Below, piece after piece: positions 1 to 64,000 of a stretch of DNA of 64,000 nt. Every line of letters begins with the position of its first letter. Positions within the stretch are counted from its first letter, which is position 1. The stretch lies in IMG/VR virus record IMGVR_UViG_3300036399_001023; one strand, given 5' to 3'. Source of the stretch: a virus (taxonomy: Duplodnaviria > Heunggongvirae > Uroviricota > Caudoviricetes). The notes beneath the pieces were generated by a model. It was not told where the DNA came from, searched no databases, and was given only the letters and a program-made list of their open reading frames with translations. The position numbers and the translations under genes were made by a program.

Positions 1-488
1 TCGACTAAAACACGACAGTTTGGGTGGGCTCCCTGAAGTTGCATTGCCTGGAAGTCAAAGTTTTGTAGCCTACCTGGAGTCTCGAACTTTATGCCCAGCC
101 TACGGGATTCCCCTGGCCCGAACATACTGTCGAATTCGCACTCCATTTTAAGTGCGTAGTCGTGATGGCAGGCCAGGACATAAACCGCCCTCCCCTCGGA
201 AGCAAGGCAATACGCTTCCTTGAGCATTCGAGTAGTGCGACCTGTTTGCTTTAGGTTGTCGAAAGGTGCTGTTGTTGTTGATTTTATCATAGAGGAATCG
301 GGTGCCTGGAGACCGGGATCGAGCGTACAAGCTTGGACAATTTGCTTAAGGTGACATCGAGATAACCGCCCCATTTTCTCATTTTCTCGTCTAATTCTCT
401 CAGTTTCTTCTCTGAACGCGGCATTTCGAGCAGCCAGCGCTTCTGTTTCTCGTTGAAAGGGTTTCAGCCAGTCTGGGCAGTTACTCAT
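1..488 (-). CDS. hypothetical protein, 3' end truncated by window start (ATG at 488..486, GGAG 7 nt upstream; absent from ORF track because no stop occurs in the window)
   Basis: manual translation of minus strand MSNCPDWLKPFQRETEALAARN... runs open to position 1. Confidence 0.4.
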   Translation of the reverse strand, partial: MSNCPDWLKPFQRETEALAARNAAFREETERIRRENEKMGRLSRCHLKQIVQACTLDPGLQAPDSSMIKSTTTAPFDNLKQTGRTTRMLKEAYCLASEGRAVYVLACHHDYALKMECEFDSMFGPGESRRLGIKFETPGRLQNFDFQAMQLQGAHPNCRVLV

Positions 489-737
489 TGCTCCCCTTTC
501 GTAGTAAAGTCAACACTCTCAGTGTTAACCCTGTCAACGTTAATTGCATGAATGTCATCAATTCCAGACTTGGTCACGATCCAGCATCCGTCCCAATGGT
601 CGAATGTGACCCATCGCTTTGTGCCAAGGCACCCGGTCACTCGTAGCCTGTCTCCCCTTTTTTCAGAGTGGTTTTGGCACTATCTGTAGCCAGCTTATAT
701 AGCCTTACGCGTCTAGCTCGCTCCTCTTCAGTGTGGG

Positions 738-1109
738 TCATAATAGAGATCTCATTGAAACTTCGCAAGCCTTCAACCAAAGGGTGTCACGGCCAATCCT
801 GTCGGCGATCGTCTTCAGCTCAGATACATCACAAGGTACCTGTAGCCAAGTTTCCTCTGGGTCTTTGTTTGGTGTGTATCCAAGGGAGAACCGGCTTGCT
901 TTCATACAAAGGTGCCCTTCGTTGTCCATACCGTATTCCTCCCCCGTTACGTCAGTAACGGTGTGTCCCGACAGCAGGACTCTGAGTAGGATTTCTATGG
1001 GTTCCTTTAGGTTTTGTTCAGTTGTCATTAGTTTTGGGTCTGTTTTCGACAAAACTGCAATTAGAGGGGTCAGTGTGGTAGAAAAACGTCCATTCATATT
1101 GATAGTCAC
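738..1109 (-). CDS. hypothetical protein (true start possibly internal Met near 1028)
   Basis: ORF track 123 aa; overlaps upstream gene by 92 nt unless internal start used. Confidence 0.35.
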   Translation of the reverse strand: MTINMNGRFSTTLTPLIAVLSKTDPKLMTTEQNLKEPIEILLRVLLSGHTVTDVTGEEYGMDNEGHLCMKASRFSLGYTPNKDPEETWLQVPCDVSELKTIADRIGRDTLWLKACEVSMRSLL

Positions 1110-1452
1110 ACTCCCAAAGGGGAAGTCCGATGGCCATCACCTCTTCTTCTAAATCATCCCAACTAGGCTTATTTTGCAAGGCAGCAGTAATTGCCCTGTC
1201 GTACTCCTCGTCTTCTACGAAGTGAGTTTTATAGAGATTGACCACAGGGTGGCCTTCAGCGTAGTTAACCATAATGCCCTCCCAACCCTCTTCCTTAAAC
1301 TGATTAAGTTTTTCTCTGAAATCTTCAAGCTGTGTATTCAGTTCCTCTAGAGTATTCCAATACAAATAACGAAAAGGGAGTACGCAATCGAGTTTCTTGT
1401 ACTCCTTGACAGGCTTGAGGTAAGTTAGTTTGGGCTTTGAGGGGTCAGTCAT
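1018..1452 (-). CDS. hypothetical protein
   Basis: ORF track 144 aa, same strand as neighbours, 4-nt overlap with next gene. Confidence 0.45.
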   Translation of the reverse strand: MTDPSKPKLTYLKPVKEYKKLDCVLPFRYLYWNTLEELNTQLEDFREKLNQFKEEGWEGIMVNYAEGHPVVNLYKTHFVEDEEYDRAITAALQNKPSWDDLEEEVMAIGLPLWECDYQYEWTFFYHTDPSNCSFVENRPKTNDN

Positions 1453-1799
1453 GGCAAGTTACCGTAAGTGTATAGGAGCTTGATGGCAAAATTCACCACG
1501 ATGTCGCGAATATCTGTATCTTCAACGTAGGGTGAATAGACGCATCCGTAGTTATTCACGTAGACTAGGTCCGTAGACTCAGCCAGTGCAATGATTTGCT
1601 CAGGGGTAGGGAGTGGTGGGGGACGGTGACTGGTTGACACACCGGCAGCAACCATTTCCTTAACTTCAGCAACAAATTCAAGGCAAGTTACTCTTTCAGG
1701 GCACGTAAAGCAGTCGTTCTCTGCAATTTCGGTGTAGGACTTGGCCCTGCCGGGGCTGTAGCATTCTGGCTTTTTGCGAACTCGATTAATTCTCCTCAA
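1449..1799 (-). CDS. hypothetical protein (Cys-rich N-terminus)
   Basis: ORF track 116 aa; ATGA-type overlap coupling. Confidence 0.45.
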   Translation of the reverse strand: MRRINRVRKKPECYSPGRAKSYTEIAENDCFTCPERVTCLEFVAEVKEMVAAGVSTSHRPPPLPTPEQIIALAESTDLVYVNNYGCVYSPYVEDTDIRDIVVNFAIKLLYTYGNLP

Positions 1800-2347
1800 G
1801 AATCACCTTCGTCAATTTTCGGTAGCCGGGCCATAATCTCCAGGTAGAAAACATGGTACTTTACAGTTCGAGCAATGTCCCCATCGGTGACACCTTTCAG
1901 ACGCCGAACGTCAGTATTGTGCCTCAAGTCACAGAGCTTCACTCTCATGGCGTCTTCGTTTGAGAAAACACGGAACTTGTACTCTTCGTAGGTTTCCCCC
2001 GGTGCTTTCGTTAGGCATCGAATGCCTTCGATAATTCGGGCAGTGAACCCCTGATCACGTAAATCTGCGTAAGTGACCTTGGTGTCTTCAATAATGTCGT
2101 GACCGAGCGCAATGCACTGAAGCTCAACATCGTCGGTCTTCAGGTAATGCATCACCTTGAGCGGGTGCAAAATGTAAGGGTTGCCACCCTTGTCGTACTG
2201 ATCGGCGTGGGAGTTGGTCGCCAGTACCAGCATTTTATTGAGGAGTTGTCCTTTCATGTCTTTCTCGGGAGCGTTTGTCTTGTAACTACTATAGCGTTTT
2301 CTCTTCGAGAAAACAAGGCGGGAAACCGCCCCGGAGCAACCGGTCAC
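1796..2347 (-). CDS. HD-domain phosphohydrolase, (p)ppGpp-hydrolase-like
   Basis: motif HSHADQYDKGGNPYILHPLKV resembles the RelA/SpoT-type HD domain (H..HD..P.I.HPL). Confidence 0.55.
   Translation of the reverse strand: MTGCSGAVSRLVFSKRKRYSSYKTNAPEKDMKGQLLNKMLVLATNSHADQYDKGGNPYILHPLKVMHYLKTDDVELQCIALGHDIIEDTKVTYADLRDQGFTARIIEGIRCLTKAPGETYEEYKFRVFSNEDAMRVKLCDLRHNTDVRRLKGVTDGDIARTVKYHVFYLEIMARLPKIDEGDS
2284..2332 (-). promoter_or_regulatory. intergenic terminator-promoter cassette
   Basis: plus actatagcg..ttttctcttcgagaaaac..aaggcgggaaaccgcc; minus reads GGCGGTTTCCCGCC hairpin + TTG + hairpin + TATAGT. Confidence 0.5.
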
Positions 2348-2703
2348 CCATCGTGCTTCGCTACCTCCCTAGCCCGGTCCCGCATTGAGTATATGCGTCG
2401 GCATTCATCGTCGGTGAGCCCAAGGCCCTTGCTACGAAGGTCACGAGAACAGGTAACTGTGTTCAAAATTCTCGACAAAGCCCAGGTAAAGTCCTCCTCG
2501 GTGTAGTTTGAGCGAGGAGCCCAGTCTGTGGTGTGGCGCCAAGGGTGGGTCTTTCCTGTGTTCCGGTAGTAGGCCACGCTCTCGAAACGAGTATGTAGGT
2601 ACCCGTTCTCGTCTTCTCCCAACAAAACTTCAATGGCACCGTCCGGGTCCATGTCATCGAAGTCGGGTAAATGGGGTGGATAGTTAAAGGTGGTGCCGGT
2701 CAT
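2344..2703 (-). CDS. hypothetical protein
   Basis: ORF track 119 aa. Confidence 0.4.
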   Translation of the reverse strand: MTGTTFNYPPHLPDFDDMDPDGAIEVLLGEDENGYLHTRFESVAYYRNTGKTHPWRHTTDWAPRSNYTEEDFTWALSRILNTVTCSRDLRSKGLGLTDDECRRIYSMRDRAREVAKHDG

Positions 2704-2705
2704 GC

Positions 2706-3248
2706 TTACTCTCCAGGGTTTCTCGTCTCAATGCTCCCACGATTCCCCTGAGACTTGAGTTTCTGTACCCTTGCATTTTCTCGTCGTATAGCCAGTTCAA
2801 GCCCGTCAAGACTTGAAACCTGGGGAATTCCGTATTGGCCACAGAAAATGTCAACGTTGCCCTTGCGGTGGAACCCCTCTGGGCAACACACAACCGTTTT
2901 TCTGACAGCGTAGAAACCGAATCCGGCGACGAAGCCAAGTTCGAGCAAAGAAACAGGACTAATGGTACCCGGTGCCAGATACATGACAACCATGCCAGCC
3001 ATCTCTAGGGCATCAAGCTCCCACTCAACCTGCTCTCGAAACACCGGGTTATCGGCGCTTTGAACCCAAGTTGGGTCCCAATCGTCGCGTCGCGGATTGT
3101 AAATGTCAATGTCAATGTCAGCAAGACTACGTTCGAGGTCAGCTTGCCAGTCGGGTGCAGAGCCCATTTCTATTGAACCTGCAAGAAATACACTGAGCCT
3201 CGACGAGAAAGGGGGTAGCTGTGCCGGTGGTTTGTAAATAGTTGCCAT
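2706..3248 (-). CDS. nucleoside 2-deoxyribosyltransferase-like / DNPH1-like protein
   Basis: SVFLAGSIEMG...DW resembles the DNPH1/Rcl and deoxyribosyltransferase signature (YFCGSIRGG). Confidence 0.35.
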   Translation of the reverse strand: MATIYKPPAQLPPFSSRLSVFLAGSIEMGSAPDWQADLERSLADIDIDIYNPRRDDWDPTWVQSADNPVFREQVEWELDALEMAGMVVMYLAPGTISPVSLLELGFVAGFGFYAVRKTVVCCPEGFHRKGNVDIFCGQYGIPQVSSLDGLELAIRRENARVQKLKSQGNRGSIETRNPGE

Positions 3249-3277
3249 GGTTTCAAGGTTAAGTAGTTGTGATTAAA

Positions 3278-3565
3278 TTACCAGGAAATTAAAATGTGAA
3301 GGGTCCCAACTAGTCTAACCTTGTACCCGTCTTCTTCTTCTAGAACTCTAGCAACTTCCCCTTTAGTGGAGTAATCGCAGTCTCCAAGGTAAACGTTCGT
3401 ATACTTGACACCGTAACCCCTATTAATATCCTCACGTATGGCTTTGTAGCAGTGCTCCAAAAATCTCCTCACGGTTTCAGGGTTAGCTTGTGGGTCCGGG
3501 GGAGTTACAAACCTCTGTGAAGCTTCAGCAGCTGTGATTCGGTTTGAAACTTCAAGGTTTAGCAT
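3278..3565 (-). CDS. hypothetical protein
   Basis: ORF track 95 aa, downstream of cassette 3597..3663. Confidence 0.4.
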   Translation of the reverse strand: MLNLEVSNRITAAEASQRFVTPPDPQANPETVRRFLEHCYKAIREDINRGYGVKYTNVYLGDCDYSTKGEVARVLEEEDGYKVRLVGTLHILISW

Positions 3566-3596
3566 TGTTGTTGGGTACTTGACTCGGGAGTTACAC

Positions 3597-3663
3597 TAAG
3601 TATACCGTTTCTGCTCCGCAGAGACAAGCCGGGAAACCGCCCCAGGGTGAACGGGAAACCGCC
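3597..3663 (-). promoter_or_regulatory. intergenic terminator-promoter cassette (double GGCGGTTTCCCG hairpin)
   Basis: agtataccg-tttctgc.tcc.gcagagac-aagccgggaaaccgcc + acgggaaaccgcc; minus: TTGTCT-17nt-TATACT. Confidence 0.55.
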
Positions 3664-3679
3664 TAAGCAAATGACTCGC

Positions 3680-4198
3680 TTAAGGGGAACCCTCTGAAAG
3701 TGGGGGCAACGGCAATGGTACCGCACCGGGAATAGCCTTAGGCACCCCGATCTTGCGCTCTTTCGGCGGTCCCACTTGCGCGTCTGCGGACAGGCCCCCG
3801 TAAGCCGGTGCTTCCAAGCCTGTTGGACTGAAAGTTGGTCCAGGTGAGGGAGTGTTGGAAAGCTCTGTGAACTCAGGGGGAAGGCTCGGGGGAGCTGAGC
3901 CAGGGGGCGAGAGACTAACCACAAGGTGGTTGAGACAGTCGGTATAAGGGGGCATTGCACCCGTTTCTACTATCTTCTGGGAGAGGCTCGTCCTCTGAGT
4001 GTGAACCCACTCGGACAAAATCTGCGAAATTTTGTCGGCCCAAAAGTCTGCGTTCTCTTCGTCGTTGCCCTCCTGGAGAAATGCACCTTGAATTTGGCTC
4101 CAAAGGGAATTTGACTTTCGTTGGGCCCGTTCGAGCTCAGCGGTTAGGAACGAAATTTGTTCCTTAAGCTTTTCAATTAGTTCTTGGGAGTTTGACAT
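3680..4198 (-). CDS. hypothetical protein, N-terminal coiled coil, Pro-rich C-terminus
   Basis: ORF track 172 aa. Confidence 0.4.
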   Translation of the reverse strand: MSNSQELIEKLKEQISFLTAELERAQRKSNSLWSQIQGAFLQEGNDEENADFWADKISQILSEWVHTQRTSLSQKIVETGAMPPYTDCLNHLVVSLSPPGSAPPSLPPEFTELSNTPSPGPTFSPTGLEAPAYGGLSADAQVGPPKERKIGVPKAIPGAVPLPLPPLSEGSP

Positions 4199-4300
4199 TG
4201 CTTAGTTTCGTTGTTGCGGAGTACGGTATTCAAACTTGGGGTCGTAATAATAATGCTAGTAAGTTGTCGAAAGTGGGTGGACCGCACCGCGAGGGCAAGG

Positions 4301-5053
4301 TTAACATCCCTGGACTTCAGCCAGAAGCTGCCCCAACAGCCGGTCAACCACCGGCCACTGGTCGGAAGTGCGGTACTTGCGCAGGCGGATCACGTGCGAT
4401 ATCTCAGCGGCCAGCGCCTGAGTCCATAAGGGTTCGCCTAGCCGTTGTCTCAAGTGGGCGCACAGAGGCGCAGGGTCACATCCTGGGTGTGATTTGAACA
4501 ACCGGTGATAATCGCTGTGGACAGACTGTAGCAATTTACCTAAGTCGAGAACGTAAGACTGAAACAAATTAGTCTTGAAATTAGGGTCGATCAGAACTAT
4601 TCCCCCGTTATTTTCTACAATGATGTTTTCAAGCGTTAGGTCACCATGCGAGAAGGAGGAAGGTAGTGGAACTATTTCGTCGAGGAAATCGAAAGTTCGA
4701 CGAACTATCTCGCTGTCTGTCAGAGAAACGTGCTCTAAGTGAAGACGCTCTTTGTAAGACCCCCAGTCCGTGTGTCTTGACGCTGGGAGCTTAGACCAAA
4801 TGAAGACCTGGTCTACCAAAGTGTCAATCAAACGTGTAGATTCAATTTGTGTTCCACAAACACCTTCAATAAACTCAATGTCGTAATCTGAGTCCGACAC
4901 ACAGATTGTTTGCGGGAGGCGAACACTTGGTGCCAAGGTATACCGAGAAGCAATGCGAAACCACTCGCACTGCTCACCGGCATCCTTACACTTTTTCCGT
5001 ATGAAATCCCCAGAGAAATCCAGGGTGGCCCCACTACTTCCCTTCACTAACAA
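4301..5053 (-). CDS. APH/choline-kinase-fold phosphotransferase (anomeric sugar kinase or choline kinase-like)
   Basis: HGDLTLENIIVENNGGIVLIDPN matches the Brenner/catalytic-loop pattern of APH/ChoK/AmgK kinases (HGDl.p.Nil...liD). Confidence 0.55.
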   Translation of the reverse strand: MLVKGSSGATLDFSGDFIRKKCKDAGEQCEWFRIASRYTLAPSVRLPQTICVSDSDYDIEFIEGVCGTQIESTRLIDTLVDQVFIWSKLPASRHTDWGSYKERLHLEHVSLTDSEIVRRTFDFLDEIVPLPSSFSHGDLTLENIIVENNGGIVLIDPNFKTNLFQSYVLDLGKLLQSVHSDYHRLFKSHPGCDPAPLCAHLRQRLGEPLWTQALAAEISHVIRLRKYRTSDQWPVVDRLLGQLLAEVQGC

Positions 5054-5747
5054 GCTCCCGAATGCGAGCGCAATCCGCCTCGTAAGTTAAGTCTCCCCAT
5101 ATCACACCCATGGAAGAAAGTGATACTGCTTGACGATTCTCCGCCATGTTTATCATATCCGTAATTTCAACCTCGCCACGGTCGCTCTTGCGAAGGTCAC
5201 CAATGGTGTCAAGGTATCCCGCAGGGAAACGGGCAAAACCACAGAAGTAACGGCCTTCGAGTTGTCCGTGTGGTTTTTCAATCACATAGTTGTCGATTAC
5301 TGTGGCGAGTTGAAGATTTCGTGGATTTAGTGACTTACGAAGATATGAAAACCACACTGAGTTCTCAAGGTCAGAGCCAAGTAAAACTCGTTCGGCATGG
5401 GGGATCGTTCCGTGGTAGTAATTATCCCCAAACAGCACAGTGAATGGGCCGTTGATCACGCCTGCCCACGTAGTGATCGCAGCTCCTGGTCCGTAAGTTT
5501 CCTCACTCTGGAAACGAACGATCGGGTCGCAAATCTTGGAAACTTCATCTAGAACAGGGTGGTAAATGCGAGTCCCGTCGGTCTTAATCGCCGAGCGCGA
5601 GAGCGTCAGATAGATGTTTTCCGCACCGTTTTCAAGAGCGAACTTGGCAGCCAGGTAAGGAAGTGACACCCCGTCAAACTTTTCCTCAAGTTTGTTTCGG
5701 CCAAACCGAGTACTACGACCGGCAGCAAGAATGAGTGCGTTCTTCAT
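5034..5747 (-). CDS. sugar-phosphate / phospho-alcohol nucleotidyltransferase (LicC, MurU, RmlA-like)
   Basis: N-terminal MKNALILAAGRSTRFG is the (L)ILAAG.G.R(L/F) pyrophosphorylase signature; 20-nt overlap with the downstream kinase. Confidence 0.6.
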   Translation of the reverse strand: MKNALILAAGRSTRFGRNKLEEKFDGVSLPYLAAKFALENGAENIYLTLSRSAIKTDGTRIYHPVLDEVSKICDPIVRFQSEETYGPGAAITTWAGVINGPFTVLFGDNYYHGTIPHAERVLLGSDLENSVWFSYLRKSLNPRNLQLATVIDNYVIEKPHGQLEGRYFCGFARFPAGYLDTIGDLRKSDRGEVEITDMINMAENRQAVSLSSMGVIWGDLTYEADCARIRELVSEGK

Positions 5748-6100
5748 TGTTCAATTTCCTTATATTTTGCGGAGAACTGAGCGGGAGTCATTGCTTTGTC
5801 GTCTACATAGTATGCCGCCCAAGGTTTTCCAACCAAGATGGTATCGTAGGGTACATCGAATTTAGTGCAGAACTTTTCGATTTCCTCGATAACTTCTTGT
5901 CTCACACTTTCGATGTCACCGTCTGAACGACCCATTCCCCTCGCTGTATTCAAGATGATCGTCCACCCTGCATCCTTCATTGCTCGCATACCCACAATTA
6001 CTTCCATCTTCGGTAGAGAGTTTTCGTAATCGCGGTTTTCTGTTGTGAGGATGGTGTCGTCAACATCGAAAACGATGGTTTTCTTTGGGTCGGGAATCAT
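5744..6100 (-). CDS. HAD-superfamily phosphatase
   Basis: IVFDVDDTILT (DxDxT motif I) plus downstream Thr/Lys/Asp motifs; ATGA overlap with nucleotidyltransferase. Confidence 0.5.
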   Translation of the reverse strand: MIPDPKKTIVFDVDDTILTTENRDYENSLPKMEVIVGMRAMKDAGWTIILNTARGMGRSDGDIESVRQEVIEEIEKFCTKFDVPYDTILVGKPWAAYYVDDKAMTPAQFSAKYKEIEQ

Positions 6101-6138
6101 TGGTAGCCGGAAGCTGTTCTAAACATAGGGGAGAGGAG

Positions 6139-6166
6139 CTTATAGTAAAGGGCGGAAAACCGCCCT
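6139..6166 (-). promoter_or_regulatory. short cassette variant (hairpin GGGCGGTTTTCCGCCC + TTTACT..TATGTT)
   Basis: cttatagtaaagggcggaaaaccgccc. Confidence 0.4.
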
Positions 6167-6171
6167 GGTGA

Positions 6172-7038
6172 TCAGTTAAGCACTGAGATTGTCTCGTTTG
6201 TGATGGTTTTGAGGCGGATCTCCGAATACCGGGAAAGCCACTCATCCTTTGTTCGACGGCTCTTTGGACTCGCGAGGTCCGGAAACTCAGCACAAAGTTT
6301 CTCTACGGTTTGGTTATTAATCTGAAGCTTTCGCTCCAGGTCTTCGCAGGTTCCGCCACCGCCTGTGTGCTGTTTAGCTTTCACACAGATGTTGTCGAAT
6401 CGCAGTGTCCCGTTTCCATTAACAGTGTGGTACAGAGACAAGAAGTAGTCGTCCTTCATACTGTACTCAGTGATTAGCTCAAAGGCTGGGTCGCCTGCGT
6501 AGAAACCAAATGCGTGGCCCATAATGAACTTGAGCCCCACAGTCACCTTTGGGTGAAGAAAACCCTTGTTGCGAACGGCATAGAAACCGAACAGGCCAAT
6601 ATCGCGCCGCTTGCACATTCGGAATCCTCGATCAATAAGCTCTGATAGCTCCACCACGGTTTTCAGGCGACACGGGTGGTCGAGTGGCTTCTGAGTCCCC
6701 TCAAGGTCTTTTAAGAGCTCAAGTTCCTCAACGGCGCTAACGTCGTCGTCGAACGAAAAAACAGGAGTCCCTTTGTCGTAAAAGTTAGAGATGAAGTGAC
6801 GTTGTTTTGTCAAACCCTTTTCACCAACAACGATATTGTATGTAGGATTTGAACTCTGGTAAATTTCCTTCTCTTCATCGTTTGCCACGAACAAAGTCAC
6901 GTGGGAACAATTAATGTCTGTTTTTTCAAGGTAATTCAGAGTGAGTTTCTTCACTCCGTCGGGCCTCCCGTAAGTTGGGATGGCAATCTGATAGTCCATA
7001 TTTAAGTGTAGTTGATGTGACTGTTGATGGAGCGTCAA
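6172..7038 (-). CDS. GT-A fold glycosyltransferase (GT2-like)
   Basis: YQIAIPTYGRPD near N-terminus and FDDDV (DxD) motif. Confidence 0.45.
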   Translation of the reverse strand: MTLHQQSHQLHLNMDYQIAIPTYGRPDGVKKLTLNYLEKTDINCSHVTLFVANDEEKEIYQSSNPTYNIVVGEKGLTKQRHFISNFYDKGTPVFSFDDDVSAVEELELLKDLEGTQKPLDHPCRLKTVVELSELIDRGFRMCKRRDIGLFGFYAVRNKGFLHPKVTVGLKFIMGHAFGFYAGDPAFELITEYSMKDDYFLSLYHTVNGNGTLRFDNICVKAKQHTGGGGTCEDLERKLQINNQTVEKLCAEFPDLASPKSRRTKDEWLSRYSEIRLKTITNETISVLN

Positions 7039-7087
7039 GAGTAGACGTCTGCTGCGTCCTCTTATCTCCGACTGTGTTATCCGGTGG

Positions 7088-7852
7088 TTAAACTAAGTTG
7101 CAAAAGATAATTTGTCTCCAGCGAGACACCAGCATGTCAGCGTACTGCTGTCGAGTTGGTGGGTTCGATTGCGGGTCGCTATTTTCGTAGAACCCAAGCG
7201 ACCACGCATCGTTAAGTTCAACTAGGCAGTACCGATTCAGGTCAGGCCTCCAGCCGATGTCAATCGTGTAAGCACCAGGCGCAATATTTGCCTCTAGCAC
7301 ACCCATAATCTCTTCAATCAGGCCGAAGTCGGGTTCGGGGTTTCTTACGGGCTTGTCGTCATACCGCGACCACCCCTGAATTTTACCACCCCCAATGAAG
7401 TCGTGAATGTAGAACCGAAATTCCGACTCAAAGGGCACAGCCTGAGAGATCCACACTGAAGTGTTATCAGAAATTAGTCCAGGTATCTTCAGTTCGAGCT
7501 CTCTCTTGATGTCCCCGGTAAACAACTTTATTGCGGTTGGCTTCACAAAGTCTTCCAAGGTTGCTTCACCGTACACTCCTTGTCGAACGGACCTCATAAG
7601 GTACTTTTTCAGTTCTGCATTACACCCGTAGGAAAAGTCCTCAGGTAGCACAATACCTACGTGTTCACTGTAAGCTTGAACAAATTCCACCGATCCCACA
7701 GGAATCAATGTAGCCATGAAACCTTTAGGGTCTAACTTCGACAGATCATAAAACGAGCAATATTGGACAGGGTAACAGGAGAAACTACACGCAACCTTTT
7801 CGATTTGTAGTGGTCCTCCGGACTGGAGTAGGAAAGTAGGATTTTTCATCAC
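7088..7852 (-). CDS. hypothetical protein, possibly ATP-grasp-like
   Basis: C-terminal YCLVELNDAWSLGFY resembles the ATP-grasp E.N Mg-binding motif; weak. Confidence 0.3.
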   Translation of the reverse strand: MMKNPTFLLQSGGPLQIEKVACSFSCYPVQYCSFYDLSKLDPKGFMATLIPVGSVEFVQAYSEHVGIVLPEDFSYGCNAELKKYLMRSVRQGVYGEATLEDFVKPTAIKLFTGDIKRELELKIPGLISDNTSVWISQAVPFESEFRFYIHDFIGGGKIQGWSRYDDKPVRNPEPDFGLIEEIMGVLEANIAPGAYTIDIGWRPDLNRYCLVELNDAWSLGFYENSDPQSNPPTRQQYADMLVSRWRQIIFCNLV

Positions 7853-7861
7853 GGTGGGTAA

Positions 7862-8047
7862 TTAGTTAGGAAACAACGACAGTATATTGGCATTAACCCA
7901 CTGGGCCTCTTCTCTCGACAACTTCAGCCACAGAAGGTCAAGCTCGTCGAGCAAGGCCTCCTCCGCGTCCTCGTTTCCCTCTCCCCTTAACTTCAGGGAC
8001 AAGCTAAGTTTTTCGCAGTAATCTTTAACTTTGTTAGTCATTGACAC
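7862..8047 (-). CDS. small hypothetical protein
   Basis: ORF track 61 aa. Confidence 0.3.
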
Positions 8048-8631
8048 GTAGAGTCAAGATTGGATCGAAGCATATTGCAGAAAATACGACCTTGTTCAAT
8101 AGCATCCTCTACAGCGATGTGAGTATGCTTGTTTTCGAGGGGAAACCACTCTTTCGGGTAGTTCCGTTTGGTGGACTCCCGGTATCCTCTTTTGAGCAAG
8201 GCCATAGCATAGGTCTTACCGTCAAGCGCCGAGAAGCTAAATGGGGACTGTCCAGTGAACCGAATAAGGTACCAATACACGAAAAGAAAGTCAAACCCTG
8301 CAGGAAAACCCACGAACACTGGAGAAACTTTTCGAACATTCGCTTGAGAGAACGAGCTTGCTGTAGCACTGACCCATTGAGAAAAGGCGAGCATGGCTCG
8401 GTCGGCAGGTAAAACCTTCTCTCTGGTTGCTCTGTAGGCCTCCGGGTGAGACTCCCACCACGCTTGGGTAGTGGGGTCCGGGTCGGCTCCGGGGAGGGTC
8501 TCTAGGTTCACAGAGAAGGTGCCCAGGAGTTTTCCGTCAGGGGAAAACGCAGCCGACCCAAGCGAAAGCATGCTGTTAGGTCCGGGGATCGGTCCGTCGG
8601 TCTCAACGTCTGTGCTGAAGTAGATTTCCAT
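8038..8631 (-). CDS. DEDD-family 3'-5' exonuclease-like protein
   Basis: [10 protein letters not shown] Exo-I-like motif near N-terminus. Confidence 0.45.
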
Positions 8632-8652
8632 CTGTGGCTCGTTTGTCTTTGG

Positions 8653-8700
8653 TTATTTTACCGTGTCTACGCTGTAGAAGCAAGGGCGGGAAACCGTCTC
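8653..8700 (-). promoter_or_regulatory. intergenic terminator-promoter cassette
   Basis: ttattttaccg-tgtctacgctgtagaag-caagggcgggaaaccgtctc. Confidence 0.45.
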
Positions 8701-9031
8701 ACCTCTTACCCGGAATGAACAAATTTGAGGCAGGTTCGTCTTCAATGCGAATTGCTTCCTTGGCGGTCAGGTCGTTGGTTCCTTCGATGCGAGTAAACGT
8801 TAGTCCGTACCCTTCACTCTCGGCTTGAGATGCAACGGAGTAGAGCCCCAGCGATCGTACAATAAGGTCACCCTCCGACAAGCCCTCTCGTTGAGCAAGT
8901 GCCCGGAAAGCCTCAGCGAAGCTTACCGGGAGTTCCACCGTAATGGTTGTTGTTGCTTCAATGGGTTCAATACTCTCCGAGGCAACTTGCCGCTCCGCAT
9001 CGCCACCGTTAAGCTGTTTGTTTGTGTCCAT
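8699..9031 (-). CDS. hypothetical protein
   Basis: ORF track 110 aa. Confidence 0.4.
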   Translation of the reverse strand: MDTNKQLNGGDAERQVASESIEPIEATTTITVELPVSFAEAFRALAQREGLSEGDLIVRSLGLYSVASQAESEGYGLTFTRIEGTNDLTAKEAIRIEDEPASNLFIPGKR

Positions 9032-9083
9032 TGTTAGTAATGCTGTGTTTTGTTCGTTAACTGCCGCTTCGGCGGCTTCAGGG

Positions 9084-10571
9084 TTAATTCTCGGTGCCCC
9101 AATAGTTAGTATTTGAGCAACGTTCTAAGCCGTGTTCGGCTTTATACGTCATCCATTCCGGTGATTTCCACATTCCGCTCCAAACACCATTCCAGGTCTT
9201 GTGACCCTTTCCATACTCCTTGTGATTGTCTGCTGCGTATCGCATGAAATCTCGGCGGCACTCCTCACACTCCATATCGTCAAGAGCGGTCATGCGCTCT
9301 CGTGAATAGAAAACGAACGAAACTCGTTCAGCGTCAGGCGTCTTCGGAATCATTGCAGTGTTACCGTGAATCAGTCCCTGATTGTCACCGGCAATAAAGT
9401 CCCCATCACGAAGGTCGAAAGCGCAACGAATTTCAGGGAACACAAGGTAATGGCCGTCATATTCCCCTTGAGTAATTGCAGTAAGAACGGCAATACCACC
9501 TTCGCAGTTATTACCGTCGTAGTGCATCGCACAACGGAAGTTCCAGTTTAACGTAAGGGCAGTGAACACCGTACCGAAGAGGTTATAGTGCGGGTCTTTC
9601 ACGTTACTGAACCGTTCGTGAAGGCGGTCCCACCGAGGGTTTTCCGGAGTGTTTAGGGTCTCTTTGAGTGCGGAACAAGCTGTCTGATAAATATCCGTGT
9701 GGCTTACGAACCCCTCATAGTCTTTTACAGTTGTTGCGGTCAAACGACCGTAAGGGTTACGTGCACCCCTATCAAAAGCACCAATCACGTTGGAATAGCA
9801 CTTGTTTGAACGGTATTGTTTTCCCACATACCTGTCGTCGGCACGTTTCGCCTCAGAAACCTTGTCCTTAGATACACTCCAAGTCTTGGATAGCCACGTC
9901 GGGAACCACTTCGCAAGTTCTCTACCCTTCGCTTCCTTCAGCTCTACCTTTCTTTCTTCGCTCAGCGTTTTCTTGCGAAGTTCCTTCTCGATAGATTCTA
10001 AAGCTTTCTCAATTTCTGGGAAGTCCTTTTTAACATCATTCACTCGGACAGTGAGCTTTGACATGTCGGGGGAGAGAGAAGCAATTTTCAGTGCCTCTTC
10101 CAAGTCAGTGACTTGACCGGCCATCGCCTTCTTGAAGAAGTTTAGAATACCGTTGGTTACCCTTATCTCGAGTTGGGTAGTTAGTTCTCTACCAGCAACT
10201 AGGCCTCGTTGGTCTGAGTACAAGTCTCTTGCTGCCCAGCGGAAGTATTTCCAAGTTTCCGGGCTACCTTTCGAACCATCGCGCAGCTTCGGAAAAAGTG
10301 CCTTACGAAAGGCAACAACTTTCACTCCGCCCACATAAACGTCGCAGTCTTCTTGAATAAGGTTGTCGTAAGAGGTTTCGTCGGCGAAATAGCCAATGTA
10401 GTCTTTCGGGTCACACTCGTATAGCTTGTCGAGGTCGATTCGGCGGGGCTCTTGGCGAGAGCTTAAATCACAGACAACGGCTTCACTTACAGAACAGTTA
10501 TCGTTGCATTTTTCATTTCCGGTTGAAGCGGCTTTAGAACTCTTCGTTAAGTTTTCTGTCACAAATGTCAT
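9084..10571 (-). CDS. TET/JBP-family 2OG/Fe(II) dioxygenase (nucleic-acid base hydroxylase)
   Basis: CAMHYDGNNCEGGIAVLTAITQGEYDG parallels TET [26 protein letters not shown] (HxD iron ligands); LIHGNTAM...ERVSFVFYSRE parallels the TET second His and R.SLVFYQH 2OG-binding Arg. Confidence 0.7.
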   Translation of the reverse strand: MTFVTENLTKSSKAASTGNEKCNDNCSVSEAVVCDLSSRQEPRRIDLDKLYECDPKDYIGYFADETSYDNLIQEDCDVYVGGVKVVAFRKALFPKLRDGSKGSPETWKYFRWAARDLYSDQRGLVAGRELTTQLEIRVTNGILNFFKKAMAGQVTDLEEALKIASLSPDMSKLTVRVNDVKKDFPEIEKALESIEKELRKKTLSEERKVELKEAKGRELAKWFPTWLSKTWSVSKDKVSEAKRADDRYVGKQYRSNKCYSNVIGAFDRGARNPYGRLTATTVKDYEGFVSHTDIYQTACSALKETLNTPENPRWDRLHERFSNVKDPHYNLFGTVFTALTLNWNFRCAMHYDGNNCEGGIAVLTAITQGEYDGHYLVFPEIRCAFDLRDGDFIAGDNQGLIHGNTAMIPKTPDAERVSFVFYSRERMTALDDMECEECRRDFMRYAADNHKEYGKGHKTWNGVWSGMWKSPEWMTYKAEHGLERCSNTNYWGTEN

Positions 10572-10689
10572 CTTTGGTTGATCGGGAGGAATTATTACCC
10601 AACGATGTTAACTGGCTCTTTTTCTTGCGACTAAACAAAAGAGTTGACCCTAGTAAAAGGTGTCACTAATTAACATCAATCACACACTC

Positions 10690-11031
10690 TTAAAGAGTAT
10701 TGGTTGGTGTCTCGGGCAAGGTTGAAATAACGGTTAACAGCAGCTTGTATGAACTTTTCTCCCTGTCCTCGAGGGGCACAAGTTCGTTTAGAGCAAGCAA
10801 GGAAAGCTGCTTGAGTGTTGGGCCAGATGGCGAACCAAACTGTCGTACTAGCTTAGCGGGAAGACTCGGCCCGTAACCTTTTGCACCTGCTTGTTCTTTC
10901 CTGTCAAACTCCTGTGCAATTTCCTTGACTACCCACTCTGCCACCTCTTGCACAAAAAGTTCGGTTTTAGATCGGTCTTCACAGAAGTAACGTTCTCCCC
11001 ATTCGTTCAATTGTTCTTGTTTAGGTCTCAT
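10690..11031 (-). CDS. hypothetical protein
   Basis: ORF track 113 aa. Confidence 0.4.
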   Translation of the reverse strand: MRPKQEQLNEWGERYFCEDRSKTELFVQEVAEWVVKEIAQEFDRKEQAGAKGYGPSLPAKLVRQFGSPSGPTLKQLSLLALNELVPLEDREKSSYKLLLTVISTLPETPTNTL

Positions 11032-11045
11032 AGTACATGTTTTGG

Positions 11046-11074
11046 TTTAAATAAAAAGAGACCCGAAGGTCTCA
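11046..11074 (-). terminator. rho-independent terminator (minus strand)
   Basis: minus strand GAGACC-TTCG-GGTCTC hairpin followed by TTTTTATTT, directly after the stop of 11072..11677. Confidence 0.6.
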
Positions 11075-11677
11075 CTGAAAGTACTCGAATTTTTGTGAGA
11101 ACGCGGCCCTCATCACAGACTGCATGTTTAGGGCAATGTCTAGATCTGTGCTGCAGTGGATTTTGTCGTCCAAAAGCTCAGGTATGACGAATGGTTGACT
11201 CTGTGTAATCTCGTCTTTGTAGAAGTAAATGCGGTGCTTAACACCAGTTCTTTCACAAAGTTCGTTGATTCTCTTTGCCTCCTTCACGAAGTTTTCACCG
11301 TGGCCCTTAATGCCGTCGTCTCGACACTCAAGATCAAGGTACTTGTGAAGCATCTCGTGCAAGAGAATGCTTCTTGTTTTTACAGGGTCACCTGCAATTA
11401 CGCGAGAGAGGCGAATTGTTCCGAACCCACGTCGTGCAGACGTTTTGTATGTGCCAAGAATTCTGCGACCCATGCGACCATCCCACTTTAGGGTGTCGTA
11501 TCGCGACCAAGTTTCTCCGTTTTCGTCTGTCCGAGTCTTACAGGGAAGAACTGGTAAGTCCCCGTTGAAGTAGCGGGCGTTAAATTCTGCGTAAATCTCT
11601 CCAAGATCGTACATCACCGTGGGATCCGGGCAGAACCGGTGAAAGAACGACTCAGAAAGGGTCGATTTTAGTTCCAT
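11072..11677 (-). CDS. SprT-like zinc metalloprotease-like protein
   Basis: ILLHEMLHKYL contains HExxH; start ATG only 6 nt after the cassette -10 box (possible leaderless mRNA). Confidence 0.4.
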   Translation of the reverse strand: MELKSTLSESFFHRFCPDPTVMYDLGEIYAEFNARYFNGDLPVLPCKTRTDENGETWSRYDTLKWDGRMGRRILGTYKTSARRGFGTIRLSRVIAGDPVKTRSILLHEMLHKYLDLECRDDGIKGHGENFVKEAKRINELCERTGVKHRIYFYKDEITQSQPFVIPELLDDKIHCSTDLDIALNMQSVMRAAFSQKFEYFQ

Positions 11678-11680
11678 ACA

Positions 11681-11751
11681 CCTACTATAGCGTCTTACGA
11701 TTGAAAAGGCAAGCGGGGAAACCGTCCTCGAAAGGTTCGGTTAACCGTCGC
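11681..11751 (-). promoter_or_regulatory. intergenic terminator-promoter cassette; -10 TATAGT ends 6 nt before ATG of 11072..11677 (leaderless candidate)
   Basis: cctactatagcg...aaggcaagcggggaaaccgtcc..ggttaaccgtcgc. Confidence 0.5.
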
Positions 11752-11787
11752 TTGCCCGGTGAAAGTGCTGCTAGGGACTAGCAGATC

Positions 11788-12318
11788 TCAGTTAGCTTTG
11801 TAGCTGTACGTGAGCTTTGCTTGGTGCTTACCGTAATTCTGTTTTTTCACAGACCAGGACACGGCTAAGTTCTCCCTGGTCACTTTCTTACCTTCTCGGT
11901 CTTCAAGGGGGAAGTCAAAGACGTCAACAGTGTTTCGCTGAGGATTGACAGCAACGAGCAAGACTGAGTCTGGCTTATCTGCTTCAGATGCGAAGTTGAT
12001 AGGGCTTATCTCAGCAGAGTTCGCACAAGCGACCAGTGCGTTATCGGCTCTACGTGAAATGACGCGAGTGAACACTCGCAGTCTTTTACCGTTGTCCGTA
12101 ACAACGTCCACGTACTTTCCATCCGTTTCGTCAGCAGTTCGGCCCCGAAAGACTTCACGCACGAGGTCTCGCCCCAGCCAGCGGGTGTCGAGTGCTACAT
12201 CCCTCACAGACCCGTCGGGTCGGGGGCTTAGGGTGGGTGCAGTAAGGAATCGCGTAGCACGAAGGAGAATTTGTCCAGCGTGCTGCTTATCAAGGGGCTG
12301 AGCAGTTTGGGTAAGCAT
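11788..12318 (-). CDS. hypothetical protein
   Basis: ORF track 176 aa. Confidence 0.4.
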   Translation of the reverse strand: MLTQTAQPLDKQHAGQILLRATRFLTAPTLSPRPDGSVRDVALDTRWLGRDLVREVFRGRTADETDGKYVDVVTDNGKRLRVFTRVISRRADNALVACANSAEISPINFASEADKPDSVLLVAVNPQRNTVDVFDFPLEDREGKKVTRENLAVSWSVKKQNYGKHQAKLTYSYKAN

Positions 12319-12340
12319 TTTGGTTGTCGGATTGACTCTT

Positions 12341-12412
12341 TAACTATACCGTTTCTATAGGGCAGAATAAAGGGGGTTAACCGCCCTAAGGTAAGGGTTA
12401 ACCGTTCAACCC
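12341..12412 (-). promoter_or_regulatory. intergenic terminator-promoter cassette
   Basis: taactataccg-tttctatagggcagaataa-agggggttaaccgccc + gggttaaccg. Confidence 0.5.
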
Positions 12413-12422
12413 CTTCACCAAG

Positions 12423-12872
12423 TCAGTCGTGGTCAGCTTGGTCTACACTAAATCCGGCACGAGTCGCAACTATGACGTTGTCCGAACCAAACATGATCTT
12501 CATGATCGGCTCCATAACACTTGATGTGAGTAGCTTCGCCAGGGAGTGTGTGGACTCAACGTTCACGCCATCAAACTTAGGGTCCTGGTCCGACCATACC
12601 TCATCCTTCTCACCGTCGTACTCACCCCAGCTCGTCAGGTCGTCAAGATCGTCTCCTTCGGCGTTCGTGAAGTACGGGTCATGCACGCTAAACGTACACG
12701 GATCCCCATCGTTGAAGTACGGGGCGTATTGAGACCACGTTACGGCCTTAATCGCAGGGTTCTTTTCCCAGAACTCAGCAAAGTACTCTTTTAGCCTCTC
12801 CTGAGCGACCTTTTGGAATCTCTCTTGTTGCTCTGTAAACTCTTGAATAAGTAAGTCGAGGGATTGTGACAT
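12423..12872 (-). CDS. hypothetical protein (acidic)
   Basis: ORF track 149 aa. Confidence 0.4.
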   Translation of the reverse strand: MSQSLDLLIQEFTEQQERFQKVAQERLKEYFAEFWEKNPAIKAVTWSQYAPYFNDGDPCTFSVHDPYFTNAEGDDLDDLTSWGEYDGEKDEVWSDQDPKFDGVNVESTHSLAKLLTSSVMEPIMKIMFGSDNVIVATRAGFSVDQADHD

Positions 12873-12875
12873 GGT

Positions 12876-13457
12876 TTAGTCTCCGATTGGAATGAATTTG
12901 GTTTGTTTGTTGGGTGACTTGTTAGTGCCAGACATCCACGGTTGTGCAACCATGTTGTTTAGGTACTTTTCGACCGTGGGAATGAACCCGAGGTCTTGAA
13001 TAATGTGATCTTCGGCGATGTCTCGGGGAGAGTAAGTTATTCCAGCAGAGTTTGTGCGTGTGCGACCGAACATCTGCTCAACGACAAAACACCCGAACGA
13101 CGAGTGAAGCAATGCCCGGTGACGAATGTCTGGAAAGGCAATCTTGCTACTGTCAATAAAGTCGTCGATATCGGCGTAGTCGTCTGGGGAGCCTCCGTAC
13201 TTTCTGGCATGTATCCTCCCGTGTAGAAAAGGTTTCATATCAAATGTGGAAGTTTTAACAAAGTTTTTCGTCAGTCTTTCAAGATCGTGGCTGACTCCAT
13301 GAGGTCTCCCGCTCAAGCCGAACTTTGTAAGTTTCTTTAGAAGTGTCGTACCAAAACTCAGGATCTTTTGCTCGGCACGGTGGCACATTCGTGAAGTTCT
13401 CCTCACGTGGTAAAAGCTTGGACACTTGTCGTATGCATTCCTGAGTAACCTCGTCAA
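12876..13457 (-). CDS. hypothetical protein (start uncertain; listed N-terminus overlaps tmk 3' end)
   Basis: ORF track 193 aa. Confidence 0.3.
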   Translation of the reverse strand: MTRLLRNAYDKCPSFYHVRRTSRMCHRAEQKILSFGTTLLKKLTKFGLSGRPHGVSHDLERLTKNFVKTSTFDMKPFLHGRIHARKYGGSPDDYADIDDFIDSSKIAFPDIRHRALLHSSFGCFVVEQMFGRTRTNSAGITYSPRDIAEDHIIQDLGFIPTVEKYLNNMVAQPWMSGTNKSPNKQTKFIPIGD

Positions 13458-14133
13458 CCGTTTGACACCCGTCGATTGTAACCACGGGGTAACATTTCAG
13501 TCCCAGTTGTTCGTTAGGGGTTTGAAACCCTGTAAGCAAACGGTCGAAAAAAGGTCGTTCTGACCGCTCAAATCTGTCTCGGACAGTCAGCCCGTCGTTT
13601 TCTCGCCTTGAGAGCCGTCTCATAGACTCATCAACGGGAACGTCGAAAAACAGTTCTAAGTCAGGGTACAAGACTCCGCAGGCAAGTTCGTGGGCTTTCT
13701 CTACCGCTTCAGATCCCAAACCTCGTCCCCACCCTTGATAGGCTAAGGTGCTTGCGTAAAATCGGTCGCATAACACCCAGTTGCCCTTTTCTAGCTCCGG
13801 CATTATTACTGTTGCAACGTGCTGAGCCCGGTCGGCCATGAGCAGTAAAAGTTCGGCTTTCGGTGTGATCGCAGCCTTAGGGTCCTTAAGCAAGTCTCGC
13901 ACACCGGGTAAACATCCTGGCTCTCGAGTTGTAACCACCTTAACTCCCCATGGTAGTCGACCGCTGGTAACAAGCCACTCGAAAACAGCCTTAAGCTGAG
14001 TTGTTTTTCCGCAGCCGTCAAGACCTTCAAAGGTTATTAACTGTCCTGTGTAGTTCATAGCGAAATTGTTCGAATATAGTTTTGGTAACGGGTGAAGCGA
14101 CCAACAGACGCTTTCACGTTCAAGCTCCGACAA
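13279..14133 (-). CDS. tmk: thymidylate (dTMP) kinase homolog with about 70 aa C-terminal extension
   Basis: MNYTGQLITFEGLDGCGKTTQ P-loop and DRF/LID-region pattern typical of Tmk; 284 aa vs about 210 aa typical. Confidence 0.65.
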   Translation of the reverse strand: MSELERESVCWSLHPLPKLYSNNFAMNYTGQLITFEGLDGCGKTTQLKAVFEWLVTSGRLPWGVKVVTTREPGCLPGVRDLLKDPKAAITPKAELLLLMADRAQHVATVIMPELEKGNWVLCDRFYASTLAYQGWGRGLGSEAVEKAHELACGVLYPDLELFFDVPVDESMRRLSRRENDGLTVRDRFERSERPFFDRLLTGFQTPNEQLGLKCYPVVTIDGCQTVDEVTQECIRQVSKLLPREENFTNVPPCRAKDPEFWYDTSKETYKVRLERETSWSQPRS

Positions 14134-14230
14134 GCTTCACAGTAGGAGAGAAACTCGTACCACGGGGTTGTGGGATCTAAAGTCTCGAGCTTGGCCTCTG
14201 CCCGTGTCTCAGAAGTACCATGGCCCTTAG

Positions 14231-14665
14231 TCATGTCTCAGCCACGGAGGCGCCCTGAAAAAGTTTGCAAGATCGTCTGGGGATTGGGGGTCCAACTAAA
14301 TGAGAGGAAGGATCCGCAAAGCCGAGGTTCATCCCGTCGATAAGTTCGTCGAGAGACCCCGGCTCAGGCTCCCCCGAGATTGCCCTCCGACGTGCTTTCT
14401 GAAGGATCTCGTAGGCGTGGCGATTGTGGTCTGACCATTTCTGAATAAGGGAAATCTCCTTAAGGGAAATCTCCTCGTGTCTTGAGATACGGTCGGCAAT
14501 ATCTTGTAGCTGGAGTCGTGTGTCAGTGGACAACATTTGACTGAAGGGTTGGGGTACTAACCTGGAAGTTGAGCTCCGCTCAGCGTCTGTGCTCAAAGGT
14601 CGAAAGACGCCAGGGAATGTGCTAAACAGATTTCGTCTAATGCTTGCTTGCATTGTTCGGCGCAA
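14231..14665 (-). CDS. hypothetical protein
   Basis: ORF track 144 aa. Confidence 0.35.
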   Translation of the reverse strand: MRRTMQASIRRNLFSTFPGVFRPLSTDAERSSTSRLVPQPFSQMLSTDTRLQLQDIADRISRHEEISLKEISLIQKWSDHNRHAYEILQKARRRAISGEPEPGSLDELIDGMNLGFADPSSHLVGPPIPRRSCKLFQGASVAET

Positions 14666-15024
14666 TCAACTAGAACTTGAGCGTAGTCAGCCCTACCGAT
14701 GTCGTCCACTCTGTCAATGTCACGTTCGAAAGACGCTTGCTTCTCCTTAAGCAGGTCGTTTATGAGCGACCATGTCTCGCGAGGAAGTGAAACAGAAATA
14801 ACGGAATCAATTTTCATGGTTGTTGTTTGGCGTTGAGGGTGTTGTTTTGGCAGGTGGGAAGCACCACGAAGTTGCTCTACCCTGAACTTTTCAACAAGCT
14901 CCTGTCTCTCTGGCACGACATTAGGTAGGTGGAAGCTCATTTCGGCCATGGTAGCCATTATGTCTCTTCTTTTCCTAGGGGGGTGGTGCGAGTGTGTATG
15001 AATCATTGCATAACCTGAACACAA
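14593..15024 (-). CDS. hypothetical protein
   Basis: ORF track 143 aa. Confidence 0.35.
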   Translation of the reverse strand: MCSGYAMIHTHSHHPPRKRRDIMATMAEMSFHLPNVVPERQELVEKFRVEQLRGASHLPKQHPQRQTTTMKIDSVISVSLPRETWSLINDLLKEKQASFERDIDRVDDIGRADYAQVLVDCAEQCKQALDEICLAHSLASFDL

Positions 15025-15404
15025 GGAATCCCAAGTTCTCTCACAACTTTACAGTTGTCTTGGTTGTCGTCGTACCAAAGCGAAGGACGTCCGAAATCTT
15101 CAATAATTGCGAGAGCTTGCTCGGTCTTAACGTAGTGGTCGGGGCGATCGTCCCCGTCCTCTCTCATGTATAAGGCGTCGAACTTAACACCCACACTTTG
15201 TAGCCAGTTTTCTGAGTTGGCTCGAAGACGATTTGGGCGAGCAGTGGATATCACGATTGAAACCCCGGAGTCAGCCAGCAATGTCGCAAGTTGAACGAGT
15301 GGCAAATTGGCTCGAAGCGTTGCAACATTATCTTCGTAATACCACTCACTCGTGAGTGTCATGTCAATGTCAAACACTACTAAGGGGTTATTTTTAGGTG
15401 TCAC
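15003..15404 (-). CDS. HAD-superfamily phosphatase (paralog of 5744..6100; Pnkp-phosphatase-like)
   Basis: VVFDIDMTLT DxDxT motif; ISTARP; WYDDNQDN C-terminal acidic motif. Confidence 0.5.
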   Translation of the reverse strand: MTPKNNPLVVFDIDMTLTSEWYYEDNVATLRANLPLVQLATLLADSGVSIVISTARPNRLRANSENWLQSVGVKFDALYMREDGDDRPDHYVKTEQALAIIEDFGRPSLWYDDNQDNCKVVRELGIPCVQVMQ

Positions 15405-15670
15405 GACACAAGGGCAATATAAATACTGTCTAGTTTTTGAAGCAATATGTTCATTTTCGCTGCCTCGCTCACAGCCAAATCAAGCTGTCCACGTGTCACA
15501 TAAGTGGCAATTACCTGACTCGCTTGTGCCCTGAAGGTGGAGGAAAAGGCTTCGGCACACTGAGCTAAAACTAGCCAGTCTGAGTTGGGGAGACTCACCG
15601 AACGGTGAATTTCTTCACCTTCACCTTCACCTTGTGTGAAGACCTGTGTAATCGCGGAAGTATGGCTCAT
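15401..15670 (-). CDS. hypothetical protein
   Basis: ORF track 89 aa. Confidence 0.35.
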   Translation of the reverse strand: MSHTSAITQVFTQGEGEGEEIHRSVSLPNSDWLVLAQCAEAFSSTFRAQASQVIATYVTRGQLDLAVSEAAKMNILLQKLDSIYIALVS

Positions 15671-15792
15671 GGGTTAGGATTGGGGTTTTTTGGCCATTTC
15701 AAGCTGAGCCTTGTAGAGTGCCACCCTCTTCTGGGTACCCGTCTTAACGAGGTTCAGATGGTTGAGTGTTCGAGTGGGGTTTGTTGGTTTCA

Positions 15793-16029
15793 TTAGGTAT
15801 GGTGTCGCCTCTTGTGAAGTTGGTTTAGGAAGAGAAAGCCCCCTATCTTAGTGAAAACCTCGATTGGTTGCCACCTTAGGTACGAAGAGGTAAGATACCA
15901 CTTTCCTTCGGCATTTTTGTAAACTTTCCCCACGAGTACATCCGTAGTGGGGCACTTGTAGGTTACGAACGATGGGAAGTTAAACCCAACTCGAAGGGGT
16001 GACTTGTACGGGGCAGGTTTATCGTACAC
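15793..16029 (-). CDS. hypothetical protein
   Basis: ORF track 78 aa. Confidence 0.3.
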   Translation of the reverse strand: MYDKPAPYKSPLRVGFNFPSFVTYKCPTTDVLVGKVYKNAEGKWYLTSSYLRWQPIEVFTKIGGFLFLNQLHKRRHHT

Positions 16030-16348
16030 GGTTGACCTCCTCCCAGTAGTCTGATCGTGGTTTGCTGTTTTTCGTCACAACTCTGACTCGGACCGTAGCT
16101 TTTCGCTTTCTAAGCATTTCAGCCAAGGTGGCCCTGAGTTTAGGGTCCGTGGTGGTATTATAGGCTTGTTCGAGTCGCTCGTAAACTGCGGCCCGGTTCG
16201 GGATCTGCAGGTTTTCCTTGTTCAGTACCTCAGAGCTGAGGTCCAGGGTTCCTAGTTTACCTTGAATTTTGTTCCTTCCGAAGTTCCCCGAGACTCTGCC
16301 GTTCGTTCGAAGTTTCGGCTTAATTTTGCTTAAGTTGCTGTTTTCCAT
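16019..16348 (-). CDS. hypothetical basic protein
   Basis: ORF track 109 aa. Confidence 0.35.
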   Translation of the reverse strand: MENSNLSKIKPKLRTNGRVSGNFGRNKIQGKLGTLDLSSEVLNKENLQIPNRAAVYERLEQAYNTTTDPKLRATLAEMLRKRKATVRVRVVTKNSKPRSDYWEEVNRVR

Positions 16349-16351
16349 GTC

Positions 16352-16789
16352 CTACACATGCTCCACAGAAAGATCGCGAGAAGCTTCGCATGAGTATTGG
16401 AAAGCCAAGTCCATGAGGTAGTCCTCTACTTGCCTGAGCTTTTCAAGAGCCGCTTCCCGTTCCTCGCAGAATAACTCCCATGCTTCCTCATCCCTAGTAC
16501 CGCGAGAGGGGCAGTTCGCTTGGATAAGTTTCTTTCGGGCATCGTGAACAGACGCCCAAACCCCGTTGTACTCAGACGCAAGGGCAGAAGCATTAGTTTC
16601 ACTCTTCTCAGTGGCAGGGGTGCAGGTCATTGCTTTGCTTGCGGGTGGGACTGAGGGGTCAACTTTTGAAGGAGGCAGGCGCGGCGAGCTCTCGCTTGGC
16701 GAAGAGCTTGGGGCTTGGTCCTGCCCTTTCGTTTCCTGCCCTTTTGGCGGGGTCCGAGTTTGGAGCGGACTGAGTCGTTTTCCATACAT
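16352..16789 (-). CDS. hypothetical protein (start uncertain: listed ATG lies 2 nt after the cassette -10 box)
   Basis: ORF track 145 aa. Confidence 0.35.
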   Translation of the reverse strand: MYGKRLSPLQTRTPPKGQETKGQDQAPSSSPSESSPRLPPSKVDPSVPPASKAMTCTPATEKSETNASALASEYNGVWASVHDARKKLIQANCPSRGTRDEEAWELFCEEREAALEKLRQVEDYLMDLAFQYSCEASRDLSVEHV

Positions 16790-16790
16790 T

Positions 16791-16858
16791 TACTATACCG
16801 TTTCTGCGAGGCAGAAACAAAGGGCGAAAACCGCCCCATGAAGGGGGGTTAACCGCCC
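16791..16858 (-). promoter_or_regulatory. intergenic terminator-promoter cassette
   Basis: tactataccg-tttctgcgaggcagaaac-aaagggcgaaaaccgccc + ggttaaccgccc. Confidence 0.5.
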
Positions 16859-16873
16859 ACTCTCCCACAAGGA

Positions 16874-17161
16874 CTAGTTAGGGACTGGATTGTGTATTAG
16901 CCCAAAGACGTTCAGGGTTGTTCCAACTACAATGACAGCTACTACATCCCACTGCTTTTTCTTTACAAAAAAGGGAAGGCTCAGAGTGCTCCCTGTAATC
17001 AGAATTAATAGGCCCACCTTGCGGTCCAAGAAAAGCAAAACAAATTGTCCAACTACCAACGCAATATTTCCAAGGATGCGGAGGTAAGTGAGTCTGGGGC
17101 GGACACGTGGGTATTTCATGGTCCGAAGGTGTGATCGGTAGTTATTCGTCCTACGAAACAA
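16874..17161 (-). CDS. small membrane protein
   Basis: ORF track 95 aa with two hydrophobic segments. Confidence 0.4.
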   Translation of the reverse strand: MFRRTNNYRSHLRTMKYPRVRPRLTYLRILGNIALVVGQFVLLFLDRKVGLLILITGSTLSLPFFVKKKQWDVVAVIVVGTTLNVFGLIHNPVPN

Positions 17162-18035
17162 CCTTGAGTGTTTTTAGAATCTTGCTCAACCGTGCTGGCT
17201 TCAAGTACGACTTGAACTCTAAACCCTCAAAGAGTGCTTCTACACTCTGTTCAGACGGCGGTGAAGATGCGTACCACGACAAATCGGGAACATCGTCCTC
17301 AAGAGTGACCAGGCGAAGGTTACTAAAGAATGTGGACGCAGCGGGAATAACCTTAGGGTGAAATGCTATACGATCAGCAAGGGACAACTCTGAGTTTGTA
17401 CCGCTGGTGTGGCACTCTTGGATTATCTTCGCAGCGGTCTTCGGGCCAACGCCGGAGACACCTGATATGTTATCTGAGGAGTCCCCAGACAAAGCCTTGA
17501 AGAACTTGACGTCTGAGGGGGGAACACCGAAGTGCCCTTTAACACCCTCAATGTCAACCAGCTCCATTTTCTTAGCTGAGTTGAAAAGCAGCACCTTTAC
17601 TCTGTCGTTGACAAGCTGAAGCAAGTCCTTGTCGCAAGTCAAAATGTGAACTTCACTGTATCCAGGAGAGTTACGAGAAATATGAGCTACAACATCGTCC
17701 GCCTCAAAGCCCTGGGCACCCACTGGCGAAAAGCCAAGAGCTGGAAGGACGTCTTCAACCAGGAGGGAAAGGTCGGAGTAGTGCTCAACGCTGGCTTTTT
17801 CTCGATTCGCCTTATAAGTACCAGATTCTTTCTTGCGAAAGTTCCCACCCCTGTCGGTGCAAGGAACTACGCAATCGTACTCGTACTGAGCCATTACGGC
17901 GAATAAGGCGTTGCAAAACCCATAAGTCCCAGTTACCGGTGCTCCATAGCTCGTAACCATTTCACCCATAGCTCGCCAGAGAGCTGAGCGAGAGCGAAAG
18001 AATAGCGCGGATGTGTCTACGAGAAGCAGTTTCAT
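17151..18035 (-). CDS. flap endonuclease / 5'-3' exonuclease (T5 D15, T4 RNase H, Pol I 5'-exo family)
   Basis: N-terminal MKLLLVDTSALFFRS and downstream acidic clusters and helix-hairpin-helix-like GVGPKTAAKI motif. Confidence 0.7.
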   Translation of the reverse strand: MKLLLVDTSALFFRSRSALWRAMGEMVTSYGAPVTGTYGFCNALFAVMAQYEYDCVVPCTDRGGNFRKKESGTYKANREKASVEHYSDLSLLVEDVLPALGFSPVGAQGFEADDVVAHISRNSPGYSEVHILTCDKDLLQLVNDRVKVLLFNSAKKMELVDIEGVKGHFGVPPSDVKFFKALSGDSSDNISGVSGVGPKTAAKIIQECHTSGTNSELSLADRIAFHPKVIPAASTFFSNLRLVTLEDDVPDLSWYASSPPSEQSVEALFEGLEFKSYLKPARLSKILKTLKVVS

Positions 18036-18078
18036 TGTTTTGGTGTCGGAACTTGGCTCTATACTAGTCCCTGTAGGG

Positions 18079-18792
18079 TTACCGTGAGAACTGGTGAAAA
18101 GTATTTCGAGTAACGTTGTAAGCGGTTAGGCGACCCTTTGGCTTGGAGTATGCGCATGTGTCAATATTTACGCGTTGCCCCATCACAATCGGGATATAGT
18201 CCTGTGGGGGCTCTTCGAAGTTGGTGGGAGTATGCCCGTGAACAACTTTCTTCAGTCTCGGGTTCCACCCTTCGAATTCCGGCCCATAGGTCAAGAAAGG
18301 TTGACGAATCCATAGCAGTGCCTCCCCCCTTCCATCGACAATGAGCTTTGCAGGGTCGTGACCGGGGTAGATCCCCGCGTGAATGAAGAGAGTGTCCGCA
18401 ATTGTCATGTATAAGGGCAGCTCCCGAATCCACTCCTTATGCTTTCTTTCCATCTCACCCACCTGGTCATAGTTTCCGCCGTTTTGAACCCACAGCACGT
18501 AGCTACTACCGAATGGGTCTTCCAAAGCATCAAGAAACATCCTCTCGTGGTTCCCCATCAGGGCATAAAAGGCTTGAAGCCCCCAACTTTCCGGATCATC
18601 GAGGAGATTTTTCGTATGCTCCAAAACTTTCAGGTCGCCCCTACCACGATCAATCATGTCACCTAAAAGTATGACGGTGGCTTGAGACCCTTTCACCCAA
18701 TTCAGAAATTGTTCGAAAAGAGTCCAGGTCGCGTGAATGTCCCCCAGAGCAACTACGTCCCCCGGCTGTATTTTGTTGTCGTAAGTTATCAT
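18079..18792 (-). CDS. PPP-family metallophosphoesterase (lambda Ser/Thr phosphatase or Pnkp phosphatase-like)
   Basis: GDIHA, GDMIDRG, GNHE motifs; ATG at 18792 lies 4 nt after the stop of the P-loop kinase (listed longer ORF start at 18879 overlaps the kinase). Confidence 0.65.
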   Translation of the reverse strand: MITYDNKIQPGDVVALGDIHATWTLFEQFLNWVKGSQATVILLGDMIDRGRGDLKVLEHTKNLLDDPESWGLQAFYALMGNHERMFLDALEDPFGSSYVLWVQNGGNYDQVGEMERKHKEWIRELPLYMTIADTLFIHAGIYPGHDPAKLIVDGRGEALLWIRQPFLTYGPEFEGWNPRLKKVVHGHTPTNFEEPPQDYIPIVMGQRVNIDTCAYSKPKGRLTAYNVTRNTFHQFSR

Positions 18793-18796
18793 CTTG

Positions 18797-19261
18797 TCAG
18801 TATATAAAGTCAATACGGTGGAAGGGTTCGTTAGTGATATTCTTGATGGAAGCTTGTAAGGAGGCGTGCATGCGCTCAATCACCTCTTCTGGAACTTTAC
18901 GGTCGCGAGAAGCATTCTGGCGTAGGCAAACGGCGAGGGGCTTTTCAATGACTACCGCAGTAACCTTATCGTAACCGTATGAGTTCAGCATAGCAATTGC
19001 TTCCTTGCGGTAAGCTGCCCTGTAATGTGTTCCGTCCATAATCACGGTGCGACCGACACTCTCCTCCAGAATCTCCAGCATACGGTCGTGAATCTCGGTG
19101 TAGTTTCCCTGAATGTCCGCGTTCCCGTAGAGCTCGGCGCGGATTTCATCGCCGGAAAGTACAACGGCATCTGGGTGAAGCTCTAGTAGCTTAGCCACAT
19201 GGGTTGACTTACCGGAGCCGGGGGCACCGACCATCACGTATGCTTCGAGGTTGTTTTCCAT
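18797..19261 (-). CDS. P-loop kinase, polynucleotide-kinase (Pnk kinase-domain)-like
   Basis: AYVMVGAPGSGKSTHVAKLL resembles the T4 Pnk N-terminus IILTIGCPGSGKSTWA. Confidence 0.5.
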   Translation of the reverse strand: MENNLEAYVMVGAPGSGKSTHVAKLLELHPDAVVLSGDEIRAELYGNADIQGNYTEIHDRMLEILEESVGRTVIMDGTHYRAAYRKEAIAMLNSYGYDKVTAVVIEKPLAVCLRQNASRDRKVPEEVIERMHASLQASIKNITNEPFHRIDFIY

Positions 19262-19266
19262 ACTTG

Positions 19267-19330
19267 TATTATACCGTTATTCCTCGTCAGGGCAAGGCGG
19301 GAAACCGCCCAAGGACAAGCGGTTTACCGG
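19267..19330 (-). promoter_or_regulatory. intergenic terminator-promoter cassette
   Basis: tattataccg...cagggcaaggcgggaaaccgccc..cggtttaccggcc. Confidence 0.5.
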
Positions 19331-19336
19331 CCAACT

Positions 19337-19558
19337 TTAGCTTTTGGTCTCAGACCGGAAAAAGTTATACTCTTCAACCCACTCATGAAGAGGGTCCTCA
19401 TTCACAACGTCCCCACTGTTGTTCACATAGTCTTGAACCACCCAGGCAATCTCTCTAAACTCAAGGTCGTTCCAGGGCCATGACGCACCCACTTTGACGC
19501 CAGGGTAGCTCCTAAGCAGATACCTTAGCTTTTCTTTGAGCCTTTCGGAACTTTTCAT
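19337..19558 (-). CDS. hypothetical protein
   Basis: ORF track 73 aa. Confidence 0.3.
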   Translation of the reverse strand: MKSSERLKEKLRYLLRSYPGVKVGASWPWNDLEFREIAWVVQDYVNNSGDVVNEDPLHEWVEEYNFFRSETKS

Positions 19559-20015
19559 TGTTTCTCAAGAGTGTTGCAAGTTTTAAAGCGTACCTGTTCC
19601 CCTGAAAAGGTGCAGGGTTTTTGCCTTGGTCTAAAACCTTTCTCAGCGCCGTGCTCGAACCACTTCGTTCGTTCTCGTGAAAAGAAACACCAAAGAAGTG
19701 AGAAAGTTGCAATCCGAGAGAAGCTTGGTCGGACCCCAGAACGAGAACCACTTCGCTTGGCTTCCTGTTTTTTAGAGCATCTGACAACCCCGCATAGGGA
19801 TCGATGGCCTTTAGAAATGATACCCTACTCAGGTCAATGCTCGCTTGGCGGCACAGCGTCCGCAGAAGTAAAACTCGAAGGTCCCAGTCGTTATTCTGTC
19901 TCCCTAAGGACACATACACTTTAGCGGTCGAACCAAGGGTGAGCAACTTTTTAACTAGCTCAACATGGCCGGGGTGGCCTATGTTAAACCTCCCGAACGT
20001 TACAGCGGTTTTCAC
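19512..20015 (-). CDS. cytidylyltransferase-family nucleotidyltransferase, NMN adenylyltransferase (NadM)-like
   Basis: TFGRFNIGHPGH (HxGH motif) and SSTALR (ISxTxIR motif); assignment to NMNAT rather than PPAT is contextual. Confidence 0.5.
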   Translation of the reverse strand: MKTAVTFGRFNIGHPGHVELVKKLLTLGSTAKVYVSLGRQNNDWDLRVLLLRTLCRQASIDLSRVSFLKAIDPYAGLSDALKNRKPSEVVLVLGSDQASLGLQLSHFFGVSFHENERSGSSTALRKVLDQGKNPAPFQGNRYALKLATLLRNNEKFRKAQRKAKVSA

Positions 20016-20628
20016 AGTTGTTTTGGGTGTCAGTTGTTTTGGGTGTTTTCGGGACCGGTTGCCCTATCAGTTCGAGCAGGGGGGCTTCAGGGTCGTAGTG
20101 CACGTACCCCTTTCGAGAACCTTGCCACATTCGGCTAGGGTCCATGCTATGCTTGTCCGCCACCCCTTTCCCAGCTAACGCGGCAAGTGCTTTGATAAAG
20201 CCATGAGTTTCTTCGTAGGAAACATTTAGATTCACGTCAACTTTCCACAGGAGCCGGTAGGAGCTTTTTCCAAGGTGTTGGCCGTCAGAAAACGTTCGGT
20301 AAGCGAGCCAAGGCTTGTAGCCTAGCTCAGTGTAAAGCTTGACCATTCTCCCAGGGTTAACCTCACACTTGTCAAAATCCACTCCAATGAGAGTTTGCGT
20401 ATGCCAGCACAAACGCTGATACTGAAGCTCCATAAGGTCGAGTCCTTTGAACAGACAACCGTAAAAGGTACATCCTTTCTCGGTAACTAGCTCAAGGAAG
20501 ACCCCGTCACTGAGCGACTCCCAGGGCCTTTGAATCATGTAGTCCCGAAGCTTTCCGTACTCCTGAATTGTTTCAGGTTTTTGTAGGCGCCCTCGGGGGT
20601 CAATTTGGCAGAGAATACTTTTCGGCAC
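19984..20628 (-). CDS. hypothetical protein, weak AEP primase-polymerase-like motifs
   Basis: LIGVDFDK (hhhDhD) and FSDGQHLG (sG.G.H-like); weak. Confidence 0.3.
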   Translation of the reverse strand: MPKSILCQIDPRGRLQKPETIQEYGKLRDYMIQRPWESLSDGVFLELVTEKGCTFYGCLFKGLDLMELQYQRLCWHTQTLIGVDFDKCEVNPGRMVKLYTELGYKPWLAYRTFSDGQHLGKSSYRLLWKVDVNLNVSYEETHGFIKALAALAGKGVADKHSMDPSRMWQGSRKGYVHYDPEAPLLELIGQPVPKTPKTTDTQNNCENRCNVREV

Positions 20629-20647
20629 CTTTAGCTCGTGAAGTTAG

Positions 20648-20935
20648 TCAGTTGAAGATGAATCTTTCGTTATACTCAGCTTTTATGTCCTGAAACTTTG
20701 CCCTAACCTTCCTTTCTAAATCAACTTCCGGCACTCCGTAGATAATTGCAGGCCAAAATAAGTCCGCAATTCTGCCGTCTCCGCCACCATCCCAGTTGTT
20801 AAAGGAATGTTGTGCAACTTGTTCGACGAAAGAATTAAGTGGGAGAAGTTTTGGCATACTAAACTTTGTTGAGGGGGCTAACGAGAAAGAACCAGCAGCC
20901 GTTGGCCATCCAAGAGTGCGTTTCCCTATCGTCAA
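20648..20935 (-). CDS. hypothetical protein
   Basis: ORF track 95 aa. Confidence 0.35.
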   Translation of the reverse strand: MTIGKRTLGWPTAAGSFSLAPSTKFSMPKLLPLNSFVEQVAQHSFNNWDGGGDGRIADLFWPAIIYGVPEVDLERKVRAKFQDIKAEYNERFIFN

Positions 20936-21464
20936 AAACTAGCGCGTCCCCTGGCCTCATCAATGTCATTTTTCCGCCAGCGTAAAATTCGCCTTCAGAT
21001 ATGAGCTGGCTGCAGTAGGGAGCTTCGTCGTCAGGGGTGTGCCCCCCGAGAAAAACCAGGAGAGACAAACCTGACATCTGGTAGTCTTCGTGCGAACCTA
21101 CGGACCCTTTCCCGTACACAACCGTGGCGCCCTCGCGGCGCATATTGTCAGTCGGGGATGGAAACCTGTATTGCTGTTCTGCACGATTTAGAAGCAAAAG
21201 TGCCTCTTGCAAAGTGGAGCGAAGCCAGTCTGGAACTGACCTAGATCCAACATCCCCCAGAGTCCACAACCGTGGGTCGGACCTACTGGTACCCGCTGCG
21301 TCTTCTGACACCGACCGCAGGAGTTTTTCAATAGTGAAGTTAGGGACGGTAACCTTGCCGTCAATTTTGATGGCACGCTTCATACTCGGAGAACTAAGCT
21401 CGCTTACACCCCCATTATAGCTCTTTTGACTGGGGAAGGCAAGGGTGGAAACCGCCCTTTTCAC
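20859..21464 (-). CDS. 2OG-Fe(II) oxygenase, PhyH-like cupin
   Basis: HEDYQ (HxD) ... MRPGDALVFDDRETHSW (G-D-x-L-x-F...H) pattern. Confidence 0.4.
   Translation of the reverse strand: MKRAVSTLAFPSQKSYNGGVSELSSPSMKRAIKIDGKVTVPNFTIEKLLRSVSEDAAGTSRSDPRLWTLGDVGSRSVPDWLRSTLQEALLLLNRAEQQYRFPSPTDNMRREGATVVYGKGSVGSHEDYQMSGLSLLVFLGGHTPDDEAPYCSQLISEGEFYAGGKMTLMRPGDALVFDDRETHSWMANGCWFFLVSPLNKV
21414..21457 (-). promoter_or_regulatory. intergenic cassette (degenerate)
   Basis: attatagctc...ggaaggcaagggtggaaaccgccc. Confidence 0.4.
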
Positions 21465-21667
21465 AGGGTTTTAAGTATAGCCCGCAGAATCTGAGACTCT
21501 TCTTTCTGTAGCTCTAATCTCCTCCGCCTCAGTTTTAGCTTAGTTCGCCTCATCTCCCTAACTCGACTTTCCAAGGAAAGTGCACGCACCTCTGCTAAAG
21601 AGGATGCTTGCCTCAGAGGCAAAAGCCAGTCAGTCTCGTCTAGGAAGGGGGACATTCGTCCAGGCAC
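21461..21667 (-). CDS. small Arg-rich hypothetical protein
   Basis: ORF track 68 aa. Confidence 0.3.
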   Translation of the reverse strand: MPGRMSPFLDETDWLLPLRQASSLAEVRALSLESRVREMRRTKLKLRRRRLELQKEESQILRAILKTL

Positions 21668-21981
21668 AGACCAACGTCAAGGTTAAGCTCGTCAAGAGCA
21701 CTTTGAACTTCCGACCTTCCTGTGTTCTCGTAGACCACACTTCCCTCACTACCCGAGAAACCCTCAACAAATTCGTCAAGGTCGTCTAAGTCAGCGTACT
21801 TTTCAATTAGGTCAGTGTACCCTGCGTTAAGCACGGACTGAAAGAAGCCGTCGTCGTCAAGTTCATCAATTGCCGCTTTTACGGAGAGGGAGTATACGCG
21901 GAGAACTTCGCTTATTGGTGCGTTGTTAATCACTCGTGAAATCACTTCATTCACGAATTCTGGTTTGTCTTTAATTGTCAT
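21640..21981 (-). CDS. hypothetical protein, paralog (C-terminal EVQSALDELNLDVG motif) of 22355..22519
   Basis: shared peptide motif and 17-nt identical DNA block agagcactttgaacttc. Confidence 0.4.
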   Translation of the reverse strand: MTIKDKPEFVNEVISRVINNAPISEVLRVYSLSVKAAIDELDDDGFFQSVLNAGYTDLIEKYADLDDLDEFVEGFSGSEGSVVYENTGRSEVQSALDELNLDVGLCLDECPPS

Positions 21982-21989
21982 TTTGCATG

Positions 21990-22049
21990 TGTATAACGGT
22001 TTCTTTAGCGCCGTTGAACTTCTATGTGTTCAAAGGGGAAACCGTAAAC
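21990..22049 (-). promoter_or_regulatory. degenerate cassette abutting the 3' end of tRNA-Ser
   Basis: gtataacggtttctttagcgccgttgaac...caaaggggaaaccgtaaacg. Confidence 0.3.
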
Positions 22050-22133
22050 GGAAGAGGGGGGATTTGAACCCCCGGAGGTTTAACCCTCTACAGTGTTCGA
22101 AGCTGCTGCTTTCGGCCGCTCAGCCACTCTTCC
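22050..22133 (-). tRNA. tRNA-Ser (anticodon CGA), type II, no encoded CCA
   Basis: hand-folded: acceptor GGAAGAG/CTCTTCC, D-arm GCT-GAGCGGCCGAA-AGC, anticodon loop TTCGAAC, long variable arm, T-arm GGGGG-TTCAAAT-CCCCC. Confidence 0.6.
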
Positions 22134-22223
22134 TTGTCACCGTGGTGGGCCACTCCTGTGTCGTTCACCGGATATGGCCTGTGGGTGTGTTCTTTAACGA
22201 GTTTTCGAGGACTTGAAACTAAG

Positions 22224-22312
22224 TAGGCGTGTAGGGAGTCGAACCCTAACTAGCCGGTAATCTGCCGGAGAGGACTTTATAATGGTCCCTGTGCACCGTA
22301 CACCACACGCCC
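22224..22312 (-). tRNA. atypical type II tRNA, anticodon uncertain (UAU in a 7-nt loop with C.A closing mismatch, or a 9-nt loop CATTATAAA)
   Basis: acceptor GGGCGTG/CACGCCT (G.U first pair), T-arm TAGGG-TTCGACT-CCCTA, long variable hairpin CCGGCAGATTACCGG. Confidence 0.45.
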
Positions 22313-22354
22313 AGGATAGGGAACCACCGTGTGAGGTGGAACCCAAGGTAAAGC

Positions 22355-22519
22355 TCAGACAGAGGGAGTTTGAACTCCGACCGCCAAGTCAAATTCGTCT
22401 AGAGCACTTTGAACTTCAGTGCTGGTGCTTGCCTCGCTGAGTCTTAGGAGGAGCTTTGCGCCGTCGGGGTTTTCGACGCCAATTCGTGCGGCACGATCAA
22501 CTAGAGAAAGATTTGCCAT
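22355..22519 (-). CDS. small hypothetical protein (MANLSLVDRAAR...), paralog of 21640..21981 C-terminus
   Basis: listed 110-aa ORF trimmed because its 5' part overlaps tRNA-Arg. Confidence 0.35.
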   Translation of the reverse strand: MANLSLVDRAARIGVENPDGAKLLLRLSEASTSTEVQSALDEFDLAVGVQTPSV

Positions 22520-22566
22520 TTTGTATTGTTGCTGTTGTTGTTTAGTGTGGCTGCAAAGGCAACCTA

Positions 22567-22638
22567 CGCCCTGAGAGGGATTCGAACCCACGACCGGTGT
22601 CTTAGAAGGACAGTGCTCTTCCACTGAGCTACCAGGGC
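22567..22638 (-). tRNA. tRNA-Arg (anticodon UCU)
   Basis: hand-folded: acceptor GCCCTGG/TCAGGGC, D-arm GCTC-AGTGGAAGA-GAGC, anticodon loop CTTCTAA, T-loop TTCGAAT. Confidence 0.6.
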
Positions 22639-22699
22639 TTTCACGTTTAGAATAGCGTTTCACAAGGGGAGTAAACCTTATCTGCAAGGCACCCTTGAC

Positions 22700-23056
22700 T
22701 TAAGCCCCCTCTCCCGCGTCATTGGACTCCCCTCTCACCCACTCAACCCAGTAGTCTCGCGGGCACCGCATGTTTGCCATGGTTGTCTTAGCGGGAAGAA
22801 AGCATCCGCACTCGTCACAGGTTGAACTTTTTTCTTCAAAGGATCCGCACACATTGCTCTCACAAATTGAGAGTCGGTCCTTTGCCACTTGGCGAGGGGC
22901 AAACGACGGATCTTCCAGCATTCGTTTAGCTGTGTCAATCAATGATGCGCCGAAACTTCTGCGGCAACATTCTGGCTCTTTATTCGTTTGTTCCAACGTT
23001 GCTCTGCGAAAGGTCTGTACAGTGTAATTTACCCGGATCAGTCCGTAAAGGTGCAC
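22700..23056 (-). CDS. Cys-rich (zinc-ribbon-like) hypothetical protein
   Basis: C.NVC...CDECGC...C pattern. Confidence 0.35.
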   Translation of the reverse strand: MHLYGLIRVNYTVQTFRRATLEQTNKEPECCRRSFGASLIDTAKRMLEDPSFAPRQVAKDRLSICESNVCGSFEEKSSTCDECGCFLPAKTTMANMRCPRDYWVEWVRGESNDAGEGA

Positions 23057-23481
23057 AAGACCGAGAGATGCTTGTACAAAATACTCTCATCGAAAAACCG
23101 GTACTCCGACGAAAACTCTTCTCTCTGCTGAAAGTGTTCGAGCTCTTTTAAGGTGGCCCTAACGACCGGGCAGTCTGAAACGTAATCCTTGTACCAGAAA
23201 GTGTTGAACTTTGGAATGTACTTCCACCTATCTCCGTGCGGAATCCAAACTTTTTCAAATTCTATTTCGAATAGCGAGAACGGGTCGTCCCATTCTTCAG
23301 GATTTACGACGCTTAACTGCTGAACGATATCTTTCGTATCGTCGAGAAACCACTGAAAGTGCGTGCTGTTGGGGGATACTTTCCATGTTAGGTTGACAAT
23401 AAGATAGGGGATGTCGGGAAAGTCCCCTGACTGCACCGAAACCTTCTCGGCCACCCTTAAGCTAGTGATTGCCGTTTTCAT
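23038..23481 (-). CDS. hypothetical protein
   Basis: ORF track 147 aa. Confidence 0.4.
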   Translation of the reverse strand: MKTAITSLRVAEKVSVQSGDFPDIPYLIVNLTWKVSPNSTHFQWFLDDTKDIVQQLSVVNPEEWDDPFSLFEIEFEKVWIPHGDRWKYIPKFNTFWYKDYVSDCPVVRATLKELEHFQQREEFSSEYRFFDESILYKHLSVLCTFTD

Positions 23482-23756
23482 CTTCCTCCGAAATGTTTGA
23501 AACTTCCGGGGTTCCCCTCAAAAGAAGCGTCTCAAAGAATTCGACCACGTCTATGCGATTAGTCGTATCAACTCCCGCCGTGCGACAGAACTCGATCGCT
23601 TCGTACTCAAAGGGGAAGAACGGGTTGGACAAGCCGAAAGATTTAAGTCTCTGCAGGAAACAGTCTCGGATTGCGCCATAAAGGGGTGGGAAATCGGACT
23701 CGTTAAGTTCGACGGTGCGTTCAACTTTCGACGGTGCGTTATACGTGATTTTCATA
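23462..23756 (-). CDS. hypothetical protein (MKITYNAPSK...; listed 212-aa ORF trimmed)
   Basis: ATG at 23756..23754 one nt after the TAG of the upstream paralog gene. Confidence 0.35.
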
Positions 23757-24377
23757 CTACTCAGTGGGGTGTACTGAATGGGAATTACGTTCAATAACTT
23801 GTTCCAGGAAAACAAGTGCTTGTTCGTCAGTGTCGAAGAAGTGGCCTGCTGCATTCGATCCGAGAAGCACCTCTCCCGCTTCTTTAGGTGTGAGAGTAAA
23901 AGCACCAACCCCTCCCATAACCTGCGCGAAGCCCGCCAGACAGTGAGTGGTCCCGCACGTGTGAAAACCTGCTTCGTTCGATGGTTCCTTCCAGAAGGAC
24001 CAATCTTCGTAAGTTGTTCTGTCAGTGTCAAACCAGAGCTTGTGCCACCTCTCCATGTGGAGGTTTTTCCGGTCGCGCTCAACAATCCATAGTGCGACAT
24101 GGAGGAGATTGGCTTCCTGTTGGTCGGGTGTCAACCCTCCCAATTCTTCTACGTTTCTGTACTGGCACTCATCTAAGGCGTCAAGGGCGAGTAGGAAATT
24201 CGCCGGGATATGAGGGAGCGGAGGGAGCCCTTGTGATGTGCACATCCGGTGAGCAACCCGAGTGGCTTCAGCTGGCGTCAGTGCTTCGGTGCAAGTTGCT
24301 GTGGTCATTGTTTCGTTCGAAAATACAATAGTTTGTTTGGAAAAGGTGAACGGTGCGGGGTTTTCCTCGCCCAGCAA
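23757..24377 (-). CDS. hypothetical protein, paralog family A (MTTAT...LPPLPHIP...QQEANLLHVALWIVERD...HCLAGFAQVM)
   Basis: three paralogs in the window: 23757..24377, 44183..44668, 45051..45386. Confidence 0.45.
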   Translation of the reverse strand: MLGEENPAPFTFSKQTIVFSNETMTTATCTEALTPAEATRVAHRMCTSQGLPPLPHIPANFLLALDALDECQYRNVEELGGLTPDQQEANLLHVALWIVERDRKNLHMERWHKLWFDTDRTTYEDWSFWKEPSNEAGFHTCGTTHCLAGFAQVMGGVGAFTLTPKEAGEVLLGSNAAGHFFDTDEQALVFLEQVIERNSHSVHPTE

Positions 24378-24379
24378 AC

Positions 24380-24670
24380 CTAGGGGAAAGGCTTACGCGT
24401 TACAAAGTAAGTTGAGACCCCTTGGTCGTTGCAAATGTGGAGACTTAGGGTCCTCTCGGTTATGTACGGGTCTGCACGAACTGAGTTACTCACCAGCTTG
24501 CACTTTTCGGCTAAAACCTTCGCTTCTTCCCTCTCAATCTCAGCGTTGTGCTCTTCCGCTCTTCGGTAGCTCAAGTTAATTACCGCCACCACTAGAACTG
24601 CTAGCCCTAGCGCAGTGACAATAGTCACTAAGCCAAGGATACCGCCAACATACGGGTTCTCAGTTTTCAT
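24380..24670 (-). CDS. single-pass membrane protein
   Basis: hydrophobic stretch GGILGLVTIVTALGLAVLVVAVI. Confidence 0.4.
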   Translation of the reverse strand: MKTENPYVGGILGLVTIVTALGLAVLVVAVINLSYRRAEEHNAEIEREEAKVLAEKCKLVSNSVRADPYITERTLSLHICNDQGVSTYFVTRKPFP

Positions 24671-24897
24671 ACTTCGTGAAATACCACTTCTGTTAACTCT
24701 AAGGACTGAAAATGATCGCGCAGCGCCGTTAGCGCTTCTTGCTTTGTATTAAAGAAAACGTCCGGGCCTGGGCAACCGTCTACGCCTTCATTAAAGAAGG
24801 TAAGGAACCACCACCATAAGAACTTGTGTTCGCAGTAGAACCGGCTAATCCTTTCACCGTTTTCGGTACGGATTTCTTCTCGAATGCGGTACTTCAT
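24667..24897 (-). CDS. hypothetical protein (start moved to MKYRIREE; listed N-terminus runs through cassette)
   Basis: ORF track 105 aa trimmed. Confidence 0.35.
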   Translation of the reverse strand: MKYRIREEIRTENGERISRFYCEHKFLWWWFLTFFNEGVDGCPGPDVFFNTKQEALTALRDHFQSLELTEVVFHEV

Positions 24898-24934
24898 TGG
24901 GGTTGAGGGTCGGGGGGGATTGAGGGCTAGCCAA

Positions 24935-24982
24935 CTAACTTTAGCGTGTTCACGGCAAGGGAGAGGGGGCGGAAAACCGCCC
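24935..24982 (-). promoter_or_regulatory. intergenic cassette variant
   Basis: ctaactttagcg...ggcaagggagagggggcggaaaaccgccc. Confidence 0.4.
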
Positions 24983-25035
24983 ATTCCCCTTGGTAAGATC
25001 TTGGGAGCGGGACCCTTGGGCCCGGTGCCCTAGGG

Positions 25036-25863
25036 CTAGACAGTAGCCATTTCAAGGGCTACTTCCATGGCCCGCTGGTTGATGGTTGCGCCTTGACCGA
25101 AGTTTGCGTAACCGAAGCGTCCGGTCTCGCTCTTTCGACTACGATTGGAACTAAAGTCCGTAACCGCATTCATGGCATCGTAAAAGGTGCGACCTTCGTT
25201 ACCAGCGCCGTTGTAAAACAAGTCGTTGAGAACGTTGACATTGCGCATTTTGTCCGCTTCTTTCTTGTAAGTCGCCTCAAGGAAGGCACGGAATTGGGTT
25301 GAAGTGCAAGTTTCCGAGGCGATGACTTCAACGCTTTCAGAATACTTCTTCATGGCGCTATTCACAAAGTCAAGCACTGCGGTGCTCTCAAGAATGCGCT
25401 CGTTCACTCCGGAAGAGTGGCGGAATTTTTCTCCGATGTTAGAGTAAGCCATCGAAAAAGTGTTGCCGCAAATTACGCGAGTGGCAACCGGACCGATGGC
25501 CACGGAGGCGTTTCCCGTGTGCCCATTCAGAAGAGTAATGTAGGCGTTGTAGTCCTCGCCAACTACACGAAACTCCTGGTTGATTTTCGCCTGTGCAAAC
25601 ACCTTGGCCCCGTGAGCCAAGTATCCCATGTTTTCCACTACCAGAAGCCCCTCTTCAACCATAGGGTTGATCATCTGGAGAAGCTGGGCATTTTGCACCA
25701 CCTCGTACCCGGTGGAAACATATCCGAGGCGTTCGTCGGTGTCGTCTCGGTGTATCGCTTTGCGGTCTGGGTCCGCAACCCAGACTCCCTGGGAGTTAAG
25801 CGATGCCGTGGGCCTTGGGGAGACGGTCCAGTTAAGGTCGTTGGTGATGGCGAAAGCGGGCAT
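25036..25863 (-). CDS. DUF932-like phage/ICE-associated protein
   Basis: LLNGHTGNASVAIGPVATRVICGNT resembles the DUF932 core. Confidence 0.45.
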   Translation of the reverse strand: MPAFAITNDLNWTVSPRPTASLNSQGVWVADPDRKAIHRDDTDERLGYVSTGYEVVQNAQLLQMINPMVEEGLLVVENMGYLAHGAKVFAQAKINQEFRVVGEDYNAYITLLNGHTGNASVAIGPVATRVICGNTFSMAYSNIGEKFRHSSGVNERILESTAVLDFVNSAMKKYSESVEVIASETCTSTQFRAFLEATYKKEADKMRNVNVLNDLFYNGAGNEGRTFYDAMNAVTDFSSNRSRKSETGRFGYANFGQGATINQRAMEVALEMATV

Positions 25864-25882
25864 GGTTTGTGAGGGGTTGCTT

Positions 25883-25938
25883 GGACTGAAATAACTATAC
25901 CGCTTTCCTGTCGGAAAGGAAAGGGGGGTAAACCGCCC
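25883..25938 (-). promoter_or_regulatory. cassette, subfamily with GGACTGAA leader
   Basis: ggactgaaataactataccg-ctttcctgtcggaaagg-aaaggggggtaaaccgccc. Confidence 0.5.
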
Positions 25939-26227
25939 TTCCTCTGGAGCTAAGACCCGAACCTCAGTCTCTTTCCCACAATTGAGAGCACCGTTGACTA
26001 CATTTCACCGGTCTGAGCGGGTAGCTCATTTTGGTTTTGAACGCATTTCTTTGTACTTCTTCTGCGTTCCTACCTGTAATCACTACTTGGGTCTTGCACA
26101 ATGCCTCGTTGCCAGATAAAGCGGTGCAAAGCGCCAAGATCGCAATTGAAACTCTGTTCATTGTTCGTGTGAAAGTGGAAGCGGTGGGACTCGAACCTGA
26201 AACCGAGCCTTAGACCTCCGAAGTACC

Positions 26228-26770
26228 TTAACTTGCGGGCTTTTCCGGCGAAGAACCAAGTTCCTGCGATGCGGCTAGATATTCTTCGATGGCTGCATGA
26301 AAGTTGGATTCAAATTCAGCTATCGTTTCGCCGTGAAACGAGATAATGTCGTCGATGTCTATGACACGACCAACAATAATCTTGTCTTCAGTATCGAAGA
26401 CCATACTGGCTGTGTAGTCTTTGTAGGCCATGGAATTGATCATGGCTTTCCGCACCCATGTAGAAGAATACGGTTCAGTAAGCATGTACAAACCTTCCTC
26501 AAACTTCCCTGTAGAGAGAATGATTTGGAGGGCTGTTTGAGTTTGTTCGTGAAGTTGCCTGTACTCCTCTTCCTGTGACTCGGTCAATTCTTCTAGGTCT
26601 TCTCCAGTCAGAATTTCGTGTATGTCCCCGATAACCCAACTGTTGCCATACGGTCTTTTCGGGTCTATTTCCGGAGCACCGAATTCACAGTTGCTCCACC
26701 CAACGTGCATTCTTCTCAGCAGTTTCAGGTGGTTTTGAGTTAGGAGAAAGAAGGTCTTGCTGTTAGTCAT
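26228..26770 (-). CDS. hypothetical protein
   Basis: ORF track 180 aa. Confidence 0.4.
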   Translation of the reverse strand: MTNSKTFFLLTQNHLKLLRRMHVGWSNCEFGAPEIDPKRPYGNSWVIGDIHEILTGEDLEELTESQEEEYRQLHEQTQTALQIILSTGKFEEGLYMLTEPYSSTWVRKAMINSMAYKDYTASMVFDTEDKIIVGRVIDIDDIISFHGETIAEFESNFHAAIEEYLAASQELGSSPEKPAS

Positions 26771-26784
26771 AACAAAAATGGGAA

Positions 26785-26896
26785 TGGGACCGGCAGGACT
26801 CGAACCTGCAACCGCGCCTTTAAAAGAGGTAATTTAATTGCTGATGTATCTTTGTCAAGATAACTTTTCGTGCTCTACCAGTTGAGCTACGGTCCC
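26785..26896 (-). ncRNA. tRNA-shaped ncRNA (112 nt) with anticodon arm replaced by about 37-nt structured insert; Y-RNA/YrlA-like candidate or intron-bearing tRNA
   Basis: perfect acceptor GGGACCG/CGGTCCC, D-arm GCTC-AACTGGTA-GAGC, T-arm GCAGG-TTCGAGT-CCTGC; internal hairpin TATCTT-GACA-AAGATA. Confidence 0.5.
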
Positions 26897-26953
26897 GTAT
26901 TTGATCCGAAAACTACCTGGAGCGATATTGAAAGTTTTTTCTTAGCCCTTGAG

Positions 26954-27205
26954 CTACTCTCCAATGTTAGTGGGTTCAAAGGTTAAATTAAACCACTCCC
27001 CGTCAGAGTTACAAAACAAGAGCTTAGAGTCGCTGTCGTCGGGGTAAAGCCAGATCAGCATGTTCTTTAACGATTTGTTTTGGGAGTTTTTGGGTAGGGT
27101 CTTACCTCGCTTCAGTCGATACAATAAGTCATGCCCTATCCCTTTACTCGGCACGTCTAACCGTATCCCCTTGTCACCGTCAAAACCTGCTTCAGTGGGT
27201 GTCAT
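26954..27205 (-). CDS. hypothetical protein
   Basis: ORF track 83 aa. Confidence 0.35.
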   Translation of the reverse strand: MTPTEAGFDGDKGIRLDVPSKGIGHDLLYRLKRGKTLPKNSQNKSLKNMLIWLYPDDSDSKLLFCNSDGEWFNLTFEPTNIGE

Positions 27206-27358
27206 ATCTTTTTGTTCTATCTAAGTTTGCTTGGCAAATTACTTGGATCGAGAATAAAGGTCTTTTACTATCATTATGGAGATAAAGTTTGGGTTTAGCT
27301 AGATAGTTGTTTTTCCCAAGAGAGTTGGGGTAAATCGCTGAACTATCTATGTTTGCCG

Positions 27359-27490
27359 AAGGCAAAGTCGAAGAGGCAAGATTCGAACTTGCGTATGGCG
27401 GTTCCTTTTGCGTATTGGGTAGTTGCTGAATTACCTAAGCTAGGTAATCTTTTTGCATTACCGCTGCCTAACCACTTGGCTACTCTTCGG
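27359..27490 (-). ncRNA. tRNA-shaped ncRNA (132 nt) with about 57 nt inserted between anticodon-stem strands GCGGT/ACCGC; Y-RNA/YrlA-like candidate
   Basis: acceptor CGAAGAG/CTCTTCG, D-arm GCC-AAGTGGTTA-GGC, T-arm GCAAG-TTCGAAT-CTTGC; insert has alternative hairpins around GGTAAT/ATTACC. Confidence 0.5.
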
Positions 27491-27617
27491 TTTTTCGCAC
27501 CGCTTTGCTGGGTGTAGGTTAAGGGGGGCAAGGAGTGGAACCTTGAGCTCCACATCCGTATCATAGGTTGAGAGTGCTAAGGGTAAACGGACTCAAGCAG
27601 AGACCCTCACTCGGGGC

Positions 27618-28013
27618 CTATCGCGGGGCACCACCCATATACTCTCGAAAGGCGTTCATAAAGCACCTTACGTCCTCCTCGTAAGATGTGTCAGGGTCGT
27701 ACCACGAGAAGGGGACTTTTTGCGATATCTTCTTGGAGAAAATAAGGTCATACTTGGCTTCATCGGAGAGCTTAGACTCGTAGATTGAGTTTGCCTCTCT
27801 GTACACTTTGCTTAACTCCTCAAAGCCCTCTACCTCTTCGTTCGACTCCATGGCACCTCCATACCACTCTTCGAGGGACTCCACAATTTCTCCAAGCCTT
27901 GCGGCGTAGGTGTGTTGGTCGTCCCTCAGTAAACTGTCACGAAAAGAGCGCAATTGACTCAGGGGTTTGTTAAACTTCCACATTGCTTTAGGGCTAACGG
28001 AGAAAGGAGGCAT
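27618..28013 (-). CDS. hypothetical protein
   Basis: ORF track 131 aa. Confidence 0.4.
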   Translation of the reverse strand: MPPFSVSPKAMWKFNKPLSQLRSFRDSLLRDDQHTYAARLGEIVESLEEWYGGAMESNEEVEGFEELSKVYREANSIYESKLSDEAKYDLIFSKKISQKVPFSWYDPDTSYEEDVRCFMNAFREYMGGAPR

Positions 28014-28065
28014 CCCCGAGAAGATGCTGTGTTCTGGGGGGTGTTTTCCATACGTGAACTATAGC

Positions 28066-28124
28066 GGTTTTACTGAGCGAAGGAAAGGGTGAAAACCGAA
28101 CCGCTAGGGGCGGTTAACCGCCCT
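28066..28124 (-). promoter_or_regulatory. intergenic terminator-promoter cassette
   Basis: gaactatagcgg...aaagggtgaaaaccgaaccgc..ggcggttaaccgccc. Confidence 0.5.
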
Positions 28125-28386
28125 GGCTCAAATTTGTTACTCGTCGAGTCCCCTTGTACAACTCGATAACTTCACCATCTTCCGACACTCTTACGTCGTA
28201 ATGGCGGTACTCGGTTGGTATTTCGTGTCCAACTAAGGGTGTGAAGTCTCTTAGAAAGTTCTCCCAAGAAATAACATTGTCTAGGCCACGACTTCGTAAG
28301 TTTTCTACAAGACTGTCGTACTCCTCCCGCAAAGAAGAGGAAAAGGGAGCCCACTCGCTATGCGATTCACTTGGTTGACCTTGCAT
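28114..28386 (-). CDS. hypothetical protein
   Basis: ORF track 90 aa. Confidence 0.4.
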   Translation of the reverse strand: MQGQPSESHSEWAPFSSSLREEYDSLVENLRSRGLDNVISWENFLRDFTPLVGHEIPTEYRHYDVRVSEDGEVIELYKGTRRVTNLSQGG

Positions 28387-28555
28387 ACAAATTCGACAGT
28401 AGCAGAAGCAGAATGAGTGACAAAATGGACACAGAGCCTAAGATTACGATTGGGCTAAACACTGAGAGCCATGGCCAGGTTATTTGCCCCGTTAATTTCA
28501 ACCCGAGGAGGAGACCCTGGGCTGTCATTAACGAAACTGCGAGATTCTCAAACAT
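28367..28555 (-). CDS. small membrane protein (tandem paralog 1, ..TGQITWPWLSVFSP..)
   Basis: hydrophobic 62-aa ORF. Confidence 0.35.
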   Translation of the reverse strand: MFENLAVSLMTAQGLLLGLKLTGQITWPWLSVFSPIVILGSVSILSLILLLLLSNLYARSTK

Positions 28556-28558
28556 TAG

Positions 28559-28744
28559 TTATTTCTCATGCGAAAGTAGTTGAAGAATCATCCAAAGGGC
28601 TCCCAACCCAAGTAGAAAGATTGGCACAAGGGTTGGTGAAAGCACTGTGAGCCAGGGCCAGGAAACCTGACCTGTTACCTTCAGAGTTATGAAAACGGTT
28701 TGCAGAACGATGCAGAGGGCACCCGGCAATTTGATCCAGATCAT
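28559..28744 (-). CDS. small membrane protein (tandem paralog 2, ..TGQVSWPWLTVLSP..)
   Basis: hydrophobic 61-aa ORF. Confidence 0.35.
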   Translation of the reverse strand: MIWIKLPGALCIVLQTVFITLKVTGQVSWPWLTVLSPTLVPIFLLGLGALWMILQLLSHEK

Positions 28745-30225
28745 GCTCCTTCAGCAAATACGGCACCGACAGCGTCGTACCTTTCAGTGTAAACAGCGTC
28801 ACGCATAACCCCTACAGGCGTAATTACCCCGCCAGTAAGCACAGCTTTCAGGATTGAAGGGCTGCATCCGGAGACCAGGCAAGTTCCCGTATCATGCATT
28901 TTCATAGGTACGTTGCCGCTAGAGCTAACATTCCAGAAGACAAGTTCCGGCAAGGAATACCCTGCTTGAGCATACTTGATTCGCACCGCCTCAAAGTTTG
29001 TTACCGAGTTGTTTCTGCAGCAGGAGTCAAACTGCATGTCTGAGACAATGATAAGCTTGCGAGGCATTTCCCCTTCAGGAATATGGTTCCTCGTTGCGGT
29101 AGCCAACACAAGATTGAAGACTGCCTGCAGGTCCGTATTCATTCCCCAGGATGCGTTGGAAAGGTTCCTGATGCGTTGAGCAATTGTAGAACCTGTGACC
29201 GTTTGCAGCTCGGGAGTTGCAGAGAATGTGAGGAACCTGTCTTTCCAGATTCCAGTGTTACGCTCAGCGATGTACATCGCCAGCGAGATTGAAACCGCCA
29301 TGGGCATGCCGCCGTTATTTCCCATTGATCCTGAGACGTCGGCAATTACCAGGCCGTTCAGCTGCTCTCCTTCCATGTAGTTGGGTAGAGCCTCCCACAT
29401 TAAGTTTAGAGTCTGATCGCTCCTCTCACCCCCGTAAAGGTACTTGTGCACGATCTCGTAAGGGTAGATCGTACCGGCATTGATTTTTGCCTCACCTTTC
29501 TCTACCGAGTCAAGGTAGGATTGGTAGCGGTCGCCGTCGCGCTTGGCGAAAGCTTTACGATACATGAAGCCTGCCCGAGAAGGCAACTTGCTATAGTCAA
29601 TGCTTTCCCACTCACGGGCACACATTGGCTGCTCAACAATCTTGACTTGTGACCTGAGGGCAGTCAGGGCTTTGCGGTACTGCCTCTCGGTCCAACCCAT
29701 TGCTTCGGCAATTTTTCGGCCAATCCTCTTAGAGTCCTGGCTGGAAGCGTTAATGGAAGGCAGCCACTTTGCCAGAAGTGACACTGACTTTCCAACTTCC
29801 GTATTTAGGTCGGCGTTCAGTTGTGCCTTAATTGCTTCGAGTGCGGTGCCCCAAACTAAGGTACCGTCGAGGGCTACCACATCATCCCAGCGACCGTACT
29901 GTGGAATCAGGCTAACTAGCCTGGCACCAATTGCAGCGTCATTGCGGACGAGTTCTTTAAAAACTTCTCGAAAGATCTTTCGCTCTCCCTGGCCCCCACG
30001 AATGTCGCGTGCCCAAAACAAGATTCGAGTTGCGGTCTCAGGGGCGTCTGCGTAGGCAAGGTTGAACAGTCGAGTTGCTTCGCTGATGTTGTCACGGCAA
30101 GCTGCAATCTTTCCAAAAAGGTCCAGGCACTTAGACTCGGTGGATTTGTATGCCTTTGCACCGTTAGCGGTGATGGTTTGGTTAAACTCGTTTTCGAGTG
30201 CGTTTAAAAAGGATGGCGTTGTCAT
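28741..30225 (-). CDS. rsr: Ro60/Rsr-like protein (TROVE-like N-terminal region + vWA domain)
   Basis: vWA MIDAS motif LVIADVSGSMGNNG and LIIVSDMQFD in C-terminal third; N-terminal FLNALENEF...NGAKAYKST typical of TROVE/DUF2828-type proteins; 494 aa. Confidence 0.5.
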   Translation of the reverse strand: MTTPSFLNALENEFNQTITANGAKAYKSTESKCLDLFGKIAACRDNISEATRLFNLAYADAPETATRILFWARDIRGGQGERKIFREVFKELVRNDAAIGARLVSLIPQYGRWDDVVALDGTLVWGTALEAIKAQLNADLNTEVGKSVSLLAKWLPSINASSQDSKRIGRKIAEAMGWTERQYRKALTALRSQVKIVEQPMCAREWESIDYSKLPSRAGFMYRKAFAKRDGDRYQSYLDSVEKGEAKINAGTIYPYEIVHKYLYGGERSDQTLNLMWEALPNYMEGEQLNGLVIADVSGSMGNNGGMPMAVSISLAMYIAERNTGIWKDRFLTFSATPELQTVTGSTIAQRIRNLSNASWGMNTDLQAVFNLVLATATRNHIPEGEMPRKLIIVSDMQFDSCCRNNSVTNFEAVRIKYAQAGYSLPELVFWNVSSSGNVPMKMHDTGTCLVSGCSPSILKAVLTGGVITPVGVMRDAVYTERYDAVGAVFAEGA

Positions 30226-30384
30226 TTTCTCAAGTTGATTGTTTGTTTGGATACAAATTAAAGCTGTATCAACTTTGCGCTATGGGTAAGGACTCAATGG
30301 TCAAATGGTGGAGGAAATCCTCAAGGGTTGCTGAGCCATCGACACCCAAGCATAGTTAAAACCTAATGCAGTAAATCCTGGGAA

Positions 30385-31035
30385 CTACCAGGAGGCCCGG
30401 TACACGAACCTCCAGCTATAGTCCTCCTCAGGAATTGCGGGGTGGTTGAGGACTTTCTCCAGGACTTTGACTGTGTGTTGTAGGTCGGAGTAGTAGTGCT
30501 CACCGTAGTCTGTCGAGCCGAAGAAGAATCCCCCTTCGGTGGGTAGGATCTCCGCAGGGTTTACTGTGTTTGTTTCCGTAGGGGTGTCCCTACTTTCGAG
30601 GAGTTTTTTGCACCGAGAGAGAAGTTCTACCAAGTCGTCTCGGACAACATCAATGTCTTCGCATTTGTCTTCTCCCTCGGATAGATCCACAAAAAACTTG
30701 TGAATGTGGTTGGCTTTACGCCAGTAAGCAACTTCGACTCGCGTGTAAAGACTGTTGCGCCTAACGGCTGCAAAGTCGGTCATACCCAAAGCTGTTACAA
30801 TCTTGTTATACGTTTCTTTTTCTTCGTCGGACGAATGGTCGTAGTTGCCAAGGTATTTCTCAGCGTAGAGGTAGGAGTCAAGTCCCATGGTTTTGCGAGG
30901 TTGGTTGATCAGGAGTTTGGGTCGGACGGCGGTGCAATCAGCGCAGGTTGTCCGTACCTGCGATCTCTTCTTGAAGACGTTCAATAGCCCCACGAACCAT
31001 ACCTTCCCAGAAGGAAGGGTCAAAGGCAAGGTCAA
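30385..31035 (-). CDS. hypothetical protein
   Basis: ORF track 216 aa. Confidence 0.4.
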   Translation of the reverse strand: MTLPLTLPSGKVWFVGLLNVFKKRSQVRTTCADCTAVRPKLLINQPRKTMGLDSYLYAEKYLGNYDHSSDEEKETYNKIVTALGMTDFAAVRRNSLYTRVEVAYWRKANHIHKFFVDLSEGEDKCEDIDVVRDDLVELLSRCKKLLESRDTPTETNTVNPAEILPTEGGFFFGSTDYGEHYYSDLQHTVKVLEKVLNHPAIPEEDYSWRFVYRASW

Positions 31036-31143
31036 TGCCCCTATCTACCCATTCCTCAATTTTCGTTTCGTGAATGGCGTCGCGTCCGGACTTTGTGAAT
31101 CGGCCACGGGACTCGTTCCAAATCTGGCCAAAGTTGTCGAAGT

Positions 31144-31533
31144 TCATTGTTTTGTTAAGAAGAAGAGTTGCGGTTGTTGGTTTTCCTCGTACCGTGAGTA
31201 GCCAATAAAGTCACCCTCAAAGCCGTCTACCCACGGTGAAATCCATTCAAAGAACTCCTGAATTTCTCCCCGGTAGTTCTTAATGTCGCCTTTTCCTAGG
31301 AGTGCCCACTGCTTTGAGATCGTGTCTCGTTCCAGGAATTTGCAGTGTGTACGAGGAGTGTAGTAGCTGCAGTCACTGAAAAGGCAACCCCATCGGTCTG
31401 GAAGGTCCTTCAGGGCCTCTCTTTCCGAGTCTTCGTCGAGCTTTCCGCACATTGCCTTGAGAACGGTAATGACGTCGTCGGGTGTCGATGCTTTGAGGTC
31501 AACGTTGACGTAAATCTCTGTGTACATTCCCAT
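31144..31533 (-). CDS. hypothetical protein
   Basis: ORF track 129 aa; GAGGA Shine-Dalgarno upstream. Confidence 0.4.
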   Translation of the reverse strand: MGMYTEIYVNVDLKASTPDDVITVLKAMCGKLDEDSEREALKDLPDRWGCLFSDCSYYTPRTHCKFLERDTISKQWALLGKGDIKNYRGEIQEFFEWISPWVDGFEGDFIGYSRYEENQQPQLFFLTKQ

Positions 31534-31585
31534 GTTTTCTTTGCGGTTTCCTCTGGGTTATGGTGCCAGTGCGATGGTTTTGTAA

Positions 31586-31635
31586 GGGTATACTAGCGTG
31601 TTTGCTACGGGGAAGCAAGGGGCGGCTTCCCGCCC
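31586..31635 (-). promoter_or_regulatory. cassette variant (hairpin GGGCGG-GAAG-CCGCCC)
   Basis: gggtatactagcg...gcaaggggcggcttcccgccc. Confidence 0.45.
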
Positions 31636-31652
31636 TTACCCCCGGACCACAC

Positions 31653-32470
31653 TCACTTCGTGTTAAAAACACCCTCGGATAGGGAGAGCACGTTGGCACC
31701 GTTAATCAGAATCTTCTGAATACTGCCGTTTTTCATGGCTTCACGGAGAACCTCAAGACGTTGGTACTCAAGAGACTGCGAAGTCACTGTGGACGCCAGT
31801 GCCTTGTTTTCCTCGGCCTTAAGTTGAGCCGTTTCAGTCTTAACTTGCTGCTCTTTTAGGCCAGATTGGGCGGCAACTACACGATTCACCGACGCCACCA
31901 ATTCGTCTGGTAAGTCAGCTTTGCCTACGATGATGGAGTCGACGGTTATTTTACCGTCAAGGCCGTTCTTTCGAAGAGCTTCGGACAGGTTGGTTTTGAT
32001 TGTGTCTTGAATCTGTTCCAGGCTGCTGTTTACAGCTAGTGCGGGGAACTCATCGACAGACTGATTTACGGCGGATGTAATCAACCTGGAAATGTAGCTG
32101 GACATTAGTTGAAGCTGACCATTTTCGGCAATCCCGTGATTAGTCAGATCGTAGTTGGTGAAGAACTCGTAAAGGGAGTTAGGGTTGATGCTGTATGTTA
32201 CAGTAACATCCATCTCTTTCATGATGGTGTTGTCCTTGGTCTTCGGGCGAAGGTCGTTTGCAGTTACCGTGATCTTTCGGGTGTTGAACACCTTAATGGA
32301 TCCGAACCCGTCGTACTTAATGCCTGGTGTCAGAACCTCGTTTTTTCACTTGGCCGTCGAAACCGACATAGAGCCCGTTTTCACCGGTGTTGATCGTAGT
32401 GAACTGACCAGCGGTGAGGGCGAGAAGGAGAGCACCGGCACCAACGCCGATACCAATTTTTGCGAGTGAC
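31653..32470 (-). CDS. SPFH/band-7 (prohibitin/HflK-like) protein interrupted by a frameshift at a T7/A7 homopolymer (about 32342..32350)
   Basis: upstream frame MSLAKIGIGVGAGALLLALTAG..GLYVGFDGQVKK ends in stop; downstream frame continues ..EVLTPGIKYDGFGSIKVFNTRKITVTA..; together a canonical TM+SPFH N-terminus. Confidence 0.5.
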
Positions 32471-32513
32471 ATAATAGAAGTTTGCGAGTGGGTGTTGTGG
32501 TTAAAAGATGAGT

Positions 32514-32891
32514 CTAGGACTCTTCATTTTCGTCTTCTTGAATTGAACTAACGGCGTCATCGTACCAACACCAGTTATCAACCCCAAATTGATGAAGAGC
32601 GTTGAGTTCGAGTTGCCCTTCAACTAATCTTTCGTATTCGGTTTTTGAAATCGTGACGGTTTCCATAATTAAAAGAGCGAGTGTTAATCCGGAGAAATGC
32701 CGGCGTAAATAAACGCAACTGCGACACAAAGGAGGAGCGCTAGCGGTACAATTTTGAGGAAGAACACCACTGGAAGTCCCCTCAAAAGAAGAATGAGCAG
32801 AAGTAGGGACATGCCAGCAGCGACACCAAGAACTCGCATTAGCATGTGGGGTTACAGGGTGGAGAACTTTTGTAATTGTGTCGCACGGCAA
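32514..32891 (-). CDS. hypothetical protein
   Basis: ORF track 125 aa. Confidence 0.35.
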   Translation of the reverse strand: MPCDTITKVLHPVTPHANASSWCRCWHVPTSAHSSFEGTSSGVLPQNCTASAPPLCRSCVYLRRHFSGLTLALLIMETVTISKTEYERLVEGQLELNALHQFGVDNWCWYDDAVSSIQEDENEES

Positions 32892-33236
32892 CTAAGCAAT
32901 TTTCCAGTCTTCAGCGTCACGGAACTCAAGGGTCTCTGCCCCGTCGTAGTCCGTAACCTTAAACATAACCCCTTCAGGTACCCAGTAAATTGAAAGTTCT
33001 CCCGCGCCGCCGCCATAAAAGTGGGAGTCAGGATAAACGGACTCAACGTACTCTGGAATGGAGTCTCGGCGGTCGTCTTCAACCATGTGCACCAGGGTGG
33101 GGTCGAACAACAGAAAGTTTTCGAGACCGTCGGTACCCTCACCATCACTGGAGTTCCATGTGCTCCAACCAGCGCCAAAGCCTGGGCTATATAAAACGGC
33201 GACTTTGCCGCCTCGAACCACTCTGTCAGCTTTCAT
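32892..33236 (-). CDS. hypothetical protein
   Basis: ORF track 114 aa. Confidence 0.35.
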   Translation of the reverse strand: MKADRVVRGGKVAVLYSPGFGAGWSTWNSSDGEGTDGLENFLLFDPTLVHMVEDDRRDSIPEYVESVYPDSHFYGGGAGELSIYWVPEGVMFKVTDYDGAETLEFRDAEDWKIA

Positions 33237-33450
33237 TTCGGTTAAAGTGTGTTACAAGGAAGGGTTCTTGGTTTTCGTAGGCCTGAGCGAGAGCTTCGCC
33301 CTCAGCTTGAAGGAGCCTTACGAGGTCAAACTGTCCGCGATCAAGGAGGAGATGACATTGCACGGAAAGGTCCCATAGTCGAGTCTGAATTGCATCGCCA
33401 AGGGAAAACGCCTTACCATGTAAGGCAGTGTCGTAGGGGTTGGGGTTCAT
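33226..33450 (-). CDS. hypothetical protein
   Basis: ORF track 74 aa. Confidence 0.3.
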   Translation of the reverse strand: MNPNPYDTALHGKAFSLGDAIQTRLWDLSVQCHLLLDRGQFDLVRLLQAEGEALAQAYENQEPFLVTHFNRNES

Positions 33451-33468
33451 AAGTTAAGGGTTGGGAGA

Positions 33469-34206
33469 CTAAGCAAACTGAACAAGGGTCTGTTCTTCCA
33501 GGTTCCACACACAGAGGCGAGCGTGCGCCGGGTCAAAACTTTTCTGAGTGCTGCCACCCATCTGACCGTCGAGAACCAGGCTCTTCTCGCTCGTGTGAAC
33601 GTGGTGGTAGTGCCCTGCGACACGAACCCAGGTCCGATCGCATTCCTCTTCCCACCAATAGACGCGAGTCTCATCTTGAGGGTACACCGCGCCGGGGCGG
33701 CGAGGGCCAAACAGCATGTAGTCCTTGGCTTTTCTCGTCACCTCGTTCACACGGTACACTCCAGTGTAAGACGGTGGAACAAGAACCCACTTCGGAAACA
33801 TCGCGTGAGCACAACGGTACTCTGTCCCTCTGGAATCTCGCAAGGCAACCCCGTAGGGAAAAGTTTCCAGCCAGGCAGAGACTTCCTCAATAGGGATACC
33901 TGCGTCTGAGAAGTCTTGTACGGTACGCTCAAAGCCCTCTTTAAGAACCACGTTGTTCCCGCGAGCGTAACGCTCCAGCTTGTTTTGATGGTTGCTTCGA
34001 AGCACAATCGCCCCTTCTTCCACGGCTTGCCGAACGGCTTTGTACACACCTGCGCTGTCGCTTGTTTCCATGCGAGAGTCAAAAAGGTCGCCGAGGAAAA
34101 TTGGTGTGCAATTTGCTCCTCGGCAATAATCGAGCGCTTTGAGCAGGGGCTTTCTCTGAGAGTGTAGGTCGCCGATGAAGGCAAAATTGGAAGTAACGTT
34201 ATTCAT
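33469..34206 (-). CDS. calcineurin-like metallophosphoesterase (second copy)
   Basis: FIGDLHS, FLGDLFDS, SNHQ motifs; start ATG 6 nt after the cassette -10 box. Confidence 0.6.
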   Translation of the reverse strand: MNNVTSNFAFIGDLHSQRKPLLKALDYCRGANCTPIFLGDLFDSRMETSDSAGVYKAVRQAVEEGAIVLRSNHQNKLERYARGNNVVLKEGFERTVQDFSDAGIPIEEVSAWLETFPYGVALRDSRGTEYRCAHAMFPKWVLVPPSYTGVYRVNEVTRKAKDYMLFGPRRPGAVYPQDETRVYWWEEECDRTWVRVAGHYHHVHTSEKSLVLDGQMGGSTQKSFDPAHARLCVWNLEEQTLVQFA

Positions 34207-34210
34207 GATA

Positions 34211-34257
34211 TTACTATAGCGTTTTTCCGTCTGAAAGGCAAGGGCGGGAAACCGCCC
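34211..34257 (-). promoter_or_regulatory. intergenic terminator-promoter cassette; minus TTGCCT-17nt-TATAGT, ATG of 33469..34206 6 nt after -10
   Basis: ttactatagcg-tttttccgtctgaaagg-caagggcgggaaaccgccc. Confidence 0.55.
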
Positions 34258-34578
34258 TTAGCCACGTAGAAATCCTTTGTGTTGTGCAGGCTCGCGACGG
34301 GTGGGCCTTTTTCTGGCGACAGCAGGTGCTGAGACAACCGGGGATGGCGCAGGAGACTCTGCAAGAGCAAGGGGTTGGACCGGTGACGGTGGCTCCTCCA
34401 GGGCATTAAGCAGTGCCTTCAGGGCAACGACAAGGTGGGGTCTTAGAGCCTTGGCAGCCTTGCCCGCAAGGCCAAAAAGGAGAACGGACCACGCAATCGT
34501 AGTCAGTGCCGCGTCCACGGCTCTGTTACCAACAACCACGTAGTTGACCCTGCGCAAGGGTTCGAGAAGGTTTTTCAT
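34258..34578 (-). CDS. Ala/Pro-rich hypothetical protein
   Basis: ORF track 106 aa. Confidence 0.3.
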   Translation of the reverse strand: MKNLLEPLRRVNYVVVGNRAVDAALTTIAWSVLLFGLAGKAAKALRPHLVVALKALLNALEEPPSPVQPLALAESPAPSPVVSAPAVARKRPTRREPAQHKGFLRG

Positions 34579-34630
34579 TGTCTTTGAGAAAGGTTTCTAG
34601 GGGTTCGTTGTAGAGGGTGAACTCCCTAAA

Positions 34631-34680
34631 GCTAGTATAGCCCGTTTATCCCAAAAAGCAAAAGGGGGGAAACCGTCTCC
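34631..34680 (-). promoter_or_regulatory. intergenic terminator-promoter cassette
   Basis: gctagtatagcccg...aaaaggggggaaaccgtctcc. Confidence 0.45.
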
Positions 34681-34875
34681 TTTACCTCTGGCTTGGGCTG
34701 TTCGACGTAAAATGTGCCCTTAAGCGAGCCATAATGGCCATGTTCGCCTTAGACAGAGCCATGTCCAAGGTAGCCTTTTCTCCGACCTTGGCTTCGGTGG
34801 TGGACGACCCTCGAAGCCGTAGAGCGGAAAGGCGACGAGCAGCACACGAGGCTATGTTTAACCACTGCAGCGAGG

Positions 34876-35385
34876 TCATCGCACGTACCGTACGAGAGTG
34901 ACGTCCGCAATATCGTGGCAGGACAGGGAGAAACTTTCAAGCATTTTTACTATCGTGTCTTCGTTACCGCCAGCGAGACCGCACCCGATGTATGGGAGTC
35001 CTACCGCAAACTTCCTGTCTAGTGGCGCAGCCATGGCGCCGCTCCTCAAAAAAGTTTGAAAACTTTTGAGAAAGTCTCGGAAAAAGTCATACTCGAAAAT
35101 GTCTTTGCCCCTTCCGTAAGAGTACTGAGTATATGCGTTGACAATGTGAAAAGTATGGTTACCGCTCCCTTGAACCTGTGCCATGGTAAAACGACCGAGT
35201 TTGCCCCGGTCCCCTGCCCGAGTGGAAAGGTCAACGTTCGCTGCTTCAGGGTGCTCACGGCTAATTTGCCCCGCGATGCCTGAAGCCATCTTATTAAAAC
35301 AATTGGCGCCGTGGACAATTATGTCAAACTGACCCTTGCGAGCCATTGACAACAAGTCCCCGTTGGCCCGATGAAGTGTACTCAT
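34876..35385 (-). CDS. macro-domain protein (ADP-ribose binding/processing)
   Basis: FDIIVHGANCFNKMASGIAGQI and GCGLAGG resemble macro-domain motifs (D.IVNAAN...GGGV / G.G..G). Confidence 0.55.
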   Translation of the reverse strand: MSTLHRANGDLLSMARKGQFDIIVHGANCFNKMASGIAGQISREHPEAANVDLSTRAGDRGKLGRFTMAQVQGSGNHTFHIVNAYTQYSYGRGKDIFEYDFFRDFLKSFQTFLRSGAMAAPLDRKFAVGLPYIGCGLAGGNEDTIVKMLESFSLSCHDIADVTLVRYVR

Positions 35386-35621
35386 ACGGTTAATTGGGTT
35401 TCAGACCCAAAAATATAAGGTTGAAAAGTGCTACTAAGGTGGTCGAAAAATTAAAGGAAGCCCACCCTAGTTTATTTTCCCTGTAACGTACGAGACCCAA
35501 AATATGGACACCCACATTATAAACATCCAGATGAGCGCGGAGAGTAGTGGAGACATTTTGACGAGTGATGAGTTAGCCAGAGAGGCTGGGGCAGAGTTTT
35601 GTGTTAATGCGGATACTTAGG

Positions 35622-36050
35622 TTAACTACCAAAGTCCTCATCGTCGTACTCGACGAAAAGGTTAAGTTCCCAGAAGTCAAACTCTTCCTCGATTTTATTT
35701 TTAGCCCTACAGTACTCAGGTTCTGTCATGCAGCCAGGGTTTTGGTAAAGAACCTTAAGTTCTTCGAGTGCACTCTGGAGATTGCGAATGTACTCGAACT
35801 GGTAAGTTCGTCGTTTGTATTGGGCCAGGGTTTCTTGAATCCCGTCAGGATACGTGAAAGTTTCAGTGAGAGGGTCGAACAAGATTTGGTCTTCTGGATT
35901 TATCATTTGGGGGTGGTTGCGTATATGGGGAGTTGAAATGGCACGGTTGAGGGCACTAGGAAACTTTCGAGTGGTCGACGGGGTAAGAAATCCAAATGTA
36001 GTTGTCTGACCCGTCTTTATACCCTCGGGAGCCGTCGCTTGCGAGGTCAA
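35622..36050 (-). CDS. hypothetical protein
   Basis: ORF track 142 aa. Confidence 0.4.
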   Translation of the reverse strand: MTSQATAPEGIKTGQTTTFGFLTPSTTRKFPSALNRAISTPHIRNHPQMINPEDQILFDPLTETFTYPDGIQETLAQYKRRTYQFEYIRNLQSALEELKVLYQNPGCMTEPEYCRAKNKIEEEFDFWELNLFVEYDDEDFGS

Positions 36051-36518
36051 ACTGAACCCACGGTTTACCGGACTCCCTGCAGAAGCCCCCGTTCCAGTCT
36101 CTTCGATCGCTTATATAGCCGAAGGCACCGACGGCTACGCTGAACAGGGCTATGGCAAGTAGTTCCATTTTAAGCTTTGTGCTTTGCGGTTTGAATTGGA
36201 GAATGTCACCAAGGGTGTGTCCCTGGTTTCAATCATTGGGACATTTGCTTCAGGTGTCCCCATCTACCCCATTTGTGGACATCTGTTTGATGCGCCCTGA
36301 AACATATCCCTTTAGAAAGATTAGAAAGGTTGAACGAAGTGAAGTGTCGCTCAAGACCACTGCCGCAATACGCTCCGTTGACGAAGAACGAGCACCTTCA
36401 ACAGACGCGGTGAAAAATGCGGTGTCATCTTTGGTCATTGGCCAAACGGCCAGGAAATCAGTTAAGGCACTATTCCAGTATATCTTGTCGGTTGCCGTTA
36501 ACGGGGGGGAGTTCCATC

Positions 36519-36791
36519 TTAAGGACGTGTGTAGTCGCCGAACGAGTCGTAATTTGCGGTTGCGTTTCGGAATCGCTCCAGGTCCCCAACCCTTTCATCC
36601 AAGTTGGAGAGATCGCGGGAAAGTTGCTCAAATATGGAAATCCGTCCGGCAACAAACCCCTTCAGGAAAATTTCAAAGACGGATCCTAAGCGAATGTCGT
36701 CTTCAGGTGTTTTACACCAGATGGTGCGAAAGGCTTCAATCGCTTCGGGAGTTGTGCCCGTAGGGTATTCGTACGGGGTTGGGGCTGACAT
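36519..36791 (-). CDS. hypothetical protein
   Basis: ORF track 90 aa. Confidence 0.35.
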   Translation of the reverse strand: MSAPTPYEYPTGTTPEAIEAFRTIWCKTPEDDIRLGSVFEIFLKGFVAGRISIFEQLSRDLSNLDERVGDLERFRNATANYDSFGDYTRP

Positions 36792-36820
36792 TTAGGTTTA
36801 GTGCGGGGTGAACTGACTAA

Positions 36821-36890
36821 GTTAGTATAGCGTTTCTGCCGAGCAAAAACAAGCCGGGAAACCGTCCCGAAGCAAAAGGGAAACCGCCCC
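36821..36890 (-). promoter_or_regulatory. intergenic terminator-promoter cassette (double hairpin)
   Basis: gttagtatagcg-tttctgccgagcaaaaac-aagccgggaaaccgtcc..aaaagggaaaccgcccc. Confidence 0.5.
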
Positions 36891-36918
36891 CAACCACTTT
36901 GGCTTTCACGAGGGAACA

Positions 36919-37161
36919 CTACCCCCGGATATCCGGCCTACCGAAATTTGGACGATGAACATACAACGTGAATGCAACACCGAGGAGTCCAAGTACCACA
37001 CTCGTAACGGACAGAAAAGTTACAGGGACATGAACTCCGACAACTATCGCCAAGGACGAAATTAAGCATTGTATAGCAAAGACTGCCGCCATTGCTACGG
37101 TTGGTGTGTTATCACGGTAGTTTCGAATTACTAGATTGCAGTCACGAAAGAACTTACGCAT
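36919..37161 (-). CDS. small membrane protein
   Basis: two hydrophobic segments. Confidence 0.35.
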   Translation of the reverse strand: MRKFFRDCNLVIRNYRDNTPTVAMAAVFAIQCLISSLAIVVGVHVPVTFLSVTSVVLGLLGVAFTLYVHRPNFGRPDIRG

Positions 37162-37341
37162 TAGGAATCATTGTGTATGTTGGGACGATGAATGTATCAT
37201 GTAATGGCAAGGAGTGAGATGCCATAAGACACCAGGAAGTGGTTCACAGGAGTTGCCAAGATCCCTAGGCTTAAGGTGGAGCAGGCTACCAAACAATGAA
37301 AAGTAAATATAAGTGCTAGGGTTAGGGTAGAAGTGCCTTGT

Positions 37342-37593
37342 CTATAGCGGTGAATGTGCCAATTTGCGTAGCGAATTAAAGAGAGAATTTTTTAGATTGG
37401 ATAGACTCTTGAGTATTTGGTCAATCTTTCGCTTGGGGGCGTCTTGGTCTATTTTAACCTCGCTCAGTAACCTCCCTAGATTTTCGTCGTCTAAGATAGC
37501 TTGAGCAGCTTTCTGCTCAGATTCAATTAGTGAAGTCCAAGGGACTTCTAGATTCACTTCAGCCATCACTTCTCCTTCTTTTTCATCGACCAT
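37342..37593 (-). CDS. hypothetical protein in AT-rich island
   Basis: ORF track 83 aa. Confidence 0.25.
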   Translation of the reverse strand: MVDEKEGEVMAEVNLEVPWTSLIESEQKAAQAILDDENLGRLLSEVKIDQDAPKRKIDQILKSLSNLKNSLFNSLRKLAHSPL

Positions 37594-37793
37594 TCATTAC
37601 TGATGGCCTTAAAAGTGAAACCATACTCATTGGATTTGAGGACAATCTCTTCTCGCTTAACCTTGGGGTTCAGAGACGGGCCATCGGCGTAAGCTAGCAG
37701 CTCCTCCAGGGAGCCGAACCGGTCGGTCAGCACCAGGGAAAGGTCCAGGACGGGTGCGTGCTCCAGGGGGGCTTTAGCGTCCCCAGGCACCAA
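37566..37793 (-). CDS. hypothetical protein in AT-rich island
   Basis: ORF track 75 aa. Confidence 0.25.
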   Translation of the reverse strand: MVPGDAKAPLEHAPVLDLSLVLTDRFGSLEELLAYADGPSLNPKVKREEIVLKSNEYGFTFKAISNEWSMKKKEK

Positions 37794-37859
37794 GGGCCGT
37801 CTAGTTTTTAACTAGGCGAAGTCATTCAGGGTAAACCTTAACAAGTCGTTCTGAAACCA

Positions 37860-38993
37860 ATGAGAAATTGCTACACATACAGAGTGGGTTGGTCCCGGTT
37901 CAATAAGTACTACTACGGAGTTAGATTCGCCAAAGGATGTCACCCTGCTGACCTTTGGGTTGCCTATTTCACCAGCTCCCGGCATGTAAAAGCATTTAGA
38001 AAAGTTCACGGGGAGCCAGATATCCTGGAAGTGAGAAAAACTTTTGGAGACGAACCTAAAAAGGCAGCCGAATGGGAACAAACTGTTTTACGAAGACTAA
38101 ACATAGAGTTCAACGAACTATACTTAAACAGAAGCCGAAAGAACGCTTTCGGGGCCAAGGGGGCGCCATGGAATGTGGGTAGAACCAAGGAGAATTGCCC
38201 CGTGACACATTTAACTGCGGAGAAGATTAGCAAGACTAGAAAAGGTTTTAAAGCCTCAGAAGAAACTAAGAAGAAACTGTCTATGGCTGCAAAGGGAAGA
38301 GCCGAAGAAAATTCCTGGAAGCAGCTATTAAAAAGTCCAGCAATTAGAAACAGATTTCACTCCTATAAACATTTCTTAGTTGAGATAGAAAACCTATACG
38401 AGTCTTGTTGGGGTATCGCGGAGGTCATTTCAAAAGCCCTGGGAGTAAACGTCAGAGGCGTTGCTAAAGCCCTAGAGCGCCTAAATCTGACTTCTTTGAA
38501 CGACCAGCAGAGAACTAAAGTGTATAATAAGTACGGGAACAGGTTCTCTAGTTACAGCGACTACTGCATAAGTATCTTGGTTTTACATCTCAAGGGCTAC
38601 ACTCCCAGTCAAATTGGTAGTCAGTTGGATGTGAATGAATGCGGAGTGGGGAACCTTCTTCTCAGGGTTGATTTAACCCCAAACAAGGCCAAAACGGGAC
38701 CGTCAAAGCCCGCTTTTAAGAAGGTACTGATTGCTGATGCTCTTGAAGCTAAAAGCACCACATTCACTCTTGAAGACAATCCCCTCCCGGAGAGTCTTAT
38801 TGTTAAGTTGAGAGAAACCGTCTGCCATACCGAGGATCTCTTCCACACCCATATCCTTTATAGAGAAGCTTCCCAACACAGGGACGTGGCCCAAACCAAA
38901 TTGATCGCAAAAGTTTTTCCTTTCCAGGGGGGTCATGTACCTCCCCATATCCGTAAGGTAGACATCAAAAACAAAGAACTTGAAGTCATTTAG
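37860..38993 (+). mobile_element. free-standing GIY-YIG homing endonuclease gene (only clear plus-strand gene), in AT-richer island 37170..39000
   Basis: N-terminus CYTYRVGWSRFNKYYYGVR (GIY...YIG variant) followed by repeated NUMOD-like R/K-rich modules; its 3' 290 nt overlap the 3' end of the minus-strand ligase gene. Confidence 0.6.
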
Positions 38994-39755
38994 CTTGTAG
39001 ATGTTTTGCTGGATTTTTGGGCCTACAACTTCTCCCTGTACAGCCACATTGTCAAACCCTGCAGTCTTCAGTTTTTCTTCTAGATTGACTTTTCTAGCGA
39101 CGGACCAATAAGTGTTATTATTATCCTCTTTTAGGTCTAAGTTACGGGAGCAAACTCCGAACTCTCCGTTGTTAAGGTACATCGTACAAGATGTACCCTC
39201 TAGTTTCTCCGTAACTTCGTATACAACATTCTTGTATTCCCCCAGTTTGTCGTATAGAGATTGAACTCTCGGCTGATCCGTTTTGGTAATGTAGCTCGGG
39301 AAGTTTCCACGAACTTGTCCGGCAAGGCATGCGGGGACCGGAGCTTCCCACTTTTGAATACCGAGGAGTTCGGTAACATCGTCACCTTCCCTTACAAAGC
39401 GTAAGAAGCCGTCATCACCTTTGACTTGGAAGAATCCTCCGTTCAATGTCTCCACGAACGGTAGCAACAACCCCTGAGAAAGTTGCTTTTTCAGCCGAAT
39501 TGTTCTTAATTTCTCCCCCCTTACCCCCTTATACTCCTTCGGTTCTTTCCCCTTAGACAGAGTAGGATCCAGTACATGGGGCACAAACGAGTCTGGCTCC
39601 AGGTAAACTGCCAAGTCCCCAACCTCATACTTACCTACAGAGTCAACAACCCACCACCCATTAACACGGTAGGCACAGATTCTGTCTGCTTCAGGGATAG
39701 AGCGAACCTCAGCGATTCGCTGGACGGAGGCGAGTTTGCGTTCGATGTTTGCCAT
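38703..39755 (-). CDS. ATP-dependent ligase-family nucleotidyltransferase (RNA-ligase-like)
   Basis: motif I-like EKLEGTS, motif III-like FVFDVY, motif IV EGIVFKS near C-terminus. Confidence 0.5.
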   Translation of the reverse strand: MANIERKLASVQRIAEVRSIPEADRICAYRVNGWWVVDSVGKYEVGDLAVYLEPDSFVPHVLDPTLSKGKEPKEYKGVRGEKLRTIRLKKQLSQGLLLPFVETLNGGFFQVKGDDGFLRFVREGDDVTELLGIQKWEAPVPACLAGQVRGNFPSYITKTDQPRVQSLYDKLGEYKNVVYEVTEKLEGTSCTMYLNNGEFGVCSRNLDLKEDNNNTYWSVARKVNLEEKLKTAGFDNVAVQGEVVGPKIQQNIYKLNDFKFFVFDVYLTDMGRYMTPLERKNFCDQFGLGHVPVLGSFSIKDMGVEEILGMADGFSQLNNKTLREGIVFKSECGAFSFKSISNQYLLKSGL

Positions 39756-40202
39756 TTTGGTTTAGGTTGGTTGTTGAGAAAGTGATAAATTATTTGCGGC
39801 GGAACCTTCCGTTGGTCCGGAAACCAGAGACCCAGGTGTTTTTCCAAAGGTGTAGTACCAAAACCCTACATAGAGAGATACAAGCGAAGAGTCGATGAAC
39901 GAGGGAAGGAGCACCAGAAGCCAGGGCCAGGATATATACCCGGTGAGTTTGAGGGCTAAAAGAGAAGAGTGAAAGGAGTCATGAAGTCAAATGTTGTGAA
40001 GCTTACGCGATTGCTTAGCTAGCTTTTCTCTCTCCTTAGCTAACTTAACGATCAAAGTCATTTGAAGGTTACCTCTGAACTGCGAGAACGTGAAGATTTC
40101 AATTGCAGCGTCGATTAAAAGAGCATAGGGTACTAAAATCCTCATTACCCGACAGTTTAGGTTGGGTTCCTTCACAGGGTTTCTAGTAATTTTGAATTTC
40201 AC

Positions 40203-40637
40203 TTAAGCTCCTCCCACTGGGTCACCGCCTTCGGCTGCCTCTCTGGCGAATAGCTCCACAGCCCTTCTTATGACGTCGGCTTTACTTATACCGTCAGCCT
40301 TTGCAAGAAGGGTCACCACGTCATAAAAGTTTTGCGATACACGCAGCTCAATGGTATGTTGAGCTCCCCCTTCGGTAGGACTTTCAGTTTGTGCAGCGCC
40401 AGTAGATTCCCACTGGGTCACCGCCTTCGGCTTCACCGCCCAATCCGCCGGATCGCACTCGGTAGCAGCCGCAAAGTCAATTTCCATGACGGAGTTCCCA
40501 CGGTTGATGCGGGGCACCCCATAACGTACCTCAGACCCCCTGGGGACAGGGAGATAGTTGTCGTGAACCCATTCCCATAACTCGGGAAGGTCGATCTCGA
40601 TTGTTCCTTCGGATGTGAATGCCATTTTCTGGGACAA
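40203..40637 (-). CDS. hypothetical protein
   Basis: ORF track 144 aa. Confidence 0.4.
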   Translation of the reverse strand: MSQKMAFTSEGTIEIDLPELWEWVHDNYLPVPRGSEVRYGVPRINRGNSVMEIDFAAATECDPADWAVKPKAVTQWESTGAAQTESPTEGGAQHTIELRVSQNFYDVVTLLAKADGISKADVIRRAVELFAREAAEGGDPVGGA

Positions 40638-40667
40638 GGTGGATTGCGGGTTTTTGTCCCGTATAAA

Positions 40668-40733
40668 CCTACTATACCGCTTTCCTGTCGGAAAGGCAAG
40701 GGGGGACCGCCCCAGGGTAACCGGGGACCGCCC
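40668..40733 (-). promoter_or_regulatory. intergenic terminator-promoter cassette (double hairpin)
   Basis: cctactataccg-ctttcctgtcggaaagg-caaggggggaccgcccc..ccggggaccgccc. Confidence 0.5.
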
Positions 40734-41290
40734 TAAGGAAGTACAAAAGGCGAATCGGGATCGTCTGTGAAAGCAGTGAAATAGGTCTCTGTGGCCGGGT
40801 TACCCAGGTTAAGGACGGAAATGTTGTGAAACCTGGCGATGCGAATCGCCTGTGAGGTTCCACCGACGTCCTTGCCGTTTTTTGTCCAGCAGACTACCAC
40901 GTCCGTTGGGCTCTTGCAGTCTCTCCCTAGGACTTGCATCGCGTTCCTAGCCATTAACTTTCGCCCCTTATCAAAGAGCCGAGAGGGTGCGGGATGAAAC
41001 TGCTCCACGCTTTCTTGAGCTAGTTCTCGCCCTGGGCACAAAAGGTAATCAAAGTAGGATACGCCATCGTGGTGCCTTCCATTAAAGCCGTTGTACGGGA
41101 GAAATATCTCCTTTCTCGTAGAGTATTCCTCAAAAGCTGAGTCAGCCCCGTCAGCACCACCAGAGCGCAGTGTGAGTCCTAGACGGTCCATCCTTGCCGA
41201 AATTCGGCCCATAAGTGCCAGGATCGGACCAGGTGTCTCTCGACTCCCAATTCCTGTGTACACTTTCATTGCCCCTTTAGCCTCAGTCAT
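40733..41290 (-). CDS. DprA/SLOG-family Rossmann-fold protein
   Basis: TGIGSRETPGP...LRSGGADGADSAFEE resembles DprA/LOG-superfamily G.GSR..P...SGGA.G.D. Confidence 0.45.
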   Translation of the reverse strand: MTEAKGAMKVYTGIGSRETPGPILALMGRISARMDRLGLTLRSGGADGADSAFEEYSTRKEIFLPYNGFNGRHHDGVSYFDYLLCPGRELAQESVEQFHPAPSRLFDKGRKLMARNAMQVLGRDCKSPTDVVVCWTKNGKDVGGTSQAIRIARFHNISVLNLGNPATETYFTAFTDDPDSPFVLP

Positions 41291-41300
41291 TGTTTCTCAT

Positions 41301-41561
41301 TCAGCTTTTTAGATCAATTTTCATAATGTCGTACTCGTGTTCATCAATAATATCCCACCGACCTGTGCCGGTCCAAGTGAGAGCCGGAGATGAGCCTGTG
41401 TTCATGAAGTACGGAAATAACTCGCCCATCCAACGCCAGGGCATAAAACTACCTGAAGAAGGCGAGATAACACCGGTACGAACTGAGCCATCGCGTAGCA
41501 CAACGGTGACTTCTTTGCCGAGAAACTCTGCAAGATTAAGAATTGGTGACTCAAGAGTCAT
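41301..41561 (-). CDS. hypothetical protein
   Basis: ORF track 86 aa. Confidence 0.35.
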   Translation of the reverse strand: MTLESPILNLAEFLGKEVTVVLRDGSVRTGVISPSSGSFMPWRWMGELFPYFMNTGSSPALTWTGTGRWDIIDEHEYDIMKIDLKS

Positions 41562-41776
41562 GGCAAATACTTCATCACAATGAGTCCTTCCGGTGTAAAC
41601 CGGACCCGCGTGTTTTCTTGATCCAACTCAGTTAGTTCTGGGTGGCTTTGCTCCACCACCAGCTTCCAAAGGAGGCTAGACACTGAGCGCCATCCGTCCC
41701 CTGAGTTCGTGCTGCGTTCAAGCAGCCGTAACATGTTTCTTTGCAGATCTGTGATCGGTGGCTTGGGGTTGGCCAT
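41558..41776 (-). CDS. hypothetical protein
   Basis: ORF track 72 aa. Confidence 0.35.
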   Translation of the reverse strand: MANPKPPITDLQRNMLRLLERSTNSGDGWRSVSSLLWKLVVEQSHPELTELDQENTRVRFTPEGLIVMKYLP

Positions 41777-41833
41777 GGCTTTCCTTCAGTTTAAGGGCGT
41801 GGGTCGGTGACTCGTTGAAGTTGAGTGTGAGTG

Positions 41834-42109
41834 CTACGCACGAGCAATCATACCGAAGCCAGGCTCAAGGAAGCTTTCCAAGTTGCTGTCGGGATGCACC
41901 TTCTCAGCCACAAGTAAAAGAGCCCTGTGGCAGTCTTGCCTGGATCGCCGAGCCCCGAGTTTGTAAGCAGAAAGTGCGTAGGAGTGGGCCAACTGCAGAA
42001 AAGAGTCCCGCAAACCTGCGGGCATTTTCTCAACCTTGCTTCGGGTTTCTTCGGGAAGCCCCAGCCAAAGTGCTTCGAGATCGGCTTCTGCTTGAGGGTG
42101 GAATGCCAT
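41834..42109 (-). CDS. hypothetical protein (N-terminus MAFHPQAEA shared with 42203..42421)
   Basis: ORF track 91 aa. Confidence 0.4.
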   Translation of the reverse strand: MAFHPQAEADLEALWLGLPEETRSKVEKMPAGLRDSFLQLAHSYALSAYKLGARRSRQDCHRALLLVAEKVHPDSNLESFLEPGFGMIARA

Positions 42110-42118
42110 GGTTGCGTG

Positions 42119-42177
42119 CGTGGACTGAAGTAAGTATACCGCTTTCTCTTCGAGAAAGAAAGGGGGTAAACCGCCCC
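42119..42177 (-). promoter_or_regulatory. cassette, GTGGACTGAAGTAA leader subfamily
   Basis: gtggactgaagtaagtataccg-ctttctcttcgagaaag-aaagggggtaaaccgcccc. Confidence 0.55.
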
Positions 42178-42202
42178 AAAGAAAGGGATCGGTGGGTGTG
42201 CC

Positions 42203-42421
42203 TCAGCACGGACTATGCGGGGCAGAGCAGGAGGCAGCAAGATACGCTTCGATCTGCTCACTGTTCCATCTGGGGTCCGGAAACTTTGGCCAGCCGTAGG
42301 CGCAGTGTGTAGCGCCATGCTCAGCGCAATCTCGAAGTGTTTTAGTGTTAGGTGGAATAACGTAGTACTTTTCCCAACAAAGCAGCATTGAGCGTGCTTC
42401 TGCTTGAGGGTCGAAGGTCAT
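42203..42421 (-). CDS. hypothetical protein (N-terminus MTFDPQAEA)
   Basis: ORF track 72 aa. Confidence 0.4.
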   Translation of the reverse strand: MTFDPQAEARSMLLCWEKYYVIPPNTKTLRDCAEHGATHCAYGWPKFPDPRWNSEQIEAYLAASCSAPHSPC

Positions 42422-42431
42422 GGTCGCGTGC

Positions 42432-42487
42432 GTGGACTGAAGTAACTATACCGCTTTCCTGCCGGGAAGGCAAGGGGGGAAACCGCC
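42432..42487 (-). promoter_or_regulatory. cassette, GTGGACTGAAGTAA leader subfamily (near-duplicate of 42119..42177)
   Basis: gtggactgaagtaactataccg-ctttcctgccgggaagg-caaggggggaaaccgcc. Confidence 0.55.
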
Positions 42488-43378
42488 TTAGTCCAGTATC
42501 TCCCTACGAACTGAGGTCTGCAGCTTATTGATTGCGGCGAGTGCGGCAGTGTGATTGTCGCGAGAGGCTTTCATGGGTGTGACTTTCTGTACCCTGACCC
42601 AAATGGCGTCTAGATCGGATAGAACCTCTGCAGCGTTTTTCAGTGCGGGTTTCGTCCTGTACTTCGCAATGTATAGTTTGATAGTATTCGTCACCCTCTT
42701 GTAAAGAGACAACTTTTCTGCTTTGCACTGGTCGAGAGTACCAATGAAAGGGGGAGACTTGGAAAAGTCCATGTCGTCAAACCCGGCGTACTTCCCGTCG
42801 ATCTTTGCAAATCGAATACCGCTGTGGGACGGGATATTGTAGTCTAAGCCATGAGCTTCGCAACAAGCTTTGAAGTCTCGGAGAGAAATCGCATTGCGGT
42901 CTAAGGTGTATAGGTGTGCCTTGGTTGCGCATTGCGGAGAGTTCCACATAGACTGAATGTCTGGGTCGCCGGAGTTGGTACGAACCTCCACCACCTCAAG
43001 TTTGACGGGATCCTTTTCCGTGCGAGACTCGCCGAACACCGGCTTCCACGTTTTGAGAAAACGCTTGTAGGCAAATTCGTCGTCTAGATTCTCAAAGATG
43101 TAGCAGCTTGAGTACCCCTTTTCCGGGGTGCCTTTTGAAGCGAGATCGCTTTTCTGTTCCATGTACGACTCGACTGACAAAGTGCTACCAGTCTCGTTCT
43201 CATAATGCGTAACTGCGGGTTGAAACACGCGAACACTAAGGATGGTCGTAGGGTCCGACACAACGAAAGTGTTTGCCGTTACAGGGATTCCATCTACCTC
43301 AAGGCCACTGTGATGGCTCCTATGAACAAGGTAGCTTCCCTCGTTTACAAGATGAGTGGCTTTCAGAGTGATTGACAT
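42488..43378 (-). CDS. hypothetical protein
   Basis: ORF track 296 aa. Confidence 0.45.
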   Translation of the reverse strand: MSITLKATHLVNEGSYLVHRSHHSGLEVDGIPVTANTFVVSDPTTILSVRVFQPAVTHYENETGSTLSVESYMEQKSDLASKGTPEKGYSSCYIFENLDDEFAYKRFLKTWKPVFGESRTEKDPVKLEVVEVRTNSGDPDIQSMWNSPQCATKAHLYTLDRNAISLRDFKACCEAHGLDYNIPSHSGIRFAKIDGKYAGFDDMDFSKSPPFIGTLDQCKAEKLSLYKRVTNTIKLYIAKYRTKPALKNAAEVLSDLDAIWVRVQKVTPMKASRDNHTAALAAINKLQTSVRREILD

Positions 43379-43425
43379 TTTTCTCAGGTTTCAGGTGTGC
43401 AGTGTCAGGTAAGCTAGTTAGATAT

Positions 43426-43743
43426 TCAGGGTTTGGGGTCCTGATAGGACAAACACCTAACAAGCTCATCGAGCTCGCCATCTGTGAGCACCTCTTCCGT
43501 TTCTTCCTTGTGTGCCGTGTCGCTCTGAAAAAGCTCGGAGTAAAGCTCAAGGTGAGTGGAAAGATCCTCGAGAACTTCTTGCAAAGTTGAGAAGCCAAAC
43601 CAGGTGGACTCGTAGCGTTTGTCGCTGCTGTTTAAGGCCCAGGTCCAGCGGTCCCACCAGTCGCCCTGGTCCCTCTTTAGGGACTTTGAAATTGTTAGAG
43701 AGTAACTGTTGGGGATGCTCTTTTCGAGCTGAGCGAGATTCAT
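43426..43743 (-). CDS. hypothetical protein
   Basis: ORF track 105 aa. Confidence 0.4.
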   Translation of the reverse strand: MNLAQLEKSIPNSYSLTISKSLKRDQGDWWDRWTWALNSSDKRYESTWFGFSTLQEVLEDLSTHLELYSELFQSDTAHKEETEEVLTDGELDELVRCLSYQDPKP

Positions 43744-43757
43744 CTGAGTGCTTTGAA

Positions 43758-43808
43758 CTAGCTTAGTTTACCGCTTCCCTGTCGGAAAGGCAAGGGGGTA
43801 AACCGCCC
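43758..43808 (-). promoter_or_regulatory. intergenic terminator-promoter cassette
   Basis: ctagcttagtttaccg-cttccctgtcggaaagg-caagggggtaaaccgccc. Confidence 0.45.
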
Positions 43809-43941
43809 TGCCCCTACGCTACGGAGAAACGACCGACAAAACCTTGATAAGGGGGTGCCCGTCGATTTCAGGTTGATAGTTCTCACCAGTCTGCGGCAGC
43901 AGGGATCGCTTCTTCGATGGGGAGGTAAATTGTGTCGAATT

Positions 43942-44181
43942 TCATGGGGCGGTCGGGTAAAATAAACCGAATAAATAAAGCACCGAAAGTAGTACGACGA
44001 GGATAAGCCCTAGTGAGACTTGTATTTCAACTGGCGTAACCTCTTCGGGGGAACCCCGCTCTTTGTCCAGCTTACGGATGAGCTTCTCATTCGGGGTTAG
44101 CCTCAGCCCATCCTTCACCTCGACCCACCGAGACCCCCTCGGGTGACGGTGTTTTCGACTGAAGGGGTAGTTTCGTTGCAT
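43942..44181 (-). CDS. small protein with C-terminal TM segment
   Basis: ORF track 79 aa. Confidence 0.35.
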   Translation of the reverse strand: MQRNYPFSRKHRHPRGSRWVEVKDGLRLTPNEKLIRKLDKERGSPEEVTPVEIQVSLGLILVVLLSVLYLFGLFYPTAP

Positions 44182-44182
44182 A

Positions 44183-44668
44183 CTAACCGCGAGCGATCAC
44201 TTCCTTCAAGAAGGCGAGACCGTCTTCGTTGGAGTCATAGAAGTGGAGTCTTGCTTCTGGCCCTAATAGCCTTTCACCCGCAGTTAGAGGGTCAGTTGTG
44301 AAACCTAACTCTCCGCACATTACTTGGGCAAACCCTGCAATACAGTGAACCGAGCCGCAGTTACTTGGGGTTAAACCCCGGTAGGAGCTACGGTCTGCAA
44401 AACCTTCAAACGAGCCCGTGTAGTCAGCTTTCAGGTGGAAAGCATACATATAAAAGTTCCCCAGGTCACGCTCTACAATCCAGAGTGCAACGTGCCGTAA
44501 GTTCGCTCCTTGTTGTTCAGGGGAAAGCGCAATGTCCCAGCTTTCTGGAATGTGCGGGAGAAGCGGAAGGGTCTGTGATTGCCCCCGATTAAACATACAG
44601 TGAGTCAAGGGGGCGGTTTTCCGTGAACTTTCCTGAGTGATCGGACGTGTTTCGGTGGCGGTAGTCAT
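44183..44668 (-). CDS. hypothetical protein, paralog family A (start moved to MTTATETRP...)
   Basis: shares MTTAT start, LPLLPHIP, ANLRHVALWIVERD, HCIAGFAQVM with 23757..24377. Confidence 0.45.
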   Translation of the reverse strand: MTTATETRPITQESSRKTAPLTHCMFNRGQSQTLPLLPHIPESWDIALSPEQQGANLRHVALWIVERDLGNFYMYAFHLKADYTGSFEGFADRSSYRGLTPSNCGSVHCIAGFAQVMCGELGFTTDPLTAGERLLGPEARLHFYDSNEDGLAFLKEVIARG

Positions 44669-44733
44669 TTTGTTTCGGGGTTTGGTGTTTTGAGGCGAGC
44701 GGGGTCTTACGGGTCGTAGTTTACACCCGTAGT

Positions 44734-45036
44734 TTAACGTGGGTGGGTTGTTGCCCTGTAGCAATCACCGTCGTCCTGGAGAGTGATTCCGCACAGAAAG
44801 TCGAAAACTGCGTTCTTTGCCTTGCGAAGAAAGCTGACTCTCTTAGGGAAGTTGTCCCCTGGAGCAGGGACCTCAGCCAGTGCTGCATCCACACGGCGGT
44901 CGAGATCGTCGAGTGTTGGCTCCCAATTCTCAAGTACTAGGTGGCCCGTCTGTGATTTGCACATTGACCGCAGTACTGACAGTGCAATTTGTTGCTTGCG
45001 GCACAGAGACCGCAGGTTTAGGTTTTCGGTTTCCAT
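44734..45036 (-). CDS. hypothetical protein
   Basis: ORF track 100 aa. Confidence 0.3.
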   Translation of the reverse strand: METENLNLRSLCRKQQIALSVLRSMCKSQTGHLVLENWEPTLDDLDRRVDAALAEVPAPGDNFPKRVSFLRKAKNAVFDFLCGITLQDDGDCYRATTHPR

Positions 45037-45050
45037 TCTTGTCTCAGGTA

Positions 45051-45386
45051 CTAGGGGGAGTTACGTGAAATAACTCGGCGAAGGAAGCAAAGTGCGTCGG
45101 CGTTGCTGTCATTGAAATGATATTCGGCCTCTTCACCAAGCAAAAGTCTTCCAACGGCCCACAAGGCCACATGTAGCAGGTTAGCTTCCTGCTGAGCAGG
45201 AGAAAGCTGGTCAGCGGGGAGCCAAGTAACAGGAATGAAAGGTAAGGCGGGAAGGCCAGGGTTGGTATCTAACGCGATTCCCTGAGCGGTCCGAATTGCT
45301 TGTGCCGTAAGAGTCATTTTGTTTGGTAATGTGGCGGGGAAATTGTGCAGGGAGTCAAGCTCGGGTTTGGGGCCGATTGAGGACAA
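45051..45386 (-). CDS. hypothetical protein, short paralog of family A
   Basis: LPALPFIP...QQEANLLHVALWAVGR shared. Confidence 0.4.
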   Translation of the reverse strand: MSSIGPKPELDSLHNFPATLPNKMTLTAQAIRTAQGIALDTNPGLPALPFIPVTWLPADQLSPAQQEANLLHVALWAVGRLLLGEEAEYHFNDSNADALCFLRRVISRNSP

Positions 45387-45459
45387 GAACCAATGAAATC
45401 AGGCCAAGCAACGTGAAGAGAGTGCTGTGAAAGGCGGAGAGGTCGTTCAGGGGAAACAT
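45355..45459 (-). CDS. possible 34-aa hydrophobic micro-protein (MFPLNDLSAFHSTLFTLLGLISLVLVLN...)
   Basis: manual translation directly downstream of cassette 45470..45544. Confidence 0.2.
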   Translation of the reverse strand: MFPLNDLSAFHSTLFTLLGLISLVLVLNRPQTRA

Positions 45460-45469
45460 GGTTGCTCAA

Positions 45470-45544
45470 GTGGACTGAAGTAACTATACCGTTTTCCATT
45501 CGGAAGGGCAAGGGGGTAAACCGCCCCAGGGCAACCGGTTACCC
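45470..45544 (-). promoter_or_regulatory. cassette, GTGGACTGAAGTAA leader subfamily
   Basis: gtggactgaagtaactataccg-ttttccattcggaagg-gcaagggggtaaaccgcccc..ggttaccc. Confidence 0.55.
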
Positions 45545-45547
45545 TTC

Positions 45548-45784
45548 TCAGAGACGCACACGAACAAGAGTGGCAGCCTCAGAGCGAGTGCGAGCTATCT
45601 CGTCGCAGTCGGCCTCACTTAGGCCCGTCATACTCTGCAGCTCATGGTCCTGCACTCCATCCAAAACGGTCACGAGTGCGCGAGCGAAACGTTCGGCTTT
45701 CGCCTCTGCTTCCCCTCGCTTCTCGTTCTCGTGGAATCCAAGGGATCTTATAACCCTAAGAGTCACCGCGTTAGTGGAATCCAT
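45548..45784 (-). CDS. hypothetical protein
   Basis: ORF track 78 aa. Confidence 0.35.
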   Translation of the reverse strand: MDSTNAVTLRVIRSLGFHENEKRGEAEAKAERFARALVTVLDGVQDHELQSMTGLSEADCDEIARTRSEAATLVRVRL

Positions 45785-45804
45785 TGTTTTTTGGAGGAAC
45801 TCAA

Positions 45805-45875
45805 CTCATTTAGTATACCGTTTCTGCCCCGCAGAAACAAGACGGAAAACAGAACGTTTAGGGCGGTTAACCCCC
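45805..45875 (-). promoter_or_regulatory. cassette, CTCATTTAGTATACCG subfamily
   Basis: ctcatttagtataccg-tttctgccccgcagaaac-aagacggaaaac...gggcggttaaccccc. Confidence 0.5.
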
Positions 45876-45914
45876 TGAGACTTTCCCCCTCGCCCTAACA
45901 ACTCGAAAGGTCGC

Positions 45915-46481
45915 TCACCCTGCGAATGGCTTTTCGAGGGCATCCTCCAACTTTTGCAGTCGTAGCTCAATGCTTTGCAACCTGTCCTCCGCCTCCCTTT
46001 CCATTTTTATCCTCTTCTTATGGCGTTGAATCTGCTCAACGCGAATCTCCTCCCGCAGTCTTGTGTTTTCTTCCTTAAGCCTTGCTGTTTGTTCCCTGTA
46101 CTGGGCGGTCTCCTTTTCAATTATTGCTGTTTCCTCACGAATTCGAGCTGTTTCTTCTCTCGTATCTCTCGTCATTTGCTGTAGTCTCGAAATGTTATCT
46201 TCCATCACTCTGCTCAGACTTGTATTAAGGTGTGGCCGTTCTTCTTCCCGTTTAGCGAGGTATGGGTCAAACTGTGCCGTGTGCGGGGCTCCCGTGGCAC
46301 TCAGAAAAACCCTGTGGTGCTTAAGACCGTTCACACAGTGAATCGTTGACTCTCCCGTTTTCCACCAATGTAGTGTGTCTTCAATCCACACGGATAAGCG
46401 AAAGGGTCGCCTTCCGCCACGGGCACTGTCCTCCCAGCCAACTCTTAATACCTTATCAGTAATTGATCTTAGTTTGTTCAT
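45915..46481 (-). CDS. hypothetical protein with C-terminal coiled coil
   Basis: heptad-rich ...ETARIREETAIIEKETAQYREQTARLKEEN... Confidence 0.4.
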   Translation of the reverse strand: MNKLRSITDKVLRVGWEDSARGGRRPFRLSVWIEDTLHWWKTGESTIHCVNGLKHHRVFLSATGAPHTAQFDPYLAKREEERPHLNTSLSRVMEDNISRLQQMTRDTREETARIREETAIIEKETAQYREQTARLKEENTRLREEIRVEQIQRHKKRIKMEREAEDRLQSIELRLQKLEDALEKPFAG

Positions 46482-46502
46482 TTGTTCCAGTAAAGAAGTC
46501 GT

Positions 46503-46934
46503 CTAATCCGTTATTGTGCAAGTCTGCGCATAATAGTCAATTAGAGCAATTGACCTGGCTTGTTTTTCGTCATTCGCCCAACAGTGCGTCGTGCTTATGA
46601 GCTCCCCCTTAGAACTGATGCGGAGTTCACTCGGGGGTGGAATAGCGCCGCAACAAGCGCCCACAGAGTAACACTCTTTAACCTCACCAGACACTACTTT
46701 CACAAACCAGAACTCTTGCCCAGGGGGGTTTTCCGTAAGAGGATCCAAGAAGTACTCTTTGATTTCCGAGTAGGGAAGTTCCTTTTTTAGGTCCTCAGCG
46801 AGTTTCATGGTTGAGAATAAGCCCACTACTTCAGCTTCTTCTGTCCCGTAGAATTCTATAACTGCGTAAATGACTGTCATTTGATTGTTTTTTGAGTAGG
46901 TTGTGCTAGAACTTCTCGTAGCTTCCCGACCCAT
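46503..46934 (-). CDS. hypothetical protein
   Basis: ORF track 143 aa. Confidence 0.4.
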   Translation of the reverse strand: MGREATRSSSTTYSKNNQMTVIYAVIEFYGTEEAEVVGLFSTMKLAEDLKKELPYSEIKEYFLDPLTENPPGQEFWFVKVVSGEVKECYSVGACCGAIPPPSELRISSKGELISTTHCWANDEKQARSIALIDYYAQTCTITD

Positions 46935-47287
46935 TCCCGGTCCGCAGGGTCATCCAAATCAACATAAAGCTCAAAGTAACCTCCGGGAGAAGACGGGTCA
47001 ATCATGTGAAACCATGCCTGCTGTTTTCGGGTTACAAAGTCAGGCTCGATGTCGAGAGACGGGCACAGTCCAAAGGTTAACCACTCAAGTTCAAGTCCGC
47101 CATCGAAGCTTGAGAAGGCACTCGGGTACGAATCGGGAGGAAAGTGCTTCTCAAAAAAGTCAAACACCCAGCTTTCGAACCAATCCAAAAGCTCTTTAGA
47201 AGGGGCTTTGCACTCTCCGTCGAGCCAGCCGTCTTCCAGCACCCTGAGCTTACCTAAATTTTCACGGAATTGGGCTTCGGTTTGCAT
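46877..47287 (-). CDS. hypothetical protein
   Basis: ORF track 136 aa. Confidence 0.35.
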   Translation of the reverse strand: MQTEAQFRENLGKLRVLEDGWLDGECKAPSKELLDWFESWVFDFFEKHFPPDSYPSAFSSFDGGLELEWLTFGLCPSLDIEPDFVTRKQQAWFHMIDPSSPGGYFELYVDLDDPADREWVGKLREVLAQPTQKTIK

Positions 47288-47345
47288 ACTTGGCTTGTTA
47301 GTTGGGCTGGTAGGTTGGGGTTAAAGGCCAGTGAAAACCCTATAA

Positions 47346-47744
47346 TTAAGGGCAAAGTCCTAAGGCTCTTTTCTCCTCCTCAGTCAACTTGGCCAAGGCA
47401 GTTTCCTTAACTACCTTCATTCGTTCGGCATCGCGTAACTTGTGAATGGCCCACCATTCCTGGTAAACAGGGGGAACCGGGTCTAGCTCCAAATCTAGGA
47501 CGTGCACATCAAAAACATCCCTTGTTTTTTCAAGCTCAGTAAAGGCGTAGCATGCAATTTCCATGAGCGCTCCAGGAAGTTCCGCGTCGCTTACGGACAC
47601 ACCGTACAGGCGCAAGTTGTCCTTTGCTTGCTCGGTCGGAAGCAGATAACGAACTGGAGCTAGCACAGGATTCCCGGCACCCTCGCTCTTAGGAGAGCGG
47701 AAGTCGTGGTGAGGCACACCATAAAAAGGGTCTCGGCAGGGCAT
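47346..47744 (-). CDS. hypothetical protein (C-terminal KLTEEEKRALGL motif shared with 52095..52403)
   Basis: ORF track 132 aa. Confidence 0.4.
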   Translation of the reverse strand: MPCRDPFYGVPHHDFRSPKSEGAGNPVLAPVRYLLPTEQAKDNLRLYGVSVSDAELPGALMEIACYAFTELEKTRDVFDVHVLDLELDPVPPVYQEWWAIHKLRDAERMKVVKETALAKLTEEEKRALGLCP

Positions 47745-47781
47745 TTCACTCGGGGTGTGGTTAGGGTTGTAAGAGGTTGGG

Positions 47782-48153
47782 CTACTTGAAGTTTGACTCC
47801 GCAGTTATCTGCTCTACGGCGTCTTGCGCAAGAGCACGGCAGTTGCTTCGGCGATAGAGACCGACCACTGCCCAGTGGGGGAAGCCGTAAGCTCCTCCAG
47901 TATAGCTGTTGTCTCCGGTTTGGAAACCCCAAGAGAAGGAACCGTCATCGTTCAAATCGGCGCCAACCGTTACCAAAATCCCTGGAATGCTGTCTTCTTC
48001 GTAAGCACGATAGTCGTTTTGAATGTCTTTTTTCAGAGATTTCAATAGGGACTCAATTTCGGTCTGAAGAACTTTTTTGGGATTAGACGTCATTTGGATA
48101 ACTTGGGGGGACTCTTTAGGTTGGCGACCGCGCTCGGGACTCCGAGGAGCCAA
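47782..48153 (-). CDS. hypothetical protein
   Basis: ORF track 123 aa. Confidence 0.4.
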   Translation of the reverse strand: MAPRSPERGRQPKESPQVIQMTSNPKKVLQTEIESLLKSLKKDIQNDYRAYEEDSIPGILVTVGADLNDDGSFSWGFQTGDNSYTGGAYGFPHWAVVGLYRRSNCRALAQDAVEQITAESNFK

Positions 48154-48413
48154 GTTAAGCGAAAAGCGCAGCCCCAGCGATCACAAATATACTCAAGGCT
48201 TGACTCGATGCTTGCCAGACTCATGTAGCCATAGGTTTCCTCGCCGCTCCTTCTGTCCGGGTCGTAAGCGAAGTGAAAAGCCCGTAGAGCTTGAATAGCT
48301 CTCTTGTTCCTCTCAATTTTACGTACTACTTTGCCCAGGTCCACGGGGTGCGAGAAGTCGAAAACTTCACGTTGGATGCGCGATTGGAGTCGCTTTTTGA
48401 CTTTCTTTCTCAT
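48090..48413 (-). CDS. hypothetical protein
   Basis: ORF track 107 aa. Confidence 0.35.
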   Translation of the reverse strand: MRKKVKKRLQSRIQREVFDFSHPVDLGKVVRKIERNKRAIQALRAFHFAYDPDRRSGEETYGYMSLASIESSLEYICDRWGCAFRLTWLLGVPSAVANLKSPPKLSK

Positions 48414-48436
48414 AAGGTAAGTTTAGCTCGTTTGAT

Positions 48437-48463
48437 CCACGGAGGCAAGGGGGGAAACCGCCC
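48437..48463 (-). promoter_or_regulatory. short cassette (hairpin only)
   Basis: ccacggaggcaaggggggaaaccgccc. Confidence 0.35.
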
Positions 48464-48472
48464 TATGGGTCC

Positions 48473-48832
48473 TCAGGACCATGCAGAGGGGGCGGAGGAA
48501 AGCTCAAGTAGTCTCTTCACAGTGTCTCCGTGACAACGCTTTGGCGCACAAAAGCAAATTAGCTCCAGGGACTTCACGCTCGGATCTTGAACAATTGCGA
48601 GCAACTCTTGAAACTGCGCAAGTTCGGCACCTTTCTGAAGTAGCCTTGGAGGCAACCACTCTTCGTAACTATCGCAGACGCGGTCTCTCTCGACCTGGCT
48701 AGAGTCCTTCATCGGCAGCGGATTACCAAGGGCAGTTCCACGGTGAATTGCTCGGCGTACAACACCCTCGGGAGGCTTCGTCGCTCGCCCCAAGTGGTAC
48801 TTGTTTACAACTTTGATCTCTGACATTTTCAA
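48473..48832 (-). CDS. hypothetical protein
   Basis: ORF track 119 aa. Confidence 0.4.
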   Translation of the reverse strand: MKMSEIKVVNKYHLGRATKPPEGVVRRAIHRGTALGNPLPMKDSSQVERDRVCDSYEEWLPPRLLQKGAELAQFQELLAIVQDPSVKSLELICFCAPKRCHGDTVKRLLELSSAPSAWS

Positions 48833-48841
48833 TGGAGTTTA

Positions 48842-49480
48842 CTACAAAGGGAGGGACCACTCGCACGTGGATTGAGCTTCAAGCCCTCCCGTTTTCAAAG
48901 GGTTTATGTAGAAAAAGGTTTGCTCCGCACAAGGCACTCCAGAGACTCTTTCTCTGAGTCGCAGGTACCTTGTATACTCATTGTGCTTCTCGTGGAATTT
49001 TCCCAAGGAAGTGAAACTCCCGTCGCTAACTGCAAACACTGCCCCATCTTTGTAGGCTTCCATTAACGCCCAACCGTGCCACAGGTTGGAGAAAGGAAAA
49101 GGACGCCAGTAGTCGCAGCGTGGCTTTAGGTTTCTTAGCAGTTCTTTCGTTGCGTTTTTCACATCGAGTCTCCCTAAGTCTGTCTTAATGCTGTACAAGT
49201 CCAGGTCGTCGTAATCGCTGCGAGGAAACTCATCGAATTGGTTCTTGAGCCCCAGGTAAAGGTCCAACTGAGCTAGAGACAAGAGCTTTCCACGTGAAAG
49301 AGCAAAAACAGCGCCAGCCTCGAACGCCTCCGTCAGCGCCCATCTTTTCCAGAGAAAGTATGGAACCTCGCTGACTTTTCTGTCGCAGCGGCTTTCCAGA
49401 GTAGTCGTGTAGTCTCTTGCAGCCGCAAAGAGGCCAAGACCCCATAAGCTGTTGACTTTGTTGGAAAGTTGCGGGTTCAT
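48842..49480 (-). CDS. hypothetical protein with internal tandem repeat (WALTEAFEAGAVFALSRGKL / WALMEAYKDGAVFAVSDGSF)
   Basis: ORF track 212 aa. Confidence 0.4.
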   Translation of the reverse strand: MNPQLSNKVNSLWGLGLFAAARDYTTTLESRCDRKVSEVPYFLWKRWALTEAFEAGAVFALSRGKLLSLAQLDLYLGLKNQFDEFPRSDYDDLDLYSIKTDLGRLDVKNATKELLRNLKPRCDYWRPFPFSNLWHGWALMEAYKDGAVFAVSDGSFTSLGKFHEKHNEYTRYLRLRERVSGVPCAEQTFFYINPLKTGGLEAQSTCEWSLPL

Positions 49481-49751
49481 CTCGCTTTGGGCAACGGGGG
49501 TTAACTGGTGGTGACTGCTTCGTTTTTTGTGGAAAAAGGGTTGTACTAGTCAACAATTGCTAAGAAAAGCTTGCGTGAAGCGAAGACCAATGCGGTTATC
49601 GGCCACACCCATGCTAACAAAACTGAACTGCCGGATGGGTACTTCCTTTCAATAAGCGCACAGTAGGCTCCACAGCAGGTGCTGGCGTATGCTGCAGTAA
49701 AGAGAAAGAACATTGAGCTGGGGGGAGGGGTGGACAAGGAAAGGGGGGACC

Positions 49752-50123
49752 CTAGTAGCTGTTTTCGAAGCGGATTTTGTGCACCCCCTTTGGAATTTCG
49801 CTCACAATCACTTCATACCCGTGAACACCCTCGACTGGATGAACCTGGCGAAAAGGTACAAACGGTACTTCAACCTCCAAGGTGCTGTCGGGATCGATAC
49901 ACTCTAGTTTGTATGGCCCAAAGTACTCAGCGGTTTCTTCTGGTAGAGAAACTCCTACCTCGCGACAGACCCTCAAGACTTTAAGGTGCTTCTGGTGCTC
50001 GGGGTCCTCGGGACTCCGGTAACCTTTGACGCTGGTTAACATTGACATTTTGGATCGAGAAATGCTTGGAGAGGGTTTGCCCCTGTACGAACCTATTATA
50101 GCGTTGTTTTCCGAAGAAAACAA
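49752..50123 (-). CDS. hypothetical protein
   Basis: ORF track 123 aa. Confidence 0.4.
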   Translation of the reverse strand: MFSSENNAIIGSYRGKPSPSISRSKMSMLTSVKGYRSPEDPEHQKHLKVLRVCREVGVSLPEETAEYFGPYKLECIDPDSTLEVEVPFVPFRQVHPVEGVHGYEVIVSEIPKGVHKIRFENSY

Positions 50124-50159
50124 GGGTGGAAACCGCCGTTTTCCGGGGCGGTTCCCCCC
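50092..50159 (-). promoter_or_regulatory. intergenic terminator-promoter cassette
   Basis: cctattatagcg-ttgttttccgaagaaaac-aagggtggaaaccgcc..ggggcggttcccccc. Confidence 0.5.
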
Positions 50160-50642
50160 TCAACCCCCTGGAATGTACTGAGCTGAAGCGGGAGAAATAA
50201 CCATGAGTCCCTTACACTCTCGATTAGGTGGGCAATATCGCTTTGTCAAGTCTGTGGCGTTTCCCTCATCGTAGTAAGTTATTTTATTACCGTCCTCATC
50301 GAGTAGTTGTTCGACAAAAACGTGGCCATTATGCACGCTCTGAACAAGGTAAACAGAGTGGGTTTGAACGAGTACCTTTCTAAGGTTAGGAAAGCACACC
50401 AGCATTCGATCAGGAATGGCCCTCAGTTCCAGCAAGTTCGCCCATCGTTCGGGGTACTCAAGGTCAAATTCTTCTACGGAAGGGTCAACTTCGCACTTGT
50501 CAAACATCTGCTCAAGAATGGACTTTCCACGGTATTGGAACATATACGAAATTCCGTCTCGGAGATTCGGACGAGTGGCTACTTGAACTGTGAAGTAAAT
50601 TTCTTCACCTTTGGAGTTGACGTAGTGATGGGACTTTGCCAT
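50160..50642 (-). CDS. hypothetical protein
   Basis: ORF track 160 aa. Confidence 0.4.
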   Translation of the reverse strand: MAKSHHYVNSKGEEIYFTVQVATRPNLRDGISYMFQYRGKSILEQMFDKCEVDPSVEEFDLEYPERWANLLELRAIPDRMLVCFPNLRKVLVQTHSVYLVQSVHNGHVFVEQLLDEDGNKITYYDEGNATDLTKRYCPPNRECKGLMVISPASAQYIPGG

Positions 50643-50653
50643 TTTGACTCAGG

Positions 50654-50887
50654 TTAGTCGAAGGGAACGGGAAACAACTCAATCTTTACGGACACGTCGG
50701 CGTGCCCCCTATTCATGGGGCTGTCATAATAGTTAATAACCCAGTGGGCGTCACCCACACGGTAGGTTACTTGCTCTAGTGTCAACGTGCTTCCCTTTGC
50801 CGGAATACTACTTAATTCCAAGTCGTAAAATCTGCACTCGATGGTGCGGTTTTCAAGGTGGGCGTTTGTGAATGTGACTTTGTACAT
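50654..50887 (-). CDS. hypothetical protein (start moved to MYKVTF to avoid 97-nt overlap with ligase)
   Basis: ORF track 122 aa trimmed. Confidence 0.3.
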   Translation of the reverse strand: MYKVTFTNAHLENRTIECRFYDLELSSIPAKGSTLTLEQVTYRVGDAHWVINYYDSPMNRGHADVSVKIELFPVPFD

Positions 50888-50925
50888 TTGTTTCAGATGT
50901 GTGCGCAAGGTGAAAAGTGGGATAG

Positions 50926-52098
50926 TCAGGCAATCCCAAGCAAAACGTCGAGCTTTTTTGGGGTTAAACCTTCGAGCCACTCTGCAAAGGATCCGACTTT
51001 GCCGGATCGAATCGCAAAGCATGCTCCAGAAAGTTCTTTTGACTCGGCAAGTACGGCTTGAGCGAAATCCTTTTGGTTAAGATGGTTGAAACTCGCCATT
51101 AGCCACTCCACCGAAGTTCCCATTTGGTTAATGGTGTGAGAATAAACGTTGAAGCCGTCGCGGTACTCAGGGAAGTGAAGCAGAAACTCTTCCAAGTCGT
51201 CGTTCAGGAAAAGCTCGGAGAAATCCGGATCCCCGTTACCACGCGCACGGTGCAACTGACAGTATAGATCGGACTTTGCTTTCGCACGACCATCACCGTC
51301 AAAGAGAATGAAGCCTTCGTGTTCCGCGCCACGATTGTTGACAACGGCCATCAGACCCTCCATGCTCCCTAGTTCGTAGGACTTGGCAGTCTCGTATCCG
51401 TACCTCAAACCGAACTCCTCCAGCTCAAGCTCCTCGAAGTCTTGGGTACGATCGCGCACAGCCAGCATCGGCAGCTGGGGCTCGGCGTAGTCCACAACGA
51501 TGCGGTTGTCACGGTGGCAAAGCTCAAAGATGTAGCAAAGCTCCACGTCAAGCCACTCTCGAGAATACCCAACTTCGTTAAAAACGTGCCAAAACAGCTC
51601 AGCGAACGAACGACCGGTTGAGCCTACCTCCGACGCTGCTGCAACGCTTCCTGAAGTTGAGACTATCCAATCCCCACGATAACTAAAAAGTTTGCACAAA
51701 CTCCCATCGTATTTTTCAAATACTTGAGTGCGAGACCAGTCCAGTTCGTGGCAGTGGCCTTCGCCAACGTTGAAAAAGCGGTCGAAGGCGTACGCAACCA
51801 GCCGAAAGTACGGGGAGCCCGTGCCATCATCAACAAGTTCGACTACGGCACCACGGCAGGCACGAACGATTGGCAGCGACTTGTCCGCCATTACACTGCC
51901 GTACTTTAAGTTGTAGAGAGCAGGGTAACGCTCGTCGCGAGCAACACGAATGTCGTGCTCGGCAAGTGCTTCAAAAGCAGTCTCGACCCTGTAGTTTAAC
52001 CAGTCGATTAGAAAGTGGCGCAGGTTCAATTCCATTTTGTTAGTATGGTGTTTCAGCCGATAAGTAAAAAAAAAAGGGGGGGCAAACCGCCCTTTCAA
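50926..52098 (-). CDS. Rnl1-family RNA ligase (T4 gp63-like)
   Basis: VFEKYDGSL matches the Rnl1 motif I (KxDG; T4 Rnl1 Lys99 in ..EKEDGSL..); size 390 aa. Confidence 0.55.
   Translation of the reverse strand: MKGRFAPPFFFTYRLKHHTNKMELNLRHFLIDWLNYRVETAFEALAEHDIRVARDERYPALYNLKYGSVMADKSLPIVRACRGAVVELVDDGTGSPYFRLVAYAFDRFFNVGEGHCHELDWSRTQVFEKYDGSLCKLFSYRGDWIVSTSGSVAAASEVGSTGRSFAELFWHVFNEVGYSREWLDVELCYIFELCHRDNRIVVDYAEPQLPMLAVRDRTQDFEELELEEFGLRYGYETAKSYELGSMEGLMAVVNNRGAEHEGFILFDGDGRAKAKSDLYCQLHRARGNGDPDFSELFLNDDLEEFLLHFPEYRDGFNVYSHTINQMGTSVEWLMASFNHLNQKDFAQAVLAESKELSGACFAIRSGKVGSFAEWLEGLTPKKLDVLLGIA
52040..52093 (-). promoter_or_regulatory. cassette variant with strong terminator (minus GGGCGG-TTT-GCCCCCCC + T10)
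   Basis: ttagtatggtg...taagt-a10-g7-caaaccgccc. Confidence 0.5.
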
Positions 52099-52403
52099 GG
52101 GTCAGTCAGGCCAAGGGCTTCTTTCTCTTCTCTTGAGAGCTTCCTAAGGGCTTCCTGGCGAATTTTCTCCTTGCTGGCTTTCGCCTGAACGATGTCGTAG
52201 TCAATCACGTTAACCGGTTTAATCTCCCAGTCTCCTCTCCGGCCCAGTAACCTCTGGACTCCAGGCTGTTCATTAATGTACTTTTCAGCGTGAGGCTGGT
52301 GAAGGAAAGCGAGATCCGGGACCATTGGCCCCCTGCCCTCGGTTTCGTCGGAGTTGCGATACGTTTGCCAGATTTGCATTGGTTTGTCCGGTGATGTGTC
52401 CAT
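52095..52403 (-). CDS. hypothetical protein (start MDTSPDKP; ATG 6 nt after cassette -10, possible leaderless)
   Basis: listed ORF trimmed because its N-terminus runs through cassette 52408..52465. Confidence 0.35.
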   Translation of the reverse strand: MDTSPDKPMQIWQTYRNSDETEGRGPMVPDLAFLHQPHAEKYINEQPGVQRLLGRRGDWEIKPVNVIDYDIVQAKASKEKIRQEALRKLSREEKEALGLTDP

Positions 52404-52407
52404 GAAA

Positions 52408-52465
52408 CAATGATACCGTTTCTGCTCTGCAGAAACAAGCCGGGAAACCGCCCTTAGCGGTTTCG
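52408..52465 (-). promoter_or_regulatory. intergenic terminator-promoter cassette; -10 TATCAT 6 nt before ATG of 52095..52403
   Basis: caatgataccg-tttctgctctgcagaaac-aagccgggaaaccgccc..agcggtttcg. Confidence 0.55.
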
Positions 52466-52477
52466 TTTCCCATTGTC

Positions 52478-53098
52478 TCACTTCGGCTCGGACCTTCGAC
52501 TAGGAAAGTTAGTCCCGAGGTCTCCTTTTATCTCTCCGTTGACGAGTACAACAAGGTGGCCAGTGCCGTGCTCGTCCCAGTCATCGGAGAATTTCTCGTC
52601 GATCGACAGAGTAACCTTGTGCTTGTAGAGAACTTGGCCCAGATCCTTTCTAAACTCGTCCATGTCGAACTTTTCGCCAGGCGTGTACGCAGCGGTCTTA
52701 ACTATTTCGTCTCGAATGAGATTGTCCCAGTCGACGCAGTTGTACGGGAGTTTTGTTGAGGACAGGTCTTCAGGTGTGAAGGAGGTTCGGAGTCTGACTC
52801 TCCACCCTTTTGTCCAAGTACGATCCTCACGGACCCTTACAAGAGTGTAGCAGTAGGAGGATGGCACGTTCGGGTCCGTTGCTTTTGGGTGCATCCAGAT
52901 GTCGGACACAACGTAAAGACCGCTCTTTACGGGACTCCTTCGAAAATGAAGGTAAGGAACTTCAGTGCCCCATGTTCGACCGTCGGGTGAATTTTTAAGT
53001 ATTTTTCCAGGAACAAACACACTGTCCCCTGGCTTCAGCAAAAGTTGTCCTATAACTGATTCCGGGGGAGACTTCATGGGTTGGGGTGCTTTGGTCAC
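52478..53098 (-). CDS. hypothetical protein
   Basis: ORF track 206 aa (GTG start as listed, alternative ATG at 53077). Confidence 0.4.
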   Translation of the reverse strand: MTKAPQPMKSPPESVIGQLLLKPGDSVFVPGKILKNSPDGRTWGTEVPYLHFRRSPVKSGLYVVSDIWMHPKATDPNVPSSYCYTLVRVREDRTWTKGWRVRLRTSFTPEDLSSTKLPYNCVDWDNLIRDEIVKTAAYTPGEKFDMDEFRKDLGQVLYKHKVTLSIDEKFSDDWDEHGTGHLVVLVNGEIKGDLGTNFPSRRSEPK

Positions 53099-53099
53099 G

Positions 53100-53173
53100 A
53101 ACCAATTATACCGTTTCTGCAGAGCAGAAACAAGGGTGTAAACCGCCCTAGGGCAAGGGGGGTTAACCGCCCC
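53100..53173 (-). promoter_or_regulatory. intergenic terminator-promoter cassette (double hairpin)
   Basis: accaattataccg-tttctgcagagcagaaac-aagggtgtaaaccgccc..ggggggttaaccgcccc. Confidence 0.55.
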
Positions 53174-53183
53174 CTCAAGGTAG

Positions 53184-53417
53184 TCAAGTTAGACGCGGGA
53201 TGGCCTTGCGAGGCTTCGATGCAACGATGTAGTAGTCGGGAACATGATCCGCAGGGTTTACGGCGTTCACTGTAGTATACCGCTCGTTGGCCTCCACAAA
53301 AGTCGTGAAGAATTCGGACCAGGACTCGCTTCCCCATTCATGATCAGACTCATGCAAGTCAACAATCCAAACATCTTGAGCTAAGCTTAAACCTTGTTCT
53401 TCGGTGATTCTTGCCAT
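53184..53417 (-). CDS. hypothetical protein
   Basis: ORF track 77 aa. Confidence 0.35.
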   Translation of the reverse strand: MARITEEQGLSLAQDVWIVDLHESDHEWGSESWSEFFTTFVEANERYTTVNAVNPADHVPDYYIVASKPRKAIPRLT

Positions 53418-53458
53418 TTTACACTAGTGGGATGAATGTGAAGTTTAGGGGTAACAGG

Positions 53459-53665
53459 TCAGTTGCGGGTCTTAGCCCTAGAAACATGCTCTCGACGTGC
53501 CAGCTCTTCCTTGATTGCGGCTTTTTGGTGCTCAAACCGCTTAGTTGCGGAACCCTCTTCGTCTTCGTCGTAGGCGAAGCTAGAAAAATTTGCACGATAG
53601 TATGTTAGCAACCGGTGAGTTGGCAATTTGAGAAGGGTTTCGAGTGAGTTGCGATTCGGGTCCAT
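53459..53665 (-). CDS. hypothetical protein
   Basis: ORF track 68 aa. Confidence 0.3.
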   Translation of the reverse strand: MDPNRNSLETLLKLPTHRLLTYYRANFSSFAYDEDEEGSATKRFEHQKAAIKEELARREHVSRAKTRN

Positions 53666-53717
53666 GCGAGTCTCAGGGGGTTGGGTGATTTAGGTTGGGG
53701 TTGGGAGTGCGGGGTAA

Positions 53718-54059
53718 CTAATCATTCTCAAATTCCTTCCTTAACGTTTCGTACCTTTGCCGCCGCACTTCCTTTGCAATAGCTTCTTTTTGCGCCTTTT
53801 GACCAAGAGCCTTCACCCTTTTGTCCCGCTCTTCGTTTGTTTCTGGGCGGTGCTTGTAGAGATCGTACACATCAGACCCAAACCAACAAGTATACTCAAT
53901 ACCCTCCCAACCCTCTTTCTCGAGCTTGTCAAGAGCTCTCTTAATGTCGCTAAACTTCCCACAGAAAGTGGTTTCATTGTTGAGAATACAGGTCTCTTTA
54001 ATCGTGATGTTCTCAGCGAGGTTTGCCATTGGTTCGAGTATCTCTACTAGAGTAATCAT
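53718..54059 (-). CDS. hypothetical protein
   Basis: ORF track 121 aa, start trimmed. Confidence 0.35.
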   Translation of the reverse strand: MITLVEILEPMANLAENITIKETCILNNETTFCGKFSDIKRALDKLEKEGWEGIEYTCWFGSDVYDLYKHRPETNEERDKRVKALGQKAQKEAIAKEVRRQRYETLRKEFEND

Positions 54060-54097
54060 ACCATCTTTGCCGAGCAAAGACAAGGGTGGAAACCGTC
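54051..54097 (-). promoter_or_regulatory. intergenic terminator-promoter cassette
   Basis: agtaatcatacca-tctttgccgagcaaaga-caagggtggaaaccgtcc. Confidence 0.45.
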
Positions 54098-54113
54098 CTC
54101 GGCGCCCATAGTG

Positions 54114-54518
54114 TCAAAGCTTTGGAAAAAGCAGACGATACGTGAGAATGCTATCCGTTATCTTGTCCACGGTGTGGTTAACGGCTGAAAGGGAGTCAAG
54201 CTTTGCGGAAAGCTGTTGAATAGCCTCAATGAGTTGCTGAATTTGCTGCGGGTCTAGCGTGGGGGTTGCCATAGGCTTGTAAGTTTGTCTCTCCGGGTTA
54301 GTGGGAGATGCCCACTGTTGGTACGCTGTTTCTAGATCTTTGACTTTGTTTGGGTTGGCTACAGGGTAATACCCGTGGATATCATAACCTGTGGACTCGA
54401 GCCATTCTGGTGGTATCTCTCTCGGACTTACTCTGCGGTAAAAGTTTCCGTCGTCAAAGATAAAGTCGTCTCTTAAAGGGTTCGAGTCGTGTCTTCTCTG
54501 GTGGGTTAGGAGTTTCAT
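54114..54518 (-). CDS. hypothetical protein
   Basis: ORF track 134 aa. Confidence 0.4.
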   Translation of the reverse strand: MKLLTHQRRHDSNPLRDDFIFDDGNFYRRVSPREIPPEWLESTGYDIHGYYPVANPNKVKDLETAYQQWASPTNPERQTYKPMATPTLDPQQIQQLIEAIQQLSAKLDSLSAVNHTVDKITDSILTYRLLFPKL

Positions 54519-54801
54519 TCGGTGGCTGTGTACCTTGGAGTCTCGTTGAAGGTTTCTCTAGCTATGTTGAACAATTTTGTGTGGGTTTAAGGTAACCGCC
54601 CTTGGATCGCCTTCTGCACTTCAATCGGTCGTTGGCATCAGACAGAGCTCGGGACTTTAGACGATTGTGTTCCTGAGCTCTCTTTGTAGAAATATCCGGT
54701 TAAACGTTCGGCGGCATCAAGGGGGTCGAAACTTAGGATCTTGTCGAAGGTTTCGCTAGTTGGGTTGGGCACTTTCTTGTAGTAGGTTACCAGAGCAAAG
54801 G

Positions 54802-55146
54802 TCAGACCTTCGGTTGTTTCGACGCCCATTCCAAAACTGCGGCTTTCTCCACTGAGGAAAGCTTAGACAAGGCAAGTCCTACAAGTTGCTCTGCTTCTTT
54901 CTCACGAAGACGGTCCCCTTCGGTACGCTTGAGCCATTCTCCGCAGGTTTCGTCAGCCCAAGTGCGGGATCTAGCATCGTACGGGTTCCATTTAAACCCC
55001 TCTTGTTCGGGAGACATCTCTGTGATCTCAGTCACAGTCTTTGTCGGGTCGCTGTCCCCGATCTCAAAGTCTCTGGCCTGTTTTGCGTCTTCGGCCAGCA
55101 CAAAGTCAAATTCGTACCGCTCAACTTTGAAAAGTTTCTGTGCCAT
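54802..55146 (-). CDS. hypothetical protein
   Basis: ORF track 114 aa. Confidence 0.4.
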   Translation of the reverse strand: MAQKLFKVERYEFDFVLAEDAKQARDFEIGDSDPTKTVTEITEMSPEQEGFKWNPYDARSRTWADETCGEWLKRTEGDRLREKEAEQLVGLALSKLSSVEKAAVLEWASKQPKV

Positions 55147-55170
55147 TTGAAGAGTCTTTGGGGGTCACAA

Positions 55171-55242
55171 GTTAAGTATACCGCTTTCCTCTCGGAAAGG
55201 CAAGGCGGGGAAACCGCCCCGGAGCAAACGGTTAACCGCCCC
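55171..55242 (-). promoter_or_regulatory. intergenic terminator-promoter cassette (double hairpin)
   Basis: gttaagtataccg-ctttcctctcggaaagg-caaggcggggaaaccgcccc..acggttaaccgcccc. Confidence 0.55.
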
Positions 55243-55612
55243 AACGCGGAGCCCGAAGCTCTTCGAGTCTTTTGCTTCTCGTGGACCGGGGAATTCGACC
55301 TGGTACAACAAACAGGGACCATCGTCCAGCCCAGATGATTCGTCCCCAGGTATTGACACAGCCCCCTGATGAAGGGTTTGAGTTTACCCACCGAAAGTTC
55401 CCTAGCGCACCTGATCTCGAGTTGACGTGGATAAACCGGCAGTCAACATGTGGAGGTAAGGCTGACTCACTGTGATCGTAGTCGTCAGGACACTCCAGGA
55501 CATCGAAAGAGTCTTTTACCGAGTAGTAAAAGCGAAGCCATGCGGTTCGAAAGTTCATGGTGAAGTCAGGAGTAGTATTCGTCAAGATCAAAGTCCTGAA
55601 GCAACCCGTCAA
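55232..55612 (-). CDS. hypothetical protein
   Basis: ORF track 126 aa. Confidence 0.35.
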   Translation of the reverse strand: MTGCFRTLILTNTTPDFTMNFRTAWLRFYYSVKDSFDVLECPDDYDHSESALPPHVDCRFIHVNSRSGALGNFRWVNSNPSSGGCVNTWGRIIWAGRWSLFVVPGRIPRSTRSKRLEELRAPRWGG

Positions 55613-55829
55613 AAGGTTCTTTGCAGCCGGTGTAAGCGTAAAGCTTATCGTTCATGGCATACCACGAAACACTCAGCAGGTACCAGAAAGTTGCGTGGTG
55701 GCCGTCGTGCCAGAAAAGACCTTCAGTGTCACAATTGAGGGCCCAAAGGGTAGTTTCCTGTGGTACCGAAATCCAATTCTTCCAGTAGTTAAATGTTTTT
55801 ATTGTGAGTTGAAGAGAATTTGGTGTCAT
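55566..55829 (-). CDS. hypothetical protein
   Basis: ORF track 87 aa. Confidence 0.35.
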   Translation of the reverse strand: MTPNSLQLTIKTFNYWKNWISVPQETTLWALNCDTEGLFWHDGHHATFWYLLSVSWYAMNDKLYAYTGCKEPFDGLLQDFDLDEYYS

Positions 55830-55940
55830 TCTGCTTTAGGTCTCCCACTTGCGTCGTAAGGGCTAGACTTATTTGACCGCACTACTGGCGGTGTCGGTAA
55901 AACTGGTTTTCGTGGAGTGTACGGTGATTGATTTCCGTTG

Positions 55941-56420
55941 TTACTGGTCATTTGGGGTCTCGTGTTTACTGGTTCTTGAGGTTGAGCAGATGATTGTAAC
56001 GTTTATCACGCCATTGCCGATATCTTGCGGAGAGTTGTTTGAATCGTCGCAAAAAACTTTCCAGTTTAGTACTGGCACAGACGGTGGTGGGATGTACTTT
56101 ACAATCACGTCTCGTAGAGAGTCCTTGAGGGTTTCCACGTTAGACGCGTCTAAGCATTTACCATTAAAGGGCTCAAAAGCGTCTTTTAGATCGTTGCGAA
56201 CTCCCTCCAAACACTTGCTTGCGTAAATTTCACGTGCGGACCCCTCAGCTTCTTTGAGGCTACCCCAAGGACCCGATTGTTCTTCCTCGTTCAACCAGCA
56301 CCACTCACAGTGGTTGTACGCGTATATTTCTACGTGATTGCAACTCACTTCCTCTCCGGGTAGGGGCGGAAAGTCAATAAAGTAGCTACCACCGGATTTG
56401 TACAGAGGATACTGTGTCAT
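55941..56420 (-). CDS. hypothetical protein
   Basis: ORF track 159 aa. Confidence 0.4.
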   Translation of the reverse strand: MTQYPLYKSGGSYFIDFPPLPGEEVSCNHVEIYAYNHCEWCWLNEEEQSGPWGSLKEAEGSAREIYASKCLEGVRNDLKDAFEPFNGKCLDASNVETLKDSLRDVIVKYIPPPSVPVLNWKVFCDDSNNSPQDIGNGVINVTIICSTSRTSKHETPNDQ

Positions 56421-56443
56421 TTTTGTATGGGTCTTGGCTACTT

Positions 56444-56510
56444 GGTTATTTTACCGCTTTTTCGGAGCATAAACAAGGCGGAGAACCGCCCCAAAGCAAG
56501 CGGTTAACCG
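56444..56510 (-). promoter_or_regulatory. intergenic terminator-promoter cassette
   Basis: ggttattttaccg...aaacaaggcggagaaccgcccc..gcggttaaccg. Confidence 0.45.
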
Positions 56511-56520
56511 AATAGGCGGG

Positions 56521-56709
56521 CTAGTGGCCATCTGCGTCTAAAACTAAGTAAGTCCAACCACCGGCAATTACTGACACCGTTAGAATTTCAGGGGGCCAGC
56601 CCTGTCTCAAGGCACCATAAGCTGATCCGCACGCCACGGCAAAGTACAGGGTGAGTTCAGCCAGCAACTTCACTCCTTTCATCGCCGATTTGACTTTTTT
56701 ATTTGGCAC
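56521..56709 (-). CDS. small membrane protein
   Basis: ORF track 62 aa, hydrophobic. Confidence 0.3.
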   Translation of the reverse strand: MPNKKVKSAMKGVKLLAELTLYFAVACGSAYGALRQGWPPEILTVSVIAGGWTYLVLDADGH

Positions 56710-56712
56710 GGG

Positions 56713-56991
56713 CTAACCCTCTAAAACTATGACTCTCTTCGTTACCATGGGAATTTCGATGTTAACAAGTTCACCCTTAACTTCGTCTCTATACTCGCAT
56801 TTAGTATTCACGAAGGAGTAGTGATCGATGTTACTCTGCCACTTTGTAGTGTAGTTACAATGATTAACTTCCATGTTATCAATGGAAAACTCGTTTTCAA
56901 AGTGATAGCCGTGTTTTCTGCGAGTAGCCAGGATAACTTCGAAGTCGTCAGGGTGCTGGCTTAGGATTTCTTGTAGGCGTTTATTTAACAT
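56713..56991 (-). CDS. hypothetical protein
   Basis: ORF track 92 aa. Confidence 0.35.
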   Translation of the reverse strand: MLNKRLQEILSQHPDDFEVILATRRKHGYHFENEFSIDNMEVNHCNYTTKWQSNIDHYSFVNTKCEYRDEVKGELVNIEIPMVTKRVIVLEG

Positions 56992-56998
56992 GGTTAGC

Positions 56999-57376
56999 TC
57001 AGTCGTAAAGGTCCCAAAGATTTCTATAGGTAATATCTTGAGTTATGGAATCCAGTTTAACCTGCCCATTACCAATAAGGTCTGTAATTCTCTGTAGTTC
57101 TCCGAGTATCTTATGCCCATGAACGGAGTCGTCCGGTGTGGTTTGCTCAGGGTTGCTGTTTTGCTGGGCGGGTAGCGTATAGCTCCCACTCAATGCTTCC
57201 GTAGCCGTCTCTAGGCACCTTTTGCAAGGAATTAAGCGACCCTCGTTCATTTGAGCGTGCGCAGCATGGTCTAAACTCTGAAACACCCAGTCGGAGCTAC
57301 AAAGGGTTCTCCCGCACCAGGACGTTCCCTTCATGTCCTCGTGGGTGTGTCGTATACACTGCCCAGAGTCAGACAT
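56999..57376 (-). CDS. Cys-rich hypothetical protein
   Basis: ORF track 157 aa trimmed to MSDSGQCIRHTHED... Confidence 0.3.
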   Translation of the reverse strand: MSDSGQCIRHTHEDMKGTSWCGRTLCSSDWVFQSLDHAAHAQMNEGRLIPCKRCLETATEALSGSYTLPAQQNSNPEQTTPDDSVHGHKILGELQRITDLIGNGQVKLDSITQDITYRNLWDLYD

Positions 57377-57959
57377 AGACGTACTCACGCCACTCTTCAA
57401 CTTCCGCCGTGCTGATTGTAACGGACATTTTGCTGTAAGGTGCCTTCGGTTTTGAGGCGAGAGTGGTGCCACGTCGAGTGACGCGGGTTTCCATCATCCC
57501 AATCTGAAAGCTATCCCAGCTGAAAGGCAGCGAAGAGACATTCGTGGTTTCCTTTGCAAACACCTTCTTTAGGGCAACCGCCCACTCTTCCGGAGTGCGA
57601 TTGTCCTTGCAATTGTTGCACTCAAGGCAGCTGGTGACAAGGTTTTGCCAAGTGTCCTGCCCTCCTCTTGACTTCGGCATCACATGGTCCAAGGTTAGTT
57701 TCGGACCGGAGTACTCGCAATACTGGCAGGTGTGATTGTCCCGTTTTAGAATCAAGGTGCGAGAGGGCTTCGCCGCTGCCATCTTGGCTTGGGGAACCTT
57801 AACGTACGTCTTTAGGCGAATGGTGCGGCTGGACACGACATGGGCCTTATCCTTCAACACAAGCACTCTAGCTCTACGCCATGAGGTCTGGTTCAAGGGT
57901 TCGTACGTGGCATTTAAAACCAGAATGGTTTTCTTGTATGCGATTGTCTTGTAGTCCAT
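57369..57959 (-). CDS. HNH endonuclease
   Basis: HTCQYCEYSGPKLTLDHVMPKSRGGQDTWQNLVTSCLECNNCK (HNH with zinc Cys pairs). Confidence 0.7.
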   Translation of the reverse strand: MDYKTIAYKKTILVLNATYEPLNQTSWRRARVLVLKDKAHVVSSRTIRLKTYVKVPQAKMAAAKPSRTLILKRDNHTCQYCEYSGPKLTLDHVMPKSRGGQDTWQNLVTSCLECNNCKDNRTPEEWAVALKKVFAKETTNVSSLPFSWDSFQIGMMETRVTRRGTTLASKPKAPYSKMSVTISTAEVEEWREYVYV

Positions 57960-58058
57960 GACCTTGGTGATTTAAGTGTTTCCCCATCGCACGAGGGAAC
58001 GTCAGTTCTTTCAGAATTATACCCCGGAACAGGGGGTGTAAACCCCCTTGTACCAAGC

Positions 58059-59573
58059 CTAAGCTGCGGGGTTGAGAAGTCGAGTACGAATGTTAGGCAG
58101 TGAGTTCACATCCTCCCCGTAAACCACGCTGTTTAAGAACACGGTGCGAAGCTCGCCTCGCCGCTCTTGCTCACGAGTCTGCTGTTGATGAAGAACAAAG
58201 TTCTCCCCATCCTTTTCAACTCGCAGTAGACCCAACGCCGATTTTTTCGTGCCGCGATCTGTAATAGGGTCCTTCATAGTTTCAACGGCGACACCGTTAA
58301 TTTGCCCCCAGGTCGTTTTGTATGCGATACCGAACGTGTCCCGTGTATGGTATTGATAGGTGTAGGACCCGATACCAAACACGATGTTTTCGGACGCCCA
58401 CCCAAGCTGCCTCATGTGCTCTAGGATGGCCCTGGCTCGTGGAAGAGTGATCGAGTCGCCGTAAATTAAGCCAACTCGAGGGTTCAGCACCTTGAAACCC
58501 TTCTCGTTCACAGTCCCACCGAAGACCTCCCAAAGGAGCTCAAGCGAGCCTTTGTACTCTCGGCTACCTGGCTCAGCGTCAGCGTCACCGCAGATAATTT
58601 TCTCAGGGTCACCGCTGTCGGGACGGAAGACGACCTTGGCCAGCCCTAGCCCGTTTGGCTTACGGCTCAGAATAGCTTCTTTCAGTTTGGGTGCAGTAAC
58701 TGTGAGAGTGTCCCAGTAATTCCACGTGTCACTGACTACACTAATAACCCCCGAGGGGTAAACTTTCGAGATAATCCGGCGAATTGTCTCGACTTCGTTT
58801 TCCCTGCCTCCGAGGCAAGTTACACTGTGTTCTGTGGCGGGGACACTCCCACCAATAAACTCTGAACCGCAATCGTAGTAATCCTCCAAATAGTCAATGG
58901 AAAGGATTGTGTCCGTGCCCTTGAAGGAGAAAAGGTGGCCGATTTGGTGCGCAGCGGCATCGTGAATGCCTCCGACTCCGCGAGCGGAGAAGTCGTGCCC
59001 CTGAAAGTCAACAAACTGCGGATTACTCCCTGTGATTTCAGCGTAGTGGTCGAGAAGACGGCGAAACTCGTAGGCGATGGTTGCCACGTTGATGGCCTTC
59101 CACAGCTCAGACGACTTGGCGGTTTCGACATAGTTGGTTAGCCACGGGGCCAGCCACTTGAAGTCATTGTGAGTGTTTTGCGCCGTCAAAAACGGCACTC
59201 CAATGTTAACACGGCTACCCTCGGGCAGTGCCTTCACATGTAGCGGCATGTAGCCCAGGTCGTGAAGCTCAGCAATGTGGTCAGTGCCGACAACACCTTC
59301 TCCGAGCGAGGAGTCCATTCGCCGCTTGTATTTGTCCAACACCTTGGCCTTGGGTTGCTGAAAAAAGGTCTCATTCCAAAGATCCCTCAGCATCCACTTC
59401 ATTGTCCCTTGAATGTTCGCTACAACGATCTTGTGGTCGAAGTCAGCGGGCATGTTCGCCAGACGGTCGGACCTTGCCGTCATGTTGGCGTAGATTACTT
59501 CGGTGCCTTCAGGGTTTTGCGAAGGGTGTCCCGTCTTGTAAAAGTCGGTTGCGTGGGGCGCAAAAATTTTCAT
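58059..59573 (-). CDS. nadV: nicotinamide phosphoribosyltransferase family protein (NadV/NAMPT; alternatively Namat-type ADPR-transferase of NARP1)
   Basis: 504 aa; N-terminus MKIFAPHATDFYKTGH and overall length typical of NAMPT; ATGA overlap with upstream Prs-like gene. Confidence 0.75.
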   Translation of the reverse strand: MKIFAPHATDFYKTGHPSQNPEGTEVIYANMTARSDRLANMPADFDHKIVVANIQGTMKWMLRDLWNETFFQQPKAKVLDKYKRRMDSSLGEGVVGTDHIAELHDLGYMPLHVKALPEGSRVNIGVPFLTAQNTHNDFKWLAPWLTNYVETAKSSELWKAINVATIAYEFRRLLDHYAEITGSNPQFVDFQGHDFSARGVGGIHDAAAHQIGHLFSFKGTDTILSIDYLEDYYDCGSEFIGGSVPATEHSVTCLGGRENEVETIRRIISKVYPSGVISVVSDTWNYWDTLTVTAPKLKEAILSRKPNGLGLAKVVFRPDSGDPEKIICGDADAEPGSREYKGSLELLWEVFGGTVNEKGFKVLNPRVGLIYGDSITLPRARAILEHMRQLGWASENIVFGIGSYTYQYHTRDTFGIAYKTTWGQINGVAVETMKDPITDRGTKKSALGLLRVEKDGENFVLHQQQTREQERRGELRTVFLNSVVYGEDVNSLPNIRTRLLNPAA

Positions 59574-60583
59574 GGTTGGTTGCGTGGGGTGGGGTAGTTT
59601 TCGGTACGAAGGTAGGTCAAGTACGAGGGTAACTCTTGGTAAAAGGCTTTATACGGGAGCAAGTTCGCAACGAAAAAGTTGTCGATTAAGCTCCCAAACA
59701 CCTTAAAACCCTTGGAGAAAATTCCGTGAGTTACATAGAGGTCAATTCGAGACGGGTCGAACTGACGTAGCACCTTGGCGAGTTCGATAAAGGTGCGACC
59801 GCCATCGCAGATGTCGTCCACAATCAGAAGGTTTTTGCCCTTGTAACTGACGTCTTCTGGAACTTCCGTCCTTAGGATTTGCCCGTCTTCAGGGTTGCGA
59901 ACTTTCGTAGCGTACACTACAGAGTGGAGCCCCAGTGTTTGTTGTACGAGGGTTGCTCTTTCGACTGCACCTTTATCCGGAGCAATCACAATTGTCTCAG
60001 CACTAAACTCTTGCCCCCGGTCTTTGAACTTCTGGAGAAACAGTTGGGGTTGTAGGTTGTTGAACTCGCAGCCGATTTCGGTTCGAAAGAGCTCATTTGC
60101 AACGTGGCTGTGCACGTCCCATGTGTACACCCGGTCGCACACTCCCTTAAGATAAGGGGCGAGAGCTTTTACAAAAGTTCTTAGCGAAAACGCTTCCCCT
60201 TCAGCGCACTGGCGGTCTTGGCGGCTATAAGGTAAGTACGGGATGTCCAATTGTAGACTTCGCAGCACAGGAAGGTCTTTGATGGCCGACAGAGTCAGAA
60301 GAAGTTCTGCGAAACTTTCTCCGCTGTGTATGTCTGCGTCTACGATAATGTCAGTCGAATTTGTTGGAGTGTCGTGCAACCGGACCTGCCTTTCACCGGC
60401 ACTGAACGTAAAGGAGGTCTTTGAAATCTTGTACAGGTTTTGTCCGTCGCGATTCGAGTAAACCTCAATCGGCTCTGTTTTCTGATACTCTTTAGTTTCG
60501 GTCACGTGCATTGTTGTTTTACGGTGTGAGCTTACTATAGCTTGTTTAGGGGCGAGGGTAAAGGACGGTTTCCCGCCGCGCAC
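59570..60583 (-). CDS. prs: ribose-phosphate pyrophosphokinase family protein (Prs; alternatively Adps-type ADPR pyrophosphokinase of NARP1)
   Basis: 337 aa; DLYVTHGIFS matches the Prs ribose-5-P binding loop; translationally coupled to NAMPT-like gene. Confidence 0.7.
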   Translation of the reverse strand: MRGGKPSFTLAPKQAIVSSHRKTTMHVTETKEYQKTEPIEVYSNRDGQNLYKISKTSFTFSAGERQVRLHDTPTNSTDIIVDADIHSGESFAELLLTLSAIKDLPVLRSLQLDIPYLPYSRQDRQCAEGEAFSLRTFVKALAPYLKGVCDRVYTWDVHSHVANELFRTEIGCEFNNLQPQLFLQKFKDRGQEFSAETIVIAPDKGAVERATLVQQTLGLHSVVYATKVRNPEDGQILRTEVPEDVSYKGKNLLIVDDICDGGRTFIELAKVLRQFDPSRIDLYVTHGIFSKGFKVFGSLIDNFFVANLLPYKAFYQELPSYLTYLRTENYPTPRNQP

Positions 60584-60592
60584 GGGGTAAAA

Positions 60593-60859
60593 CTAGACCT
60601 TGTACCCACTTCCGCTGCACTCGTACGGTAAGTCCTGCAGTACTCGATAGAAAAGCTCACGGTATGCCTCGAAGGCGACCCTATCCATCCACAACACGGC
60701 GGAGATCTGTATACCGGGGGACTCTGCAAATTCTTTCGCAGTTGAACGAAGGTAGCAGTCTCCAATCGCCCCGTCTCTCTCAAACTTCTCATAGTCTTCG
60801 ATTAGTTGTTGGAGGTTTTGCTTGGTCAGTGTTTGGATTCTGTCTCTAATGGGTATCAT
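60593..60859 (-). CDS. hypothetical protein
   Basis: ORF track 88 aa. Confidence 0.35.
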   Translation of the reverse strand: MIPIRDRIQTLTKQNLQQLIEDYEKFERDGAIGDCYLRSTAKEFAESPGIQISAVLWMDRVAFEAYRELFYRVLQDLPYECSGSGYKV

Positions 60860-60885
60860 TGGGTTTGCTCCGGCGAGTGGGTTAT

Positions 60886-61224
60886 CTAGGGAACGCTAGT
60901 GTGAAAGGGCGGTACATACTGAGCCTCTTCGGATAAGTCGAGACTTTCTTGCGCGAGTTGCTCGTAGGAGAGCAGCTTAATTGAGAGAGCACAATCGAAC
61001 GCTTTCGCCACTTTTACAAGAAGCTCTAGGCTATGGTCGTTTACCTCGGGGTCTTCTAACCTCTCTATAACTCCCACTTTAACTCCAGCCTTATCTGCAA
61101 GTTGTTGTTTTGTCAGACCTCGCTTTTGTCTGTTTATTTTTACTTGCCAGGAAATCGCTTGCTCAATGGATGCTTCCATATAAGCTTCCCGGTACTCTTT
61201 GTCGTCCCACTGCGGGTTTGTCAT
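60886..61224 (-). CDS. HTH (XRE-like) DNA-binding protein
   Basis: GLTKQQLADKAGVKVGVIERLE helix-turn-helix pattern; GAAGGA SD upstream. Confidence 0.4.
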   Translation of the reverse strand: MTNPQWDDKEYREAYMEASIEQAISWQVKINRQKRGLTKQQLADKAGVKVGVIERLEDPEVNDHSLELLVKVAKAFDCALSIKLLSYEQLAQESLDLSEEAQYVPPFHTSVP

Positions 61225-61240
61225 TACGGGTGTCCTTCAG

Positions 61241-61291
61241 CTCATTTAGTATACCGTTTCTGCTTTGCAGAGACAAGCCGGGAAACCGCCC
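61241..61291 (-). promoter_or_regulatory. cassette, CTCATTTAGTATACCG subfamily
   Basis: ctcatttagtataccg-tttctgctttgcagagac-aagccgggaaaccgccc. Confidence 0.55.
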
Positions 61292-61308
61292 AAAAGGTTA
61301 ACGTAGGT

Positions 61309-61650
61309 TTAGTTGGGGGCAGCCCGTAAGGGTTCCTCTGCTGCCGCCCTTAAAATCTCGTCTATTTGCCTGTGCGCCCTAGTGCTCTTCATACCAGAAA
61401 CAGCCTGCGTCATTTCTATAAATGACATTACGTGGTAAATCTGTTCCACCCAAAGAGGTTTATTGACATCGCTATCCTCGCTGTAGTCGTTTACATACAA
61501 TCCCTTCATCTCGTAGTACTGCTTAAGTGACATGCAAGGGTTTACACCCAGCTGCAAATAAACGTAGTTGCAACAAGCTTCTTCAAGGTCTAGTTCTGTC
61601 AACTTAGACCGCTCAAGTCGTTCTTTTATGTCCTGTCGAAAGTTGGTCAT
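61309..61650 (-). CDS. hypothetical protein
   Basis: ORF track 113 aa. Confidence 0.35.
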   Translation of the reverse strand: MTNFRQDIKERLERSKLTELDLEEACCNYVYLQLGVNPCMSLKQYYEMKGLYVNDYSEDSDVNKPLWVEQIYHVMSFIEMTQAVSGMKSTRAHRQIDEILRAAAEEPLRAAPN

Positions 61651-61715
61651 TTTGTGGGGAGGAGAAGTGAAAAAAGGAAAGAGGGGGGTTTCCCCTCCCT
61701 TTTATTAGACGGGGA

Positions 61716-62282
61716 TCAGAACTTGAAACCGAGGCCAACGGTGCCGACAGGTGCGTAGGCCGTCCCCGAAACACCATTCGTTTGAGTGGGGAACTTCACG
61801 TCAGCGAACCCGACGAGGGACGGCGAGAAGGAACGCTCAACACCTGCAACGAAGAGGAACTGGGATCCTTGTCCTACACTTGTCTGGTAGTTGGCTTGTC
61901 CGTTGTTCGTCAACGCCCATTGACCACCTACACCAACGTAAACGTTCGTGTCACTCATATACGAATCAGCAACTTCGCGTCCGGTTAAGGAGAAATCAAC
62001 GGTGCCAAGGACACCAGCGGCAGAGCCAATTTGGCTGTCGGGGCCAGCCGCAAAGTTAAAGAAAGGGCGAACAGAGGCGGATACATTGGATGGTTCGCTC
62101 AGACGGAACCGCGACTGAACCGCGACTCCAGCGACGGTGCGGTTCGAAGTGTACTCAGTACCGTCAACTCCTTGGCGGTTAAGATTCACTCCAACTCCGA
62201 CGTAGTTTCCAACCTCGGACGCCATTACAGGAGTTGACAGGAAGGAGACAACTGCCAATGCGGCAATAAGTTTAAAAGTCAT
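61716..62282 (-). CDS. secreted outer-membrane beta-barrel-like protein (Lom/Ail/OmpX-like), signal peptide, C-terminal Phe
   Basis: start moved to MTFKLIAALAVVSFLSTPVMA (signal peptide); alternating hydrophobic beta-strand pattern; ends GLGFKF. Confidence 0.45.
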   Translation of the reverse strand: MTFKLIAALAVVSFLSTPVMASEVGNYVGVGVNLNRQGVDGTEYTSNRTVAGVAVQSRFRLSEPSNVSASVRPFFNFAAGPDSQIGSAAGVLGTVDFSLTGREVADSYMSDTNVYVGVGGQWALTNNGQANYQTSVGQGSQFLFVAGVERSFSPSLVGFADVKFPTQTNGVSGTAYAPVGTVGLGFKF

Positions 62283-62406
62283 GTTTGTTTTTGTGTGTGT
62301 GTTTTCTGTACAGAACCGGGTTACAATTCCCGGAAAGTAGTTGTAAGGGTGCGAACCTTTGCAAAACTTTGCTAACCCTCTTAGAGTTACAACTACGGTG
62401 GTTGTG

Positions 62407-62652
62407 TTAGTTCTCAGGACTTGTGGAGCCATGGCCAGGGCCATAAGTGCAAAGAGCGACAGGGCTGCCGTTCTCCGTACCTTCGGTCCAGTTTCCCCCG
62501 GATCGAACACAGTCACTCATTCTGTACGGACTTTTACCGAATAGTAAACTCGATGAAATAGAAAGGAGTATGAGAGTGATGGACACGCAAATTACGAGTT
62601 CTAAGATGGTGAAGCCGTTGGGTTCTTTCTGCTTAAGCTGTAACATTTTCAT
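62407..62652 (-). CDS. type IV prepilin / pseudopilin-like protein
   Basis: N-terminal KQKEPNGFTILELVICVSITLILL = G|FT(L/I)(L/I)E prepilin-peptidase motif plus hydrophobic helix. Confidence 0.35.
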   Translation of the reverse strand: MKMLQLKQKEPNGFTILELVICVSITLILLSISSSLLFGKSPYRMSDCVRSGGNWTEGTENGSPVALCTYGPGHGSTSPEN

Positions 62653-62927
62653 GGATTAACCTCAAGAGAGTTACATTCGATGGTGAAAAACGGTGTTGCA
62701 CGGGTAGGCAATATTGTGAGTACAATCCCGAGCACTCTTGCAACATCTGCCACAAACCCCACGTCTACCTCGGAGCCACGCTCAATCTTTCGAAGAAGTT
62801 CTACGGGTATTTGTGCGGCAAACGCAATGTCCTGCTTGGACCATCCCTGAGAAAGCCGTGCTTCGCACAATTGAGTCCCAAATCGTTGAGCGGTGGCTGA
62901 ATCGTAGAAAATCATTGGGAAAGACAA
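62649..62927 (-). CDS. HTH XRE-family transcriptional regulator
   Basis: LSQGWSKQDIAFAAQIPVELLRKIERG. Confidence 0.45.
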   Translation of the reverse strand: MSFPMIFYDSATAQRFGTQLCEARLSQGWSKQDIAFAAQIPVELLRKIERGSEVDVGFVADVARVLGIVLTILPTRATPFFTIECNSLEVNP

Positions 62928-62968
62928 CTAAGGAAAAGGGTGACAACCAGGGTCATCACCCGAAGGGG

Positions 62969-63343
62969 CTAAATGCGAGTGATGCAAACGTTAGCGAGTC
63001 CACTCTCAGTTACTCGAAGACGCTGAGCAGATCCGTGCCCCAGGTCGATGATTCGTCCACCGACATAGGGTCCTCGGTCGTTAATGCGAACGTCGGCAAT
63101 AAGCCCGTTGTCGCGATTAACAACTCGCACCCAAGACCCGAGGGGGAGGTACGGGTGGGCAGCGGTCATGGTTCCGGGTCGGAAAGTCTCTCCGTTGGCA
63201 GTTTTATTTCCGTAGAGGCCTGGACCGTACCAGCTGGCTTGACCACACTGCCTTGCTTGAGCGGGTGCTCCGGAGAGAAGTCCGGCGGCTAGAAAGAATG
63301 AAACGAATCTTGTAAGACGCATGAAAAAAGTAGAGTTCAACAT
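62969..63343 (-). CDS. RlpA-like double-psi beta-barrel protein with signal peptide
   Basis: ASWYGPGLYGNKTANGETF...AAH..LPLGSWVRVVNRDNG....VRINDRGPYVGGRIIDLG matches the RlpA/DPBB core; start trimmed to avoid promoter cassette. Confidence 0.6.
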   Translation of the reverse strand: MLNSTFFMRLTRFVSFFLAAGLLSGAPAQARQCGQASWYGPGLYGNKTANGETFRPGTMTAAHPYLPLGSWVRVVNRDNGLIADVRINDRGPYVGGRIIDLGHGSAQRLRVTESGLANVCITRI

Positions 63344-63430
63344 CCGTGTTTGTTGCATTGCGCAACCACGGCTCAGAGCCCGTTGGCCCAGCGAAGGTGT
63401 ACCTAGCTGAAGCTGTTTCGGGCTGGACCC

Positions 63431-63476
63431 CAGTATAACTCGTAAAGAGCCTAAGGTAAAGTTCGGGAAACCGCCC
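63431..63476 (-). promoter_or_regulatory. cassette variant; minus TTTACC-17nt-TATACT
   Basis: cagtataactcg...aaagttcgggaaaccgccc. Confidence 0.45.
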
Positions 63477-63477
63477 A

Positions 63478-64000
63478 TCAACCTTCCTCCTGGCGCAGCA
63501 TCGCCAAGTTGTTTTCGTAGAAGAGGCGAAGGTTGTCGTAGGTTTTGACCGGCTGATCGTAGTAACTGCTTCCATTGTAAGTTGGAAGGGAAGCCCATTC
63601 TGGTGCGAGTCTTGCGAGTAGAGTTGGGGTAATCTTCCCAGAGTCAGCGAGGTGCAAAGCGTCGCGTCGCTCGATTAAGTACAAGGCTGCCTGGTCTTGG
63701 CTGGCTGGCCCGAAGTCATTGAGACCTAGTTTGATGGACGCCTCTCGCCAAGTGGCGGGCATAAACTGGTAAGCGCCCGCCGCTGCGCTAGCATAACGCA
63801 GCGAGTAACGTACTTGATTTGGATGTCTGTCTAGCGTGGACACCGTTCCACCCCCAAATACAACCCGGTAGCCATCACTATGGCCTTCTTTCCAGGTTCC
63901 TTCAGCGAAGCGAATGGTGTTTAACAGGGCTCTACGCTCAGGTGTGAGCTTGTAAGCGAGAGTCGGCAGAGAATTGATTGGACCGCAGCCTGTGCAAATG
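63478..64000 (-). CDS. lambda R-like lytic transglycosylase (GH104 endolysin), 5' end beyond window
   Basis: manual upstream translation ..LNTIRFAEGTWKEGHSDGYRVVFGGG..HP..AGAYQFMPATWREASIKLGLNDFGPASQDQAALYLIERRDAL..WASLP parallels lambda R LDMLAWSEGT..GYDVIVGG..HP..GAGRYQLLSRWW..LGLKDFSPKSQDAVALQQI; frame stays open to 64000. Confidence 0.65.
   Translation of the reverse strand, partial: ICTGCGPINSLPTLAYKLTPERRALLNTIRFAEGTWKEGHSDGYRVVFGGGTVSTLDRHPNQVRYSLRYASAAAGAYQFMPATWREASIKLGLNDFGPASQDQAALYLIERRDALHLADSGKITPTLLARLAPEWASLPTYNGSSYYDQPVKTYDNLRLFYENNLAMLRQEEG

What the first reader, a model, noticed from the sequence alone, without database searches (positions are those of the whole stretch)
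26785..30225. Ro60/Rsr-like protein followed by two tRNA-shaped RNAs whose anticodon arm is replaced by a long structured insert: candidate phage Y-RNA (YrlA-like) module
The 494-aa protein at 28741..30225 has a clear vWA MIDAS motif (DVSGSM) behind a TROVE/DUF2828-type N-terminus, which is the Ro60 architecture. On the same strand, 0.8-2 kb downstream, sit two elements (26785..26896, 112 nt; 27359..27490, 132 nt). Each has a perfect 7-bp acceptor stem, a canonical D-arm with GG and a canonical T-arm (TTCGAGT / TTCGAAT), but where the anticodon arm should be there are 37 or 57 extra nucleotides. In the 132-nt element the insert lies between anticodon-stem strands GCGGT and ACCGC. In the 112-nt element I could not fold a clean anticodon stem (candidate AAAAG/CTTTT). 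Both inserts share short blocks (CAAA(A)AGAT(T)AC, TCAGCAAYTA, ATTACC), which argues for a conserved protein-binding module rather than a random intron. Bacterial Rsr proteins are known to pair with tRNA-mimicking Y RNAs (YrlA). That is established knowledge; placing these two elements in that class is my inference. The inserts are far too short to be group I introns.
Basis: partly seen in the sequence, partly recalled or inferred. Interest (0 to 1): 0.8.

Follow-up and report, generated by a model that had tools for sequence, protein, structure and literature searches.

The report
Ro60-like phage protein with tRNA-shaped partner RNAs
A large phage encodes a distant structural relative of the RNA-quality-control protein Ro60, followed by tRNA-derived RNAs carrying a conserved hairpin-plus-CAGCAA tag that accompanies this protein family in phages, giant viruses and bacteria; this looks like an undescribed branch of the Ro60/Y-RNA system.

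Summary
Both elements score above the Rfam tRNA threshold, with 52- and 57-nt local insertions in the anticodon arm. E2 is really 27368-27489.

The inserts share a module: a 6-9 bp hairpin, 1-3 nt, then CAGCAA(U/C). Its stem covaries. The module follows the DUF2828 gene in all 14 related jumbo-phage loci. It also lies beside homologues of only 28-41% identity in giant-virus contigs, bacterial contigs and cultured Synechococcus phage B3.

In a Clostridia contig the module forms the terminal stem of an RNA that resembles YrlA (40 bits, below threshold). Permuting E1 in silico gives the same order of parts.

E1 is a tRNA-Lys(UUU) body with a 39-nt insertion between positions 28 and 29. E2 has no recoverable anticodon loop. 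A third module without a tRNA body lies at 27300-27349.

The best reading is a Ro60-type RNP with a new class of partner RNA. The window elements are not YrlA members. Protein-RNA binding is inferred, and splicing of E1 is not excluded.

The parts
28741..30225 (-). 494-aa Ro60-fold protein of the DUF2828 + DUF7788 family: an N-terminal helical-repeat domain followed by a C-terminal vWA domain with a MIDAS site (DVSGSM, residues 296-301)
27368..27489 (-). E2, a 122-nt tRNA-shaped RNA. The acceptor, D and T arms and a 5-bp anticodon stem (GCGGU/ACCGC) are intact. The 7-nt anticodon loop is replaced by 57 nt (27403-27459).
   Evidence: Rfam tRNA 44.7 bits. Orthologues in L007-L014. The orthologue in Synechococcus phage B3 is annotated 'tRNA-Pseudo-GCA'. 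No single deletion restores a loop with U33 (my reading; the ARAGORN brute force was uninformative).
27422..27448 (-). Module inside E2: hairpin AUUACCUA-GCU-UAGGUAAU (27430-27448), then U, then CAGCAAC (27422-27428)
   Evidence: CM R1 hit at 27420-27450, 23 bits. The stem covaries among orthologues: AUUAUCUCG/AGAGAUGAU, AUCAUCGAG/AGUGAUGAU, AUCACCUAG/UUAGGUGAU.
27351..27366 (-). Short hairpin UUUGCC-UUC-GGCAAA directly after the 3' end of E2
   Evidence: Fold. The stem sequence differs but still pairs in relatives: GUUUCUC/GAGAAAC, GUUUUUC/GAAAAAC.
27300..27349 (-). Third partner-RNA unit, without a tRNA body: 5' strand UAGAUAGUU (27341-27349), CAGCGAU (27334-27340), about 25 nt of loop, then 3' strand AACUAUCUA (27300-27308)
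   Evidence: Conserved in L001-L006, L008 and L011-L014 (the distinct sequences printed), with a variable loop; the motif reads CAGCAAU in L012 and L014, CAGCAAC in L013, CAGCGAU in the window-type loci and L011, and CAGCUAA in L008; L007 and L009 lack the unit at this position. MFE fold has a 9-bp stem, z -3.1. Units of the same Y-CAGCNAU-loop-X type occur in phage B3 and L111.
26785..26896 (-). E1, a 112-nt tRNA-shaped RNA: a tRNA-Lys(UUU) body with a 39-nt insertion (26830-26868) between positions 28 and 29 of the anticodon stem. The residual anticodon stem-loop CCU-CUUUUAA-AGGCG lies at 26815-26829.
   Evidence: Rfam tRNA 48.5 bits. An insert-free tRNA-Lys with the same 5' 25-mer exists in L235. 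Orthologues in L001-L014. The RNAalifold consensus keeps the acceptor, D, hairpin and T helices.
26837..26864 (-). Module inside E1: hairpin G-(U bulge)-UAUCUU-GACA-AAGAUA-C (26846-26864), then AU, then CAGCAAU (26837-26843)
   Evidence: CM R1 hit at 26835-26866, 38.9 bits; this and the E2 hit are the only two hits in the 64-kb window. Helix covariation.

Best explanation
The 494-aa protein is a divergent member of the Ro60 structural class. It has a helical-repeat TROVE-like domain followed by a vWA/MIDAS domain, and belongs to the family Pfam calls DUF2828+DUF7788.

The three RNA elements downstream on the same strand are its partner RNAs, the functional counterpart of Y RNAs. Each carries the same recognition module: a short duplex whose 3' strand is followed after 1-3 nt by single-stranded CAGCAA(U/C).

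In this jumbo-phage lineage the module has been grafted as a closed hairpin into the anticodon arm of tRNA-derived scaffolds. E1 derives from tRNA-Lys(UUU); E2 has lost its anticodon loop. In the third unit, and in bacterial relatives, the same duplex is formed by the two ends of the RNA and encloses a cargo, which is the classical Y-RNA topology.

Inferred mechanism, by analogy with Ro60/Rsr-Y RNA. The protein binds the duplex + CAGCAA module. The tRNA-shaped body, with RNase P/CCA-type ends, then acts as a tRNA mimic that recruits or competes for tRNA-handling factors during infection, in an RNA surveillance or repair role.

What is shown here: the protein fold, the RNA structure, the covariation and the gene-RNA linkage. 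What is inferred: binding, processing and the biological role.
For: Protein.
- The AF2 model is confident.
- The Foldseek top 10 are all Ro60/TROVE.
- The only PDB sequence-profile hit is human RO60, at the MIDAS region, E 1.1.
- 5 of 63 family members weakly match PF25045 vWA_Ro60.

RNA.
- Both elements exceed the tRNA gathering score.
- RNAalifold on 16 elements recovers the acceptor, D, module-hairpin and T helices; 16 of 24 pairs show compensatory changes.
- Module helix: 28 distinct sequences, 100% paired, all 6 pairs with double changes, 6 G-U cells, 0 of 500 shuffles as good.

Linkage.
- 14 of 14 loci retrieved through the protein alone (74-96% identity) carry one to three 112-128-nt tRNA hits each, 0.2-5.5 kb downstream of the gene (the nearest within 2.4 kb) on the same strand.
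- Every tRNA-embedded module with enough flanking sequence sits next to a DUF2828 gene.
- Tandem modules sit beside homologues of 28-41% identity: giant-virus contigs L044, L051, L228, L229; bacterial-context contigs L224-226; Clostridia-class MAGs L111, L120; and the viral contig L053.
- The system is present in cultured Synechococcus phage B3: gp345 plus the annotated 'tRNA-Pseudo-GCA'.
- CM R1 finds only the two known sites in the 64-kb window.

Link to Y RNAs.
- In L120 the RNA upstream of the homologue matches Rfam YrlA over its full length (40.2 bits, E 3.7e-7). AAGAUG-UGU-ACAGCAA lies where YrlA has its Rsr-binding strand.
- E1 and E3 permuted in silico align collinearly with that RNA.

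Against simple decoding.
- The anticodon-like loop is the least conserved segment (63% versus 87-96%).
- Orthologues show 8-9-nt loops and non-U33 loops.
Against: - No experiment shows binding, expression or RNA ends.
- No TROVE profile match at the sequence level.
- The window RNAs do not hit the YrlA model, and the L120 hit is below Rfam's gathering score (40 versus 69 bits).
- Some DUF2828 loci have no module within 4-6 kb: L015, L016, L227, L231-234.
- A few module-like sites lie next to tRNAs with no DUF2828 gene in the sequence held: L017, L023, L029.
- Part of the 100% pairing is circular, because several rows were picked by a filter that required pairing.
- E1, and several elements of the third tRNA family (E3, absent from the window), regain perfectly canonical anticodon arms if the insert is removed. 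That is what an intron would look like.
Confidence: 0.6

Rival explanations
1. Intron-containing tRNA genes. The 39-57-nt inserts are a new kind of small tRNA intron, recognised through the hairpin + CAGCAA signal. They are cut out and the halves rejoined, for example by the phage's Rnl1-type ligase, to give working tRNAs. The Ro60-like protein would be a chaperone or specificity factor for that reaction, or be unrelated to it.
For: - Removing 26830-26868 from E1 gives a perfect tRNA-Lys(UUU) with loop CUUUUAA (my reading; an insert-free counterpart exists in L235).
- Related elements regain canonical loops: AUUACAC (Val), AUUCCAC (Gly), AUCAUAC (Met), AUGUUAA (Asn), CUGCCAA (Gly), AUCCAAA (Trp).
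- The insert always lies in the 5' half of the anticodon arm.
- The window encodes a T4 Rnl1-type RNA ligase at 50926-52098.
Against: - E2 and its orthologues, and the type-C elements (L024, L065, L068, L075), have no recoverable anticodon loop.
- Orthologues of E1 have loops without U33 (CGUUUAA, ACGUUAA, AGGUUAA), and others have 8-9-nt loops.
- One conserved body carries different 'anticodons' in different phages.
- The insertion point varies: 27/28, 28/29, 29/30, or the whole loop.
- The same module occurs outside any tRNA, in tandem arrays next to DUF2828 genes, and as the terminal stem of a permuted tRNA-like RNA.
- There is no Rfam intron or ribozyme hit, and the inserts are far too short for group I.
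- I found no splicing endonuclease among 31 window proteins scanned against Pfam.
Confidence: 0.17
2. Processing punctuation only. The duplex + CAGCAA element is a cleavage or processing signal for a host or phage ribonuclease that matures a polycistronic tRNA/small-RNA transcript. Its proximity to the DUF2828 gene reflects co-transcription, not binding.
For: - In L111, L022, L043 and L075, real or tRNA-like genes lie exactly between the two complementary strands, followed by CAGCAA. Excision of the tRNA by RNase P and RNase Z would therefore release units with paired ends.
- Arrays of many units look like precursor transcripts.
Against: - A general processing signal should occur at other tRNA clusters of the same genomes. 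In the window the three ordinary tRNAs at 22049-22638 lack it, and CM R1 finds it only next to the DUF2828 gene.
- The motif follows the protein family through phages, giant viruses and bacteria, whose RNases differ.
Confidence: 0.12
3. DNA-level element. The palindromes are operators or recombination sites, bound as double-stranded DNA or as a cruciform, that regulate the DUF2828 gene or mobilise the locus.
For: - The elements are near-perfect palindromes (GTATCTTGTATAAGATAC).
- They occur in tandem arrays just upstream of, and divergent from, the gene in L038, L044, L051, L224, L228 and L229.
Against: - G-U wobble pairs, a one-sided bulged U and the strand-specific CAGCAA make sense only in RNA.
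- In jumbo phages the element lies downstream of the gene, inside tRNA-shaped genes, at a fixed structural position.
- In L111 each unit has its own stem sequence with perfect complementarity, which no single DNA-binding protein could read.
Confidence: 0.04

Closest known systems
Ro60/Rsr with YrlA-type bacterial and phage Y RNAs (Chen et al. 2014, PMC4201824; Thermus phage phiLo Ro60-Yrl, PMC12135203)
   Same: - A ring-type helical-repeat + vWA/MIDAS protein with the Ro60 fold.
- One to several small RNAs encoded within a few kb, usually on the same strand.
- At least one RNA with tRNA-like D, T and acceptor features.
- A conserved stem-associated motif on the strand that precedes the tRNA-like part.
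- A simpler second RNA without a full tRNA body, comparable to YrlB.
- Occurrence in large phages that also carry RNA-repair ligases.
   Different: - The protein is not detected by the TROVE profile (DUF2828 family).
- The motif is duplex + CAGCAA rather than GNCGAA.
- The window RNAs keep normal tRNA strand order, with open acceptor ends, and carry the module as a closed hairpin inside the anticodon arm. This is a circular permutation of the YrlA layout.
- E1 still has an intact anticodon stem-loop.
- In giant-virus and some bacterial loci the partner RNAs are tandem arrays with no tRNA-like part.
tRNA genes with non-canonical-position introns (archaeal bulge-helix-bulge introns; bacterial group I introns in tRNA anticodon loops)
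   Same: An insertion in the anticodon arm whose removal restores a canonical tRNA (E1). The insertion positions (27/28 to 29/30) resemble archaeal non-canonical intron sites.
   Different: - The host is bacterial: the nearest cultured relative is a Synechococcus phage, and I saw no splicing endonuclease in the 31 window proteins scanned.
- The inserts are far too short for group I.
- The insert sequence is more conserved than the exon anticodon loop.
- The same element exists outside tRNAs.
- E2 cannot be restored.
Phage-encoded tRNAs and tRNA decoys that counter anticodon nucleases (my recollection, not checked here: T4 Pnkp/Rnl1 repair of PrrC-cleaved tRNA-Lys; the T5 tRNA-Lys variant that neutralises PARIS)
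   Same: E1 derives from tRNA-Lys(UUU), a classic anticodon-nuclease target. The phage carries an Rnl1-type ligase.
   Different: Known examples are ordinary-sized tRNAs without a protein-binding module. No nuclease or defence context was identified here.

Membership tests
Ro60 / Rsr (TROVE + vWA) proteins | Sequence-profile match to the TROVE domain (Pfam PF05731) | tested here: not met
   There is no TROVE hit for the window protein at E<=0.1, nor for any of 63 family members at E<=1. The matches are DUF2828 + DUF7788 instead.
Ro60 / Rsr (TROVE + vWA) proteins | Three-dimensional architecture: a helical-repeat ring domain followed by a vWA domain | tested here: met
Ro60 / Rsr (TROVE + vWA) proteins | MIDAS motif (DxSxS...T...D) in the vWA domain | tested here: met
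   DVSGSM at 296-301. D296, S298, S300, T364 and D396 are invariant in 63 homologues. PF25045 vWA_Ro60 matches weakly in 5 of 63 members.
Ro60 / Rsr (TROVE + vWA) proteins | Binds Y RNAs and misfolded RNAs | not testable with these tools
   Only genomic linkage to a conserved structured RNA module could be shown.
YrlA (Rfam RF02553) | Match to the YrlA covariance model | tested here: not met
   There is no YrlA hit in window 21500-28800 at E<=10. A homologue locus (L120) gives 40.2 bits, full length, below the gathering score of 69.
YrlA (Rfam RF02553) | Permuted layout: T arm, then acceptor-like stem-loop, then D arm, with the RNA ends in the Ro-binding stem (PMC4201824) | tested here: not met
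   E1 and E2 have the order acceptor 5' - D - anticodon region - T - acceptor 3'. Only after in-silico permutation do they align with the L120 YrlA-like RNA.
YrlA (Rfam RF02553) | GNCGAAN0-1G Rsr-binding motif | tested here: not met
   The sequence shows AAGAUAC-AU-CAGCAAU (E1) and UAGGUAAU-U-CAGCAAC (E2) instead.
YrlA (Rfam RF02553) | tRNA-like D and T arms, and a gene within about 4 kb of the Ro60 gene on the same strand | tested here: met
   tRNA model scores of 48.5 and 44.7 bits. E2 begins 1.25 kb and E1 1.85 kb downstream of the gene end, on the same strand.
Intron-containing tRNA genes | Excision of one contiguous insert restores a canonical cloverleaf with a 7-nt anticodon loop (U33, purine 37) | tested here: inconclusive
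   Met for E1: Lys UUU, loop CUUUUAA (reading). Not met for E2 or its orthologues.
Intron-containing tRNA genes | Anticodon conserved among orthologues | tested here: not met
   The loops differ between close relatives and include 8-9-nt and non-U33 loops. The loop segment is 63% identical, against 87-96% for the rest.
Intron-containing tRNA genes | Recognisable intron class (group I core or bulge-helix-bulge) | tested here: inconclusive
   There is no Rfam intron or ribozyme match, and 39-57 nt is too short for group I. I looked for a bulge-helix-bulge motif only by eye and saw no clean one.

The most novel reading that the evidence does not exclude
The tRNA-shaped RNAs are not passive tethers. 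They would be programmable tRNA mimics: a Ro60-like RNP that displays a rapidly evolving anticodon-like loop on a constant tRNA body. In the window this is a Lys(UUU) loop, the classic target of anticodon nucleases. The RNP would decoy, sense or help repair attacks by host tRNA-cleaving defence nucleases.

Cleavage in the module hairpin, or excision and religation by the phage Rnl1 ligase, could interconvert the tRNA-order and Y-RNA-order forms. More broadly, DUF2828 proteins in giant viruses, bacteria and eukaryotes would form a second Ro60 lineage, unrecognised so far, with its own family of partner RNAs.
Probability: 0.15. Interest if true: 0.85.

Novelty: new variant of a known kind. Interest (0 to 1): 0.7.

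Why it matters
Ro60/Y-RNA particles are conserved from bacteria to humans, yet the role of their tRNA-like domain is still unclear.

This locus suggests three things.
- DUF2828, a family of more than 7,700 uncharacterised proteins, is a second Ro60-type lineage that sequence profiles miss.
- The family has its own easily recognisable partner-RNA signature (duplex + CAGCAA). That allows partner RNAs to be predicted from sequence in phages, giant viruses and bacteria.
- Nature has built the same tRNA-mimic RNP in two circularly permuted forms, which argues that the tRNA shape itself is the functional part.

The system is present in cultured Synechococcus phages B3 and B23, where the RNA is currently annotated as a pseudo-tRNA, so it can be tested directly. 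It also explains a class of 'pseudo' or missed tRNA calls in jumbo-phage genomes.

Tried and rejected
1. YrlA or Y_RNA membership of the window RNAs. An Rfam scan at E<=10 gave only tRNA hits.

2. Brute-force deletion of every 25-74-nt segment followed by ARAGORN, to find the 'spliced' tRNA. ARAGORN was too permissive to discriminate, so I reasoned from the sequence instead.

3. The first motif scan, AAGRTACAKMCAGCAATTA, matched only the third tRNA family (E3) plus several chance coding hits.

Only L111 and L120 proved real.

5. Promoter reading of the E1 insert. TTGACA-16-TAAATT at 26858-26831 matches 10 of 12 positions. However, the number of promoter-like sites equals the shuffle expectation, and the TTGACA is the hairpin loop, which varies in orthologues (GUCA, GUAC, GAAU).

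6. It holds in the window but not consistently in L008, L011 or L012.

7. A loose scan for Y-CAGCNA-loop-X units across the window gave as many hits as shuffled sequence. Module 3 therefore rests on conservation and its fold, not on that scan.

8. Sequence searches of PDB gave only an E=1.1 hit to RO60. Structure comparison was needed.

9. Literature searches for DUF2828, phage tRNA introns and TROVE/vWA/tRNA-like found no description of this protein-RNA pairing.

10. The afdb50 fold library was unavailable.

Full report
**1. What is in the window**

On the minus strand, 28741-30225 encodes a 494-aa protein. Two tRNA-shaped elements follow on the same strand.
- Rfam's tRNA model matches 26785-26896 (E1) at 48.5 bits. 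The match is full length, with a 52-nt local insertion in the anticodon arm.
- With laxer filters it also matches 27368-27489 (E2) at 44.7 bits, with 57 nt between GCGGU and ACCGC.
- Both scores exceed the gathering score of 29. ARAGORN calls neither element.
- No Y_RNA or YrlA match appears in this region even at E<=10.

**2. Anatomy of E1 and E2**

E1 reads: GGGACCG-UA-GCUC-AACUGGUA-GAGC-A-CG | 39 nt | CCU-CUUUUAA-AGGCG-CGGUU-GCAGG-UUCGAGU-CCUGC-CGGUCCC-A.
It is interrupted between positions 28 and 29.
- Without the insert, E1 is a perfect tRNA-Lys(UUU).
- An ordinary insert-free tRNA-Lys with the same 5' 25-mer exists in another viral contig.

E2 keeps a 5-bp anticodon stem, but 57 nt replace the 7-nt loop. 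No single deletion gives a loop with U33 (my reading; the brute-force test was uninformative).

Both inserts contain a hairpin followed by CAGCAA:
- E1: G(U)UAUCUU-GACA-AAGAUAC, then AU, then CAGCAAU.
- E2: AUUACCUA-GCU-UAGGUAAU, then U, then CAGCAAC.

**3. The protein**

Pfam gives DUF7788 (8e-51) and DUF2828 (1e-35), only a weak VWA_2 hit, and no TROVE hit. Across 63 homologues there is still no TROVE hit, but 5 weakly match PF25045 'Ro60 vWA domain'.

I built an AlphaFold model from a 63-sequence alignment spanning 27-86% identity. It has pLDDT 87.9 and pTM 0.87.
- Foldseek against PDB: the ten best hits are all Ro60/TROVE structures. These include 1yvr (E 6.7e-7, TM 0.57) and the Ro60 of Thermus phage phiLo.
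- The MIDAS residues D296, S298, S300, T364 and D396 are invariant.

So the Ro60 architecture is real, but only structure comparison reveals it.

**4. The RNAs form a family, and the insert is its most conserved part**

I retrieved 16 viral loci through the protein alone. In all 14 with 74-96% identity, the gene is followed on the same strand by one to three tRNA-model hits of 112-128 nt. The nearest lies 0.2-2.4 kb past the gene end and the farthest 5.4 kb.

These fall into three tRNA bodies: E1-like, E2-like and a third (E3) that the window lacks.
- RNAalifold on 16 of them predicts the acceptor, D and T helices plus the insert hairpin. Compensatory changes occur in 16 of 24 pairs.
- Within a family, the hairpin + CAGCAAU segment is 90-92% identical. 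The anticodon-like loop is the least conserved segment in E3, at 63% against 87-96% elsewhere.
- On one conserved E3 body the loops read AUUACAC, AUUCCAC, AUCAUAC, AUUCAUGC and AUCAGACA.
- E1 orthologues read CUUUUAA, AUUUUAA, CGUUUAA, ACGUUAA and AGGUUAA. U33 is lost in three of the five.
- The insertion point varies: 27/28, 28/29, 29/30, or the whole loop.

This is not how decoding tRNAs evolve.

**5. The module follows the protein family, not tRNAs**

Pattern scans and tblastn with the window protein gave the following.
- Every tRNA-embedded module with enough flank lies just downstream of a DUF2828 gene of 60-96% identity.
- Copies without any tRNA body lie beside homologues of 28-41% identity.
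  - Two 55-nt tandem copies in L038, L041, L087 and L099.
  - Copies just upstream of the gene in giant-virus MAG contigs L044 and L051.

Loci fetched through distant proteins alone gave further cases.
- L224-226 have three to five 83-nt tandem copies of AGUAUUCU-GUAU-AGGAUAC-AUUC-CAGCAAC, in a bacterial-looking gene context.
- L228 has two copies and L229/230 have five, beside giant-virus capsid or polymerase genes. The L229/230 stem is different: GUUCUUU/AGAGAAC.
- Three other giant-virus proteins (L227, L231-234) and L015/L016 have no module within 4-6 kb.

On 28 distinct modules the 6-bp helix is 100% paired. All six pairs show double changes, there are six G-U cells, and no shuffle of 500 does as well. 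A caveat applies: several rows were selected by a pairing filter. The G-U pairs, the one-sided bulged U and the strand-specific CAGCAA all argue for RNA rather than a DNA palindrome.

A covariance model of the module finds exactly two sites in the 64-kb window, namely E1 and E2.

**6. Connection to Y RNAs**

In L120 (a Clostridia MAG; homologue at 40% identity), the RNA just upstream of the gene matches Rfam YrlA over its full length: 40.2 bits, E 3.7e-7, below the gathering score of 69.
- It has the YrlA order: T arm, acceptor-like stem-loop, D arm.
- Its 5' end UAAAGAUG-UGU-ACAGCAAAU lies where YrlA carries its Rsr-binding strand. Its 3' end GCAUCUUG pairs with AAGAUG.

In L111 (a Eubacteriales MAG; 41% identity), about eight units precede the gene. 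Each has the form 5'-AAG+stem-NN-ACAGCAA-cargo-stem'-CUUG-3', and each has its own complementary stem sequence. Real tRNAs lie between some units.

The basic unit is therefore a terminal duplex with CAGCAA just inside it, which is the Y-RNA topology. The jumbo-phage elements are the circular permutation of this: the duplex is closed by a 3-4-nt loop and the acceptor stem is open. E1 and E3 permuted in silico align collinearly with the native L120 RNA. They carry an extra 17 nt, the residual anticodon stem-loop.

YrlA's defining layout and motif are taken from PMC4201824. Phage Ro60/Y-RNA pairs with canonical TROVE proteins are already known (PMC4201824, PMC12135203, PMC7824862).

**7. A third unit in the window**

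Directly after E2 comes a short hairpin (27351-27366). It is followed by UAGAUAGUU-CAGCGAU-(~25 nt)-AACUAUCUA at 27300-27349.
- This is a unit of the terminal-duplex type without a tRNA body.
- Among the distinct relatives printed it is conserved in L001-L006, L008 and L011-L014, with a variable loop. The motif reads CAGCAAU in L012 and L014, CAGCAAC in L013, and CAGCUAA in L008; L007 and L009 do not show the unit at this position.
- It folds as expected, z -3.1.

**8. A cultured example**

In Synechococcus phage B3 (MN695334, 245 kb), gp345 is the homologue. Downstream on the same strand lie, in order:
- two Y-CAGCNAU-loop-X units;
- a 110-nt gene annotated 'tRNA-Pseudo-GCA', containing AUAUCUAG-UU-UAGAUAU-UAA-CUGCAAU;
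- another unit;
- ordinary tRNAs.

**9. Context**

The window belongs to a large phage; related contigs reach 277-279 kb. It encodes TET/JBP oxygenase and its glycosyltransferase, NAPRTase and PRPP synthetase, a 5'-3' exonuclease, dTMP kinase and a T4 Rnl1-type RNA ligase. I found no RtcB or splicing endonuclease among the 31 proteins scanned.

**10. Interpretation**

- Shown: the Ro60 fold, the tRNA-shaped RNAs, a conserved covarying module, and its linkage to the protein family across phages, giant viruses and bacteria.
- Inferred: that the protein binds the module, and that the tRNA body acts as a tRNA mimic in RNA surveillance or repair.
- Main rival: small introns in functional tRNAs. This fits E1 but not E2, the variable loops, or the non-tRNA copies.
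- The window elements fail the YrlA membership tests (model hit, strand order, motif). They work like Y RNAs by every test I could run.
- I found no literature on DUF2828 function or on this motif.

I rate this a new variant of a known kind.

Noticed in passing
window 22223-22312 (-): A 90-nt tRNA-like gene that ARAGORN calls Ile(UAU). It has a long extra arm (CCGGCAGAUUACCGG), is missed by the Rfam tRNA model at gathering score, and weakly resembles tRNA-Sec (25.9 bits). It is conserved in L005, L006 and L016. It lies between ordinary tRNA-Arg(UCU) and tRNA-Ser(CGA).
   Followed up: partly
E3-family and related elements in L008, L009, L011, L012, L014, L034, L037, L065, L075: The anticodon-like loop is hypervariable on an otherwise conserved tRNA body. 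It reads as different anticodons (UAC, UCC, CAU, GUU, CCA, AGG) and has 8-9-nt variants. It could be neutral decay or diversifying selection; this is unexplained.
   Followed up: partly
L111 4900-6100 (-): An array of about eight units, AAG+stem-NN-ACAGCAA-cargo-stem'-CUUG, each with a unique complementary stem. Two ordinary tRNAs are interspersed, and the array lies upstream of a DUF2828 homologue in a Eubacteriales MAG. tRNA excision by RNase P and RNase Z would release units with paired ends.
   Followed up: partly
L093 2811-3156 (-): Six tandem 64-65-nt repeats of hairpin + CCAGCAAUCUCC on a 194-kb viral contig. There is no DUF2828 gene in the 10 kb held.
   Followed up: no
L017 1222, L023 3892, L029 3810: Units of the form AAGAUAC-AU-ACAGCAAUUAUU-(20-35 nt)-GUAUCUUG directly after a tRNA 3' end, with no DUF2828 homologue in the sequence held. 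The gene may be elsewhere, or the motif may be used independently.
   Followed up: no
window 50926-52098 (-): A T4 Rnl1-type RNA ligase (PF09511, 2.9e-16), about 21 kb from the Ro60-like gene. It could relate to tRNA repair or to processing of these RNAs.
   Followed up: no
window 6172-10571 (-): TET/JBP-type 2OG-Fe oxygenase (9084-10571) and a TET-associated glycosyltransferase (6172-7038), with an ATP-grasp R2K protein at 7088-7852. This is probably a DNA base hypermodification cassette.
   Followed up: no
window 58059-60583 (-): Adjacent genes for an NAPRTase-family enzyme and a PRPP synthetase-like enzyme: a NAD+ salvage pair of the kind phages use against NAD-depleting defence (my recollection, not checked).
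   Followed up: no
window 28367-28744 (-): Two small ORFs (61 and 62 aa), hydrophobic by eye in the printed sequence, lie between the Ro60-like gene and E2. In relatives L008-L014 this position is occupied by an E3-type tRNA-shaped RNA.
   Followed up: no
L016 1482-1739: A permuted (two-piece type) tmRNA (Rfam RF04321, 82.7 bits) and six tRNAs lie upstream of a 39%-identical DUF2828 homologue that has no detectable module.
   Followed up: no
window 26831-26858 (-): A sigma-70-like TTGACA-16-TAAATT (10 of 12 matches) lies inside the E1 insert. It is not conserved in orthologues and is within chance expectation.
   Followed up: yes

Follow-up and report, generated by a model that had tools for sequence, protein, structure and literature searches.

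Organisation of the locus

The window analysed here is a stretch of 64,000 nucleotides (IMG/VR record IMGVR_UViG_3300036399_001023) from an uncultivated jumbo phage with a genome of ~277 kb. The Prs-like and NAMPT-like open reading frames announced in the original prediction lie where they had been placed, both on the minus strand, which the prediction had left unstated (Table 1), and the predicted overlap between the stop codon of the former and the start codon of the latter is found as well: TCAT on the plus strand reads ATGA on the minus strand, with the TGA of the Prs-like gene at 59572..59570 and the ATG of the NAMPT-like gene at 59573..59571. The span given for the pair, 58059-60583, holds for both genes but not for its upstream end, position 60583 being a GTG that merely opens the reading frame. 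The Prs-like gene (adps) likely starts at the ATG at 60511, giving the 313 residues found in most gene calls on near-identical metagenome contigs.

Table 1. Features of the adps-namat locus and of the two distant genes discussed in the text.
Feature	Coordinates	Strand	Remarks
adps (Prs family, ADP-ribose pyrophosphate synthetase-like)	59570..60511	-	313 aa from ATG (likely start)
namat (NAMPT family, nicotinamide ADP-ribose transferase-like)	58059..59573	-	504 aa
ATGA stop/start overlap, adps/namat	59570..59573	-	Direct sequence reading
Promoter-like TTTACC-17-TATAGT (weak candidate)	60534..60562	-	22 nt 5' of adps ATG; consensus scan
HNH endonuclease gene	57369..57959	-	PF01844, E 7e-14; 99 nt 3' of namat
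7-bp stem-loop and TATAAT	58048..58031 and 58021..58016		Before HNH gene; sequence inspection
Poa1p-like macro-domain gene (Adpp-like, putative ADP-ribose-1''-phosphate phosphatase)	34876..35385	-	
HxGH nucleotidyltransferase ORF	19512..20015		"NadM-like" in first reading

The promoter-like site falls inside the GTG-opened extension of the adps reading frame and agrees with 9 of the 12 consensus positions; as a consensus match, it is a weak promoter candidate. The same overlap of four bases occurs in 9 of 79 related viral loci, and the closest viral relatives (loci L017-L019) have it, gaps of 0-70 nt being found in most of the others; it is ordinary operon architecture and no statistical oddity. 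The pair is flanked by the HNH endonuclease gene, by an 88-aa open reading frame for which no family match was obtained in Pfam or PHROGs, and by a gene encoding an HTH protein. Of 80 viral loci, 10 have an HNH gene after namat, and the HNH identities are at odds with those of adps; the gene in the window is probably a mobile element, an operon neighbour rather than an enzyme of the pathway. The GC content is uniform around the pair (~50%) and gives no indication of a recent transfer. Megablast of positions 57000..62000 against 50,697 phage records (INPHARED) gave no near DNA match.

The NAMPT-like protein

The original prediction had offered NARP1 (NAD+ reconstitution pathway 1) as one of two options for the pair, holding that sequence reading alone could not tell Prs/NadV from Adps/Namat. 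This judgement is shared here, and it is the profile, structure and alignment comparisons that decide for Adps/Namat. In family searches the NAMPT-like protein is recognised by PF04095 (NAPRTase, E 6e-34; Pfam) and by phrog_448 (E 3e-177; PHROGs), and its best match in the PDB is the Namat of phage SpβL1 (9W5X/9W5W, E 1e-130), with 440 bits versus 189 for human NAMPT; in these structures Namat is in complex with nicotinamide or with NAD+ (PMC12774641). The published clamp-helix motif, exclusive to Namat, is present at residues 402-412 (GSYTYQYHTRD), the same position being occupied by GGGLLQ or GGALLQ in human NAMPT and in the phage Nampts of PRPP-preferring type from phiEap-3 and BcepSaruman. 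In the third-best PDB match (9KE8/9KEO) the clamp region reads GAQTYQRNTRD.

Residues in contact with NAD+ are identical to those of SpβL1 Namat in 18 of 20 cases, and the remaining two (A362S and F392Y) are in the states of the ICP1 and Felixounavirus Namats. R37, in the clamp loop, aligns with R40 of SpβL1, where the criterion asks for Arg, Lys or Tyr as the third residue of the loop, a weak discriminator because the loop is variable across the family. The Nampt-like core is intact (F195, R198, D221, R317 and D319, equivalent to F189, R192, D215, R306 and D308 in SpβL1) and the catalytic histidine is that of GHDFS, a core that does not discriminate Namat because it is common to Nampt.

Identities to this protein obtained by tblastn are bimodal, reaching 38-60% in the records found to carry an adjacent Adps gene and ~31-33% in phiEap-3 and BcepSaruman, the two retrieved records in which no Prs-like gene adjoins. 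A neighbour-joining tree of 14 sequences places it among the Adps-linked Namats, with phiEap-3, BcepSaruman and human NAMPT apart.

The Prs-like protein

The Prs-like protein contains the domains Pribosyltran, Pribosyltran_N and Pribosyl_synth, and matches phrog_619 with an E of 8e-65 (Pfam, PHROGs and NCBIfam searches). Pairwise BLAST gives 31-35% identity and 100-106 bits to proven Adps and 75 bits to Escherichia coli Prs; as these scores are too close, the assignment as Adps rests on motifs, profile scores, C-terminal truncation and linkage.

With regard to the motifs, the donor (PP) loop reads DDICDGGRTF, exactly as in a Felixounavirus Adps (the reference being phage mio, of the same genus as Bas63, a phage with an operon that forms ADPR-PP in vivo). 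It fits the Adps pattern DDICD-G-x-x-[ST]-F, remodelled for the ATP donor, as does DDICDGAASF in ICP1 Adps, whereas the ribose-5-phosphate loop of PRPS is DDxIDTGGT (DDMIDTGGT in E. coli Prs). Of 120 word-indexed homologues, 104 have this remodelled loop. The catalytic lysine of ICP1 Adps, K185, has K203 as its counterpart, and F36, R97, H134, D179, D232, D233 and D236 align with F18, R87, H121, D161, D212, D213 and D216 of the ICP1 enzyme, for which structure and activity have been reported (PMC13586617). One adenine contact of ICP1 Adps to ADPR, F92, is replaced by Cys, at a position that varies among Adps.

Profile scores point in the same direction. The broad model TIGR01251 gives 129 bits (cutoff 113), where proven Adps score 98-123 and E. 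coli Prs reaches 423, and the NCBIfam cutoffs of the Prs equivalog and subfamily models are not reached (PRK00934, 122 versus 296; PRK01259, 85 versus 297; other equivalogs lower). On the curated Prs models the protein thus scores level with ICP1 and Felixounavirus Adps and 3-6 times under E. coli Prs.

Loss of the C-terminal α11-α12 module, involved in filament formation and regulation, has been described as a signature of the Adps family (PMC13586617). In the AlphaFold2 model of the Prs-like protein (pLDDT 88.7) the last element is a strand at residues 298-303, followed by a disordered tail and no C-terminal helices, so that the PRPS α11-α12 module is absent from the predicted structure. The hhalign match ends at residue 286 of the 315 of E. 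coli Prs, and the tail beyond the HGIFS motif comprises 52 residues, within the 39-52 of Adps and shorter than the 66 of E. coli Prs. At the opposite end there is an N-terminal extension of ~30 residues, modelled with extra β-strands. Foldseek returned PRPS matches only, from a PDB set that was searched without the ICP1 Adps entries.

Conservation of the gene pair

A Namat homologue is found at no more than 3 kb from an Adps homologue in 79 of 80 viral loci (IMG/VR) and 78 of 80 bacterial loci, in agreement with the published figure of 97% of Adps with a Namat in their vicinity. These loci were partly chosen by the PP-loop pattern IVDDICDG and, because this was among the search patterns, the loop itself is not counted as evidence in the IMG/VR and genome_contigs loci. 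The aromatic clamp motif appears in all the readable Namat homologues, 77 viral and 77 bacterial. Under the published criterion for NARP1, a Nampt-family gene lies within 10 genes of a Prs-family gene; in the window the two are adjacent and overlap by four bases.

Interpretation as a probable NARP1 operon

Taking together the motifs, profile scores and tree, the choice between the two options falls on Adps/Namat, and therefore the two proteins do not both cluster with housekeeping Prs and NadV, the outcome that the original prediction had named as contrary to it. The gene pair is very probably a NARP1 operon, as far as this can be read from sequence, and it is a new example of this known system rather than a new system or mechanism. 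Gene order, overlap, family membership, family-specific signatures and conserved linkage are observations; what the two enzymes would use and form, and their effect against defences, is suggested by homology to the characterised SpβL1, Bas63 and ICP1 enzymes. Thus, a host defence NADase of the SIR2, TIR or SEFIR type would split NAD+ into ADP-ribose and nicotinamide. Adps would then move the β,γ-pyrophosphate of ATP to the 1'' hydroxyl of ADP-ribose, releasing ADPR-PP, and Namat would swap the pyrophosphate of this compound for nicotinamide, leading directly to NAD+ without NMN or NMNAT. Both genes would be co-transcribed and their translation coupled through the ATGA overlap. With this, the translationally coupled pair for NAD+ reconstitution envisaged in the original prediction keeps its families and acquires the signatures of Adps and Namat.

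NARP1, described in 2024, is present in about 4% of sequenced phages, and structures of both its enzymes are now available. Its reference phages are Bacillus SpβL1, Escherichia Bas63 and Vibrio ICP1 (Osterman et al. 2024, bioRxiv 10.1101/2024.02.11.579819; PMC12774641; PMC13586617). The operon in the window shares with them the adps-then-namat order, the protein families, the Namat clamp motif and NAD+ contacts, and the PP loop, catalytic lysine and C-terminal truncation of the Prs fold in Adps. It differs in its divergence (42-47% identity for Namat, 31-35% for Adps), in the extension of Adps and in the HNH endonuclease gene after namat. NARP2, represented by Vibrio phage KVP40 (Nampt and Nmnat), resembles the window in having a NAMPT fold and in serving to restore NAD+, but the window protein has a Namat-type clamp and an adjacent Adps gene, and no credible Nmnat was found. 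Judged by these features, the pair would not belong to NARP2, that is, to systems with a PRPP-preferring Nampt and a phage Nmnat; it has to be noted that the Nampts used in this comparison were those of phiEap-3, BcepSaruman and human.

A classical salvage route could be proposed instead, in which a dedicated PRPP synthetase feeds an NMN-making NadV/Nampt and an NMNAT, either from the host or encoded at 19512..20015, completes NAD+. All the database family names of the pair are indeed Prs and NadV, and the closest annotated relatives of both proteins are found in bacterial prs-nadV operons controlled by NrtR (Acinetobacter, Shewanella and others), long interpreted as a PRPP-to-NMN salvage (PMC2330246); in Acinetobacter the NadV-like protein is 60% and prsA_2 36% identical to the window proteins. 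Moreover, Namat enzymes also form NMN from PRPP in vitro. However, every discriminating residue of the two window proteins is that of a Namat or an Adps, the Prs-like protein stays under the Prs equivalog thresholds, and the candidate NMNAT is unsupported by profile and fold searches. The bacterial operons themselves carry the Namat clamp motif (GSFTYNYLTRD) and the DDICDG loop, and their prs gene is a second paralogue; ADP-ribose relieves their repression, and PRPP and ribose-5-phosphate do not (PMC2330246). A homologue from Paenibacillus foliorum has been proven to be a working NARP1 (PMC12774641). A classical Prs/NadV salvage is therefore highly improbable for the window pair. The bacterial operons differ from it in being chromosomal and often joined to the ADP-ribose-sensing regulator NrtR, and no NrtR-like gene was found near the window pair, whose neighbours are phage genes.

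The macro-domain protein

A macro domain that could process ADP-ribose derivatives had also been predicted. The domain is real: the protein matches phrog_335 ('phosphatase', E 2e-38; PHROGs), it gave no Pfam match at E<=0.01 and none in NCBIfam, and its weak PDB matches are macrodomains, yeast Poa1p (6LFU) among them. By tblastn, 2728 phage records were matched, some annotated as 'Macro_Poa1p_like' or 'phosphatase', and the protein is 32% identical (E 4e-17) to the product of the middle gene in the Adps-macro-Namat operon of Vibrio phage Chester. These matches assign it to the Poa1p-like 'phosphatase' family, which includes the NARP1-associated Adpp. Its connection to the NAD+ pathway can only be presumed, because the gene lies 23 kb away and the family is common in phages without a nearby or apparent NARP1 operon.

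It is possible, although rather unlikely, that this unlinked protein acts as an ADP-ribose-1''-phosphate phosphatase feeding ADP-ribose to Adps, in a dispersed version of the NARP1-AP of Vibrio phage Gary (Adps-Adpp-Namat; bioRxiv 10.64898/2026.01.28.702374). Such a role would add to the NARP1 explanation, not replace it. In its favour, the characterised Adpp is likewise a member of this Poa1p-like family, a relative sits in the middle of the operon of Chester, a Thalassavirus, in the arrangement described for Gary, and the window encodes all three protein families of NARP1-AP. The three-gene arrangement that defines that system is nevertheless absent, because of the 23 kb between the macro gene and the operon, and the published definition places this gene within two genes. 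Furthermore, the family exceeds the reach of the pathway (2728 phage records versus 1490 with an Adps homologue), the best match, from Synechococcus phage B23, has no adps or namat within 4 kb, and a macro gene is found nearby in just 5 of the 80 viral Adps loci and in 1 of the 80 bacterial ones. A role in RNA repair would be equally plausible, since RNA ligases and a polynucleotide kinase are also among the products of the window, and yeast Poa1p handles by-products of tRNA splicing.

The HxGH nucleotidyltransferase

The gene at 19512..20015 had been described as NadM-like, on account of its HxGH and SxTxxR motifs, and as able to complete the classical route. Both motifs stand: residues 13-17 read GHPGH and residues 120-125 SSTALR, with no variation among 34 homologues. 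An NMNAT role is not supported, as the curated NMNAT cutoffs are not reached. (H/T)xGH and ISSTxxR define the superfamily, not NMNAT. The sole NCBIfam match is the generic cytidylyl/adenylyltransferase model TIGR00125 (22.1 bits, cutoff 27.7), and a single-sequence PDB search returned noise and the N-terminal motif only. The nicotinamide-binding motif of archaeal NMNAT, DIxxNxxW, was not seen in the protein on inspection by eye. The third gene of the Acinetobacter operon, annotated as 'NMNAT/ADPR pyrophosphatase', showed no similarity to the HxGH protein; by operon structure that gene probably encodes the NrtR regulator.

If this protein were an NMNAT, it could turn into NAD+ the NMN derived from the side reaction of Namat with PRPP, or from defences whose cleavage of NAD+ yields NMN and AMP. 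In favour of this proposal are the motifs together with a confident nucleotidyltransferase fold (pLDDT 94.9), the presence of NadM and archaeal NMNAT among the structural and profile matches, the NMNAT annotation of a distant cyanophage homologue, and the co-occurrence of the gene with NARP1 on related contigs of 105-280 kb. That cyanophage homologue, however, is also under the NMNAT cutoff (23 bits versus 127), and the best profile-to-PDB match is glycerol-3-phosphate cytidylyltransferase (E 2e-5), NMNAT appearing at about 0.02-0.04. Foldseek ranks PPAT first (TM about 0.64) and about equal to NadM, both above NMNAT, with TM values of 0.60-0.65. The role is also unsupported because the gene sits in a conserved cluster with a Pnkp-like polynucleotide kinase and a metallophosphoesterase, together with a flap endonuclease (FEN), neighbours that are kept in distant phages too. 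An NMNAT acting beside NARP1 is thus improbable.

It is very improbable that the three elements, NARP1, the unlinked Adpp-like macro protein and the small HxGH protein as a member of a new family of NMNATs, constitute a dispersed, multi-branch kit for NAD+ repair. If they did, its parts would cover defences producing ADP-ribose and nicotinamide, the ADPR-1''-phosphate of aRES, and NMN plus AMP; the side reaction of Namat with PRPP, followed by NMNAT, would amount to a NARP2-like route, and the kit would contradict the reported absence of phages joining NARP1 to an NMNAT-based route. A dispersed NARP1-AP by itself would widen the pathway to aRES-type defences, which convert NAD+ into nicotinamide and ADPR-1''-P.

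Significance

With the gene pair read as NARP1, the published rules, namely the Namat clamp motif and the donor loop and C-terminal truncation of Adps, would suffice to settle the usual 'Prs + NadV' misannotation from sequence, even in a divergent and uncultivated genome, and the practical value of the case lies in correct annotation. NARP1 would in this way be extended to a lineage most closely related, among annotated systems, to ADP-ribose-induced bacterial prs-nadV operons, and its presence points to the probable use of NAD+-depleting defences by the bacteria that these phages infect.

Gene pair and genomic setting

The two long minus-strand ORFs that the original prediction described as a Prs-like/NAMPT-like pair lie where they were placed, and the plus-strand TCAT at 59570..59573 bears out the proposed overlap, with the TGA of the upstream gene over the ATG of the downstream gene on the coding strand. 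This overlap is ordinary operon architecture. Pfam, PHROGs and NCBIfam assign the products to the ribose-phosphate pyrophosphokinase and the nicotinamide/nicotinate phosphoribosyltransferase families, respectively. The start of adps is most likely the ATG at 60511 (313 aa) rather than the GTG at 60583, because 313 aa is the length in most gene calls of near-identical metagenomic copies, and a promoter-like TTTACC-17-TATAGT (60562..60534) falls within the GTG extension.

The window belongs to the genome of a jumbo phage that has not been cultivated. No close DNA match was found among 50,697 deposited phage genomes; IMG/VR contigs (277,244 and 67,388 bp) encode a 100%-identical Prs-like protein, and viral contigs as long as 279 kb carry relatives at 56-62% identity. 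Nearly all genes are on a single strand, and they include a thymidylate kinase, a flap endonuclease, a T4 Rnl1-like RNA ligase and a second RNA ligase.

Features of the window discussed in the text (coordinates in nt)
Feature	Coordinates	Strand	Remarks
APH-like kinase	4301..5053	minus	TET/JBP cluster
MobA-like NTP transferase	5034..5747	minus	TET/JBP cluster
TET-associated glycosyltransferase PF20691	6172..7038	minus	TET/JBP cluster
R2K ATP-grasp	7088..7852	minus	TET/JBP cluster
Rv2179c-like 3'-5' exoribonuclease domain	8038..8631	minus	TET/JBP cluster
Tet_JBP dioxygenase	9084..10571	minus	TET/JBP cluster
5'-3' flap endonuclease	17151..18035	minus	Conserved run, fourth gene
Calcineurin-like metallophosphoesterase	18079..18879	minus	Conserved run, third gene
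Pnkp-like P-loop polynucleotide kinase	18797..19261	minus	Conserved run, second gene
HxGH nucleotidyltransferase	19512..20015	minus	Conserved run, first gene
tRNA Ser-CGA, Ile-TAT, Arg-TCT	22049..22638	minus	Three tRNA genes
DUF932 protein	25036..25863
DUF2828+DUF7788 protein	28741..30225
Band_7/SPFH protein	31653..32291
T7 gp5.9-like RecBCD inhibitor domain PF25708	32514..32891		E 8e-15
Second metallophosphoesterase	33469..34206
Macro-domain protein	34876..35385
RNA ligase PF09414 with PHA02142 OB domain	38703..39755
T4 Rnl1-like RNA ligase	50926..52098
HNH endonuclease	57369..57959		Directly downstream of namat
namat ORF	58059..59573	minus	NAMPT-like
adps ORF	59570..60583	minus	Prs-like
88-aa ORF	60593..60859		No family match; immediately upstream of adps
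Signal-peptide protein	61716..62516		Upstream of operon; weak SLH match in relatives
Prepilin N-terminal methylation motif protein	62407..62652		Upstream of operon
RlpA-like DPBB_1 protein	62969..63598		Upstream of operon

Assignment of the two enzymes

It had been left open whether the pair was Prs/NadV or Adps/Namat; the clamp, PP loop, C-terminus and linkage uphold the latter, and a canonical Prs has to be discarded. With the curated Prs models TIGR01251 and PRK01259 used as calibration, E. coli Prs reaches 423 and 533 bits, and the window protein only 129 and 85; ICP1 Adps (98 and 80) and a Felixounavirus Adps (123 and 93) score in the same manner.

Structures and assays of ICP1 Adps place ADP-ribose on the ancestral acceptor surface (F18', R87, F92, H121, D161, D212, D213), with the PP loop (C215-S220) and the K185-bearing β-hairpin remodelled for ATP holding, and the PRPS C-terminal α11-α12 module is absent across the whole Adps family, a loss considered its "defining signature" (PMC13586617). 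In an alignment of the window protein, ICP1 Adps, a Felixounavirus Adps and E. coli Prs, the PP loop of the window protein, DDICDGGRTF, is identical to that of the Felixounavirus enzyme (DDICDGAASF in ICP1 Adps; DDMIDTGGT in E. coli Prs). Bas63, whose operon forms ADPR-PP in infected cells, is a member of Felixounavirus. Residues F36, R97, H134, D179, K203, D232, D233 and D236 align with ICP1 contact or catalytic residues, and the position of ICP1 F92, variable among Adps, is occupied by Cys. The AlphaFold2 model (pLDDT 88.7) ends in a β-strand (298-303) without terminal helices, and a profile alignment to E. coli Prs extends no further than residue 286 of the latter's 315. In direct pairwise comparison the protein is only distantly similar to proven Adps (31-35% identity, 100-106 bits; E. 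coli Prs, 75 bits), and in this very diverse family that is the weak point of the assignment.

In the case of Namat, the SpβL1 enzyme has been solved with nicotinamide and with NAD+ (PDB 9W5X, 9W5W), revealing a "selectivity clamp" that holds the adenine moiety of ADPR-PP, composed of a helix (consensus GS-X-Φ-X-Φ-X-Φ-TRD, aromatic at positions 3 and 7) and a variable loop that provides a stacking Arg, Lys or Tyr (PMC12774641). These two structures are the top PDB matches of the NAMPT-like protein (E 1e-130, 440 bits, versus 189 bits for human NAMPT). Its clamp helix reads GSYTYQYHTRD (residues 402-412), the same position being GGGLLQKLTRD in human NAMPT and GGGLLQ and GGALLQ in the Nampts of phiEap-3 and BcepSaruman, which lack an adjacent Prs-like gene. 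Clamp-loop R37 aligns with SpβL1 R40, the catalytic histidine is kept, and 18 of the 20 listed NAD+ contacts are unchanged from SpβL1; at the remaining two (A362S, F392Y) the protein has the states of the ICP1 and Felixounavirus Namats. A neighbour-joining tree groups the protein with all the Adps-linked ones, apart from phiEap-3, BcepSaruman and human NAMPT. In tblastn, its identities to phage records fall into two groups, 38-60% where an Adps gene was seen next to the match and ~31-33% in phiEap-3 and BcepSaruman.

The third-best PDB match, 9KE8/9KEO, was solved as a "nicotinamide phosphoribosyltransferase" and groups with Namats in the tree; its clamp, GAQTYQRNTRD, has Gln and Arg at the Namat aromatic positions, so that knowing which substrate it prefers might shed light on the clamp rule.

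Linkage in viruses and bacteria

A Namat homologue lies within 3 kb of the Adps homologue in 79 of the 80 IMG/VR loci compared, and the clamp G-[SA]-[YF]-x-[YF]-[QNE]-x-x-[TS]-RD, which was not among the search patterns, is present in all 77 readable Namats. In 80 bacterial loci, the corresponding numbers are 78 and 77. Conservation of the PP loop in both sets is not independent evidence, because its peptide was among the search patterns.

Among annotated sequences, the pair is closest to bacterial prs-nadV operons, with 60% identity to the Acinetobacter NadV-like protein and 36% to prsA_2. These operons use a second prs paralogue and are de-repressed by ADP-ribose, not by PRPP or ribose-5-phosphate, and were left unexplained by the authors of the 2008 NrtR paper (PMC2330246). 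Both traits fit NARP1 chemistry, and a Paenibacillus homologue was later demonstrated to be a functional NARP1 (PMC12774641).

One locus of the phage collection, CAKLQF020000015.1 ("Acinetobacter phage MD-2021a"), seems to be bacterial chromosome (fepC, an AraC regulator, a TauE exporter, a metH-like gene). Its operon, prsA_2, nadV-like and a Nudix-type gene, is a bacterial NARP1-like pair, since both the clamp of Namat and the loop of Adps are present; the third gene, which bears the annotation "bifunctional NMNAT/ADPR pyrophosphatase", probably encodes NrtR, the regulator reported from Acinetobacter prs-nadV-nrtR.

Proposed mechanism and candidate accessory genes

The pair is adjacent and overlapping, belongs to the two expected families, is conserved as a pair, and carries the residues by which Adps and Namat differ from Prs and Nampt; by every sequence-level criterion tested, it is a NARP1 operon. 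By analogy with characterised homologues, it very probably works as one. A host SIR2, TIR or SEFIR NADase would cut NAD+ into ADP-ribose and nicotinamide, Adps would pyrophosphorylate ADP-ribose with ATP, and Namat would join the resulting ADPR-PP to nicotinamide, giving NAD+.

An NMNAT would not be needed in this route, and the pair is not NARP2. It had been suggested that a distant "NadM-like" gene encodes an NMNAT. Its HxGH and SSTxxR motifs stand, being invariant in 34 homologues, and its product has a confidently predicted nucleotidyltransferase fold (pLDDT 94.9); none of its matches is specific to NMNAT, an identity that is highly improbable. Pfam gives the generic CTP_transf_like domain alone, at threshold; no curated NMNAT model is close to this product or to a distant homologue from a cyanophage, and the label comes solely from the GenBank name of the latter; the family profile matches glycerol-3-phosphate cytidylyltransferase (E 2e-5) ahead of NMNATs (~0.02-0.04); and in Foldseek PPAT is the top match, closely followed by NadM and NMNAT (TM 0.60-0.65 throughout). 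Moreover, the surrounding four-gene run looks like nucleic-acid end processing rather than NAD salvage. The best solved relatives of its kinase are the C. thermocellum Pnkp kinase domain, PSTK and T4 Pnk, and its order recurs in distant phage contigs, the transferase being 47% identical. This run might form a module for end healing or repair, with the nucleotidyltransferase in an undescribed role.

The predicted macro domain, in turn, is real and of the Adpp-like family. It matches phrog_335 "phosphatase" (E 2e-38), is without matches in Pfam and NCBIfam, and resembles macrodomains, yeast Poa1p among them, in weak PDB matches; some of the 2728 phage records with tblastn matches are annotated "Macro_Poa1p_like" or "phosphatase". 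Around 15% of NARP1 operons contain a Poa1p-like macro protein, Adpp, which converts ADPR-1''-phosphate to ADP-ribose (aRES preprint, bioRxiv 10.64898/2026.01.28.702374). Vibrio phage Chester has such an Adps-macro-Namat arrangement, and the window protein is 32% identical to its middle gene product (E 4e-17). Despite this kinship, it seems rather unlikely that the macro protein acts together with NARP1: its gene is 23 kb from the operon, which places the pair outside the defined sense of NARP1-AP, a macro gene lies nearby in only 5 of the 80 viral loci, its family occurs in more phage records than Adps (2728 versus 1490), and in the best match, Synechococcus phage B23, no adps or namat was seen within 4 kb.

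Operon neighbours and other genes

The 88-aa ORF keeps its position in jumbo-phage relatives (41-92% identity), is absent beyond that lineage, and might be a lineage-specific operon member. Ahead of the HNH gene (58016..58048) are a 7-bp GC-rich stem-loop without a T-run and a perfect TATAAT. HNH and Namat identities stay high across relatives where Adps identity falls (Adps, Namat and HNH at 41, 70 and 78% in L027, and 57, 88 and 78% in L024, two loci fetched for comparison). Since the HNH pattern disagrees with that of adps, these identities suggest modular exchange, in which homing-endonuclease-associated recombination would shuffle namat alleles independently of adps. Relatives also keep the order DPBB, pilin-like and SLH-like, then adps-namat-HNH, with a PstS-like phosphate-binding protein inserted before adps in two of them.

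As for the rest of the window, the cluster at 4301..10571 suggests TET/JBP-type DNA base hypermodification, in which phage 5-methylcytosine would be oxidised and then decorated. Two RNA ligases, a polynucleotide kinase, two metallophosphoesterases and the Poa1p-like macro protein make up an extensive predicted RNA-repair toolkit, perhaps directed against anticodon nucleases. The PF25708, Band_7/SPFH, DUF2828+DUF7788 and DUF932 genes, in the same one-strand block, appear to be additional counter-defence or auxiliary genes.

What is particular to this NARP1 is its divergent sequences, its jumbo-phage setting, an N-terminal β-extension of ~30 residues in Adps, and its two neighbours, the lineage-specific 88-aa ORF and the HNH gene with its discordant identities. 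These features leave the NARP1 mechanism unchanged, and the operon is another example of a known system.
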